Shown here one piece after another: positions 1-64,000 of a DNA stretch of 64,000 nucleotides. Position numbers and translations under genes: made by a program. A model generated the notes under the pieces. That model was not told the DNA's origin. It saw only the letters and a list, made by a program, of their open reading frames with translations, and did no database searches. Position 1 is the stretch's first letter. Each line of letters starts with the position of its first letter. The DNA comes from Octopus sinensis (lineage: Eukaryota): contig NC_043009.1 of assembly GCF_006345805.1 (NCBI RefSeq), positions 47,182,001 to 47,246,000 on the forward strand, read 5' to 3'.

Positions 1-189
1 AACGATGGTTTGCCGAACGACTAAAATGTGGTGACAGTGAATAAAATATCTGTAATGCAATAACAATTTTAAATTCTTCCTTTCACAAATTATGAAATAA
101 CTTCTATCATTTATTTCTGTCTGTTTATTTATTTTTTTCCTTTTATTTCTTTTCAGGTTATCGGTCATTTTGCATATGTTGTTCGCAGA

Positions 190-1063
190 ATGTACAGTCT
201 TTTCGGAAAGTCAAGCCATTCAGTGTCTGACGGTGTGGAAAATACGGCTACAGTGAGATCTAGTAATTTAAATCCGGATAAATCATCTGCTCACAATGGG
301 ACCAGTATCGACTCTACAAAGAGATCAGACTACAACACGGAAGCCTGTCAGCGAGACGAGCACCATATCAAAGACTCTGTTTCAGAGAGTACAGACATGG
401 CTGCCTCACATCAATGTATGGAGAGCGGCAACAATAGAAAGAAAAAGAAGAAGAAACCCAAGATCAAAAAGTGCTCGAAAGCCCAAAAATCAAATAACAC
501 CATGAGTAATGAAAGTGATATGGAAGGCAAAATTGTTGATAAGAACATTCGAGATCAACATTGCGTCTCTGAGTCTTCATTATCAGGTTCTACTGGTAGC
601 GAAGACGTTTTGACAGGGAATTCCGAAACACGGTTAACAAAAGACAATGGCGATGACAAAAAACCGGAAGCAGAAACAAGGGCAAAAATTTCCTCTGGAT
701 GCAATTTACCACCAGCAAAAAGCAAGAAACTTCAAAAGAGTTTATCAAGGACGTTATCGAATTTAGATTTCGAGAACTGTAATCCAGAGATTTGTGTGAC
801 CCTCATGCATCGGCCTTCAATCCAGAGTGTTGGAGCTCTTAAAAGAAAATTAAAGAGTTGTACAACTGAATGGCTTCAGTCGTTTGTAAAACAAGGCGGC
901 CTCGACAACTTGCTAGATTTTAGCATAGGAGACCGCCATGTTATTCAATTATCAGATGCCTTATTACTATTGGAGTGTATTTCCTGTATTCGTGTCGTCA
1001 TGAACTCTCGGCAGGGACTTGAATATATCATAAATACAAATTATACCAAAAAGCTGGTAAAAA
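190..1063 (+). CDS. INF2: INF2-like formin, coding exon 1 (N-terminal extension plus start of GBD/DID)
   Basis: Acceptor TTTCAG|G at 156/157, ATG at 190, donor A|GTAAGT after 1063 (phase 1). The C-terminal part LKRKLKSCTTEWLQSFVKQGGLDNLL...LLLECISCIRVVMNSRQGLEYII matches the INF2-type DID armadillo repeats. Confidence 0.9.
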
Positions 1064-1403
1064 GTAAGTATACTAACATATTTCGTGTCTGATTCGTTTT
1101 ACCCTTTTGCTGTTCTATAATTTTTTAGAATAAATTATTTAATATTAAATGAAATCACAGAGCAATAAAATTAGTTTCTGAGTTGCAGAATCGATCATAT
1201 GTGAAAGCATAACAGAATAATTCAATAATTCAAGTACATAATTATTTCAAACTATATTTACTTATAAAATGAGTGAGTTTTAGCAAACCGAATTTAGTAA
1301 ACCGAATTTGGGAATTTATGATACCGAAACAAGAGGATTTCTGTAAATTTGCTACTAAATGCGAACAGCCAATGCACAATCAGGAAAAAAAAACTATTGT
1401 CCT

Positions 1404-1754
1404 ATGGTTCAGTCCCACTGCGTGGCATCTTCGGCAAGTGTCTTCTACTATAGTCTCGGCCCAACCAAAGCCTTGTGAGTGGATTTGGTAGACGGAAACT
1501 GAAAGAAGCCCGTCGTATATATGTATATATATGTATGTATGTGTATATGTTTGTGTGTCTGTGTTTGCCCCCCCCCCAACATGGCTTACAACTGATGGTG
1601 GTGTGTTTACGACCCCGTAACTTAGCAGTTCGGCCAAAGAGACCGTTAGGATAAGTACTAGGCTTACAAAGAATAAGTCCTGGGGTCGATTTCCTCGACT
1701 AAAGGCGGTGCTCCAGCCTGGCCGCAGTCAAATGACTGAAACAAGTAAAAGAGT
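1404..1754 (+). mobile_element. SINE group B (tRNA-derived, CORE-like CTTGGGCAAGTG block, internal microsatellite), 5'-truncated
   Basis: Same sequence as the full copies at 18286 and 39650; ends GAAACAAGTAAAAGAGT. Confidence 0.85.
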
Positions 1755-1996
1755 ATATATATATATATATAATATATATATATATACGTGTATTTGCCAT
1801 TGAAATATGGCTAACCTTTAAGAGTGGATGCTACTGTAGTTTGTAGCCCCAGGTGGCCACCGCCTCCAGCTGGCTATAGATACACTTTCTGTGCCCTCTC
1901 AGTATTTGCAAAGGGAAGTCATCCTTCCCGTCTTCAACTTATGATACACACGAACTCGAGTTTCTGGGTATTGACCCATCATCGGCGTGTGACAAT

Positions 1997-2069
<73 letters not shown>

Positions 2070-2501
2070 ATATATATATATTCTGCTTGTGTGGGAAGTA
2101 GAGATATTCGGTGCAAGGATTGTATTCGAATTGAGTATAAACTATTGATAGAAAATTCTGAAAGGATGTAGTTAAGAAATAGAAATACAAGGAAAAGATT
2201 TAGAATCGGAACTGAGGAAACAATAAAGAACAATAGAAAGGGGTGGATGGGGTTCAAACATGGACTGGACGTATGCAAGTGTTGTAATGAAGTCAACAAA
2301 CACGCTGCTGACGCATATACAGAAAGATTAGATCTCATCTTCAGAAAAGCCACCCGACTGATTGATAAGAATTTACCCGCCAGCACACCCCAGTGTCTGA
2401 TCCGCAGACGTACTGCCTCCTCTTGCCATCCGCACTGTCTTCCTTTACCCTCTCAGCCCCGTACGAAACAGTACGCCAAGTCCTTCCTCCTTAGAATATA
2501 T

Positions 2502-2731
2502 ATATCTTTACTGCCCACAAGGGGCTAAACATAGAGGGGACAAACAAGGACAGACAAAGGGAGTAAGTCAATTACATTGACCCCAGTGCGAAACTGGTAC
2601 TTTATTTATCGACCCCGAAAGGATGAAAGGTAAAGTCGACCTCGGCGGAATTTGAACTCAGAACATAACGACAGACGAAATACCGCTAAGCACTTCGCCC
2701 GGCGCGCTAACGTTTCTGCCAGCTCGCCGCC
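2502..2731 (-). mobile_element. SINE group C, full length
   Basis: Head GGCGGCGAGCTGGCAGAAACGTTAG, B-box-like GAGTTCAAATTCC; TSD TTAGAATATA at 2491-2500 and 2732-2741. Confidence 0.9.
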
Positions 2732-3246
2732 TTAGAATATAGGTTTCCTGCACTTTATTCATGGGTTAGCAAAGCTACCAATGGTGCACAAACATACACA
2801 CTCACGCACACACACACACACGCACACACTCCCCCCTCTCTCTCTCTCTATCTCTCTCTCCCTCCTTCTCTCTCTCTCTATTCTAGAACACAGGGAATAC
2901 TGCTGTGTTGTGTGTGCGCATATGTGTATGGTTATTTGTTGTTATTGAGTAGCCTTATATCAAATTTACATTGTACAATATTCTGAAGATCACTGTCCAG
3001 GGTTTATTTATATATTTATTTATTTTTTTGTTTGTTTGTTTGTTTATTTATGTATTTATCTAATATAGCAATTGGAGAAAAACAGTGTTTGTTTACAGGC
3101 TTTATTAAATAACCAATCACTAATTAACTACAGAACGGCTTATGTGACCTGGCCATGTCACTGTTATTTTTTCACTGTCTTGACAATGTTCAGTGGAAGA
3201 CATACACCTACGCACATATAAACACACGTATACACACACACACACA

Positions 3247-3278
<32 letters not shown>

Positions 3279-3300
3279 TACGTATACACACATACACATA

Positions 3301-3516
3301 TTGGCTTCAAATTTTGGCACAAGGCCAGCGATTTCGAGGATGAGTTGATTATATCGACCCCCAGGGATCAACTGCTACTTATTTTATCGACATTAAAAGG
3401 ATGAAAGGTTAAAGTCAACTTCGGCGACATTTGAACTCAGAACATAGAGATTGACGAAGTGCTGCTAAGCTTTTTGCCCGGCGTGCGTGCTAAGAATTCC
3501 GCCAGCTCGCCGCCCT

Positions 3517-3556
<40 letters not shown>

Positions 3557-3791
3557 GTGTGTGTGTGCCTATTCTAAGCACAAGGTCTTGAAAATAATTG
3601 GGTGAAGGGGCTAGTCGATTACATCGACTCCAGTGTGCATCTGGTACTTATTTTATCGACCCCGAAAGAATGAAAGCAAAGTCGACTTCGGCGGAATTTG
3701 AACTCAGAACGTAGCGGCACACGAAATATCGCATTACATTTTGCTCGGTGTGCTAGCGATTCTACCAGCTCGCCGCCCTCATCCCTACCTC

Positions 3792-3829
<38 letters not shown>

Positions 3830-4012
3830 GAATCGTTTAGACTCCGTGAAAAATGCTTAGCGGCATTTCGTCCGTCTTCACTTCTGAGTTCAAATCCCGC
3901 CGAGATTGAATTTGCATTTCATACTTCCGGAATCAGTTGAACACCGGGGTCAGTGTAATCGACTCAACTCCTCACCCGAATTTGCTGGCCTTGTGCCAAA
4001 ATTTGAAATCAA
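3301..4012. mobile_element. Cluster of three SINE C2 copies (C head/body, alternative tail GGCCTTGTGCCAAAATTTGAA): about 3301-3514 (-), 3575-3778 (-), 3825-4012 (+)
   Basis: Repeated AAGTCGACTTCGGCGGAATTTGAACTCAG blocks and their reverse complement. Confidence 0.8.
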
Positions 4013-5065
4013 TATTAAATAAATTTTTACTGAGCAACAATTTTCGACTCTATGTATAAAATACACGTACACCCTTACCTGTAACACACACACATGCACA
4101 CACATTAAATCGTGTCTAAAATACTGAAGCATTGAGAAACATGACGGGAGCAAAAGAATTTAATTTAAAGTAAAATTTCCAGAACCATGTGCAACCTAAC
4201 ATTGAATGTATATTATATTTTTCCGGGTTTTCAGCGTTATAAATCTTGTGCAGAATTGCTTGTGGGAAACTCAAGGACTTCGAGTTATATAATCAATCTA
4301 ATATCGATCTAGTGTCAACTATGAACCACAAGTGATTTACTTCAATTACTGCAACAACTGAAATACAAATATTAACTTTTAATCAGTCATTAAGTTTTAC
4401 ATCTGTTGCAAATGTACAATAATCGAAATAAATGTTATTCGTGGAGCTATTTATATATATATATGTATCGCCATATTTTAAAATGGTGTACAGAAGTGGA
4501 CGAATAACTAAGACAGACACGAACACGTACACTTATATGTATGGGTGTATGTGTTTGTATATACACACACATATGCATAGCGAGGCAGGGGGATGGCTGT
4601 GTGGTTATGAAGCTTGTTTCCCAACCATATGAGATTCAAGGTATGTGGGACAACATTATCTAATGTCTCTTGTCCTCATAAAAGACGGGTAGGATGTGAT
4701 TTGGGGAAAGATTTAACTGCTATTTCTTGCACGTCGAGCGACCACAAAGAGGCATTGTCTTCAGCTCATTAAGCGTAGAATTAATTAATATGGTAGTAAA
4801 TAAAAACAATCCTTTTACCCGAGTTCAAATTCATGCTGTCACACAGAAACACAACTCAAACTCTAAAATATAATCCAACGAATGTTTACTTCTTTAAGCT
4901 CTTCGATCTCCGTCGGTGACTTTAAGCCCTTCGCTCCCCGTCGGCGACTTTTCTTCACCGTCCTCAACTCAGGCTTGTCTTTTTCTCTCCCTGGTCTTGT
5001 TAGCTTTAAATCATCATCAGTGCTTCTGTAACTTAGCTTCTAACTAGAGATGTTAGCCCTAGCAG

Positions 5066-5382
5066 CTTGGGCAAGTGTCTTTTACTAAGGCCTCGGGACT
5101 ACCAAAGCCTTGTGAGCGGATTTGGTAGGCAGAAACTGAGAGGCGGTGAGCTGGCAGAAACGTTAGCACGCCGGGCGAAATGCTTAGCGATATTTCGTCT
5201 GCCGCTTTGTTCTGAGTTCAAATTCCGCCGAGGTCGACTTTGCCTTTCATCCTTTCGGGGTCGATAAATTAAGTACCACTTACGCACTGGGGTCGATCTA
5301 ATCGACTTAATCCCTTTGTTTGTCCCCTCTATGTTTAGCCCCTTGTGGGCAATAAAGAAATAAGAAACTGAAAGAAGCTCAC

Positions 5383-5413
<31 letters not shown>

Positions 5414-5606
5414 TTGCTCCCCCATCGTTTGGCAACCGATGTTGGTGTGTGACTTAGCGGTTCAGAAAAAGATACCGATAAAATAAGTACTAGGCTTAAA
5501 AAGAATAAGTCCTGGGGTCCATGTGTTCGACTAAAAACCCTTTAAGGCGGTGTGCTCCAGCATGGCTGCAGTCAGATGACTTAAACACGTAAAAGAATAA
5601 AAGAAT
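5066..5606 (+). mobile_element. SINE B interrupted by a full SINE C (5142-5362)
   Basis: B sequence resumes after the C insert; TSD AGAAACTGA at 5131-5139 and 5363-5371. Confidence 0.88.
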
Positions 5607-6179
5607 AGTCTGGTCTCTATCCTTTGACCTATCCAACATAGCCAGCCGCCAGCGCTGTCTCGAGCTTGCGCAGTGCTGGCATAGTTTTTAAGATTATTGA
5701 GTCACACAAAAACCGGACTTTGTGGTGATCAACGAATCTAAAACCACATAAAAGTACTAATTAGAAAAAATCTTTTAGACAGAAAAAGAAAAATCTATGC
5801 AGAGCTTATTAAACATAACAAGGCACCTTTTTTTATTACTTTAGTTTTATTTTTTAAACGATTTCCCCATTCGTATTTACCTTTCCCTTTCTCCCATTTA
5901 CGTATTAAAGACGCCATTTTATATTTCTGCTTCTGTCTAAATATTTCAGTGGCAGCTTTTGTTGTTTTAGCCCGCTTCTGTCAAAACCTTTCCCTGGTTG
6001 GCTGGTTTCTAGTAAAGCAGATTTATGTGTCAAACAATGTTTGGTTTATCGATTTAAAGATCAGAAATAATGCAATGTTTGCAGAATGACCAGTGGAATG
6101 GTGAAGCCAGAGAGAAAGAGTGAAAGGTATAGGCCTGTTTGGTCTGGCACTGGCTTTAATTGTGTAATACATAGCAAAT

Positions 6180-7070
6180 GTTAATAACGATGGTGGTGTT
6201 GGAGGTAGTGTTAGCATTGGAGGCAGTGTTGGGGGTAGCGCTGGTGTTGGAGATAGTATAGGTGTTGGTGGTTGTGGTGACATTACTTGGTGATAGTGCT
6301 GGTGGTGTTGTGCTATGAATTAGGATGGTGATGTTGGTAGTGTTGATGGTGATGGTGGTGATGGTGGTGGTGCAGGTCGTCGTCGTCGTTGTCGTATCAT
6401 TAGTGTTTATAATGGCAGTTATTAAGTAGATATTTTTGGTGGCCTTACTAATTATAAAGTTGTTGTTGTTGTTGGGTGGTGGTGATGGTGGTGATTGTAG
6501 TGGTGGTGGTGGTGGGATGGAGGTGGTGGTGGGGATGGAGATGGTTGTTGTTGTTGTTAAGCAACAAGACGGGTAAGGGTGATTAGGTGATGGTCTAGGG
6601 CTTAGGGGCGGGATACCCCAGACCTTGGAAAAAAGAAAACTGGTCGTCTTGTTGTAGTCGAGGGCTCTTCGTTGACGCCCGGCACCACTGGGAGGTGGCC
6701 CTCGAAGTCGCTGGAAATAGAGATCTCCAGGTCCAAATTCTTGAACGGCTGATGGTGGTATTTAAGTTTGTGGTGGTAGCAAGGAAATAGTACTAGCAAT
6801 GATGATGATCATGGTGGTGGTAGTGAAGACGGTGGTGGTGGTGGTGGTGGCAATGATGATCATGGTGGTGTCAATAGTGGAGGGATTAGCGATAGTAATC
6901 ATGACGATGATGATGGTAGTGATGGTGGCGATGACAGTTATGATGATGGTGGTGGCGGTGGTATTATTGATGAGAATGGCTTTGGTGGTGGTGGTGGTGG
7001 TGGTGGTGCTAATGATTATGGTGGTAGTAGTAGTGTTGATGGAGATGATGGATTAGTCGTAGTTAATTAT
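6180..7070. repeat. Degenerate (GGT)n/(GAT)n/(GTT)n trinucleotide low-complexity tract with a non-repetitive island at about 6600-6780
   Basis: Visible runs of ggtggtggt, gatgatgat and gttgttgtt. Confidence 0.9.
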
Positions 7071-7334
7071 TAATAGTTCATTAATCGTTGATTTCTCTAA
7101 AGAATGCCAAGTACTCTCCATGGTGCCAGCACACACACTTATGATCATCCTGTGTTAATCTAATCTCATAATAAATTCTCTCTTTTGATATTTCTAAGTA
7201 GCAACTTAACTACGAGGGAAGTTTGATAGATTCATGTTCAGGCATGAAGTGAAATAGCAAGAATGAATTTGAAATCCCAATGCTTGACCAGGGGTCCCGT
7301 GAGTTTACAACCCACATATACACGTTTTGTTATA

Positions 7335-7380
<46 letters not shown>

Positions 7381-7383
<3 letters not shown>

Positions 7384-7582
7384 TCTTATTACCCACAAGG
7401 GGCTAAACATAGAGGGGACAAACAAAGACAGACAAACGGATTAAGTCGATTACATCGGCCCCAGTGCGTAACTGGTTCTTAATTTATTGACCCCGAAAGG
7501 ATGAAAGGCGAAGTCGACCTCGGCGGAATTTGAACTCAGAAGCACTTCGCCCGGCCTGCTAACGTCTCTGCCAGCTCGCCGC

Positions 7583-7583
<1 letters not shown>
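7381..7583 (-). mobile_element. SINE C within (TA)n
   Basis: Matches C copies; internal deletion near the head. Confidence 0.85.
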
Positions 7584-7614
<31 letters not shown>

Positions 7615-7622
<8 letters not shown>

Positions 7623-7867
7623 ATCACGTGGCCGACCAGACCGTCAGATGTTGCTACACATCGCTGGTCGCATTGTTTTAGCCTTCGAATGACACCACCC
7701 CGCTGGCTAAGCGAGCAGGCCAACAGAAGAAAGAGTGGGAGAAAGAGTGGTGAAATAGTACAGCAGAGATCACTCAATAAACACTCACAACGCCAGGTCT
7801 GGGAATCGAAACCGCGATCCTACGACCGCGTGTCCGCTGCCCTAACCACTGGGCCATTGCGCCTCCA
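7615..7867 (-). mobile_element. SINE D (tRNA-Arg-like head, tail ending CACGTGATCACGTGAT), internally deleted
   Basis: Reverse complement of the 16262 and 31945 copies. Confidence 0.85.
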
Positions 7868-8010
7868 TATATATATGTCCAAATTGTCTGTCTACTAGAA
7901 GGCAAGTACTCGTTCCCACACGCACACTCATTAGCACGTACATACACCCATTCGTACACTCATACACATACACGTACGCACGCGTTATATTCATACATAC
8001 ATATATATAT

Positions 8011-8060
<50 letters not shown>

Positions 8061-8061
<1 letters not shown>

Positions 8062-8166
8062 CCGTAGGAGTGGCTGTATGGTAAGTAGCTTGCTTACGAG
8101 CCACAAGGTGGTGCTCCAACATGGCCACAGTCACATGACTGAAACAAGTAAAGAGAGTAAAAGAGA
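8061..8166 (+). mobile_element. SINE B mini-copy: head fused directly to tail
   Basis: GGAGTGGCTGTATGGTAAGTAGCTTGCTTAC is joined via CCACAAGG to TGGTGCTCCAACATGGCC...GAAACAAGTAAA. Confidence 0.8.
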
Positions 8167-8167
8167 T

Positions 8168-8200
<33 letters not shown>

Positions 8201-8321
8201 TAGATAGATAGATAGATAGATAGACATACAGACATATACTTGCATACGCATATAATATAGATGCATACAATATATATGTATACATAGATGCATACATAGA
8301 CGTACATATATATATATGCAT

Positions 8322-8358
<37 letters not shown>

Positions 8359-8819
8359 TGTTTGTATATGTATGTGTGTGTGTGTGTGTGTGTAGGAGTG
8401 GTGGGTGTAATTACTGTGGTTGAGAGTCTATTTAGACTTCTGCAAAATTCATGACTGCAGCGAAGGGCATTCCTGAGGTACTGGTGTCAAAATACGTGTT
8501 TAATGCTGGGTTTTATGGATGAGACAGCAAAAGGATGTGAAAGAGAAAGAACGGCATCTGATGAATCAGACGGGTTCGTGTGGGAGTGGTACACAGTTTA
8601 ATAGTCCAGGCGAACAAGAACTTATTAGTTATGACAAAAAGAAAAAGAAAACCAATGATGATTCAGCAAGACGAATCATTTATATTTGCTTGTTGAGCCT
8701 TTTCTATTAGTCAGATGAACTTTAAACAGTCTGCGCGCGCATGCACGTGGTTAAGAAACTCGCTTTGCGACCACGTGGTTTCGAGTTAGGTCTCACTGCG
8801 AAGCACATTGGGGAACTGT

Positions 8820-9110
8820 GGAGGCACATGGCCTAGTGGTTAGAGCAGCGGACTCGCGGTCGAGGGATCGTGGGTTCGAATCTCAGACCGGGCAATGTGT
8901 GTGTTTATGAACGAAGCACCTAAGCTCCACGCGACTCCGGCAGAAGGTAATGACGAACTTCTGCTGACTCTTTCGACAGAACTTTCTCTCACTCTTTCCT
9001 CCTGCTTCTTGCAACTCACCTACGACAGACCGGCGTCCTGTCCAGGTGGGGAACCTATACGCCAGGGAAACCGGGAAACCGGCCCTAATGAGCTCGAGAA
9101 GGAACAAACA
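8820..9110 (+). mobile_element. SINE E (tRNA-Arg-like head, third tail type) nested in a degraded B-like SINE (about 8736-9195)
   Basis: Perfect 15-bp TSD ACATTGGGGAACTGT at 8805-8819 and 9111-9125. Confidence 0.88.
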
Positions 9111-9207
9111 ACATTGGGGAACTGTTTTCTTCTGCAGCCCCGTCCTGACTAATGCCTTGTAAGTTAGACGGAAACTATGTGGAAGTCTATCGTGTCGTAT
9201 ATATACA

Positions 9208-9400
9208 CAGGGTTATTCAAAAAGAAGCAACCGATTTCATTACACAATACTTTAATAAGGAAAAGCAATAGAAAACTCCAGCTAAGTCACAAGTATTTAC
9301 TCACAATCAACTTTTATTTCCTGTCTTACGAGTGTTCAATGTGTCACCACCTGCAGCACGGGTAACATCAATGCGATAAGAGAATTCATCCCAGACACAT
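9208..9400 (-). mobile_element. Tc1/mariner-superfamily end fragment (TIR-like end plus last codons of a transposase)
   Basis: CAGGGTTATTCAAAAAGAAG end. The minus strand reads VWDEFSYRIDVTRAAGG, resembling IS630-Tc1-mariner transposase C-termini. Confidence 0.5.
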
Positions 9401-10134
9401 ATTAATTGATTTATTCTCACTTGTCAGAAAAAGGATGGCATATTAAGTATAGCTTACAAGATGAATAACAATTACCAGTGGTTAGGGAATTTTAGATAAT
9501 TGTAATGTTTTCATTGTCCAAATATACGGTATACAATCAAAAAGCTTTCTGATAACCCGGCCACTGTACAACCAAATTTCTGCGGGTTGTTTTCTTAATT
9601 GATATTGTTGTGTACAGTTTCGTATTTTCATTTTTTACCATTGTTGGTGACACGACGATTCTGTGAGAAATGGCCGAGCCACGCTGTGATGTATCTTATA
9701 TACAATGTCCTAACTGGCTTTTGGTCGGTAGCTTTTAGCTTGGGTGGTTTACCAATTTTTTAAATAAGTATAAAGGCAGACGACAGCCATTTTGGCAATC
9801 CTAACATAGCCACATTCAGTTTCGATATACTCGTAGTAATTTTAAAATTCGTCTATAAAAGGTGAAATCCTTTTGTCGATATTATATGATCTGGGCCTGA
9901 GAATATTTTGTTTGTCATTTTCTGCACTGTGATGTGAATTTCATGTTATGCTTATTCAACAAGTTCACGGTAGTCTTGCTCTAGTTCTCTCGCCCAGAAA
10001 GCCAGCTTGATTAACTATTTTCTCCCATTCATAGACTTTCTGTAGTTTACGTTGAAGCTGTTATTTAGGTAATGTAATTTATTTGTAGCAACATAGAGCG
10101 TTAGCTTAGAGATTTAGAGTAAACCACGTTCTGT

Positions 10135-12480
10135 AATGAGAGGTGAAGGTGGATGAGTGTCAGATCACTTCTTAATGCAGGGTAAGTTGAAGGTATGCTC
10201 AAAATGGAATGCTAGATGAGTGACAAGGAGGAGAGAGGTTGTGAAGGTGAGTGAACTGGATAGGAGGGAAAAGGAGCAGGAGTATGTAGAGAAAGTGAGA
10301 GTTGAATATGAACAGGTTAAGAAACGAGAGGTAGGAGAAGTGGAAGAGGAGTGAGAGGCTTTTAAAGAGGCAGTAATGAGATGTGCCTCTGAGGTATGTT
10401 ATACACAAGTGGTGGAATGGGTGTGAGGAAAGGTAGTGAGTAGTGGAATGAGCAGGTAAGGGATGTGGTGGCAGAGAAGCAAAGAACATTTGAAGAGTGG
10501 TTGCAGAAACGGGACTGAGAGGCTTATGATCGATACAGAGAAGTGAAGGGGAGAGTAAAGAGAGTGGTGAGGGTGGTGAAATTGGAGGCAAGCGACAGGT
10601 TCGGGAAAAAGTCGAGGGAAAATTTTGTAAGAAATAAAAAGATGTTTTGGAAAGAGGTACAGAGGGTAAGGAAGGTGGTTTGAGGAATGGTAGCAAGGGT
10701 GAAGGATATAAATGGAAATTTGAGGATGTACAAAGGAGGTGGGCAGAGTATTTTAGTGAGCTGTTAAATGTAGAGGATGTTAGGGAAGTAAGTATAGTGG
10801 CTGTAGGAAAAGAGAGGAGAATGTCTGTTGTTGGGGAATGGAACTACGGTGCAATTGGAAGAGCGGAGTGAGGGAATCCTTGCAGAAGATCGCAAACCGG
10901 AAGGCGCCAGGTATAGTGGAATGCCTAAAGAAAGGCGGCGTGACAGTGCTTGAATGGCTAGTGCGGCTTATGAATGTTTGTTATATGGCTGGAAGAGTAC
11001 CGAAGGCCTGGTGCAGTGCCTGTATAGTGCCACTGTACAAGGGGAAAGGGGATAAATGCGAGTGTGGAAAATTTAGGGGTATAAGTCTGTTGTGTGTGGT
11101 TGGTAAACTGTATAGAAGAATTCTGATTGTTAGGGTGAGGAACCAGACAGAGAGTATACTAAGGGAGGAGCAGTGTTGTTTTAGGTGTGGAAGTGGGTGT
11201 GCAGATCAAATATTTGTAGTAAGGCAGATGTTTGAGAAGCTTTTGGAAAAAGGGAGGGAGGTGTTTTGGGCCTTTATGGACCTAGAGAAGGCACATGACC
11301 GTGTGGATAGGGATGCAATGTGACAGGTGTTGAGGTTGCATGGAGTAGATGGTAGATTGTTGAGAGCTGTTCAGAGTTTTTAGAGAGACAATAGGGCATG
11401 CGTTAGGGTAGTTGTTGAAGTAAGTGAGTGGTTTTATATGAAAGTGGGGTTAAGACAGGGTTGTGTGATGTCTCCGTGGCTGTTTAATCTATATATGGAT
11501 GATGTGGTGAGAGAGGTAAATGCTAGAATCTTTGGTAGGGGAGGCCAAATTGTGGGAGAAAATGGTGAGAAATAGCAGGTGAGTGAGTTGTTGTTTGCTG
11601 ACGATACAGTACTGGTGGCGGATTCGAAATAGCAACTGAGGAGACTGGTGGTAGAGTTTGGGAGAATGTGTGAAAGGAGGAAACTGAAAGTGGATGTAGC
11701 TAAGAGTAAGGTGATGAGATGCTCGAGAGAGGGAATGGCTGGTAGGATGGATGTGAGTATAAATGATGAGATGTTAGAGGATGTGAGTATTTTTATCTGG
11801 GATCCCATGCGACGGCAGATGGGGGCTGGCTGAGGAGGTGGGATACAGAGTGAGGGAGAGAAGTAAGATACTTGGAATTGTGAAAGGTATGCTGAGATAA
11901 AAGTTTGAGTATGAAAGTGAAAAGAGGTGTGTATGTGGGCGTGATTGTGCCGACAATGTTATATGGTGCAGAGACGTGGGGTCTGAGAGAGGGAGAAAGG
12001 AGGCGACTAGATGCGTTTGAGATGAGATGTCTGAGGGCTAAAGTTTGTGTGACACAGATGGACAGGATGAGGAATAAGCAGGAATGAGAAAAAAAACTAA
12101 CAACCAAATTGGATAGACGAATGTTGAGGCGGTTTGGTCACATGGAGAGGATGGATAAAGAGTGGATGGTAAGAAGAGTGATGAAGGCAGAAGTGGTAGG
12201 CAGCAGAACCAGAGGCACACCTCGGTTGTGTAGATGGATGGAGTGGGGAAAGCTTTGGTGGTTAAAGAAATTGAAGTAAGAGAGGCAAGAAAATTTACAA
12301 CTGATACGAAAGCTCGGAGAGTGCGGGGGTAAACCAGCTGCTGATATTGGAGGTTGCCTTAACCTAGCATAGAACGGGGCTCACCTCTTTGAGCTTGGAA
12401 ATGAATGGAATGCCTTGTGTGTGCCTTGTTGTGGCTACCCACTCCAAAAAATGGAGAATAGACCTGGGTATATATATATA
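10135..12480 (+). mobile_element. RTE-clade LINE, 5'-truncated, dead (ORF2 pseudogene plus 3' UTR)
   Basis: APE end motif VSDHF, RT motifs GKGDK..C..FRGISLL, FMDLEKAHDRV, GLRQGCVMSPWLFNLYMD, LLFADDTVLV, and C-terminal LYGAETW..R..DAFEMRCLR; many stops and frameshifts. Confidence 0.92.
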
Positions 12481-12597
12481 TATACATAATTCAGGGTGAA
12501 TACTTGATAAGAGTAAGCACCTGTATATGCCAGCTAGTAGCAGAGGTGAGAGGGTATATGCATCAAATGAAATAAAAAACAGAACACAAAGGATGTC

Positions 12598-12689
12598 GCG
12601 GTACACGTGTTTCAAGCTTTATACAACAACCTATTCTTACATCAATGTATAATCGACATAACAGATGGTTTAAAGCTCTCTTCAGCCGC
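12598..12689 (-). ncRNA. Candidate type I hammerhead ribozyme (Penelope/retrozyme type)
   Basis: Minus strand: GCGG-CUGAAGA-G AGCUUUA [49 nt] UAAAGCU U-GAAA-CACGUG-UA-CCGC. All three stems can be drawn. Confidence 0.65.
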
Positions 12690-14271
12690 ATGCAATTGCT
12701 ATACCAAAGACTTCCATCACATTATGAAAAAATCGAAAATGTACATTTGGTTTTATCTATAATGGAGAGTATGATTGATTGATTGATTGATTCTAGTTTC
12801 AGCTCATGAGCTGTGGCCATGCTGGGGCACCGCCATTATTGAGTTTCACTGAGAAAGCATGTTTGTAAATCTTCATAATCAAATAGATAAGTAGGGTAGC
12901 ATTGGACATCAAAAATCCGTCCATACTCTATCGTCAGTCAACATAGAGTGAATGTTGAGTAGATTCGAGTGGGTTCATTCCTCTTGTAAGGGAATAAAAT
13001 AAGAAGTGAAGATTGAGAAAAGGAAGAAATAGAATAAATAGAAAAAAAGAAATAGGGAGAGTATGGAGAGGAAAGAAAAGAGAAAAGAAAGAGAGAAAAA
13101 TGGGAAGAAAAAGAAGGGGAAGAGGAGGAAAAAATGGAGAAAAGGTACTAATGTTGGGATCCTACGTAAAAAATATAAATATAATTCATTTATATTTATA
13201 TTTAAATTTTCAGGTTTCAAATTATGTGTCTGTAAACTGCTTTTCTAACTTCTGTTGTATACATTTTTGGTATTTATGAAAGTGCTCTGTGCTATATTGC
13301 ATAACTACAGTACTCTTTAAAATGGTCCTTCGTAGAAATAAAATTTCATGGTTCAAATTGCTCGCCACCTTAGATCATAATGTTTGCTTTTATTTTGACT
13401 CCATTGCCTCAGTTTCTTACGATGTGTTAGCAATGTTACTCCTGACTCATACAGCAGGATATTTAGAGTCTCATATGTTTTTATAGCTCCGACTGAGAAC
13501 CTTTTAGAAAATTTCCTTTTATCTCATTTGCTACTCGCAGTTCTAGTCGGGAAAGCTATATTTATATATTTATCATGAATGGTTTATACTTAAGGCCACC
13601 TATATGTGTCCCTATTTCATCATATCTCCCATATGTTTTGCTTCTAAGATACTGTCTCAGCCTCCCTCTAATGAAGCAATCTCTTTACCTAACTTCAGTC
13701 GAACGAAGTATCAGTGACCACTAGCCACGAACCATCTTTTAGTTCAGTTCACGTCCAGGACTACTGAGTTACTATTCGAGTCCAGGAAATGTTTTGCTTG
13801 CTCTGAGCTTCAGATCTTTCTCAAAGAGCACTGCTACTGTATCCGACCCGACCAAAAGAAATGTATGCCTTGTAGTGGTCCACAAGAAGTGTTAAGGCAT
13901 TCGTTCTGATCTCGCTAATGGCTACTTTTATCTCTAGCTGAACGTAAGATCGTTTAGCGAATGTCTTTGCTTACAGGCCAACTCCAGGCCACTTCATTCG
14001 TGCAAACGACTGTTCTTATGGCCACATAAACGTAGAAAATTGAAAGTGGATAAGGTTACTTACGGCTGTCCTTTTGTTAAGTGGCTTCTCCAAGGAATCT
14101 CGACAAGTGTCTGCATACTTCCGGCGTTGTCCACGTCGAAACTCAGTCGGTCGCCATTTTTTTTAGAAGTTACTTAATAATTTCTTCCAAGTCATGTTTG
14201 CAATCCTTTAGTGTTTCCAACAGCGATACCATTCAGCCTTCGGTGAGCGGTATAGCCGAGGCGTAATCTGT

Positions 14272-14274
<3 letters not shown>

Positions 14275-14302
<28 letters not shown>

Positions 14303-14420
14303 CGTCGTCGTCGTCGTTGTTGTTGTTGTTGTTGTTGCTGCCGCCGCCGCCGTCGTCGCTGTTGTTGTTACTGCAGCCGCTGCTATTTTTGTGGTTGTTA
14401 TTGTTTTTGTTTTGTTATTT
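14275..14420. repeat. (GTT)n/(GTC)n/(GCC)n microsatellite
   Basis: Direct inspection. Confidence 0.9.
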
Positions 14421-14609
14421 TATGCGATAGTTATGGTTTATAGTTTTTTTTTCCTTTGTGCTTTTTTATCGTTGTGATTATTCTTTTGTTGTTGCTCTGA
14501 TTGTTGTTGTGTTAAGCAGCTCATTGTTGGGTTCTTTGGCATTTTCCTCCCACAACCTTTGCCACAACAACCTTTCGATTTTGTGGGTACGTTAACCGGT
14601 CTTGAATGT

Positions 14610-14761
14610 TCTGTCTCTCTGTCTCTCTCTCTTTCTCTCTCTCTCTGTCTCCGTCTCTCTGTTTCTGTCTCTCTGTTTCTCTCTCTCTGTCTCTGTCTCT
14701 CTATTTCTCTCTCTCTGTTTCTGTCTCTCTGTCTCTGTTTCTGTCTCTCTGTCTCTCTCTG

Positions 14762-14816
<55 letters not shown>
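14610..14816. repeat. (CT)n/(CTGT)n microsatellite
   Basis: Direct inspection; source of the spurious SL/ER-repeat ORFs. Confidence 0.95.
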
Positions 14817-14817
<1 letters not shown>

Positions 14818-15084
14818 AAGTCCATCATCCAGCATTTGTTAGACTTAGCCTCGTCACTTGTCGAAATTTTGAGGCAGGGCTCATACGCGCGCGCGCGCGC
14901 GTGTGTGTGTATGTGTATTTGTGTGCATGTATGTGTGCGTATTCGTCTCTCACATACATACATAGACACAAAGGAACCTTAGAGACAGGGAAGGCTCCTT
15001 TGTTTTGTTACTGTGAACTTTGAAATTGTGTTAATGTCGCAGTTACTTTTGTTGTTACGGCGATGTGGCTGCGGTGAATCTAGT

Positions 15085-15093
15085 GGTAGTAGC

Positions 15094-15162
<69 letters not shown>
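15085..15162. repeat. (AGT)n microsatellite, followed by a partial SINE C (about 15174-15276, minus)
   Basis: Direct inspection. Confidence 0.9.
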
Positions 15163-15163
<1 letters not shown>

Positions 15164-15349
15164 CATACATACAGTAAAGTCGACCTCGGTAGAATTTGAA
15201 CTCAGAATGTAATGAAGGACGAAATGTTGCTAAGCATTTTGCCCGGCTTGCTAACGACTCTCCCAGTTCACCGCCTTAATCTAGGGAATAGTCAGTATTC
15301 AGTTATAGGTGTTATAATTTATAATCAACAAAGGAATTCAAGTTTGCTC

Positions 15350-16046
15350 ATTTGAGTTGTTCTTGCTAGTTATCAATTAGGTACGAGACGTATAAGCATA
15401 GTTGTTTCGGTGCTGCTTCTTTGGCGTTGTTGATTCGACGCTGACTTATTTGACATAAGACGTTTTACTCTTTCTCTTGTTCCCTGCCTCCCTCTCCCTC
15501 TCACTATGTTTATGCATGTGAACATGTTTCTCTTTATGTGCATGAGGAGAGGGAATGTTTTTTTTATGTCAACCATGTTCGATTAATAAGTTGTAATGTC
15601 GTAATGCCACTCTATCTGTATGCGTATATTTCTGCGCATGTGTATGCTCAGCGCCACAAAGTACTGTCACTAAAACAGGCTGAATATCCCGTCAGTCGTG
15701 CCAAATCATCAGCGTCTAAACAGCTGCGCCATGTAATCTCATTCCGTTATTAATTGATCTCGGAACTTGAATAATAAACAAATTCTTCCATATCCTTTGA
15801 TATGAAGCATCAAATGATAAATAGCGACCACTTGACTGTTCATGAAACGGTCCTTCAGAGTAAAGATATTTCTCTTTTGAACAAAGAATTAAATTTGAGT
15901 TGTTCTTGCTAGTTATCAATTAGGTACGAGACGTATAAGCATAGTTGTTTCGGTGCTGCTTCTTTGGCGTTGTTGATTCGACGCTGACTTATTTGACATA
16001 AGACGTTTTACTCTTTCTCTTGTTCCCTGCCTCCCTCTCCCTCTCA
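15350..16046. repeat. 154-bp direct repeat pair (15350-15503 and 15893-16046)
   Basis: The two copies appear identical by eye, offset 543 bp; related diverged sequence at about 48340-48570. Confidence 0.9.
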
Positions 16047-16261
16047 AACAACAGCTATTTAAAAAATATTAACATAGCTTTGACATACTTTTTACTTTGT
16101 TTATGTACCTATATGATCTATGAGATGCAAGCTTATAGAAAATATTATTTTAGCCTTATTTAATTTATATATTGTGTGGCTAAAACTATTTTACAACTAT
16201 TTTTGATCCGGCTGAAAAAAGGAATAGCTTGGTTCGCATTTATAGTCACTATTATAAAGTT

Positions 16262-16565
16262 GGAGGCGCAATGGCCCAGTGATTAGGGGAGCGGATTCGC
16301 GGTCGTAGGATCGCGGTTTCGATTCCCAGACCGGTTATTGTGAGTGTTTATTGAGCGAAAACACCTAAAACCTCCACGATGCTCCGGCAGGGGGTGGGTG
16401 GCGATCCCTGCTGTACTCTTTCGCCACAACTTTCTCTCACTCTTTCTTCTTTTGGCCTGCTCGCTTAGCCAGCGGGGTGGCGTCATTTGAAGGTTAAAAC
16501 AATGCGAAGCGCATTGTGACCAGCGATGTGTAGCAGCATCTGATAGCCTGGTCGGTCACGGTGAT
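16262..16565 (+). mobile_element. SINE D, full length
   Basis: Head GGAGGCGCAATGGCCCAGTG; TSD ATTA(T/C)AAAGTT at 16251-16261 and 16564-16574. Confidence 0.88.
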
Positions 16566-17016
16566 TACAAAGTTAAATATACCTACGGCCCACACATCCC
16601 TTTTACTCCTTATTCATAGGATTTTCAAAATAAAATTCATATATATTATTTAAAATACTAGCTGTTAAAACTTATTATATAGGTTATTCTTATCTCCTGT
16701 TTTCCCGATTTGCTTTCTTTTATCCAATTGTTCATCAGTGAAATAATATGAAGACTTCTCAACTTTCAAGAATTAAGGTAGCAACTTACAAAAGGCTTTC
16801 GTAATCTTCAATAAGCTGAAGATTCTTTGTGTCTGGAAGTTCTTTTGTTGCAATATTACTAAATACTTCAACTGCTGAAGATATAGTAAAATGTGGAAAT
16901 ACAGCGTTGCTATAATCTGTTTTTTAAGTTCATGCGGAGTCGAAGAATTTCAAATCGAATAAAACTGGTGTCCTGAAAATCCGAGAAAAGTAAATGCAGT
17001 ATCTTTAAACATTTTA

Positions 17017-17398
17017 TACGAGCAAAACGCTCCCCCGTCCAATGGACGGTGCTGAGTTGTCAAACATTTAAACCAAATTTTCTCAAAACAACTTTTCCGA
17101 CCGTCCCATAAGCCTCCCCTTTGAGAAACACTGATTTAACCCAAATTTGAGACACCAGCAAAAGAAGAAATATAGACTTTTTTCTCTTCCAAGAAAAACG
17201 ATTTTACAAATGCACATTCCCACGGCTTTATCGATCGCATTCTCACCTGGAATCGATTTTTGTAATTTTTTCAAGACTTATGCACGCCCTGATACCATCA
17301 GTAACTACATATCAAATTTGAGCGCAATCGGATGGAGGATGCCCAAGATCCTAGAAGACACACACACAGACAGACAGAACGGATTTTATGTAATAGAT
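17017..17398 (+). mobile_element. Helitron/HINE-like non-autonomous element
   Basis: 5' hairpin CCGTCC-AAT-GGACGG, subterminal ACAC/ACAG microsatellite and 3' end ...TAATAGAT; same architecture as 21490 and 49127. Confidence 0.55.
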
Positions 17399-17413
17399 TA
17401 TATATATATATAT

Positions 17414-17448
<35 letters not shown>

Positions 17449-17743
17449 ATTAGTATACATATATATAGATACACACATAACGAACATTAAGTTACCAGGA
17501 GAGAATATAACGTATTTTCTGCTAAGGTTATCATATGTAAAATATGATGTAATAAGTGTTATATTTTAATATTTTAAATTTTACTCGTTGCTCTTACACA
17601 CAGAAACAATATTTATGTTCTAACTGACGAGTCAAGAGCTATAGAACATTGTATAATTATGTTTTATTTTCTCTGATTTTAAATAAAATTATATCTTCAG
17701 TAAACATTCTTATCAAATATATAACTTTTATCTTTTGTTGCAG

Positions 17744-17859
17744 CTTTAGATTCTCAAAATGTGATGGTTAAGAGTGAGGTATTTGAACTGCTGTCTGTCC
17801 TGTGTATTTATTGTCCGGAGGGATATGAAAGTACTCTGAATGCTATAGATATGATGAAG
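17744..17859 (+). CDS. INF2: INF2-like formin, exon 2 (DID)
   Basis: TTGCAG|CT...AAG|GTAATA, 116 nt, phase 1 to 0. Reads (T)[38 protein letters not shown], close to INF2 [26 protein letters not shown]. Not in the ORF track. Confidence 0.93.
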
Positions 17860-18285
17860 GTAATATTTCATTTTATTATTCATTATATTTAAAAACAAAA
17901 CACTTTCGCATGATTTATGTTCTCAATTTTACCTTCTAAAGTCAGCAAAATAAAAGCATACGTAGACCTTTCCTTAGCATTCTCTTTCTGAACAAAACCC
18001 TTTCATGTTTTATAATCAGTTAAATTGTCAAATTTAAAGGTGTTGAAAATGCTTTTTTTAAACACTGCTATAAAAATATCAATTTTTAGAAATTATGACT
18101 AAGTACCATCTTCTCTAACATGCAAGTTGACATTTTCAAACAAAAATATATAACACCCTCACACCACCACCACCACCACAAACAAAGAAAAAAGGTAGGT
18201 CGACTTGTACACCAAAACAACTTTAAAAGATGAAAAACAATTCCTTGTGAAATTCATCAGGATTTTAAAAGATAGTGACGATAGT

Positions 18286-18668
18286 GGCGCAGGAGTGGCT
18301 GTGTGGTAAGTAGCTTGCTTACCAACCACATGGTTCCGGGTTCAGACCCACGGCGTGGCATCTTGGACAAGTGTCTTCTGCTATAGCCCCGGGCCGACCA
18401 AAGCCTTGTGAGTGGACTTGGTAGACGGAAACTGAAAGAAGCCTGTCGTATATATATCTATATGTATGTATGTGTGTGTCTGTGTTTGTCCCCCTAGCAT
18501 TGACAACCGATGCTGGTGGGTTTACGTACCCGTCACTTAGCGGTTCGGCAAAAGAGACTGATAGAATAAGTACTGGGCTTACAAAGAATAAGTCCCGGGG
18601 TCGATTTGCTCGACTAAAGGCGGTGCTCCAGTATGGCCGTAGTCAAATGACTGAAACAAGTAAAAGAA
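18286..18668 (+). mobile_element. SINE B, full length
   Basis: GGCGCAGGAGTGGCTGTGTGGTAAG head through GAAACAAGTAAAAG. Confidence 0.9.
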
Positions 18669-19339
18669 AGAAAAGAAAAGAAAAGAAGAATGTTTGAATG
18701 TTTACATATTTACACTATATACAACTTGGACTAGTATGCCAGAAAATACAATGCCTAAATTTCATTGACTAGGCAGGAATCTTCTACTGGATGGTCTATC
18801 GCAAGTTTTCGTAGCCTATTAATCAAGACTGGATAAAAAGAGGGTGATAAACACGTTTTTCAAGATGATCAGTCATTAAACGTGCGTTATAATTAAAGCT
18901 TTATATACGTGCGTATGTGTGTGTATGTATGCATATGTATGTATATACATACATGTGTGTGTATATACATATATGTGTGTGTATATACATATGTATGTGT
19001 GTGTACATACATATGTATGTGTGTGTGTAATGTGTGGGTAATATTCCTATGTATCTATATATACACACACACATTTATATTTAAAAAATTATATATATAT
19101 ATATATGTGTGTGTGTGTGCGCGTGTGTTGAATTCCCGACATACCAAGATATCTCTTGTGACATACCAAACGGGTTCTCTATCTAACGCCCAAATTATTG
19201 GTATGAAATTTAAGAAGGCCAAGAAACGTCACTCTTAATTTTGTAATCAACTTGTAGAATCCAGATTGTATGTTTTAGGAAAGATTTTTGTTACTCATCG
19301 AATGTATTAGAAAAAATGGGACACTTTCTGTGGGAGTCA

Positions 19340-19970
19340 CCAGGTACGATTGTTTTGGAATTTTGTACATAAATGTTTTACATGCATATTACGAAAATCA
19401 TATTCACGTTTTTGGAGAAATTAATTATTAAACGGTTATGAACCTTTAAAAATTAAAATTTTTAGTAATTTTACTCACTCAGAAGCCTCCCTTATGGGCA
19501 TACCGGAAATCGTCATAGCCATGAATTGATAATCTTATGGGTATGGTTGGGGTTTAAGGTTAGAATTTAGGGTTTAGAGTTAAGGTTTGTAGTGCATTGC
19601 AAACGTTTATTATAAACATTAGTTTTTTCTTTCATTTCATAATAGTTCATATCTTTTCATCTCTAAAGAATTACTGCAATAAAATTTTCATCTTTAACTG
19701 TTTCATTAATGTTTTCATTTTCTTTCATTAAATTCTTTTCATATATAAACATTAAAAAAGTAAACAAAACATGGCAATTTCAATTTCAATTTCCGTTATG
19801 TCAACAATGGAGGCTTCTGAATGGGTAAAACCATCAAAGAATTTGATTCTTTAAATGTCCGTAACTTTTTATTATTATTATTATTAATGTCTCCAAAAAC
19901 ATGAAACTACCTTTTTTTAATGGGCATGCAAAGCTACAAACCATGTAGAAAATTTCAGAAACATTTGGCA
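19340..19970. repeat. Old MITE/foldback-like element with diverged inverted arms (about 19340-19510 and 19785-19970)
   Basis: CTCAGAAGCCTCC versus GGAGGCTTCTGAA and TTTTTGGAGA versus TCTCCAAAAA are inverted matches. Confidence 0.55.
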
Positions 19971-20229
19971 CAGGAACTCTAACGGAATAGAGCCGACAAA
20001 AGCATATATGGTGGGAATATAGTTTATGCTTTATACATATGTATATATATAAATATATATATGTTTTTATGTTCAGTTATAATGAAAATAAATCTACACG
20101 AATCTGGAGGGTGACTCCATATTTTGGTAGAGTACAAATTTATTATTCTTAAAAAGAGAATATTATTGACAATGACTTCAAAGTTTCGGTCAACTAAGCC
20201 ATCGTTGGATATATATATATATATACACA

Positions 20230-20370
20230 CATACCCAGGCATATTCCCCATTTTTTAGGAGTGGGTAGCCAAAACAAGACACACACTACGCATACGCATT
20301 CCATTCATTTTCCAGCTCAAAGAGGTGAGCCCCGTTCTATGCTCGGATCAAGGTATAGAACGCAACCCCC
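20230..20370 (-). mobile_element. 3' UTR fragment of the same RTE family as 10135-12480
   Basis: Reverse complement of 12366-12470 (GCATAGAACGGGGCTCACCTCTTTGAGC...GGCTACCCACTCC). Confidence 0.85.
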
Positions 20371-20427
20371 AATAATCCTAAAAGACAAGGGGTGGGATAA
20401 GGCTAACACCTAATCTCACCCTAGTAC

Positions 20428-20478
<51 letters not shown>

Positions 20479-21146
20479 CTGTATATTTTGTTATACACCA
20501 CTGGTTAAACGAGCTTCCTCTCATTGTTGTAGCTGTCGAATGATAGCACCCTCTGCTGGCTAGGTGGGTAGGCCAATATTCTTCCTTGAACGGACGCCAG
20601 TTTGTCGCAGGGTTAGCCATTTACAGCTGAGTGAAATGAAGCGATTTGCTCAAGAACACAAAGCACCGCCGGTCTGGGAACCAGAACCACTATCTTGCGA
20701 TTGTAGACGCTATACCCTAACAACCAGGCCACGTCCCATTACACAATGACACATACACACGCACATACATACATACATACATACATACATACATACATAC
20801 ATACATACATGTACGTATGTATAATGTACTATTCCTTGATGGTAAGATCAACAACAAAAGTACTCCATCTGGTGAGAAATAGCTATTATTTAATAGACAC
20901 AACACATGCTTTTATGTACTACTAATAGTTTCTTATGCTGAGAACATGCCAAATAATGAATTACAAAATGTGTGGCATCCCAACACAGTCATCAGGCACA
21001 AACCACATAGCGCAACGTTTCTTCTATCATTCCATTTTTAGTTCGTTATAATTTGTGGTTTGTGCCTTATGACTGTAATCGTATGTTACACATGTTATAA
21101 ATCAGTCTTTAGCTTGTTCTCAGCATAAAAAAACATGTACTGTGCC

Positions 21147-21228
<82 letters not shown>

Positions 21229-21489
21229 GAGTCAATTAAGAGGTATAATCTAAAGACGTAATCCTGTTCTTTTCACTATAATATAATGGCAGTGTACTTA
21301 TGATGAGATATTTATTCTCCTTTATTGTATATGTCTGAATGAAAAGTATCATGATATCTATTAAGGTGAGTATTAAAGAATTTCGTTTTCATTTAATTCT
21401 AACCATTATTTCAAAAAAATTGAACATTGCAATATCGCGCCACTTGTTAAATGTTTCTGCAATAAACATTACCTTATATATATATATAT

Positions 21490-21791
21490 ACTAACAGTAT
21501 CGCCCGGCGTTGCTCGGGTTTGTAAGGGAAATAACTATATGAGCATTTTAGAGAGTTATTTCCCTTATATAAAACCGAGCGAAAAATGGATTAAAAATGC
21601 GGAAAAATGATGGTAATTTTTTTTTTAATCGTAGACTCATCGTAGACGCGCGTTAATACCCAGAAGGGCTCGATATGAATCTCGACTATAAGATACCCGC
21701 TTTTGGTCAAAATGCACCGCAAAATGTGGGAGTAGTTAGGAATCTAAATCGGAGTAGACAGACCCACACACAACTACAGTTTTATATATAA
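21490..21791 (+). mobile_element. Helitron/HINE-like non-autonomous element inserted in a TA run
   Basis: Starts ACTAACAGTATCGCCCGGCGTTGCTCGGG (hairpin) and ends ACAGAC...TTTATATATA, resembling Lep1/DINE-type termini. Confidence 0.6.
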
Positions 21792-22389
21792 AAATATATA
21801 TATTTTAAGGCATTAATAGTTTGATGATAAACAAGGATTTCCGACGAAATGTCAATGATGAATGTGTTTTAGATATTGTTAAATTGGCTTAGATATTTAG
21901 GTTTGTCAAAGGCAAACTTCTTAATTAAATTTAAATCATAACTGGCAAAAAGATTCATTATTCTGTTCTAAGTCATTTATCGTTTGGTGGTAAACAAGGG
22001 ATTTCGAATTGCTAATAATCAAAGAGTTAGAGATAGTGATAGAACCGAGGAAACCATGTTTCCATTGCTATTTTCATAATGCTGCTGCTATCTGTCGGTC
22101 GGTCGTGGTTCCTGATAGAGAACTCGTCCCGCGTCCCCGAGAAAAATATCTAGAGGTGTCACAAGTATTTTTCTTCGTTTTTTTTTTTTCGGGGTGACAG
22201 GGCGAGATTTGATCCCAGAATTCCTCGACCCGAAACAAATAACACAATGCATCCCATTCTCCGGTCTAACGATCCATCAGTTTGTCGCCCTCGATGGATC
22301 CTTAAAAGATGAAAAGAGAATTTGAACTCAGATACAATGAGACGTTCTATCAAACCACTCTAACAACCCTGCCACTAAACAATTTTTCA

Positions 22390-23006
22390 TATTTGGGGAC
22401 AACGCCAGTAATTTTGGGTGGAGTGGGGTGGCGTAAGCCCATTACATCGACCCCAGTGCTCAATTGGTACGCCAAAAGGATGAAAGGCAAAGTCGATCTC
22501 GGTGGAATTTGAACTCAAAACACAATGAAAGACGAAATGCTGCTAAACATTTTGCCCGACGTTCTAATGATTCAGCTAGTTCGCCGTCTTAAGCCGTCCC
22601 AAATATTGATTTCAAATTTTGGTACAAGCCCAGTAAGTTCGGAAGAGTGAGGGAGTCGATTACATCGACCCCACCAGTGTTTAACTGGTGCTTATTTTAT
22701 CGTCTTCGAAAGGATGAAAGGCGATGTCGACCTCGACGGAACTTGAACTTACAACGTAAAGACAGACTAAATGCCTATTTCTTTATTACCCACAAGGGGC
22801 TAAACATAGAGGGGACAAACAAGGACAAACAAACAGATTAAGTCGATTATATCGGCCCCACTGCGTAACTGGTACTTATTTAATCGACCTCGAAAGGATG
22901 AAAGCAAAGTCGACCTCGGCGGAATTTGAACTCAGTACGTAGCGGCAGACGAAATACTGCTAAGCATATCGCCCGGCGTGCTAACGATTCTGCCAGCTCG
23001 CCACCT
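22390..23006 (-). mobile_element. SINE array C2 - partial C2 - C
   Basis: Three successive GTCGA(T/C)CTCG...AATTTGAACT blocks; duplicated flank TTAAGCC..AAATATT at about 22589 and 23007. Confidence 0.85.
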
Positions 23007-23077
23007 TAAGCCATCTGAAATATTAATTAACCTTTTTCTAAAGTTTGTCAATGACTAACATTTTCGTTGAATATTAG

Positions 23078-23270
23078 GCTTTCTCCGTCCGGGTTGCGGA
23101 ACCGTGGAACAAGCTGCCGGACGAGATACTGAAGATGCCGACGACCGCTCGGTTCAAAGTCTCTCTTGACCAGAAATGGCCTGAACTCTTTGCATGAACA
23201 CCCTCCCTGTACATAACTCCATGTCCCCCTACATGACCTTGCTTTTTGCTTTTTGAGCCAAAATTAACTT
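23078..23270 (+). mobile_element. CR1-like LINE 3' terminal fragment
   Basis: Open frame AFSVRVAEPWNKLPDEILKMPTTARFKVSLDQKWPELFA*, matching the CR1 ORF2 C-terminal F(S)xRVxxxWNxLP...FKxxLD motif. Confidence 0.8.
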
Positions 23271-23564
23271 AAGTGAGAGCAGAGATTGAATTATGAATTG
23301 TTCGAGGTGGGTGAAGGTGGGGTGAGACTTATTTATCTGAGATATGATATCAGAAGAATATTGACCAAACAAACGAGAATATCGTCCCTTATATATATAA
23401 GACACACAAACAGAAGTAAGCTGCCTATTTTATTACAGCTGTTTGAACAATGGAGTGGCATGGAAAAGTGATAATTACTTGTGAATATCTATTTCTTTCT
23501 ATTTCTTTCTAAAGTCTGGAGTGCATGCTTGCTGTTTATTTTCAAATGTGTTGTTAACGTCTGT

Positions 23565-23566
<2 letters not shown>

Positions 23567-23611
<45 letters not shown>

Positions 23612-24090
23612 TCAACGCATGTAAATATATATTTGTATATACATATAAATATAAACGTACATATTTAGATATATCTGTTTGTCTATCTATCTGTTTATCT
23701 ATTTATCTCTACATACATACATGCATACATGCATACATACATACATACACACATACATGCATACATACATACACATACACGTACATACACACATACACAC
23801 ATACATACATACACACATACATACATACATACATACATACACACATACATACATACATACATACACACATACATACATACACACATACATACATACATAC
23901 ATACATACATACATACATACATACATACATACATACATACGTAAATAATCTATCTCGAGTTAAATTATTTCAAGTCTCTCGAAATTTCCAAATTCTAAGA
24001 TATATATATATATACACACACACATACACACACATACATACATACATACATACATACATACATACATACATACATACATACATACATACA

Positions 24091-24120
<30 letters not shown>
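23567..24120. repeat. Long (CATA)n/(CA)n microsatellite complex
   Basis: Direct inspection; source of the HTYI/MYVC ORFs. Confidence 0.95.
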
Positions 24121-24123
<3 letters not shown>

Positions 24124-24267
24124 TATATTAAATTAGAGATAAAACCACTATTAGGAAAATCATACAATGAAAAACTTAAGCCAATACATAAGATTAATTA
24201 ATTTATATTATTTTAAATATATATCAAAATTATTAAAAAAAGATAATTAGTATAACACTACGATCGT

Positions 24268-24324
<57 letters not shown>

Positions 24325-24599
24325 TATATATATATATAGTTAATCCAAACATAAAAGCACAAAAAACACAACAACGCGAGGACGTAGAACAAATATAGTA
24401 ATATATATATGTATACTGGAATTTAGAATTTATAAATTTTACGTTAGTCAAAGCAAACCGTACGACGAGGCTGGAGAAAGCACAAACAAGTTTGTTAGTT
24501 ATACCAACAAAGGAAACATCGCTCAGGATGTGACACAAACTAACGTCACGAAACTAGAGGTTGCCATTATTATTTGCTTTAACGATATAATCAGACCGA

Positions 24600-25000
24600 T
24601 GTCGACTGTTTATGATGATGTTATTTAATTAACATGGATTAACATGGTACTAGATATACATTGTAACCTGATATCTAACTGTTAGTCGAAAATATTTTTA
24701 TATTTACTTTGAACAAATATTACACCCATTTGATGAACTGGTATTTACTGGTGTTGCTACTTCAAACATGAAATGTTTCGTTGTTCTTCAATTCTGTTGG
24801 TAAATTATCCAGAATCTTCTATAAATATATCTATCTTTTTAATTCCGATTATATGGCACTTATTGGTGAATCTACTGCATCTATGCATCCACAATGAGAA
24901 TGGCAATGGTTTGTTAGCATCACTACAATTATAAAACAGGTTTCGAATATGATTGTTGCTAGGAGTGAGCCCAGGAAGGAAGAGCAGTCAAGTTTTTATC
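24600..25000 (-). mobile_element. Highly degraded Penelope-like RT remnant
   Basis: Minus-strand pieces SSFLGSLLATIIFE (GSPL..LANI), SLWMHR (W.RYVDD region) and FTNRIEEQRNIS (FT.E.E..IPFL). Confidence 0.45.
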
Positions 25001-25861
25001 TTGCGTTCAAATTTCGTAAACAAAATATAATTAAACCTATTTGAAAGAAAAAAATAACAATGAAAATATTGGGTTTGAATATAAAATATGACCAAGTTTT
25101 TCTTGTATTAAAATAATCGGCAACATTAGCAGCAGGAGTGGTAGTAATAGTGTAACTACATCATTACATTAATATTTATGATGATGATGACATCAGAAAC
25201 GAAACACAGAATTTGACACATCAACAAAAACAATCTTAGAAAAACGTTTTTTAAAAAGGTCAGTACAAACCAATCATGGGCATCTCATCCTCCAGTCACT
25301 TAAAACAGTCAAATGGTTCCCGTAGGAGTTTTAAACCAACTTTTCCAAATCTTTTCGTGGGAGCTAGTCGGAAGATGATGGACGGACAGACGTCCAGTTT
25401 TCGATTTCACATTAAGAAACAATCCATTGAAAAATCTTGTTTTAAAAATGATATTGAAAATCTACTGGAAAGTTCTCTGGAAATCTATCAGGTAGGTCTC
25501 TTCGATTTCCTCCGTTCTCATAAACAAATGAGTTATATGTGTGTTCGTTTGAGTTTTTCATCACACTAAGTTACTAAACACGATACACATTTATTGGAGA
25601 TTATTTTGTATGAACTCTTTTCAAATTTTGGACTTTGACCACACCAACTTCCATTAGAGCCAGTCGCGATCTTTTATTTGTCACGTGTTCACGTGCTTTG
25701 TAATTCTACGCATCACGAGGAAATGTATCTGTCAACAAGTAAATATTTACTTTGCCGGATGACAAATATTAGAATCTTCACCGATAACAATTTGCAAGAA
25801 TATGTAACTGTGATAGTTTTAATTTACATCCTCAATGCTCCCGATGAGGACATACTACATA

Positions 25862-26245
25862 TTGGTTTTAAATTTTGGCAAAAGGCCCATAATTTTGGGT
25901 GAGTGGATAAGTCGATTACCTCGACCCCAGTGCTCAACTGGTACTTATTTTATCGATCGCGAAAGGATGAAAAGCAGAGTCGATCTCGACGGAAATTGAA
26001 CTCAGAACATAAAGACAGACGAAATGACGCTAAGCATTTGTCCGGTACGGTAACGATCCTGCCAGCTCGCCACCTTGTAGTCACACTACATATTCTTTTC
26101 TACCCTAGGCACAAGGCCCTAAATTTCGGGGGAGGAGGCCAGTCGATTAGATCGACCAAAGTACGCAACTGGTACTTAATTAATCGATTCCGAAAGAATG
26201 AAAGGCAAAGTCGACCTCGGTGGAATTTGAACTCAGAACGTAAGG
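25862..26245 (-). mobile_element. Tandem SINE C2 pair
   Basis: Two C-type bodies with C2 tails. Confidence 0.8.
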
Positions 26246-26749
26246 CACACTACATATATTATCTTAGTATTGTTTGAAACAACAATGTCAGAGAGTAATT
26301 ATTTGGTTCCATCTCTTCGGTAGTAAAGATTGGATCTAGGATGCTTTGAGGTCCCGACAAGAATTGGCAAACTCATAATAAGTCAAAGTTGCATTGAAGT
26401 CTGAAAATGGTATTGAAGTCAATTTCTCTCCTTACCATTGGCAATGCTGTGAGGAAAGTTATGAACATCGCAAATTCCATGAAATGTTGTAAACAGAATT
26501 GAATCAACTCCAGTATATTTTATCAGCTTTACAGAGAAGTCAAAATTGATCCCGATGGGGTTTAAATTCAAAGCAAGAATAAATTCTTCAATGTATTTAG
26601 ACCAATCAAGCACACACACATTACAAATGAGTTTACAGTGCTGTGGTTTCTACAACCATTTTGGGGGGTTCAAAACTGAGTAAGAAACTTTCTATGCTGG
26701 AGTCAGGACGGATTGATAAAATAAGTACATGACATTATTGTTTTTAATA

Positions 26750-27230
26750 TTAATCCTTTTCTTCCAAGCTGGGAAATAAAACTTCGATGATTTGGATGGC
26801 ATTCAGCAAGTCTTTCGCAAGTCTTTGTTACTTTCCTCATGAACCGATTCCTTTCACTTGACTTACCTTCAACTGTTCTATGTCCACTGTCATTTGGCCG
26901 TCCTACTTTGTACTTTCCAGGTGGTGTTTGCCTTAATGCTACCTTAGGTATTCTTTCTCAGTCCACTCCGAATGCAGGGTCCAGCCATCTAGGTCGCCGC
27001 CAGCATTATATTTCAAGGACAACAGTTTTGCAACCAATTTTCCAGTGCAGCTTTTCATTTCAAATTTTGTTAGAAATTAAGATTTAATAGATTTAATAGA
27101 TTTCCTCAGGTATCTATTGTGGATTGCATTGATCTAATTCATTAACTGGACAGATTTGACATTGTTCAGATAGAGAACACGGCGTATCAAAGAAATATGC
27201 CAATATTATTGCGATGTCTCTTATTACTAA
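26750..27230 (-). mobile_element. RTE LINE 3' fragment
   Basis: Minus strand RRRPRWLD...RIPKVALRQTPPGK..GRP matches the RTE C-terminal RRW.W.GH..R...PK.AL.W.P.G.R.RGRP. Confidence 0.7.
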
Positions 27231-27399
27231 TAGTTTTAAACTGAAAAACGAAAATGATTGAAGACGCTTGGCTAGTCCTAATTGATGGAGGCATTATACC
27301 TTCGTCTCAAATATACCCTCATTATTCATGATGTGTTCCAGGTGGACTTATAAATACATTACACAATACCCTCTCGAGGGCAAAAAAGTTATATTTTAT

Positions 27400-27850
27400 C
27401 AATTGCAAATCCGCTTTAAGTTTATTTGCAATGCTTTTCTATCTTAATGGCATTTAACTTGTTGTTTATGCATCCTTAGAAAAGTATTACCTTACATGCT
27501 GGTGTCGCCACTAGCGACACATTATCAAGCTATATAAATCTTTCAGAGAACTCCTTCAAAGTTTACTTGCGCCAACAAATATCTCATCCCGCCATTGCCA
27601 CATTGAAATACTTCGGAACTTTCGAAATATATTTGGAAATTGAAAGATTAAGTAGAGACGGGGATTTTACGGGCAGTATTACATAAGATGCAAGCATCTA
27701 CGAACAGAGAAAAATGAGGAAAACAATGCCTCACAGAAAAATACCATATAAATCATCATCAGAGTCAATCTTACATTTCAAGGAAAGCGAATGATTTCGA
27801 CGAGCCAAAACATGCTCAAAACATGCTCCTTTGACAACTTGAAAGCCCCA
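27400..27850 (+). mobile_element. Penelope-like element GIY-YIG endonuclease remnant
   Basis: YINLSENSFK (YIG.TE..FK), SELSKYIWKLKD at about 27613-27648, and CLTEK are hallmark PLE GIY-YIG motifs; disrupted by stops. Confidence 0.6.
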
Positions 27851-28127
27851 TCTGTCTCCTTAGAACAATGCAGTGACAGGTCACAGCAGACTTCAATGAT
27901 CTAAAACGCTAAAGTCGTTAGCAGTCATTCTACTCTTTTTTTTTTTTCCATGCCTCTTATATGCACGGCGACTCGAAAAGCTGATTAAACGAAACCGTAG
28001 TCCGTGATAACAATCGGTGTTAATCTCACGCGAAAACAAAATCACACACGTAAACACGCTAACTCACAAGCACACACACACATGCATGCATACATACACA
28101 CACACATGCACACACATATGCAGATAG

Positions 28128-28162
<35 letters not shown>

Positions 28163-28192
28163 TATACATACATAAATATATGTATACAAACA

Positions 28193-28227
<35 letters not shown>

Positions 28228-28303
28228 GCGTACCTTCACACAGTACTACACATATACACAAATATATACATATATACATACAATTGAACATATGTATGTG
28301 TAT

Positions 28304-28341
<38 letters not shown>

Positions 28342-28632
28342 ATATACATATGTGTGTGTGTGTGTGCGCGCGCGCACCTGTATTTATTTATGTCTGAGCC
28401 AATAGGGATTAGACCCAAGACCGCAGTTTCCTTCGATTAGACTTTCTTTTCTTATTTCTATAGAAGTTTTATTCCTATGAAATGCATTAATTCTACGGAG
28501 GTGCCCGATCTGTTGCACGAAATCGTCCGAATGCTTTTCTTAGTTCTACTACAGGGAATGCAGACTAACTGCACGGGGTTGACCGAACTTTAACATCTAT
28601 AAGAAAGGACAGCTGTTAACTCTGTTTTTCTG

Positions 28633-28692
28633 TCTTCAAGTCTCCGCTGATGAGTCGAACTTTATCGACGAAACGAGGTCTGGTCTTGAAGA
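28633..28692 (+). ncRNA. Candidate type I hammerhead ribozyme in the sense orientation of the formin pre-mRNA
   Basis: UCUUCAA..CCG-CUGAUGA-GUCGA ACUUUA UCGAC-GAAA-C GAG GUC-UGG..UUGAAGA. Confidence 0.65.
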
Positions 28693-28937
28693 AAAGAAAG
28701 GTATCCATTTATGTACGTATGTATGTACATAGGCATGCATGTAGGTACGCATATAGGTATGTGAATGTGTGCGTGTATGTATGTATGTGTATAAAAATGT
28801 ATGTATGTTTGTATGTGTATAAAAATGTATACATTTATATATATATGTATACATATGTGTATATATTTATATATGTGTGTGTATACGTGTATATGCATGT
28901 TTATATATATGTATATATATATAAATATATATATAAA

Positions 28938-29070
28938 GTTAATCCAAACATGAAAACACAAAGAGAAAACACAACAACGCGAGGACGTGGAACAAATATA
29001 GTATTATTGGACGCTCAGGAAAGAAGGGAAGAAGGAGGGTTTAACGTTCCGAGCGGAGCTCTTCGTCAGA
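28938..29070 (-). repeat. (TA)n-associated repeat carrying a degenerate minimal hammerhead; shorter copies at about 24338-24400 and 31308-31340
   Basis: Shared AGTTAATCCAAACA..AAAACACAAA..ACAACAACGCGAGGACGT. The minus strand of 29039-29070 reads CUGACGA-A-GAGC UCC GCUC-GGAAC-GUU-AAAC. Confidence 0.7.
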
Positions 29071-29302
29071 CGTACACACACAGATATATGCTCGGTACCC
29101 GCAAGTATATGTGACTTGATAGCATGTTCCGTGTTTTAGTTAATTCTTTAAGTTGTCCATCTAGTCGTGAAGACACATAGATGCCCTCTTGTTTCACCCA
29201 CCCTTGATAATTAATTTTATTCACTTGAGAGAGCTGATGGGCTTTTTGGTCACAACCCTAGTCGAGGAGTTCACGAATTTTATATCTATTTTTACTTTTT
29301 TT

Positions 29303-29716
29303 TTTACTCTTTTACTTGTTTCAGTCATTTGACTGCGGCCATGCTGGAGCACCGCCTTTAGTCGAGCAAATCGACCCCGGGACTTATTCTTTGTAAGCCC
29401 AGTACTTATTCTAGCGGTCTCTTTTGCCGAACCGCTAAGTGACGAGATGTAAACACACCAGCATCGGTTGTCAAGCAATGCTAGGGGGACAAACACAGAC
29501 ACACAAACATATACACACACATAAATATATATATATATATATATACATATATACGACAGGATTCTTTCAGTTTCCATCTACCAAATCCACTCACAAGGCA
29601 TTGGTCGGCCCGAAGCTATAGCAGAAGATACTTGCCCAGGATGCCACGCAGTGGGACTGAACCCGGAACCATGTGGTTGGTAAGCAAGCTACTTACCACA
29701 CAGCCACTCCTGCGCC
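29303..29716 (-). mobile_element. SINE B, full length
   Basis: Reverse complement of the 18286 copy. Confidence 0.9.
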
Positions 29717-29829
29717 TATTTGTATATATTTTTAAATATTTTGCTCGCGATTCGTCACGCCATATGCCCTTCATCTTGATTCAGTTATCAACCAGACTTG
29801 AAATGCATATCCATCTATGCAGACATCTT

Positions 29830-30115
29830 TTCTGCTTACCATTCCTGGGGCGGGGGGTGGGGGCATGAGGGTAGAGTCCTTAGGCACTTTTTCCATAGGG
29901 TTCTATGAGAAGCGATCGTCATTACACTTTTTGGCTGGGTTCCCCAAGCGAGACTAATTGAGACTATAAAACTATCCAATCGTGACGTTCTTGGTCTAAC
30001 CTCAAGTCTCCTACTGGTTGGCTCGGCTTGAAGAATCCGTTTTGCTATTCTTTCCTGTGATATTCTAATCATACGCCCGTAGCAGCTGAGCTGTGAGCTC
30101 TCAATGGGCCTCACA
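29830..30115 (-). mobile_element. RTE LINE 3' fragment
   Basis: ORF IESSQLSCYGRMIRISQERIAKRILQAEPTSRR.EVRPRT, matching IE..QLRW.GH..RM..ER.PKR.L.A.P.G.R.RGRP.T. Confidence 0.75.
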
Positions 30116-30384
30116 AAAATCTGTGCTTAATCAAGGCAATATTCGGTAAAAAAAAACTGATATAGTACACATAGTGTCTAAGTAGCAAACTTGTCAAAAT
30201 TTCATACAGGATTTATGCAGGAACCTTGCTTGAATTTGTCAGTTATCATAATAATTGCTGAGCCGTTCAACGAAACGTCACAAAACCAAGCATAGTCATT
30301 GCACAGGAGCAGATAGCATGAAGTCTATTTTTAGGCCGACTCGGTAGGCTGGCGATCAATGGCTTCACATTTTTAGCACAATAA

Positions 30385-30790
30385 CAAGACTTTTAGAGGG
30401 AGGGGTAAGTCGCTTACATCGACTCTAATGTTCAATAGTGATTATTTTATCGGTCGCGAAAGGATAGAAAGCAAAGCCGACATCGGTGGCATTTGAACTT
30501 CGAACATAAAAAACCTGAAGAAATATCGCTAAGCATATTTGCTGGTGAGCTAACGATTCTTATTTCTTTACTACCCACAAGAGCTACACACAGAGGGGAC
30601 AAACACGGACAGACAAAGGGATTGAGTCGATTACATCGACCCCAGTGCGTAACTGGTACTTAATTTATCGGCCCCAAAAGGATGAAAGGCAAAGTCGACC
30701 TCGACGGAATTTGAACTCGAAACGTAGCGGCAGACGAAATAGCGGTAAGCATTTCGTCCAGCGTGCTAACGATTCTGCCAGCTCGCCGCC
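30385..30790 (-). mobile_element. SINE C (30561-30790) inserted into the head of a SINE C2
   Basis: GCTAACGATTCT occurs on both sides of the C body. Confidence 0.8.
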
Positions 30791-31024
30791 TAGGTTGGCT
30801 ATCGCCGATCGTCATCTGCGCACGTCACATGCACTCTGGAAACTTTTAGATAATACTCCGTACGCTTATATATTGAAGAACGCTTTGATGCAAAATCTAC
30901 CACTTCACCTAATTACTGGTCATCTTGCTTCGGCTCACCATTAGGTACTAATTATGGAAATTCAGAGAATGGTAGTCGTGTTGTACAAGCGTTTGTCACT
31001 GTAATCCAATGACGTACAGTATAT

Positions 31025-31258
31025 ACTCTTTTACTCTTTTACTTGTTTCAGTCATTTGACTGCGGCCATGCTGGAGCACCGCCTTTAGTCGAGCAAATCG
31101 ACCCCAGGACTTATTCTTTGTAAGCCTAGTACTTATTCTATCGGTCTCTTTTTCCGACCCGCAAATGACGGGAACGTAAACACACCAGCATCAGTTGTCA
31201 AGCGATGTTGATGGAGACAAAAAGAAACACACAAACACACATATACATATATATATAT

Positions 31259-31309
<51 letters not shown>

Positions 31310-31520
31310 TTAATCCAAACAAGAAAACACAAAAAAACACAAAAAATATATATACATATATACGACGGGATTCTTTCAGTTTCCTTCTACCAAATCCACT
31401 CACAAGGTTTTGGGCGGCCCGAGTCTATAGTAGAAGACACTTGCCCAAGGTGCCAAGCAGTGGGACTGAACCCGGAACCATGTGGTTGGTAAGCAAGCTA
31501 CTTACCACACAGCCACTCCT
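31025..31520 (-). mobile_element. SINE B with expanded internal (TA)n and a short insert of the 28938-type repeat
   Basis: Reverse complement of B; AGTTAATCCAAAC at about 31308. Confidence 0.88.
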
Positions 31521-31944
31521 ATGATGACTTCATTTGTCTCTGAAAGTCCTATGGCAATGGAAGGATGGCAACGTATGTCAACCAAACCATGCAGAACTGC
31601 AGCGAGAGGTCATGGATGGAAAGTCAAAAATGCTACTGGCAACGAGGAAGTAGAAGACGGAAATCACCATACATGTGTGTTTGTGCATGTATGTGTGTGT
31701 ATGCGTGTGCGTGTGTAAACATACATGCACACACGCGCCTTTGGACGGCTGGATCTCCGTCAATATCGACATGCCCAGTTTCGTACATAAAGTTCTGACG
31801 AGGTGATCACCTTGATTATACTTATCCCCTCAATCATATATTGTATGTGTATATGTGCGTATGCGTGTGTGATGTTTTTGCAGCTTTAATACTAATAAAG
31901 TATATATATGTGTGTGTGTGTGTGTGGTGTGTGTGTGTGTGTGT

Positions 31945-32247
31945 GTGGAGGTGCAATGGCCCAGTGGTTAGGGCAGTTGACTCGCAGTCGTAGGATCGTG
32001 GTTTCGATTCCCAGACCGGGCGTTGTGAGTGTTTATTGAGCGAAAACACCTAAAGCTCCACGAGGCTCCGACAGGGGATGGTGGCGATCCCTGCTGTACT
32101 CTTTCGCCACAACTTTCTCTCACTCTTTCTTCTGTTGGCCTGCCCACTTAGCCAGCGGGGTGGCGTCATTTGAAGGCTAAAACAATGCGAAGTGCATTGT
32201 GACCAGCGATGTGTAGCAACATCTGATAGTCTGTTCGGTCACGTGAT

Positions 32248-32255
<8 letters not shown>
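31945..32255 (+). mobile_element. SINE D, full length, between (GT)n and (TA)n
   Basis: Head GGAGGTGCAATGGCCCAGTGG; tail CACGTGATCACGTGAT. Confidence 0.88.
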
Positions 32256-32284
<29 letters not shown>

Positions 32285-33133
32285 GGTTGTCTACTCCTTA
32301 TGAAGAGTGTGACCACCTCCTGTACCTACACCTTAGAACCATTATGGCATCTGATGTGGCTTTTTAAACCAGACTATGTTTTGGAAAGATACCCACATAG
32401 ATTGCATATCCGATTTGGACCACCAAGAGCTGCGATTCATTTTAGCCATTTTAAGAACAAAGAAGCAGTTATAATTTTATTTTTTCTCACCTGTTTATTC
32501 CCATTTCTATGACTCGGTCACTGGCACCATTTAATTACCTCATTCTAGCGAGGCAGTGCAGCCGGGATGCAGAAATGCGACGAAAATTTTGACACTTCAT
32601 TGTAGACATTGCTTTAAAAAATAATGGGAAAGTGAATATATCAGGGGGGGGTTGTTCTTTAATAGTTTAAAATGCTTCTTGTATTGCGTTGTGGTTTTAG
32701 TATCAACACACGATCTCATATAAAGTTATTTGCCTATAGCAACTGGTTTGGTAAGTCACTTATCAAATGTCACCTACCAAACAAGTCGAACTGCAAAATA
32801 TACACACACACACACACACACTTGTATGACCCTCAGTCAACAGTTAAGATATGGTGATCGGAAGATATGTTTGTGTTTTTTTTCTTTACCCTGGGCGTTT
32901 CACCCGTTCCGTGGTCTTAATATTTTTTACATACATACATACGTACGTACATACATACATACATACATACATACATACATACATACATAGGCAACACACT
33001 GAAACATTCTTGCTTATGTAAATACACAAATACATATTCATGCACACATAAATACATGAATACTATATATATATATATGTATACATATAGTTGTACACAC
33101 AGGCATACATATATTCATACTTACATATACATG

Positions 33134-33186
<53 letters not shown>

Positions 33187-33450
33187 CGGGTACAAATTTG
33201 AATTTACAAACGGGAGTAAAAAGTAGAGTTTACTTATATATTCAAAGAACCGGCTACTCTGAGTCTGACAGGGCGTTTGTAGTCCGTAAAAATGATAGAG
33301 CATTGGATTAAATTCCAAACAATATTTACTATTGACTCAACGTTTTTGAACTTGTCTGACTCTAATTCTTATCCGACTCCAACCCGACATGATGGAATAT
33401 GTAACACACGTATAAATCTTATTCCTTTCCCCGTACCTATAACATTAAAA

Positions 33451-33836
33451 GTGGAGGCGCAATGGCCCAGTGGTTAGGGCAGCGGACTCGCGGTCATAGG
33501 ATCGCGGTTTCGATTCCCAGACCGGGCGTTGTGAGTGAGTGTTTATTGAGCGAAAACACCAAAAGCTCCACGAGGATCCGGCAGGGGATGGTGGTGATCC
33601 CTGCTGTACTCTTTCACCACAACTTTCTCTCACTCTTACTTCCTGTTTCTGTTGTACCTGTATTTCAAAGGGCCGGCCTTGTCACTCTCTGTGTCATGCT
33701 GAATATCCCCGAGAACTACGTTAAGGGTGCACGTGTCTGTGGAGTGCTCAGCCACTTACACGTTAATTTCACGAGCAGGCTGTTCCGTTGATCGGATCAA
33801 CCGGAACCCTCGTCGCCGTAACCGACGGAGTGCTTC
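33451..33836 (+). mobile_element. SINE A (tRNA-Arg-like head, tail ending CCGACGGAGTGCT), full length
   Basis: Near-identical to the reverse complements at 57450 and 59419; imperfect TSD (T/C)ATAACA(T/A)TAAA. Confidence 0.9.
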
Positions 33837-34182
33837 CATAACAATAAATCATCATTTATATTACTCCACAATGTATAAGTGTGTACATAATTGTGCAAAA
33901 TAATCGTTCTGAGTCCAGAAATATCTGTAACAGTCTGAAAATATACTTTAATACATTAAAATATTAATTTTTTTTTTCAATGGTGCATAAAATATTTATT
34001 TATTTCCTTCTTAAAACGTCTTTTTAAAAACGTCTTTTAACGTGGTTAATTCTGTATTTGCTTGTAATAAATATTAATGCCGGATGTTTCAATTCCGTTA
34101 CATTACTATCACAGCAAATGTTCAATTATAATTCATTATTACCACCATAATGTTTTTCCTGTTTCTTTTCTTTTTATTTCAG

Positions 34183-34342
34183 GTTAGTAAAAATGAGCGC
34201 TACAGATTTAGTTTCATCGTGAAAGAACTGAAAACCACGGATATAGTCAATTATAAGCGTAATTTAATGGCCTTCATTAACTGTATATTGTTTGCTACTG
34301 AAGATCTCTACAAACGTGTACAAATCCGTGTGGAATTTAGAG
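34183..34342 (+). CDS. INF2: INF2-like formin, exon 3 (DID)
   Basis: TTTCAG|GTT...AGAG|GTATCT, 160 nt, phase 0 to 1. Reads VSKNERYRFSFIVKELKTTDIVNYKRNLMAFINCILFATEDLYKRVQIRVEFR. Confidence 0.92.
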
Positions 34343-34419
34343 GTATCTATCTTTTAACTACAATTTCTATTTTAGTATGCCCATGTTTTAAACAATCATT
34401 ATTATCGTTATTCATCAAA

Positions 34420-35050
34420 GGCGGTGAGCTGGCAGAAACGTTAGCACGTCGGGCGAAATGCTTAGCAGTATTTCGTCTGCCGTTACGTTCTGAGTTCAAA
34501 TTCCGCCGAGGTCGACTTTGCCTTTCATCCTTTCGGGGTCGATTAAATAAGTACCAGTTACGCACTGGGGTCGATATAATCGACTTAATCCGTTTGTCTG
34601 TCCTTGTTTGTCCTCTCTGTGATTAGCCCCTTGTGGGTAGTAAAGAAATAGGTATTACGTCTGTCTTTACGTTCTGAGTTCAAATTCCGTCGAGGTCGAC
34701 TTTGCCTTTTATCCTTTCGGGGTCGATAAATTAAATACCAGTTGCATACTAGGGTCGATCTTATCGACTAGCCCCCTCCACCAAAATTTCAGACCTTGTG
34801 CCCATAGTAGAAAGGATTATTGTTATTCATCATGTAAAGGCGGTGAGCTGACAGAATCGTTAGCACGCCGGGCAAAATGCTTTGCAGCATGTAGTCCGTC
34901 TTCACGTTCCGAGTTCAAATTCTGTCGAGGTCGACTTTTCCTTTCATCATATCGGGGACGATAAAATAAATGCCAGTTAAGTACTGGGGGTCGAGGAAAA
35001 CGACTTTACTCCTTCCCCCGAAATTGCTGTCCTTGTGCCAAAATTTGAAA
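34420..35050 (+). mobile_element. SINE array C - partial C2 - C2, starting 77 bp after exon 3
   Basis: Three GAGTTCAAATTC blocks; duplicated flank TTATTCATC..AAAGGCGG at about 34408 and 34824. Confidence 0.88.
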
Positions 35051-35239
35051 TTATTATTTATACATTCTTTACAATTTTTTATATAATCAAATGCTAAACT
35101 GCTTTCCTGTTTTTCCATGGTAATTCGCCAGCTGACTATGTTTCCTGTTCTCTCAGTAAAAGTTGCCTGATCAGTGGGTACTTTTGTAGAAAAGATCGAA
35201 TTCAAACTCTTTAATTAATTGCAATAACTCAAATTGATG

Positions 35240-35755
35240 CTGTTTAGAGTTCCATCGATGGAGTAGTTTCTCCATGGCGCAAGCCTGGGCGGTAGAAACG
35301 AAGACACTGGGCTGCCCAGACACCAGAATCTCCCTCTCCGCCCCCCAGACATAATCCAAAGGAATGCAGTGCAGTACGTTTGGAATCTGGTTGGCTGCAG
35401 GAGTTGCCGGGAAGGGGTCGAGATTCGACACCCTACCGCCTTCGGGGCTCCACTCCGGATTTTCTGTCTGGGTTTACTCCCATAGCCTTTCCCTCTCCCA
35501 AGAGCATCCGCAAGGCAGCGGAGCGAGGGTTTGGAGTCAGAGTTTTCCTTCTCCTAGACTGGCTGCCAGCCAAGGCTAACGAGCCCAGTCTGCCCACCTG
35601 GTTATACCGCCAAGCACCCGGTCGCGCCACACAGCAGGCTCAGTGAGAACAGGGGGTACCGCGTGAAGGTGCTGCTGTGGACACAGTAGTGCAGGAGAGG
35701 CCATAAGCAAGAACTTTCCGCAAGGCGCAGCCAAGTAGAAGTTCTGCAGCGTATG
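35240..35755 (-). mobile_element. 5' UTR fragment of an RTE LINE (GC-rich)
   Basis: The minus strand contains GGCAGCCAGTCTAGGAGAAGGAAAACTCTGACTCCAAACC (plus 35528-35567), a motif recalled from RTE/BovB 5' regions. Confidence 0.65.
35630..35679 (-). ncRNA. Candidate HDV-like (CPEB3-like) ribozyme core lacking the 5' P1 strand
   Basis: P2 CACAGCAG / CUGCUGUG, P3 ACC / GGU, L3 UUCACGC, P1(3') ACCCCCU, then GU, and J4/2 CUGA. Confidence 0.5.
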
Positions 35756-37774
35756 AAAGATTTTTTATGCTAAGGTTTGTTACAGCGGCAAAAACAAAGA
35801 ATCGTGCGTTTTACAGTAACAATAGACGAGAGCTCTGTAAAATGAATATGAATTTCCAGTGAACCGATTTTGAATCTCCGTTTGAGCCACTCACGTTGAT
35901 GTCGTTTAGATGCTCAAAAGCATCACGCAATCTAATTTTTTTCTCATCTACAAATTCAAAACCTTTGAACACCTGTGACATCTGCAATGGTTTTGACAAT
36001 ATTAAGCAAAAGGACGCACTATAGTATGTTGATATTCTGTCTGTCTGTCTCTCTCTTTCTCTCTCTCACTCTCTCGTCCGCAAGTAACGAATGTAGTGTC
36101 TATCCTTTGAAGTTCAAGATAGATTAACCGAAGAAACTTTGCGATATTTAGTTATGGTTCATTGTATTTTGAGTTCATATCTGCTGAGGTTAACTTTGTC
36201 TTTGATCCTTCCGAGGTCGATCAAGATTCCTAAAATGTATCCTAGTTGTGGATGGAATTCACGTCAGTAAACTTTGACTCAGCATTTTATCCCCTTCACG
36301 AAAAAGAAAAATTCCTGTTTAAACCTGCTGAGATTTGAACTGGGTTACCTTCCAGTTACCTAACAACTGTCCTGATTATCTCTGCTTTTCTCAACCTTAG
36401 ATGACATAAATAAATTTTTAGTGCGGGGAACGATATTATTTTGGCGTCATTTATGATTTCGCAATGGTAGTGAAGTGAAATGGCTTTCAACAAGAATCGA
36501 AACTTCCTCTGCGCAGTTTGTCGAGAGACAATATCGGGACGTCAAATCAGAAATCCCCTTAAACTGTAATGGACTCTCCTTATTACAATACATATCGCAT
36601 TCAGAGTCATAAAGCCTTAAACACCTTTGTCTTAATTTTTTTCACTTTCTATTTACTGGCTTCAATTGTACATACTCTTACAACTATTTAAATAGTACCT
36701 TTACCAGAGATTTTTAAAGCATTAAACACTTAGTATTTTTTTAATCAGTTTTGAGGAAAATTAGCTAAAATTATGACCAGACTATTTTGTCGATTGTGGA
36801 TTACATTTTTTAAACTAATATTTATAATTTTCATAGGATTTGTTTCAAATCACTAATACTTAACAGAAATTGTTTAGTAATTATTAACTAAATTCTAACG
36901 TTATTAGAACTTGTATTTGTAATTAAAATCTGTTGGTCAAAAATGCAGTTGCGAGGTGGATTCAAGAAGATATTTGAGTGTATTTTATCTTCAAATTCTT
37001 TCGAAGGTTAGTAATAATCTTTCTGATTCCATACATTTCTTTGCTAAACATTCAGCTAAATTGAGAAATAATTCAAATTTTGGTTGTCCGTTCCGTTTAT
37101 CTTTCTTAAGCTTGTTAATAGTTTACAAAATAACTCGGCCAGTAAAAAGACAGAGCAGACGCATTTTAATGTTTATCGGTATAATGACATGAATACACAT
37201 AACATGAATATGTATTTCGTGATTTTTCCTTTTATCTCTCCCAGGTCAATAAAATAAGTATCGCTTATATTGAGGCTTATCTATCGATGAAACGCCTCTC
37301 TTATAACATGGCTTTTGTATTACACATAAATTATCGATTACAATTGCGTTTGGATTACTAGTTCTTGCTATTTTCTTTTTACTTATAAAACTAATGTCAC
37401 AAAATCCCACCCCAGCCCACCAAAAATTTGAAACCCTGCATCTTTGTCTAAATAAGAACCCAATATGCTTACAGCACTGATTTGGGCCGAAAGCACAAGA
37501 TATATGAAATATATTAACTGAAATTTTGCAGACACAGGGCGATGTAGTTTTAATGATTTGGATTTGTTTTAATTAGTGAAATAATATTTTAAAAGTAAGT
37601 TAAATCAGACAGGGGGCTTTTTTTTTTTGATACCAGGAGCAAATTGCAGACTCATAAGAACCTGTGACGGTCGGTGCAATTTGTACCAAGGAAAGTCTTA
37701 GATCTTTAATTTTATAAATTCATAGATATGTTCGAAATCGTGTTATTCAGCATTAATTAAACTGCTGCGCATGC

Positions 37775-38385
37775 GTAGCTGTGTGTTAAGACGTTTGCTT
37801 CCCAATCACATCGTCCCGGTTTCAGTCCCATTACGCGGCGCCTTAGGAAATATCTTCTACAGCCTCCAGCTGACCGTAATTTTGTGAGTGGGTTTGTAGA
37901 CAGAAACTGAAGGAATCCACACATACGTGTGTGTGTGTGTATTTGTATCTTTGTGTTCGTACTCCACCACCGCTTGACAACGGTGTTGTTTTGTTTACGT
38001 CCCCGTAATTTAGCTGTTCGTCAAAAGACCGACAGAATAAGTACCTATTTCTTTACTACCCACAAGGGGCTAACACAGAGGGGAAAAACAAGGACAGACA
38101 AACGGATTAAGTCGATTACATCGACCCCAGTGCGTAACTGGTACTTAATCTATCGACCCCGAAAGGATGAAAGGCAAAGTCGACCTCGGCGGAATTTGAA
38201 CTCAGAACGTAACGGCAGACGAAATACGGCTACGCATTTCGCCCGGCGTGCTAACGGTTCTGCCAGCTCGCCGCCTTCGACAGATTAAGTACCAGGTTGA
38301 AGAAAGGACTGAGCTCGATTTTTCGACCAAAAGTTCTTCAAAGCGGTCTCAGCAAGGCTGCATTCTAATAACCGAAACAAAAGAT
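37775..38385 (+). mobile_element. Old SINE B interrupted by an inverted SINE C (38046-38276, minus)
   Basis: 16-bp TSD CGACAGA(A/T)TAAGTACC at 38030-38045 and 38278-38293. Confidence 0.85.
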
Positions 38386-38940
38386 ATAGCAATTAATCAG
38401 AAAGTTAAATGCCTCCGAGCAGATTGTTTTAAAGATGATAAAACTCCTTAAAAGACTGGTTCCACTTTGTTGTAATAGATGAAACTGTTGATGCGGCGAT
38501 TCTCCGTCGGTTAACAAGGTTGTCAAAGTTTAGTACTTAAGTAGTTATTGGCCAAATTTAGTGTTGAGGAAAAACTATTCAATCCATTAAGTGATAAAAA
38601 TTTCAATTTGTGATATCTTCAAAAGTGGAAATTTTTTTAGTTTATGCTTCGGATTTATATAATTCCTGAATACATAAACCATTAAATCTGGATATCAAAA
38701 TAATATCCAATTATAAACAACTGTACTATATTTTTTTTTTATATGCCTCCTCCATAGCTATTGAATAAAAAAACAAATTCTGATTCTACTTGTTTATACG
38801 ACACACATACTTACCAATATCTTTTATTCTCTCAACCTGTCCTTTCTGATAAACCAACATTTTCAAACAATCTGATACTTGTTTTCGTAAACATGCAACA
38901 GAAATTTATACATTCTTTATCAATCGATGTTTACTTTCGC

Positions 38941-39277
38941 GGTACTACTTAAGAAGAGTGGTCCCGGTGCGCGCACTCGCGTACTCGCGCATCCGCGCTA
39001 GCTAGTCGTGACTAATCGATCCTGCAACGACTACCTAGCAAAGTAAATAAAACACAAAATAAATCATTTTTTTTTTTACACAAAGTAAATAATCTTTTTA
39101 AAACAAAGTAAATATAACACAAAAACTATTTACTTTGTGTAAAAAAAAAAAATATTTATTTTGTGTTTTATTTACTTTGCTAGGTAGTCGTTGCAGGATC
39201 GACTAGTCACGACTAGCTAGCGCGGATGCGCGAGTACGCGAATGCGCGCACCGGGACCACTCTTCTTAAGTAGTACC
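38941..39277. mobile_element. Near-perfect 337-bp foldback/MITE (about 151-bp arms, about 35-bp spacer)
   Basis: GGTACTACTTAAGAAGAGTGG... versus ...CCACTCTTCTTAAGTAGTACC; about 3 differences between the arms. Confidence 0.9.
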
Positions 39278-39649
39278 TGCTTTCAATTTCTCTGCAATTC
39301 TTTTAGACGATTTAAATTGTGCCTGTGTTACGAAACCATTTTTCTTTATATCTGTCTTGAGAATAGTTTACTGTTAGTATAACGATTCTTGTAAAAACTG
39401 CTAGCTTGTCTAAAAACAGGCTCCCTTTCAGTTTTTCGTATTACTTATGCTTGATCAAATAGTTGCGTTGAAGATTGTACTTTTTATTAGCTGCAACCGA
39501 ATCTTTACAAATAACACACACATTCTCCATTTACTTCTATGAAAATAATTACCTATCCATTTTACTGCTATGGCTGACAAATATTTTTCTATCTGTAAGA
39601 CTGTCCAAATCTTTTATGAAATTTGCATTATTGATTTTAAATTCTTTGA

Positions 39650-39815
39650 GGCGCAGGAGTGGCTGTGTGGTAAGTAGCTTGCTAACCAGCCACATGGTTC
39701 CGGGTTCAGTCCCACTGCGTGGCATCTTGGGCAAGTGTCTTCTGCTATAGCCCGGGCCGACCAATGCCTTGTGAGTGGATTTGGTAGACGGAAACTGAAA
39801 GAAGCCTGTCGTATA

Positions 39816-39870
<55 letters not shown>

Positions 39871-40072
39871 TTGTGTGTCTGTGTTTGTCCCCCTAGCATT
39901 GCCTGACAACCGATGCTGGTGTGTTTACGTCCCCGTTACTTAGCAGTTCGGCAAAAGGGACCGATAGAATAAGTACTGGGCTTACAAAGAATAAGTCCCG
40001 GGGTCGATTTGCTCGACTAAAGGCGGTGCTCCAGCATGGCCGCAGTCAAATGACTGAAACGAGTAAAAGAGT
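39650..40072 (+). mobile_element. SINE B, full length
   Basis: Matches the 18286 copy. Confidence 0.9.
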
Positions 40073-40689
40073 ATATATGTATAAGCTTAGGGCTCGAGTA
40101 TACTATCTTTGGTAAGTCTAATTTCCTCCTGGAGATTTTCGTTAGAAATGGTCATTCTGTTTATTGTTTGGCTGAAGTCTGCTTTAAAATTTATAGATAT
40201 TTGACTGAAGAATTGTACCATTAAAACTGGTTGTAAATCATCGACGACTCAGCCAGTTTAGAGGTCAGGGACTGGGATAAATTGATCGGACATAGAACAA
40301 GCCTTTCAAAATTGTTAAAAACCTATCTGAATAGCGTAGAATCATCGATACAAGATTTCCCAATTGGTAAGAAGATATATATAAATAGGAAATAAAACTA
40401 GTTGAATAGTGTACTTAAACTGTGTGTATAAAAAATATTGTGGATATTTTATGATTTCGCTTTAGGCGTAGTGAAACTAATATTGTAATAATACATATTT
40501 GTATTGACATGTGTATCTCTACAAATTTGATGCTACAATTAGTGACAAGAGAGAAAAGCTGGGCCTCGACTTTAACGGAAGTGAGACAATAACAATCTGA
40601 AAGAAAGTAGCACCAATTTTTGACATAAAAATTAAAGGAACAACCTTGAAACCAGTCGACTTTTGGGAGAGCTATCATTATATCAGATG

Positions 40690-41160
40690 AAAAAAATTTC
40701 AAAAGTTAAATCGAAGATTGGACGATCCAAGTCTGCTTTCAGCGTGATGAAGCGTATTGTCAAATAAGCAGCCATCAGCGAAAGTGAGAGAGAAAGGAAC
40801 ATACATAGAACCTATCGTTACATATGGCTGCATGACTTGGAACATTAGCAAACACGTACAAGTGGCTACCAATGCTGCAGAGATGTTAAGACAGTTACTT
40901 AAGATACACAAACTGACAGACAAACATTGAAGTCACTTAGAAAAGTAGAAAAACTTATCAGTTAAGAAGGCAACCAGTGAAGTTCATTGGAAACCATTTA
41001 AGACAGAGCCTTGAATGTTTGATAACAATTGGGAAGACTGAGAGGGAAGATACTCAATGACCTTAGCAGATGGTTCCGGATAGACTCTCCCAATAAATTG
41101 CCGTGGGACAGTAGTGGATGAACGTCCATAATCATTGATGCTAGTAGGAGTGCCATATGG
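40690..41160 (+). mobile_element. Degraded RTE LINE 3' fragment
   Basis: KIGRSKSAFSVMKRI then YIEPIVTYGCMTWNIS...NAAEM (RI..AKSAF / Y..P.LLYGCETW / AAEMW). Confidence 0.7.
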
Positions 41161-41179
41161 CAGTTTGTTCTCTCTATCT

Positions 41180-42480
41180 CTCTCCTACACACAGAATCCG
41201 CCATCTATACAAACTGGATGACTTTAACATGTGCCGCAACTTTCGGAACATTATCCAAACCATGAAAGTTACTTCCGTGCATCATGCAACCCACAATCCC
41301 TCCTGCGTCCCAAACTGCAGCCAATTTTTAATTCTTGTCATGAAGATCACCACCAACCATTACGAAATCCTTTTTTCGGCGACTTCACAATCATGAAATA
41401 CTTTTGCGGAGGAAGCGCCCACATTTGCAACCCGCTTTGCACCCAAGTCTACCCAGTCTACATTGAGAAAATCTTTTCCCAAATTACTTCCACCCTTCTA
41501 CTCCATCAAGCAGCCTCAGAAACCTCCTGTCACTTGAATGCATCCAAGCCACCGTTCCTAACGATGTCTCTTTCACTAATTTCTAACAATGCTCTCTTGT
41601 ACTATCCTCAAACCACGTTAAACTCTTCAATTTTTCTTTCTCTTTCGGGATATATTCCACTCATTGAAAACGTACAGCAGTTTGTACAATCCCAACAAAG
41701 ACAATCCCTTTGACCCTACCAACTATCTTACATCTAATAGCTCAAAGATGATGGAGGTACCCGTTAATAACTTTCTCTAACATCTTAACTCTCCATCACT
41801 CCTTTCATAATTACAACTACCACAGCTCTCGTAAAACCAGATCTCCCAGAGACTTAAATTCCTATATCACTGACCAGTTGGCCTTCACACACATACACAC
41901 GGTAGATTTGAAAATCAGTGTTGTTCACTTCGACACTAGCAAAACTTTCGAATACGTTAGGTGCGAATCTCCTATCAAAACTTCCCGCTTTTGGGTTCTA
42001 TCCTTCAGTCATCTATCCACGGCTTCCTCTCTGGTCACATCACTGCTATATCTACTGATGCAGAAGGCGGCGAGCTGGCAGATACGTTAGCGCGTGGGGT
42101 GAAATGCTTAGCGGTATTTCGTCTGTCGTTACGTTCTGAGTTCAAATTCCGCCGAGGTCGACTTTACCTTTCATCCTTTCGGGGTCGATAAATAAAGTAC
42201 CAGTTTCGCACTGGAGTTGATGTAATCGACTTAATCCCTTTGTCTGTCCTTGTTTGTCCCCTCTATCTTTAGCCCCTTGTGGGCAATAAAGAAATATATA
42301 TCTACTGATGCAGCTCTCTGAGGATTCTAATATAGGAGAACACTCTCATTCTATTCAAATGCTTGGCGTCTACCGACACTGAGAACCTGTTCTGGTAAAC
42401 ATATATCCTTAACAAAACAAAGACCGCATTTCAATGACTGGTATTCCTATTCAGAAGCAGAAAAAATGAAAACTTAGGCC
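41180..42480 (+). mobile_element. Degraded CR1/L2-group LINE RT remnant, interrupted by SINE C
   Basis: DPTNY..SSKMME, VHFDTSKTFEYV (LDISKAFD.V) and LVFLFRSRK motifs, with many stops. Confidence 0.6.
42066..42296 (+). mobile_element. SINE C, full length
   Basis: Perfect 17-bp TSD TATATCTACTGATGCAG at 42047-42063 and 42297-42313. Confidence 0.92.
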
Positions 42481-43035
42481 TTGGTCTGTACAAAGCATTC
42501 TGATAAGTTTGTTCAAAATGTACATTTTTGTTATCAGTCTTTCAGTTCTCTCTAATTTCATACGCTCACTTTCATAAGTGCCTAGTTATTCTAATGGCTG
42601 GAAAAACATTGTAAATGTGTAATATATATGATGCATGGACGCCAAAGAAATACGCCCTGTATATTATGGGTGATACACAAGACAGACGAACGGTTAAACA
42701 CCCAATAGTAACACTCCTATCCACTCTTAGAAAATTTCAGAAGCACCTGACATTGGAGAATTACTTCCACATCTAGATCGAGATTTCTACGTTTAATTTT
42801 ATTTGACAAGGAGGCAGTGGGAAAAATCCATTACGATAACGCTTCGTGGTTCCGCATAAAACTTGAAATCTTTCTAGTAGTTTAGTCTAACTGTAATACC
42901 AGTAATATATTTGGGTTGATCAGATTAAATGCACACATATTGCGATGGCATCGAATTGGATAAGAAGCAACCTTTTGGCAGAGGGGTTTAATTTTGTATC
43001 GCAAATTTGTAATGGCTTATATTTATTCTTTGCAG

Positions 43036-43217
43036 ATTTGAATTTGGGGTCCGTCCTAAAAGAACTACGACAGCTAGAAGATAAAAGACTTAGTGTGCAA
43101 TGTGATACTTACGAGCAAGATAAACGCCATGATGACGCCATTTTAACACTGATTAATAATACAAATAAAGGAGACATCAGTCGCCATCAGAGCATGTTCT
43201 TGTCGATATGTCAGAAT
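43036..43217 (+). CDS. INF2: INF2-like formin, exon 4 (end of DID / dimerisation region)
   Basis: TTGCAG|AT...AAT|GTAAGT, 182 nt, phase 1 to 0. Reads (D)LNLGSVLKELRQLEDKRLSVQCDTYEQDKRHDD...RHQSMFLSICQN. Confidence 0.9.
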
Positions 43218-43974
43218 GTAAGTAATTTCTTTGTGTACGACATATATACATCGTTCTATCCACTTCTCAAATTTTGATTGCCTTTTTTTTTTTTTTATTA
43301 AATACGATCTGCTCGAACTGTGTATTGTGACCAGATAAAGAAAAAATATTCGAGCTGGAGTCGATCTTTGATTCTATTCGTTTGCCAGTTTCTTTTGCGA
43401 AAGAAATAATTACATCTTATTTAATAACTCACCAGAAACTGTGATGTGATGCCAACTGGACTAGTACTCTACATTACAAGAAAATTTTTATCACTTGTAT
43501 CTGAATCAAGGATTTTATCGAAGGCATTTTAAATATTACAGTATAGTATTTATTAATCACAACTTTAAAGTAAGACATTTACTTTTGGCAACAGCGAATA
43601 AAGATTAACAGATAATTCTCAACCTTTAACAGTCATGCACCAGTAATTTGCCTTTCAACTAACATTTATATGTAAAAAAAAAAACCAGTTTTCTAATAGA
43701 AAGCATATATTTTACGAACTTACTAAACATACTTTTCAATTCTGTTATGTCTGGACTTTAGCGTTATAAAAGTTGCTAGCTTTTCTCAGGCTATTTTCCC
43801 CTCTTGTATTCTGCACAATAGACAAATAACTTCCAGTCCCTCATCCCATAGGAACAGTGTCAATTTCTGAACCCCTATTTGCGACGGTTCTCTAACCATC
43901 TGGGACCTTCTTTTATATATTTGTCCTTTTCTTCTTGACAGTTTCATTCGTTAATGAAAAATAATTGTGGCATA

Positions 43975-44170
43975 GCCTCGTGTTGCAGCTGGGTGGAGCG
44001 GTTGACTCACCGTTGCCCTGTCCATGTGTCTTTCGAACACATGCCACCCCAAACATCGGAGATGGAGAGGGAGGACTCTCTAGAAAATATTCAATGGGAT
44101 ACTGACGGAATTGATACCAACGAGCAAATAGTACAGGCCCAGATGATGAGGGTATGTTCGAGTGGTGTTT
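43975..44170 (+). mobile_element. Possible RTE endonuclease N-terminal remnant
   Basis: SLENIQWDTDGI resembles EL.RY.WDI.GL of RTE APE domains; short and weak. Confidence 0.35.
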
Positions 44171-44629
44171 GGTTCTAAACATGCATGTAATGGGCTTTTT
44201 ATTTGGTGTATTTTAAGAGCAGGGCATTATATATATATATATATAAAGATGTGTATTTGTCTAAATATCTGGAGACGAAAATATAATGTAAAAAGGTGTA
44301 TACATGTGAATATATTTGAGTATTATATGTGTGTGTGTATATGTATATACGTGAATTTCTATATAAACGACTTTAAAATGTGTATGCATGTGAACACACG
44401 ATCACACAGATGAAACTCCGTTATAACGAGTATCAATATAACAACTTCTTTTCACCACAACGAAACTTGATTGAATCCCTGGCATAATCCTATTAAATTA
44501 ACGCTGAAAGAACTTCTTGTCGCCATAATTCGACAACAACGAAAATCAAGATTTTTGGAACAACTGTAAAGCCAGTCTTAGAGTATCGTTGGAGCTCAGG
44601 TAAAACGACGATCAAGGATGTGATTACCT

Positions 44630-45186
44630 GTACTGTGACCATGCTAGGTCACTGTCTTGAAGGAATTTAGCCGAACGAATCACACCTCACCAGTATTCCC
44701 TTTTTTTAATCCCGATATTGATTGTATCGGTTTCTTTGTAGAACCATTAAGATATGGGGACGTAAACAAACCATCGGTCAAGCGGTAGTAGGGGACAAAC
44801 ACAAACGTACACTTGTATATGACCAGCTTCAGTCTCTGCCTACCAAATCTACTCAAAAGGCTTTGGTCGGCCTGGGGCTGTAGAAGACATCTGCCCAAAA
44901 TACCTACTTCTTTACTACACACAAGGGGCTAAACACAGAGGGGACAAACAAGGACAGACAAACGGATTAAGTTGATTACATCGACCTCAGTGCGTAACTG
45001 ATACTTGTTTAATCGACCCCGAAAGGATGAAAGGTAAAGTCGACCTCGGCGGAATTTGAACTCAGAACGTAACGGCAGACGAAATACCGCGTGCTAACGT
45101 TTCTGCCAGCTCGCCGCCATCAGAGGGACTGAACCTGGAATCTTGTAGCTGGGAAGCAAACTTCTTACCATACAGCCACGACTGTG
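44630..45186 (-). mobile_element. Old SINE B interrupted by SINE C (about 44903-45118)
   Basis: The B head (CTTACCATACAGCCAC) lies after the C insert and the B body before it. Confidence 0.8.
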
Positions 45187-46059
45187 CTTTAACACATACG
45201 AGCGAGCTGCTGTATCAATATTCAGCCATATCAAAGAAGTGCGCTAAGGTAGGACAGCGGGTTTTGTCGTTGCTGTTTCGAGAATTCAAGAATGTATATT
45301 GTATGGTATTTGATATACCTGCATTTATCTATGTTGCTCATATACACGTCATTGGACACTCTGAGTTATCATTCTTCGCTCATTTTTATTTAAATTATGA
45401 TAATGATAGATAGAAGGGCTACATACGACTATATTAACCAATATGGACGTGATTTTGCATAAAATTTACATATTTTCAAATTTGATTCATTTGAATATCT
45501 AAAAAAAACATGTGATATTTACTGATAGAAACTTTTCGTCTTTACTAATGTGGTAAAACATGAATCTATTTAGACGAGATATTCACGGTTAGAAAAAAAA
45601 AACTCTGAGTCTAATAGAATTGATAGGAAACTCGCTGTTAGTAATTACGTTAATGGTCACGTTTGGAAATTTTTATGGTGGCAGTCCTATGGTAGCGGTA
45701 AAAGGTTTATGGTTAAAATGGGTAATTAAGTTTGTTTTTGAGTATAGCAAGAATAAATGTATTTATATATTTTTATATCACATAGCGAAATATTTCTCAT
45801 AAAGATTTATTCTATACACAGTCACTTTCGTTATAACGGAATCTTCCCTGTTATGTAAAATATACATGAACTTGTATATTTGTCGTGCATATATGGATAT
45901 ATAGATACGTGTGTGTCATATATATATAATGTGTGCGTGTTAAATAAAATGAGACAACAAAGCCAAGGCTGAGCGGAATTTCCAGGACATTTATAAAGAG
46001 ACAGTCTTACAGCTGTTTCTGGGATTTTAACCATCTCACATCGCCGTTATAAGTTATTC

Positions 46060-46615
46060 CATCTGTTGAACATAGCGGAGTCGCTTGTTTACCGGGGCTA
46101 AGCCATTCCTTACGCTGCTTCATATTGATGTACAGGCACCATTTTTCGTCGCCAGTAACAATTCGGTAAAGAAATTGTTGCTTGTGTCCATGAGTTGAGC
46201 GGTGATAAGCAAGCAAACCAGCGGAGATTGTGGCTCGTTGATTTTTTTGTTGTCACTTAAAGCATGCAGAACCCATGCCCCATAATTCTGAACCTCTCCC
46301 ATTGAGAGAATATAGCAGTGTGGGAGCATTCCATTTTCTCTGCCAGTTCCCTTGTCGTCTGACGAGAATTTTCGTGCAAAAGTTGGTTTATTTGCTCGTC
46401 AAAGAACTCAACTGAACGGCCAGAACGAGGTTCGTCTTTGAAGTAAAATTTCCATTTTTGAACTTGGCATACCAATCACGAGCGATTCTCTCAGCTATGG
46501 CACCCTCTCCTTACACAGCATTAATGTCGCGAGCAGCTTTTGCGACCTTAAAACCTTGATTAAAAGCAAAAAGGAGGTGTCGAAAGTGCTCGTTTTTCTT
46601 AACTTTTTCTTACAT
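46060..46615 (-). mobile_element. Mariner transposase pseudogene, N-terminal half
   Basis: KNEHFRHLLFAFNQG..AAR.INAV, WYAKFKNG, DEPRSGR, RELAEK, WVLHALS, FLYRIVTGDEKWCLYIN..RKEW; stops and frameshifts; truncated before the YSPDL region. Confidence 0.92.
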
Positions 46616-46692
46616 GCGTGTGCAAGTTCGTGTGTGTGTGTGCAGATAAGCAATGCATATGTATGAACATGCATGTAAAATTGTGTGTGTAT

Positions 46693-46753
<61 letters not shown>

Positions 46754-46885
46754 GAGGGGTGTATGAAAAGTCTTGAGCCTCAAAAAAAGAACAGAACTTG
46801 GCACGATACAAGATTTCAAGGTTCAAAACTTATACACTCCTCGTGTGTGTGTGTGTGAGAGAGTTTTTGTAGTGTACAAATATTG

Positions 46886-47861
46886 TATATTTAGAATAAG
46901 GTAGTCAGAATGTTAACGATTATATATATGTTTTTATTTATATATTTTTAGCGCTTTCTTCCGTTATCGGATTTATCAAAAAGTGGTTTAAAGTTAGATT
47001 TCTTGGCCTTTTTATATATAATATTGCGGGGTCTGCCAAGTAAGAGAGAAGAAAAAAATTTTTGAGAAGGAGGGGGAGGTAAAGAGGCATGGGTTTGTAT
47101 TGGTATGGTCAGATTTGTTTGTTTAGTACTTAGTGGCCTTTTAAGGTGGGAAAGGAAATATTTTTTTGTATTTGAATTGGTCAATGTTTTAACTGAAAAA
47201 CCAGATGTTGTTTTTGATTTTCTTCAGTAAAAATTATAATTGCATTTCCAGTCTTGTTCTTTTGTATTCATTAAAGAATAATTGTATGGATGTGATCAAC
47301 TTTTTTTTATTGAAATTCTAGTTATTTTCGACCATTAACGTAATTACTAACAGCGAGTTTCCTATCAACTCATTGCTGTGTGAGTGTATAGTGAACTCAA
47401 AAATCACTCTTTCGAAAACAACTAGAATTTCAATCAAAAAAAGTTGACCACATCCATACAACTATTCTTTAATGAGTACAAAAGAACAAGACCTGGAAAT
47501 GCAATTATAATTTTTACTGAAGACAGTCAAACACAACATCTGGTTTTTCAATTAAAACCTTGACCAATTCAAATACGAAAATACTTTTCCCTTCCCCACC
47601 TTAAAAGGCCACGAAGTACTAAACAAACGAGTCTGACCACACAAAAGCTACGCCTCTTTACCTCCCCTTCCTTCTCAAAAAAAAAAGTTTTTCTTCTCTC
47701 CTGCTTGGCAAACCCCACAAAATTCTTTATATATAAAAAGGCCAAGAAATCTAACATTAAACCACTTTTTGATGAAATCTGTAACGGAAGAAAGCGCTAA
47801 AAAATGTAAATAAGAAATATATATAATCATCCAACATTCTGATTTCCTTACTCTAAATATA
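46886..47861. repeat. Large diverged foldback (arms about 46886-47331 and 47411-47861, spacer about 80 bp)
   Basis: For example CTTCAGTAAAAATTATAATTGCATTTCCAG versus CTGGAAATGCAATTATAATTTTTACTGAAG; the spacer matches the reverse complement of about 45620-45657. Confidence 0.88.
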
Positions 47862-48420
47862 TATACACAAACTTTTACCAGTATATACGTATACACACAT
47901 GCACATGAATATATACATATATATGCATATCTATATATTTTCGCGCGCGCACATGTATGTTTCTACATATATAAATGTGTGTATGTATGTGTATATATCT
48001 ATCTGTAAGTTTATATGTGTGGTATAGATAATATTTTACGCCCTTTACCATGCATGCGTGGGTTGGGAAGGTCCTCTCCCATATAACATCCAGCTACTCG
48101 TTGCAAACTCTTTTTATCCCCTTTCCATTAGATCATGCATCGTAAGATACTCCATGATAACTTCTGTCCACATCTAACTCTTTCCTCCGCTTCTGCACCT
48201 TCCTGCCACCCTGATCACTATTTTACTTCTTTAACCAAATTTTATTCTCCATACACTACGCCTCACGTCTTCTTACCGGCGCAATTGGCTCTTTTTTTAC
48301 GTTACATGTCGTTCAGTGATTCTTGCTCACTAACATTAGGGTTTCGCACCTCCTTTTTGATGTTGCTGACTCGACGCTTACTTTTTTGACATTAGACGTT
48401 TTCATGTTTCTCTCGTCTCG

Positions 48421-48423
<3 letters not shown>

Positions 48424-48500
<77 letters not shown>
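48424..48500. repeat. (CT)n microsatellite
   Basis: Direct inspection. Confidence 0.95.
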
Positions 48501-48502
<2 letters not shown>

Positions 48503-49126
48503 ATTTGCCTAAGCATATCTCTGTTTATGTGCATGGAAAGAGCGAAAATGTTCATCTCATCATTCAATTAATAAATTGTAATCTCAATCTTTCTCACTCT
48601 CTCTCTCTCTTTTTCTCCTCTCTTTCTCATTCTCTATCTCCTCTCTCCCTCTTTCTCCCTCTCACTCTTTCTTGTTCTAGAAACTATGTTTCCATGGTAT
48701 CTACCTCCACCACTAATCAGCTTGCCCAGAGAAAAAACCTAACAATTTCGTGTATGAAATTTTGCAAGCATTTCACGGAGATTATTGCTACTTACTACCC
48801 ATTTGCATCTTTCACATACGAAGTTTTCCTTCATCTCTAACTTTGCATGTGATCCCACATTTCTTATTCACCCACAGTTAACACAGGGGTTCAGCGTAAC
48901 GAATTCCTGCCAACTCTTTTGCATATCAAGCTTTATCAATTTCTTGGTGTAATAAGATTATTTGCTTTCCTGCTAATTGATACTTTTGTCTTTAGGTTTT
49001 GCTTCCACGTTTGCAATTCCTTCTCTAAATCTTTGATAAACTCATCTATGAAAAATCAAGCCATCGACAAACAAGTTCCTACGGACAACTAGTTTAAAAC
49101 TTTTCTGTTATAGTCTATTGTAATAT

Positions 49127-49405
49127 ACTAGCTGACCCCGTTCCGTCCAAAATGGATGGTAAATCAAATTAATACACTTGTCAATGTTCACATACATTCA
49201 CATACTTCCCTTGTACACGCACACATATACACACACATATACTCATACAAAGTTGAAACGCTGTTTGATTTTTCTTTTCAGCGTTGAATGTTAACCATCC
49301 CACCAATTTGCCATCACCCCTTCCCTCCTTATTCATGTATCACTCCTTCCTTTCTCATTCATATGTTGTGACAGAGAAAAACACAAGAGTATCATTATAG
49401 TAGAT
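49127..49405 (+). mobile_element. Helitron/HINE-like non-autonomous element
   Basis: ACTAGCTGACCCCG..CCGTCC-AAAAT-GGATGG start and ATTATAGTAGAT end. Confidence 0.55.
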
Positions 49406-49699
49406 AACTATAATAAAGAGGAGGGTGCTAAGAACCAATTCTCGTGCATGTCTGCATGATTAATGCCGCTCTGAACTCTATCAACTCTTATCTTGCTGAC
49501 GTCATCTTGTCACCATGGTTTACATGGGTCTCACAAGTTATTCAGCTACATTTAGTTTCCTTGAAGACCACTAGACAACAGGGTGTGGTACCCTGTCAAA
49601 AGCCTTTTCCATATGGACCCATGCCAGTTGTTGGGGGCCTTACACACATTTAAGAAAGTTTCCTGTAATTACCTTACTAAGAAGAGGACATAAGTTGTA

Positions 49700-50680
49700 T
49701 ACCAGTCTGGCAGAAACCCAAACCGAATCTAATCTAGATTAATTAGCTTACCAATCAGTTGTATTATAACCCTTTCGTATATTTTCATAGCTTGACCAAT
49801 CGGTCTGATAACTTTCTATTGTGGTTGGGCATTTTCCTATAGTATCACCTATTCCTTCGTAGCAGTTGATGATACAGCAACACAAGTCATTTGGCGTGGG
49901 ACCGCCCTGTGATATTTCAATGACTATGCGAGGGATTAGAGTATATACTACTTCAGATATTTTTAGCATCACAGCGACTATTCCTTATGGTCTAGCCGCC
50001 CTCCATATCTTCATACTTTAATCACCCTTTCAACCATATAACTATTAACTTTAAAACTTGGCCCCACAATTGGCTATACTTAGGGTAGGAACTCTACTTA
50101 CTATACATTTAACAAACTCTCGTTGTAACATGTCCAAGCATCTTCTCTTTAAATGTAAGAGTGCCACTCTCATTCCGAACATACTTCTCCACAAAGACAT
50201 CTCAATTCAAATTGACACACTGGCACAGGCTTGCAATTTCAAAACAACCTCACCTTTTAACCCATTCATCGTAGAATATTGGCAAACCTCTTACTTTCGG
50301 CTTACTTCTGTGCCATTTATTACTCATTTTAGTTTCTCTTTTAGCTTCCCCACTTACTACCGAATTCTTTTCACCCTGTCCTAAGAATCCAAAAGCTCTA
50401 TTTGCTTTGACATTCCACCACCACGTCACTTTCCATCAGCTTAGAACTTTGCTCAAGACAACATTCTATCTATGGCCCACAGCATGATGTGGCATTCATA
50501 ATTATCAGTCTATCTCGATTATTGATCTGTATGAACTTTGCCTTACGTGTTCACCAGATTGGTAGATAATCGGGTGGCTGGACAGCGTCCTGAAAAGACT
50601 TGCAAATGGCTAGGTCATGTATCACAAATCAGTTCTTGTATCAATATACACCAAGGTAGCTATCATGGTAGTGTTACGAA
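49700..50680 (-). mobile_element. Very degraded RTE LINE (APE end to RT start)
   Basis: Minus-strand KVTWWWN and MK..RA.RP.GI..GDTIGKCPTTIESY align with KETWWWN and MK.GKA.GPDGI..KGD...C.NYRGI. Confidence 0.55.
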
Positions 50681-50864
50681 CGGGCCTTATTGAACGAGTA
50701 AAACACACACACACACGCATATATGTTTATTCTGTATATGTGTGCCTGTGTGCTTTTATATATGCGTGTGAATATATATGCGTGTGAATGTGTATGTTAA
50801 TACCTACGTTTATGCTAATGTCTATGAGCTTGTATATATGTACTTGTGTGTATATTGTGCGTGT

Positions 50865-51154
50865 GAAGGCGCGTGGCTTAGTGGTTAGGAGTATTCGACT
50901 CGCGATCGTAAAGTCGTGATTTCAATTCCCGGTGACTGGTTCTCCAGTCCACTCAGCTGGCAAAAATGAGTTGTACTTGTAATACAAAGGGCCGGCCTTG
51001 CCACATTTCTGTGTCACGCTGACTCTCCCTGAGAACTAGGGTAAGGATATGTGTGTTTGTTGAGTGCTCGGCCACTTGCACGCTAATTTCACGAGTAGGC
51101 TGTTCTGTTGATCGGATCGACTAGAACCCTCGTCGTCATAAAGGACGGAGTGCC
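50865..51154 (+). mobile_element. Old SINE with A-type head and A-type tail but a different middle
   Basis: The tail CAAAGGGCCGGCCTTG...GACGGAGTGCC is shared with SINE A; the middle CTCCAGTCCACTCAGCTGGC is not. Confidence 0.75.
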
Positions 51155-51907
51155 TGTTATATTATACCTGTGAGGGATTTTTCACTCTTCTTGTGCTTGT
51201 ACGGTATATCTTGTTATACTCGCCTAGCAATAAACAAAAATTTATGAGATTCGGACGGTGAATAGGCGTATAAAATGATTGTAAAGATTCCTCATATTGC
51301 TTGAAGAATGCAAGACTGCAACCTCTTCCCAGGTACTGTTCCAGTTTGCATCATCTTCCAAGAGATCTATTCTACGGTAAGTTTTGTGGTATTTTACAGA
51401 TATATCTAGCAACCGTTTTGAGATCCTACCAGGAGGCTGAAACCATGAACATAGTGCAGGAGATGTGAGATAAAAGAGAAAAACGCACTCAAAGATGTTA
51501 ACAATCTAATGATTCTTTGGATCTAAAGTGAGCGTTGCCAAGGATTGATGTTCCTGCAATTTTGCTTGAAACATTTTTACATTTTTACCAAGTGTAATAT
51601 CTGGGTATTTCATAGATCAGAAGATGTTTTGCAAAGGTATCACTTTTGCAGAATTCATAGATCGCAGTTAATTTGATCCTACATGGATGTCATATTTACT
51701 GTAACTTTCTTCCTCCACTCTCTCTCTCTCTACCTCTCTTTCGGCGAACTAAATTGTTTCCTTGTTAAATGGCACCCCAAATGCATAATGCTAGGGTGGC
51801 GCTCATGGACGAAAATCTTTCGGAATACACCTCACATTTTGTCAAAGTCATCCCAAGTATCGTGTAAGGAAGAAATAACATTTTTCGGCATATAGTTTAT
51901 TAAAGAC

Positions 51908-52068
51908 CAAAGAAAGCAAGTCAGTACAACAGTTGATTCTACATATGACTCTGAGACGGAAGAGATCACCGGTTCTGGTTCAGGAAGCTATAATTTCCAG
52001 TCACAAACCACTACATCCTCGTTCGACTTCGAAGAAATTTTGTTGAAACATCATCTCCCAAATCAACT
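51908..52068 (+). pseudogene. Intronic partial copy of exon 6 (54262-54438)
   Basis: Near-identical run CAAAGAAAGCAAGTCA.TACAACAGTTGATTCTACATATG...TCATCTCCCAAATCAACT, with a net 16-bp deletion. Confidence 0.92.
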
Positions 52069-52949
52069 ACGGTGGAACACGAAGTAGATAAAGCTATAAA
52101 TAACAACATATATAATATTGCGTGTAGAATGAAAAAAAAAACCCTTTCATAAATCAAACTCGGAACAGCCTTCGACTTTTTTCCCATCTAAAGGGTTTTC
52201 TTAGTATTCAACACGTTATTATTTATAACTTTAATTTCGAGTTTTACCATAAAAATGTAATTTATTCTTCAATTTTCTCCAAGTTTCGAAATTCTTGTAA
52301 TGTAAACATTTTAAAATTTTTACTGGTGAGAACAAAGCTCCAATGGAGAAACTTCGAAGCGTTGCTTTAGTATAACGATTAGTACACCTGTCATATCCAC
52401 AGAAGATGTGGATTCGTATCCAACGGACAGCCTTCGACGATTTTTCTACCCTAGGGGTTTTGAACCCAATATTCTGCATTCTATTTATAGCTATATCTAC
52501 TTCGAGTTTCACGTTAAAAAGTAATTTACTTAAATTCTATCGATGTTTCGAAATATTGTAATGTACTCCTAGTTTGTTATAGAATCATTTAAAATTATTT
52601 TTTCCTTTTTTTTATCCTTGGACTGTTTTTTTTTTTTGCATTTGCCGTTTATTGTAGATTTTAATATAAGAATTAAAAAGCTTAAACTAAATTAACATTA
52701 ACCACTTTCCCCCATTTTTTGATCAGATGACTTCATAAGGGGTTTTAGTAATTGGTTGCCTTAGAATCCTAAACAGCATGGCATCAATTCTTATATGGTA
52801 ACTGCCACACAAAACTAACCTAAACTAACATGTGCTTCTTTAAACGCACAAAATATAACATTAAACTTTGCACCACCGTTTTTATTTTTTTTTATTTTAC
52901 TACATCAAGAATATGTTTGCATGTTTCTTTCTTTGTTTTATGATTTCAG

Positions 52950-53029
52950 GTTCTGGGTACTCCACACGCTGAATCTTTTCTCAGCATTCTGAAGTCTCTC
53001 CAACAAATTGACCCTGAGAATGAAATCAG
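52950..53029 (+). CDS. INF2: INF2-like formin, exon 5 (dimerisation domain)
   Basis: TTTCAG|GTT...TCAG|GTAAGT, 80 nt, phase 0 to 2. Reads VLGTPHAESFLSILKSLQQIDPENEI(S), similar to INF2 [22 protein letters not shown]. Not in the ORF track. Confidence 0.88.
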
Positions 53030-54119
53030 GTAAGTTGCTTGTCATTCGCGCTCAAGCCACAGTTATTTCTATGTTTGACACCGAATGTTTCTTTTATACG
53101 TTGACTATAGTTTATTGCTTACCTCACTAGAAGTGAAATGACTACTAGTATATTTGCTACTATTTATTGATTTGTGGGTTAAATTTGCCAGGGGACTTTC
53201 GTTGTATGTCTAGGGACATATCGAAACATCTGCCCTATTAATGAGCCGGTGATTACACTACTGTCTAGACTAGATATTTCGACTTCTGAGGAAATCAGCT
53301 ATGATAGACTAACGTACTATCAAGACGTTATCTCTTTCTCTTAACACTGTAGAGATAGGAGTTCACTAGCTTCCTTAAGTTTCATAACGGATCTGACAGC
53401 TGTCTTCGAAATATCAGTGAAATTTTGATATTTTATTTTTATGGATTTCATTCATGGTATATAATAAGAAAAAATACTATGTCTGACTCTACTTAAAACC
53501 AAAGATCGTTTATTAACATTTTTACGGCTAATATTTTACTGGCTGTAACATCGTTGGTAAATATTTGCTCCTTACCCTACAGGCCGGATGTAGACAAGGT
53601 ACTCCTGAACCCATGTCTGAGGTGGATACACATGCATTTCTCCCCAGCTGTCGAATATGGATACATAAGCTCCTCGTCCAAGAAATGGATGAAGAGCGTA
53701 CGAGGGGGTGTTGAAATGTTCTTGGCTTTAAGGATGTTGCGAAGGCCTTCTTGGGGGCCCAACTTATCGAGTTCTTTTACAGGGCTTAGAGAAAATGAAG
53801 GACCTCTGCAATAAGTGTGTGAATCTGAGATGGGAATATGTGTAATAAAATTGTAATTTACTGATTCTCTTTTACCCAAAACCAGGAACTTTTCAGCACC
53901 TCGTCTGTTTATCCCTTCAGTGGTTAGGTGTGAACCAATACGCTCCTCGCCTTAAATGTAAAATGTGGGTCATACGCTGCCTACACCAGATGATGACGAT
54001 AGATAGCTCTCTTTCCATGTAATGAGTTTAGTTTGGATATATTTCAGTAAATAATCTCTGTTGATTGCCCTCATGTCTCTGTTTGTCTCAAAACAAAATA
54101 TTTGTCTCCTCTTCTTCAG

Positions 54120-56215
54120 TGATTACCAATGGTTTGTAATGGAGTCAGTGGCACAAAACTTACTTTACTTGGACAAATCTTTGTTTCTTGAGAAACTTTT
54201 GGTTGACATAAAGACTGAAATAGAACTACAGCGTTGTAGAAGCAATAGAACTACTGAAGAGCAAAGAAAGCAAGTCAATACAACAGTTGATTCTACATAT
54301 GGTTCTGAGACGGAAGAGATCACCGGTTCTGGTTCAGGAAACTATAATTTCCAGTCACAAACCACTACATCCTCGTTCGACTTGGAAGAACCTGATCTTC
54401 CAGAAAACTTCGTTGAAACATCATCTCCCAAATCAACTTCGAATTCATCAAATGTTGTAGAAAATCAAACGCCAGAAAAGTTATCAAAATACCACAAAAT
54501 TCCATCAGATTCTGAGAATCAAAAACACGTCCATAAAACAGAGCTCCAGAAAAATTCTGAACCATCCATGACATTAAACGAAGCAGTGACATCTGTAGAA
54601 GATCCCTTGAGTAGCTCTGTTATCGAGAGTAGCCCGAAGAAAATTAAATCGCTAACTGAACTGGTTCTACAGTCGACGCAAATGAACGAAAAATCTTCTC
54701 AAATTCGACTAGAAGGAAACCAAACCCCCAATATAACTTCCAAATCAACAGAAGAACCGACGTTGTCCGAAATTGCTCCACAGGCGGGCAAAGACAAACA
54801 CATAGAGAACACATCAAAGAAAATATATTCTTCACCAATTAAAAGCAACAGGAAAGACAGATTTTCTGAAAATGACAAACCTGAAGTGGCAGAAGATCTC
54901 GAACCCTGTCCACCTCTGACGCCTGAGACGCTTCATTCCATTACCACATCACAACAATCTTTTTCTACTGAAAACTCAAATGAAAAAAATGTTGACAATC
55001 CAGAAACTCTTTCTTCAATCACATCAAATACACCACAGAATCCCTCTCCCGGACCATCTTCTCAAACATTACAAACGCCCAAAACAAAACGGCTTCACAC
55101 ATCAACAGAAATTAAGGAAGATACCCTTAAACCACCAGCCTCTCCATCTTTACTTGCACTAGTTAGATCAGCCCAAATCGTATCTAAAAAAAAACCATCA
55201 ACCCATTTAACCCCAGAGGTGAGCATGACCTCAGAGATTGCTTCTGATTCGGAGGTGAATATTCGGTCGGAACCCGCCTCCATTCTGGAGGCAGACGTAC
55301 CATCAGAGTCTACCGCTATTGTGGAAGCAGGCGTGTCATCAAAGCTGGTCACCGCTATTGACGAAGATGTGCCGTCAAAGGCAGACGTACAATCAGAGCT
55401 TACAGCTGTTTCAGACTCCAAAAATACTCCGGTGGCAGACGTACAATCAGAGCTTGCTGCTGCACCGGAGGAAAAGGTGCCATCAGAGTCCAATGCATTA
55501 AAAGATGCAGATGGGTCATCAGAGGCCAGCATTGTTCCAGAGATGGAAAAGCTGACACAGTCTGCTAGTCATTCAAAGGCTGATGTTTCACAGTCACCTC
55601 CACATCCAATTTCCGAATCTGGTACTTCTATTATACAGCCTGAACCCATCACCAAGGCTGCTCCACCACCACCTCCTCCTCCTCCTCCTCCACCACCACC
55701 ACCTCCTCCCCTTCATTCGCCACTAAACGCTGGGTCTGGTGTTTTACCCCGGGCTCCTCCACCGCCACCGCCTCCACCTCCACTCCCAAACTCTGGGGAT
55801 TTCTACAGACCACCGCCTCCTCCACCACCACCACTACCCCTGGGATCTGGAAATTTACCTAGGGTTCCACCACCACCACCATTACCCCCAGGTTCTGGGG
55901 TTTCCCAAAGTTCACCGCCACCCCCGCCACCCCCACCACCCCCGCCACCTCCTCCACCACTACCCCCAGGGTCTAAGCGTTTACCCGGGGTTCCTCCACC
56001 ACCACCACCACCACCACCACCTCCACCTCCTCCTGGCTCTAAGGGTTTCCCTCCTGCTCCACCTCCACCTCCATCGTCATCATCAACATCGTCATCACCA
56101 AGCAAATACTCGTCTGCGACGTTGCCAGCCAGGTTACATGGTAAACCAGTCTTGGCACCATCCCAGAAACTTCGTTCTTTCCAATGGCACAAGGTCCCAA
56201 CCAATATCATCAATG
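54120..56215 (+). CDS. INF2: INF2-like formin, exon 6 (end of DD, Ser/Thr/Glu-rich linker, FH1, start of FH2 lasso)
   Basis: CTTCAG|T GAT...AAT G|GTAATG, 2096 nt, phase 2 to 1, inside the 731-aa ORF. Contains DYQWFVMESVAQNLL, polyproline FH1 at about 55663-56073 and KLRSFQWHKVP (FH2 lasso Trp). Confidence 0.92.
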
Positions 56216-57449
56216 GTAATGTATCATTTTTTTTCCTTATTTACCACCACCACTAACAACCGCCACCCTTATTGTCACTATCCCTACTCCTTTTACTACT
56301 GTACTATTATTACTATTACCACTATACTGCTAGTACTACTATTACAGTATTGTCAATCATCCTTAGTGAACTCTGATCTGGAGTTCACTGGGCAACAAAA
56401 AGAAATTTGTCTGCTACTCAGACAACTGGTGCTGTACCAAACTAAATTGAGTACGCTGATTCTGTATCTGAACTCACTATTTCTGTAGCATGTCAGGATT
56501 TTGAGTTATGCACATAATTATGTATTTATACTATATTAGTATCAGGAATAGTTAAGTCCAAGGTAAATAATTATTATAATAGTATATTTGTACTGCATAT
56601 CGTAAATTTATGTTCAAGGCAAATAATATTATAATATAATGGTACATAGTATATTTATGTTAAGGGAATACTTTACTTTTGAGATTCTCAGCTCAGAAAT
56701 GTTTGAGACACTTGTTCTTGCGCTTATGCATCGTGCTGGTCTCCTGTTGTAGGAACCAGCAGTGCTCATCCGCCATGTGTGGATTGAACCAGCTTTGATA
56801 CCTCGTTTCCATCTGAGATGTGTCCTGGTGGAACCTCTCACCATGCTCATCACAACGTTACTAAGATTCATTGGGAAAAAATCGAGATGAGAATGCAAGA
56901 AGTGCATTTTAAGAGACATTCTGTATCCCATTCTTTCATGCGCTATGAGCATGTTTATTGAATCATAGTTTTCAGCTCTATGATTTCCAAGAAAGTTCTG
57001 TACAATTAACACGAATGGATCCCATGCCATCAGCTCAACTGGATTCAGTTTACCCCTGACTTTACTATCAGATATCAATTCTCTGATCTCGGGTTCAAGG
57101 AAAATGCCTGCTTTAAGTTTTGCGTCACTTTTCTCTACACCACAATTTTACTTTTAGGTACTGGAAGCCATAACCATCGTCTGTCATTGCTTTTACAGTG
57201 TTTTTCATGAGGCCAAGTTTGATATGAAGGGGTGGAAGGAAGATCCTTTACAGGTCTACCCGTAACATATGCTGCACACTGTACCGACCAACTATGAGCT
57301 CATCTCTTTTAGGCCAGTCTTTTACAGTGTAATGATTGATGTCGTCGTGGCTGCTCCAAACACACAAGAGGCACATATTTTTGGTGTATCCCAGTTGCAG
57401 TCCTAGGAGGCGGGAAATTACCTTTAAATCACCACAAATTATTTTTTTT

Positions 57450-57831
57450 AGCACTCCGTCGGTTACGACGCTGAGGGTTCCGGTTGATCCGAATCAACGG
57501 AACAGCCTGCTCTTGAAATTAACGTGTAAGTGGCTGAGCACTCCACAGACACGTGCACCCTTAACGTAGTTCTCGGGGATATTCAGCGTGACACAGAGAG
57601 TGACAAAGCCGGCCCCTTGAAATACAGGTACAACAGAAACAGGAAGTAAGAGTGAGAGAAAGTTGTGGTGAAAGAGTACAGCAGGGATCACCACCATCCT
57701 CTGCCGGAGCATCGTGGAGCTTTTAGGTGTTTTCGCTCAATAAACACTCACAACGCCCGTTCTGGGAATCGAAACCGCGATCCTATGACCGCGAGTCCGC
57801 TGCCCTAACCACTGGGCCATTGCGCCTCCAC
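57450..57831 (-). mobile_element. SINE A nested in the Chapaev3-like transposase
   Basis: Perfect 15-bp TSD TAAATCACCACAAAT at 57425-57439 and 57832-57846. Confidence 0.92.
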
Positions 57832-58980
57832 TAAATCACCACAAATATTCCACTTATGAACTGAGTAATTAACTCTTTTCAGAATGAGTTGCATCGATTC
57901 ATAAGTTTCTTCCATATTGACAACACGACTCACAAGAATGGAAGGTTTTTCATTATCAGTATGTAACAACACGTCTTTGAGGTTAACTTTACTCGAGTCT
58001 AAGCAATCCCCATCCTTTAGTCACATGCACATGTCCTAATTTTTTGCATGAGTGCATTAACGTCAGTACAGAAACAAGCATTATTTTCTTGCTTGAAAAA
58101 GACAGATTAGCCTCTATGGTAGGAACGGAAAATGGAAATTTTCGTACCTTGCCTTAGGAGATTCCATTGCTGTATCTCGATCCCAAAACTTCTGCCTTCT
58201 CCTTTGACAACGCCAGGTCTCTTACTAAATCGTTCAAATCTTGTCGATTAAACAAGCGTGGCTCATCTTTCTCAGAATCAACTATGTACTCATCGTGCGA
58301 TGTGTCAAGGTCTTCAAGTGAATCATGGGAGAGGTGTACTGGGACAGGGTTCTCGAAATCATGTGGGACCGGTTTTAGAGCCGATTTACAATCTGCATAC
58401 ATTGCTTTGGTTTTCTTTGAGAAACCACTAATATTAGTCATGCAAAAGTAACAGAGACATGCTTGTTTGGCTCATGCCATACCACTGATACAGCAAAAGG
58501 CATTCCCTTCTGCTTTCCATTCAGCCACTGTGTAAGCCCTGAGTAACACACGGTGCAGCATATATGAGGTGCCCACCTCTTGTTTTGTTCCCCGATTTTA
58601 CACCCGAAATAATATTTATAGGCAGTTTTTAATTTGGTGGCAATGTTCTTCCACTGGTCACGCGGAGAAAATTTTCCACAGACATAACAAAAGTCGTCTG
58701 AGTGATTCACATAGCCTATCCTATTCATGATATAACACAATGAATACAGTTAAAACAGTAATCACGCAGAGCAAGAGATACACATACCACACGTGACGGC
58801 AGCGCAAACGACACTGAGACCTACCAAGAACAAACTGACATATTTGGCAAATGCACACAATACGTCAGCGCCATCTATTGCTAAACTAAATAATTAACTT
58901 TCTCATCATTTGTTTAATTGCTGTTATTTCTTTCATTTTGAATTAAGACCGCTTTTATTGTAGCAACTTTTATAATACCT

Positions 58981-59206
58981 ATTGCTTTATTACCCACAAG
59001 GGGCTAAACATAGAGGGGACAAACAAGGACAGACATAGGAATTAAGTCGATTACATCGACCCCAGTGCGTAACTGGTACTTAATTTATCGACCTCGATAG
59101 GATGAACGGCAAAGTCGACCTCGGCGGAATTTGAACTCACAACGTAACGGCAGACGAAATACCACTAAGCATCTCGCCCGGCGTGCTAACGTTTCTGCCA
59201 GCTCGC
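58981..59206 (-). mobile_element. SINE C nested in the Chapaev3-like element
   Basis: TSD TTTTATAATAC at 58968-58978 and 59210-59220. Confidence 0.9.
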
Positions 59207-59418
59207 AAGTTTTATAATACGGCCTACATCTAGCCGAAAGTATAGTTATAATCTTGCGCATGCGTATAACTCAAAATCTTGGCTGCTAGAACAATTCTGA
59301 GCGCGGATTCGGAACCAGCATCTTCGATTTAGTCTATAACACACGCTTTTACCACAGTAGCAGAATCTTTGTTGTCCATTATTATGTAAGATGTGTTTCA
59401 ATATGGTTATGTTGTGGA

Positions 59419-59796
59419 AGCACTCCGTCGATTACGATGACGAGGGTTCCGGTTGATCCGATCAACGGAACAGCCTGCTCGTGAAATTAACGTGTAAGTG
59501 GCTGAGCACTCCACAGACACGTGTACCCTTAACGTAGTTCTCGGGGATATTCAGCGTGACACAGAGAGTGACAAGGCCGGCCCTTTGAAATACAGGTACA
59601 ACAGAAACAGGAAGTAAGAGTGAGAGAAAGTTGTGGTGAAAGAGTACAGCAGGGATCACCACCATCCCTGCCGGAGCCTCGTGGAGCTTTAGGTGTTTTC
59701 GCTCAATAAACACTCACAACGCCCGGTCTGGGAATCGAAACCGCGATCCTATGACCGCGAGTCCGCTGCCCTAACCACTGGGCCATTGCGCCTCAC
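59419..59796 (-). mobile_element. SINE A, full length
   Basis: Reverse complement of the 33451 copy. Confidence 0.9.
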
Positions 59797-59799
59797 CGT

Positions 59800-60835
59800 T
59801 AACAACAGTATGACTGTGTGACATTTTGGGCGAGTGTCTTTTGCTGTTGCTCCTGATGGTGTCTGTGTAACAGTTTGATGGAAACTGTATTAAAGCCTAT
59901 CATGTGTTTGTATATGTCTACATGTGAATGCTGATATTTTGCTTGTCATTGTTTGAGCGAAGTGGCGGTGATGTCAACATTCTTTGTTGATGCTGGGGAG
60001 AAAATGCCTGACTAAGAAAGTGTTTGAAGAACGATGGAAGAATGCAGCACGGATGTTGCGTATGGCTGGTACCGCATAAATGTGAAACGGGATGAAACCC
60101 AAGTATCAGTGGCGAGGCGGGACTCGTGTGGTCCGAGCTGAACCCGCCCCCACTCCATCCGTAATGTCTTCTGGTCTGTTCTATCATTCGAATTTTTGTT
60201 TTTAATTATATTGTCATTTTGTGTTAATTTTTAAAGTTTCATTTTGTGTATTTATCATTCGTAAGTCTGAACCCAAATCAGATTGTATTGTCCCCTTTAT
60301 GTTCGCCCCTTGTGGGTAATAAAAAAATCAACATTCTTTGTTGACATTTTTACCAGTTGGTCTATGCTTTCAAAGACCTGCGAAAAATAGAATTACAGTA
60401 CCTGAAAAAGCAGGTGAGTGTTAGTGACAGAAAGAGCACCCAGCTGCAAACTCCTGCTTCAAAATCATTCGCTGTATGATTATATGACACTTTGGGTGAG
60501 TGTCTGCTGCTATCACTTCTGACTAACCAAGGCTCTGCGAGTGAAACTGATAGATGGGAACTATATTGAGCTTGGCGTACGTGTGTGTGCGCGCTAATGT
60601 TGATGTGTTGCTTGTCATTCTGTGGTTAAAGTGGTGATGATGTTGACATTCCTGGCTAGCATTTTGACCAGCTGCTCTGTGCTTTCAAAGACCCATGGAA
60701 AATAAAATTTCATTAGCTGAGAAAGTAGATATGGGTTAGTAACAGGAAGAGCATCCAGCTGCAAAATCCTGCTTCAAATTCAGTTCCTGTCCAGGCCCTG
60801 CTAGCATGGAGAAAATGGATGTTAAATGAATGAAT
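59800..60835 (+). mobile_element. Patchwork of old SINE/RTE-tail remnants; related tail also at about 62640-62775
   Basis: Recurring GGAAG(G/A)GCATCCA...ATGGA(A/G)AAATGGA(C/T)(A/G)TTAAATGA blocks. Confidence 0.5.
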
Positions 60836-61142
60836 GCCTTTGAATAAAGGTAATGAGTAAGACATAAATGATTATACATGTATATCCTATGCATCTTATT
60901 CCTTGGTTGTCAATTCAAAATTGAAACTTTCTATAATCCCACCAAAATTTATCAAATAATTATCTCCCTTACAATAACTGGCCACCATTGTACACAACTC
61001 TAAATCCCTTTCGCTTCTATTATTTGATACTTATCTCAAGCATTTATGCTATTTTATACTTATATTATTATTTGATACTTCTATTATATTATTATTTTAT
61101 ACTTATCTCAATCATTTGCATTGCATTTTTCTGTTTTCTCAG

Positions 61143-61303
61143 AAAAAGGCAACCTTTGGCAAGATGTATATTATATGAGAAGTAACAGTGCTGTGGATGT
61201 TGACTATAAAACTCTTGAAGATATGTTCAGTATGAAAGCTCCTCCCAAAAAGTCGGCATCAGTTGATGAACAAAAAGTGAAGAAGAAAAATATTCCGAAA
61301 AAA
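61143..61303 (+). CDS. INF2: INF2-like formin, exon 7 (FH2 lasso/linker)
   Basis: TCTCAG|AA...AAA|GTAAGT, 161 nt, phase 1 to 0. Reads (E)KGNLWQDV...VDYKTLEDMFSMK, with the second lasso Trp and the LEDMF motif. Confidence 0.9.
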
Positions 61304-61872
61304 GTAAGTGAAATATTTAACTAATGACGGTCGTTTAGAAAAAGCGCGGGCTAAAACTACGCGCCTTCACTAGTCAGTTAAGGTGAGACAGTGTCACGTG
61401 ACAAATTGCTGGGGTTACCTGCTGGAGCCTATGCGGCAGGTATTTAAAGAAAAAGTTGACAAGACAGTCAGTCACCGGCTGACACTCGAAGAGGCCAGAG
61501 AACAGAAGAAAGAAGATATGCACCCAACACCAGAGCTGAAGACACCTCCGAAAGTGGTGGGGGGGGGCGCCACGTCAAAACGGTAGAGGAGTAGGGACCG
61601 AAACTGGGCGTGGTTCCTCCTGATGATGTCTTGAGCTAACTGGATCCTATAAAGGAGCTGTTGTGGTAGAAGACCACGAAACACGGTTGTAATTCCAAAT
61701 TCTTTGATTATCAAATGCATTCATTTTATTGTTAATTATATTTATTTTGTACTGCAAATGGCTTACAAATTTAACAGACTGGAATTGCTTTCTAACATAA
61801 TTTCCTCTCTGAATATTGCACAAGTAAATTCAATGGCCCAGCACAACCAATAATATGTTGTCTATTCTTCAG

Positions 61873-62031
61873 GTCAATCTTTTGGAACGCGCCCTAGACA
61901 TAGACATCTTCCTGAAACAATGTAATGCCTCACAAGAGAAAATAGTTGAAATGATTAAGGAAGGCACAAGCAAGGATCTTGACTTGGAAATGTTACGACG
62001 GATGCAGAAAATCCTACCAACTGACAGTGAG
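61873..62031 (+). CDS. INF2: INF2-like formin, exon 8 (FH2 knob)
   Basis: CTTCAG|GTC...GAG|GTATGT, 159 nt, phase 0 to 0. Reads VNLLERALDIDIFLKQ...LEMLRRMQKILPTDSE. Confidence 0.9.
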
Positions 62032-63269
62032 GTATGTTCTGGTTAAATTATATATCATTTAGTATAAGATTTAAAATTGCATTAGCTTAGTGTAGTGTGT
62101 TCAAACATAGCATAGTTTATCACTTTGGGTTAAAAGTGAAGTCAACTCTGGCTTTACATCACATCCTTCTAGGAATGGTAAAATAATTACTATATTGCAG
62201 TTTTTGTACCTTTGTTAAATCAATATTTATATCTACATTTAAATTGATTTCTGATTGTCATCGGGTATTATATTTCTGGACATGTACACAGGTGTGTACG
62301 TAGTACTGGTATATTTGACATAGAATTTATGTAAAAATCCTATGTTAAAACAAATACAATTTTTATGTAATTAATTAAATATACTTCACGATCCTTTATC
62401 CAAAGTTCCAAATTCCAAAGCGTTTTCTTGTGAGAGAAACACTAATAGTAGAGAAATTTCTGAATGTATTCGGATTTTTAAAGCGATATGTTGTAGACAA
62501 GCAGAAGTGAAAGTAATGTGTGGCTGTTATGAGGTTGACAGAATGGAGTAAAAGTCTAATATTTGTAGTATTCCTTGTATCACAGAAACAATGTGGTTCT
62601 GAAAAATCTTGCTGCAAAGTGAAACAATTTTTCCATTGACGTTAGGAAGGGCATCCAACCATAGAAACTATGCCAAAGTAAATATTGGAGTGTGAGTTCT
62701 TTGGATCATCAGCTCCTGTCAAACTGTCTAACCCATGTCGACATGGAAAAATGGACATTAAATGACGATGATTTTTGTGTTGCAAGGAGGTCAACGGGAA
62801 ATTCATTTTGCATTCTGGAATTCCACATTACAGCAGGAATTTTTAGGAATGTAACACTTCTGTAATACAGGGGATGTTTGAAGGTGGGTTTGCTTTGGTT
62901 AAAAGTGAAATGTTCTCACAAATCAGTTACATACGCAAAAGTGGGCTTGCAATAAATTTATATAAAATTACCTTCACAGAATATGTATCAACTGTTCTTT
63001 GAAATATAAATGGACAATGTGTTTAGATTTGGGTTCTGCATCCAAGCTTGCCCATTTTGTAAAGGCATATAACCATTCCAAAATGCCCCACAAAACGAAA
63101 TTTAAAACACAAATTCCAAGCACTTTGGATAAAAGATTGTCAACTATATAAACTGTTCTTTTGTCAGTTATTGTTTCGCTTGAATCCTCAATAACTTAAC
63201 CAGTTCTCTACTGTATCTGTTTATCACTTGGTTATATATTGAATCCTTCTTCATTCTTTGACAATTTAG

Positions 63270-63527
63270 CTCTCTATACTGAATGCTTACCAAGGTGACA
63301 AAGAAAACTTGGGAAATCCAGAAAAGTTCTATTTGTTGTTATCAAAAGTCCCCAACATTCATCTATGCATTGATGGCATGTTACTGAAGGAAGAGCGGAC
63401 AGTGTTAATGCAAACTCTAAAACCGAACATTGAAACTTTGAAGAAAACCTGTCAAGTTCTGATAGAAAACAAAAACCTTAAGGCTTTCTTTGCAATCAGT
63501 CTTGATGTTGGTAACTATATGAACTCT
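63270..63527 (+). CDS. INF2: INF2-like formin, exon 9 (FH2 coiled coil to GNYMN motif)
   Basis: TTTAG|CTC...TCT|GTAAGT, 258 nt, phase 0 to 0. Reads LSILNAYQGDKENLGNPEKFY...LDVGNYMNS; the gene continues beyond the window. Confidence 0.92.
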
Positions 63528-63666
63528 GTAAGTTATATTTTATTCCAGATCTAAGTAGGTTATCACCCAGTATTTTTAACATCTGTGACATTTGTTGATA
63601 TTTAGCTAAGAACTGAAAATAGTCAAATTTTGTAAGGAATCTTTGCAGTTCCAATACTTGATGAGA

Positions 63667-63709
63667 ATAGCTGTCATAGTTACTGATGAGCCAAAACGTC
63701 TACAGCTAT
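63667..63709 (+). other. Degenerate hammerhead-like motif
   Basis: ATAGCTGT..TA-CTGATGA-GCC-AAAAC-GTC-TACAGCTAT: stem I intact, stem II collapsed, G12 changed to A. Confidence 0.35.
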
Positions 63710-64000
63710 AAAAATATAATCCAGAAGTATTTAAGACATAAATAATATAAGCAATTCTTTCAGACACTTGCCATTACAATTTACATTCTCTTAAGATCCT
63801 TTGTCTAACATTGAGAAGGTTTTGTGCAGGATCAATTTGGATACTTAAACTTATTCTATCACTCAGTTTCATTGGATGCTTTTCACAGATCCCAGTTTTG
63901 AGATCAGTTTTCAAGTATTAAGACAACTTCTTTTCACAAATCACTAAGGTCTGGAGCAAAAGGCAGTGACCGGTCCTTTGCAGACCCTCCTATACTGGTT

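Follow-up and report, generated by a model that had tools for sequence, protein, structure and literature searches.

A solitary type-I hammerhead motif in an octopus formin intron, a probable retroelement relic

The window, by which we mean the whole 64-kb stretch of Octopus sinensis DNA analysed here, carries a type-I hammerhead motif (HHR1) on the sense strand of a long formin intron, within a short unit that is bracketed by microsatellites. The reading that we favour, with moderate confidence, is that HHR1 is a solitary relic of a retroelement, of Penelope or retrozyme type, that sits in the intron as a passenger, shows slow self-cleavage or none, and plays no role in formin expression. Nothing in our results suggests that HHR1 cuts or regulates formin RNA. 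Lone hammerhead relics of mobile elements are common, and have already been described in invertebrate genomes.

Sequence and anatomy of HHR1

Read directly on the plus strand, HHR1 has the order UCUUCAA-GUCU-CCG-CUGAUGA-GUCGA-ACUUUA-UCGAC-GAAA-C-GAG-GUC-UGG-UC-UUGAAGA (28633-28692). Helix I is built in two parts. The distal part pairs UCUUCAA (28633-39) with UUGAAGA (28686-92) over 7 bp, or over 8 bp with the possible G28640-C28685 pair, and the proximal part pairs CCG (28644-46) with UGG (28681-83) through three pairs, G.U, C-G and C-G. Between the two lies an internal loop with strands GUCU (28640-43) and UC (28684-85), which becomes an asymmetric UCU/U loop when G28640-C28685 is counted. 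The 11-nt catalytic core is intact (C3-A9, G12-A14), with CUGAUGA at 28647-53 and GAAA at 28670-73. Helix II joins GUCGA (28654-58) to UCGAC (28665-69) over 5 bp and carries a 6-nt loop, ACUUUA (28659-64); it opens with the conserved G10.1-C11.1 pair, and A9 leads directly into G10.1 with no bulged nucleotide. Helix III consists of two pairs, A28673-U28679 (A15.1-U16.1) and C28674-G28678 (C15.2-G16.2), closed by the triloop GAG (28675-77), and its strand ACGAGGU is non-palindromic, with complementary positions only at C15.2/G16.2. The GUC triplet occupies 28678-80, and cleavage is predicted after C28680.

Since helix I is open-ended and helices II and III are closed, the topology is that of type I, and the conserved core, A15.1-U16.1, H17 at the predicted cleavage site and the three helices are all present. 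An earlier first-pass annotation had described a perfect core, a 5-bp stem II, GAAA, a minimal stem III, GUC and stem I, and our reading of the sequence confirmed all of these pairings at the same positions. It had also called stem III 2-bp and non-palindromic, which is likewise correct, as ACGAGGU is not self-complementary.

Table 1 Features of the window, with positions counted from its first nucleotide.
Feature	Position	Strand	Basis or remark
HHR1, type-I hammerhead motif	28633..28692	+	Sequence, descriptor match, simulations, weak RF00163 match, fold energies
313-bp non-repetitive unit with HHR1	28394..28706	+	Edges from flanking microsatellites and direct repeat; putative 5′-truncated retroelement end or solo retrozyme-like monomer
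8-bp direct repeat ATTTATGT, left copy (possible target-site duplication)	28386..28393	+	Sequence
8-bp direct repeat ATTTATGT, right copy	28707..28714	+	Sequence
(GT)30 microsatellite	28306..28366	.	TRF; 28 bp upstream of 313-bp unit, within 28073-28366 simple-repeat block
(TATG)n/(TA)n microsatellite	28710..28935	.	TRF; directly after 313-bp unit
HHR2, decayed hammerhead-like motif	1940..2003	-	Single-sequence covariance model, sequence, one-mismatch descriptor
217-bp unit, HHR2 at its 5′ end	1787-2003		(TA)n arrays both sides
Drf_GBD	73-1089	+	Pfam
Drf_FH3	42906-43274	+	Pfam
Poly-proline FH1-like ORF	54055-56253	+	Formin part
FH2 pieces	61076-61321, 61828-62043, 63270-63551	+	Pfam
Interspersed repeats, first set	about 1383-1727, 5102-5541, 18260-18694, 29224-29620, 31000-31520, 39552-40112		
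Interspersed repeats, second set	about 22300-22940, 25900-26280, 30440-30940, 34350-34960, 37911-38290, 41961-42345		

Formin gene context

A diaphanous-type formin gene runs through the whole window, its exons (Drf_GBD, Drf_FH3, FH1 and FH2) separated by very long introns. HHR1 is intronic, lying between the GBD exon and the FH3 exon, and is read on the formin sense strand; the Pfam domains all lie on the plus strand, which bears out the earlier placement of the motif within a formin intron in sense orientation. From HHR1 to the next confirmed exon downstream is more than 14 kb. Some 100 residues are missing between the GBD and FH3 matches; small formin exons in the 1089-42906 interval probably encode them. 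A counterpart of formin exon 1 with 94% identity (P0001) came from a public sequencing-run assembly, on a 1.4-kb contig that holds the exon-1 ORF only; other counterparts of this exon were 42-45% identical.

Statistical support for the motif and a second hammerhead-like motif

A type-I descriptor was used that demands CUGANGA...GAAA, a G10.1-C11.1 pair, at least 3 bp in helix I, at least 4 bp in helix II, and a helix III made of the 15.1-16.1 pair plus at least 1 bp. The distal 7-8 bp helix of HHR1 falls outside these requirements. With both strands of the 64-kb window searched, HHR1 is the sole match, and none of 400 first-order-Markov simulated 64-kb windows contained a match (a much relaxed version matched in 5 of 400). 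A chance origin of the motif is unlikely.

Rfam found no family at the gathering score in the whole window. For the RF00163 (Hammerhead_1) model the gathering score is 34 bits; HHR1 scores 15.4, with E = 1.2 (501 nt, 4227 families), which corresponds to about 0.04 for this family alone over the whole window. That alignment places HHR1 in a different register, with a second GUC at 28683-85 and a mispaired helix I; we considered this register and rejected it, as it leaves no helix I beside the core. RF02275 and RF02277, the HH9/HH10-like intronic hammerheads, were not listed for the 76-nt stretch holding HHR1 even at E ≤ 10, and the minimum-free-energy (MFE) fold of the HHR1 60-mer is unremarkable (z = -1.74). 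Overall, the motif is real and very probably descended from a hammerhead lineage, though as an atypical or degenerate example.

When a single-sequence covariance model of HHR1 was run over the whole window with filters off, it returned HHR1 itself and one weak match only, at 1940-2000 on the minus strand (11.4 bits, E = 2.3). This second motif, HHR2, reads UAUGAU-UGU-CACACG-CCGAUGA-UGGGU-CAAU-ACCCA-GAAA-C-UCGA-G-U-U-CGUGUG-U-AUCAUA. Its architecture is that of a textbook metazoan type-I hammerhead, with a 6-bp proximal helix I (CACACG/CGUGUG), an internal loop UGU/U, a distal helix I of 6 bp, a 5-bp helix II (UGGGU/ACCCA), GAAA, a palindromic helix III (ACUCGAGU) and UUC. The core reads CCGAUGA, with U4 changed to C, and positions 10.1-11.1 are occupied by U-A; because of these two changes HHR2 is, from its sequence, probably dead. 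HHR1 and HHR2 have a matching 3-nt/1-nt internal loop in helix I (UNU/U). HHR2 is the sole match in the window to a one-mismatch form of the descriptor, which matched once in 150 simulated windows, and Rfam did not report HHR2 at E ≤ 10. It is oriented antisense to the formin gene. Outside the core we found no similarity between the HHR1 and HHR2 units, circular permutations included.

The 313-bp unit and its surroundings

Between HHR1 and the 3′ end of its 313-bp unit lie 14 nt. The ribozyme is the only recognisable retroelement hallmark of the unit, with no reverse transcriptase (RT) or endonuclease (EN) remnant nearby. The unit has microsatellites on both sides (Table 1). Only 6% of the window consists of simple repeats, and bracketing like that of the HHR1 unit applies to only 3.2% of positions. 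The 8-bp repeat abuts both ends of the unit, and shared 8-mers of this kind occur at 1.8% of equally spaced window positions; we regard the repeat as at most a possible target-site duplication.

BLASTN against the window detected no second copy of 28400-28700 or of 26300-28000, and no tandem or dispersed second 313-bp unit was found in the 64 kb. A six-frame translation of the unit had no match at E ≤ 10 among 5.8 billion proteins, and an ORF that starts inside HHR1 (28650-29114) was not on record in an exact-protein look-up. ARAGORN found no tRNA-like or SINE head and no Pol III features in the unit. Its GC content is 41.5%, and its self-pairing is not above that of shuffled sequences (z = +0.53), on which ground retrozyme-style rod-like folding of the unit was rejected. 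A perfectly kept core within a unit that otherwise looks unconstrained may point to youth or to selection.

The first-pass annotation had placed a same-strand GIY-YIG (Penelope endonuclease) remnant about 800 bp upstream of HHR1. Pfam, protein and HMMER searches gave no signal for it. Pfam returned no family at E ≤ 10 for the six frames of 26300-28050, and none at E ≤ 1 for the plus-strand frames of about 24200-26000 and about 28950-31000. A six-frame search with 26650-28045 against 5.8 billion proteins yielded nothing at E ≤ 1, and a full HMMER search with the longest plus-strand ORF there (27480-27683) recovered three unrelated repetitive proteins (NAM/WH1 and similar) and no GIY-YIG or RT. 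The identical Pfam approach does find a LINE RT in the window (RVT_1, 10784-11320). We thus see no GIY-YIG or RT remnant on the same strand within about 4 kb of HHR1. The direct repeats flanking an RT and GIY-YIG ORF that mark the pseudo-LTRs of Penelope-like elements (PLEs) were also not found, with neither such an ORF nor a second repeat copy detected. A PLE remnant decayed past recognition, or a 5′-truncated copy, would also fit the same null result near HHR1.

Two coding fragments were noted in passing. The LINE (non-LTR) reverse-transcriptase remnant that contains the RVT_1 match covers 10638-12084 (+), is broken over several frames, and by its context is not Penelope-type. A minus-strand ORF fragment at 26706-26957 (…PPGKYKVGRPNDSG…) looks by eye like the C-terminal tail of a LINE ORF2, with no support from Pfam or protein searches.

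Predicted folding and self-cleavage

In nearest-neighbour energies, which take no account of tertiary contacts or Mg2+, the catalytic fold of HHR1 has -8.0 kcal/mol, a form without helix III and with an extra G-C pair has -13.9 kcal/mol, and the MFE is -18.6 kcal/mol. The competing fold, which is 4.7-10.6 kcal/mol more stable, pairs G2.1, C3 and U4 with U16.1, G16.2 and the G of loop 3. Whether or not 60-150 nt of flanking sequence is included, proximal helix I has a pairing probability of 0.03 and helix III one of 0.0. For helix II and distal helix I the value is about 0.89 or higher, except at the outermost pair of the latter (0.66-0.96 by context).

For comparison we folded a naturally occurring type-I hammerhead whose helix III is stable, and here the MFE structure does have the hammerhead shape. 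This locus, L004, was one of 8 loci returned by a metagenome scan for the stem-II pattern CTGATGAGTCGA-N(4-10)-TCGACGAAAC; all 8 were unrelated to HHR1 and most were type-III hammerheads, and L004 served only as a folding yardstick. It lies at 4857-4962 of metagenome contig VTLG01014696.1 and is well formed, with a helix III of 4 bp or more and a long closed hairpin upstream.

Hammerheads of newt, axolotl and PLEs make use of a dimer route (PMC4209133, PMC7229834). This route is closed to HHR1, because ACGAGGU is not self-complementary and no second copy lies nearby; the self-duplex of this strand reaches only -0.5 kcal/mol. Invertebrate retrozyme hammerheads that have a 2-bp helix III and a tetraloop nevertheless cleave as single motifs, at about 0.8 per min in coral and about 0.1 per min in mussel, and the mussel hammerhead does so without the archetypal loop-loop contacts (PMC7229834). 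A weak helix III alone is therefore no proof that HHR1 is inactive, and we put the chance of measurable monomer cleavage, at any rate, at roughly a quarter to a third. Judged from its anatomy, efficient cleavage of nascent pre-mRNA by HHR1 appears unlikely. Were the rate similar to that of the mussel hammerhead, a large part of the intron RNA would be cleaved as it is made, since the next confirmed exon is so far downstream. Retrozymes are reported to be depleted from the introns of Xenopus (bioRxiv 10.64898/2026.07.22.740005), which suggests that those sense-strand intronic copies that survive may tend to be inactive ones.

Comparison with known hammerhead systems

HHR1 most probably descends from PLE or retrozyme type-I hammerheads, and it was compared with several published systems. 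With the metazoan retrozyme hammerheads of coral, mussel and the axolotl/newt satellite (PMC7229834) it shares type-I topology, an intact core, G10.1-C11.1, the lack of a bulge after A9 and a short helix III (2 bp with a small loop). Molluscs are among the animals from which metazoan non-LTR retrozymes are reported, and the published sizes are 150-450 bp for the genomic repeats, about 300 bp for the monomers and about 170-400 nt for the RNAs, at low GC (PMC7229834); the length and GC content of the 313-bp unit, and its occurrence in a mollusc, agree with this description. The canonical retrozyme hammerhead has a helix I of 6 bp, a helix II of 4 bp and contacts between loops 1 and 2, whereas HHR1 has 3 bp before its internal loop and a 5-bp helix II; mussel retrozyme hammerheads, too, depart from this form in lacking the archetypal contacts. 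Retrozyme RNA is highly self-paired, low in GC, and expressed as circular RNA (PMC7229834); in contrast, the 313-bp unit is not highly self-paired, and loop 3 of HHR1 is non-palindromic. Finally, the unit is single and not part of a tandem array. Strict membership of the retrozymes fails for lack of this tandem organisation, and only the category of 'solo monomer' would fit, such solo monomers being recognised (bioRxiv 10.64898/2026.07.22.740005).

The minimal hammerheads of PLE pseudo-LTRs (PMC4209133; PMC8557442) resemble HHR1 in lying near the 3′ end of their unit, in being solitary, in microsatellite insertion, and in low predicted activity as monomers. At the HHR1 site, unlike in these elements, we detected neither an RT/EN ORF nor a second pseudo-LTR. 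HHR1 also departs from the minimal form in its helix II (5 bp against 6-8 bp), in having a loop 3, which is non-palindromic, and in passing directly from A9 to G10.1. Because the flanking ORF and these traits are missing, HHR1 cannot be placed among PLE pseudo-LTR hammerheads in the strict sense.

The intronic hammerheads of amniotes (RECK, CTCL and DTNB; Rfam HH9/HH10; PMC6155905) are, like HHR1, of type I; they too sit in introns of protein-coding genes in sense orientation and probably derive from retroelements. Those motifs are deeply conserved and have canonical loop-loop contacts, whereas HHR1 has an atypical helix I and reaches the threshold of no Rfam hammerhead family. The HDV-like intronic ribozyme of CPEB3 (PMC10274809) offers a shared concept, namely an intronic self-cleavage rate that competes with host transcription and splicing, but it is a ribozyme of another class, with a function established by experiment. 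The Schistosoma Sm-alpha SINE-like elements (cited in PMC4209133 and PMC6155905) are likewise short, non-autonomous, dispersed units with one type-I hammerhead and a weak helix III; the HHR1 unit has no sequence similarity to them, and ARAGORN detected no tRNA-like or Pol III features in it.

Origin and likely fate of HHR1

We infer a retroelement origin for HHR1, together with low activity and the absence of a host function. On this view a retroelement with a hammerhead landed in a TG/TA-rich microsatellite of the long formin intron, and HHR1 is its ribozyme; the insertion would be either the end of a 5′-truncated PLE or a PLE-dependent, non-autonomous unit of retrozyme-like or SINE-like kind. 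In its parent element HHR1 would have processed the element's own multimeric or read-through transcripts, a role known from the literature. At the formin locus it would now be a solitary passenger, transcribed within formin pre-mRNA, with self-cleavage that may be slow or absent and with no part in formin expression.

Several published habits of these elements fit such an origin. PLE hammerheads are found near the 3′ ends of their elements, and the elements insert preferentially into microsatellites, (TA)n and (CA)n among them (PMC8557442); genomic PLE hammerheads are mostly single motifs that probably represent truncated copies (PMC4209133). About 30 Penelope families are reported from Octopus vulgaris (PMC13282606). 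HHR1 is sited in a PLE-like manner, with (GT)n upstream of its unit, (TATG)n directly downstream, and the ribozyme 14 nt from the unit end. The location of the HHR1 and HHR2 units in microsatellites is consistent with published PLE habits and with PLE-related retrozymes. The low activity that we propose follows from the 3-bp proximal helix I (one pair of which is G.U), the 2-bp helix III with its non-palindromic triloop, the lack of a partner copy and the more stable rival fold, which together argue for a slow or inactive HHR1 with no formin role.

The closest competitor to this reading accepts the retroelement origin and differs on activity: HHR1 would self-cleave as a monomer at a measurable rate, of the order of 0.01-0.1 per min, so that some formin intron RNA is cut with no selected consequence. 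The perfect core with its G10.1-C11.1 pair, the very stable predicted helix II and distal helix I, and the efficiency of invertebrate hammerheads with a 2-bp helix III as single motifs (about 0.1 per min in mussel; PMC7229834) all speak for this, and the distance of more than 14 kb to the next confirmed exon would leave minutes for cleavage to take place. On the other hand, proximal helix I has 3 bp where the canonical form has 6, loop 3 is a non-palindromic triloop, the competing fold is favoured by 4.7-10.6 kcal/mol, and the reported intron depletion in Xenopus suggests selection against active sense copies (bioRxiv 10.64898/2026.07.22.740005). We consider an active but neutral HHR1 unlikely, while giving it real weight. 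Less probable still is that a repeat-rich intron produced the core words and helices by accident, with no ribozyme lineage behind them. An Rfam score far under threshold (15.4 against 34 bits), an ordinary fold z-score, the lack of a second copy in the window and of relatives in protein or metagenome searches, and the many trials offered by a multi-gigabase genome could all be explained in this way. Such an accident is hard to reconcile with the 0 of 400 simulated windows that match the descriptor, a count that leaves the extra 7-8 bp distal helix out of consideration, with the 3-nt/1-nt helix I internal loop that recurs in HHR2, and with the microsatellite bracketing of both units, as described for PLE insertions (PMC8557442).

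The interpretation that follows from the first-pass annotation is that HHR1 lies in a Penelope pseudo-LTR, with a GIY-YIG remnant about 800 bp upstream, and is a domesticated or otherwise consequential intronic ribozyme that cuts formin pre-mRNA. Its type-I motif and its sense-strand intronic site stand, and its endonuclease remnant is not supported by the searches. HHR1 is indeed intronic, on the sense strand and intact in its core, and there are precedents in the conserved intronic type-I hammerheads of RECK, CTCL and DTNB (PMC6155905) and in the CPEB3 ribozyme (PMC10274809). Yet GIY-YIG and RT signals are absent from the stretches searched upstream and downstream, the anatomy is weak, and the amniote cases were recognised through deep conservation. 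We therefore hold this interpretation to be very improbable, and return to the solitary, slow or inactive relic as the preferred account.

Significance

In its strongest form, a role for HHR1 in the host would mean that it has been co-opted in the cephalopod formin gene, where it would cut the intron as it is transcribed, after C28680 and at a rate matched to the intron's length, and would thereby modulate the amount of full-length mRNA or its isoforms. We judge this extremely unlikely. If true, it would provide the first invertebrate counterpart to the CPEB3 ribozyme and to the intronic hammerheads of amniotes. To our knowledge, few intronic ribozymes on the sense strand compete with splicing, and very few of these, none of them in invertebrates, are backed by functional evidence. 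HHR1 would be of wider consequence only if it were both conserved and active.

If instead the ordinary reading holds, HHR1 is another dispersed retroelement hammerhead, which serves chiefly to annotate a microsatellite insertion of PLE or retrozyme type, and it illustrates that such motifs fall under Rfam thresholds in this genome. The microsatellite bracketing of both hammerhead-like units agrees with the reported target preference of Penelope-like elements.

Other features of the window

Long ORF fragments of the minus strand at 56632-58749, and also at 33405-33788 and 59465-59713 (172, 105 and 103 aa), have the look of a decayed transposase-like or domesticated transposable-element protein and gave no Pfam match; short fragments related to these recur at other places in the window. 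Further minus-strand ORF fragments, at 46010-46475, resemble by eye the N-terminal region of a mariner/Tc1-type transposase, and the 81-aa piece among them has no Pfam match. Recurring translated strings reveal at least two abundant families of short interspersed repeats, which occur in both orientations throughout the intron (Table 1). Together with the microsatellites (about 6% of the window), these interspersed repeat families make up much of the sequence.
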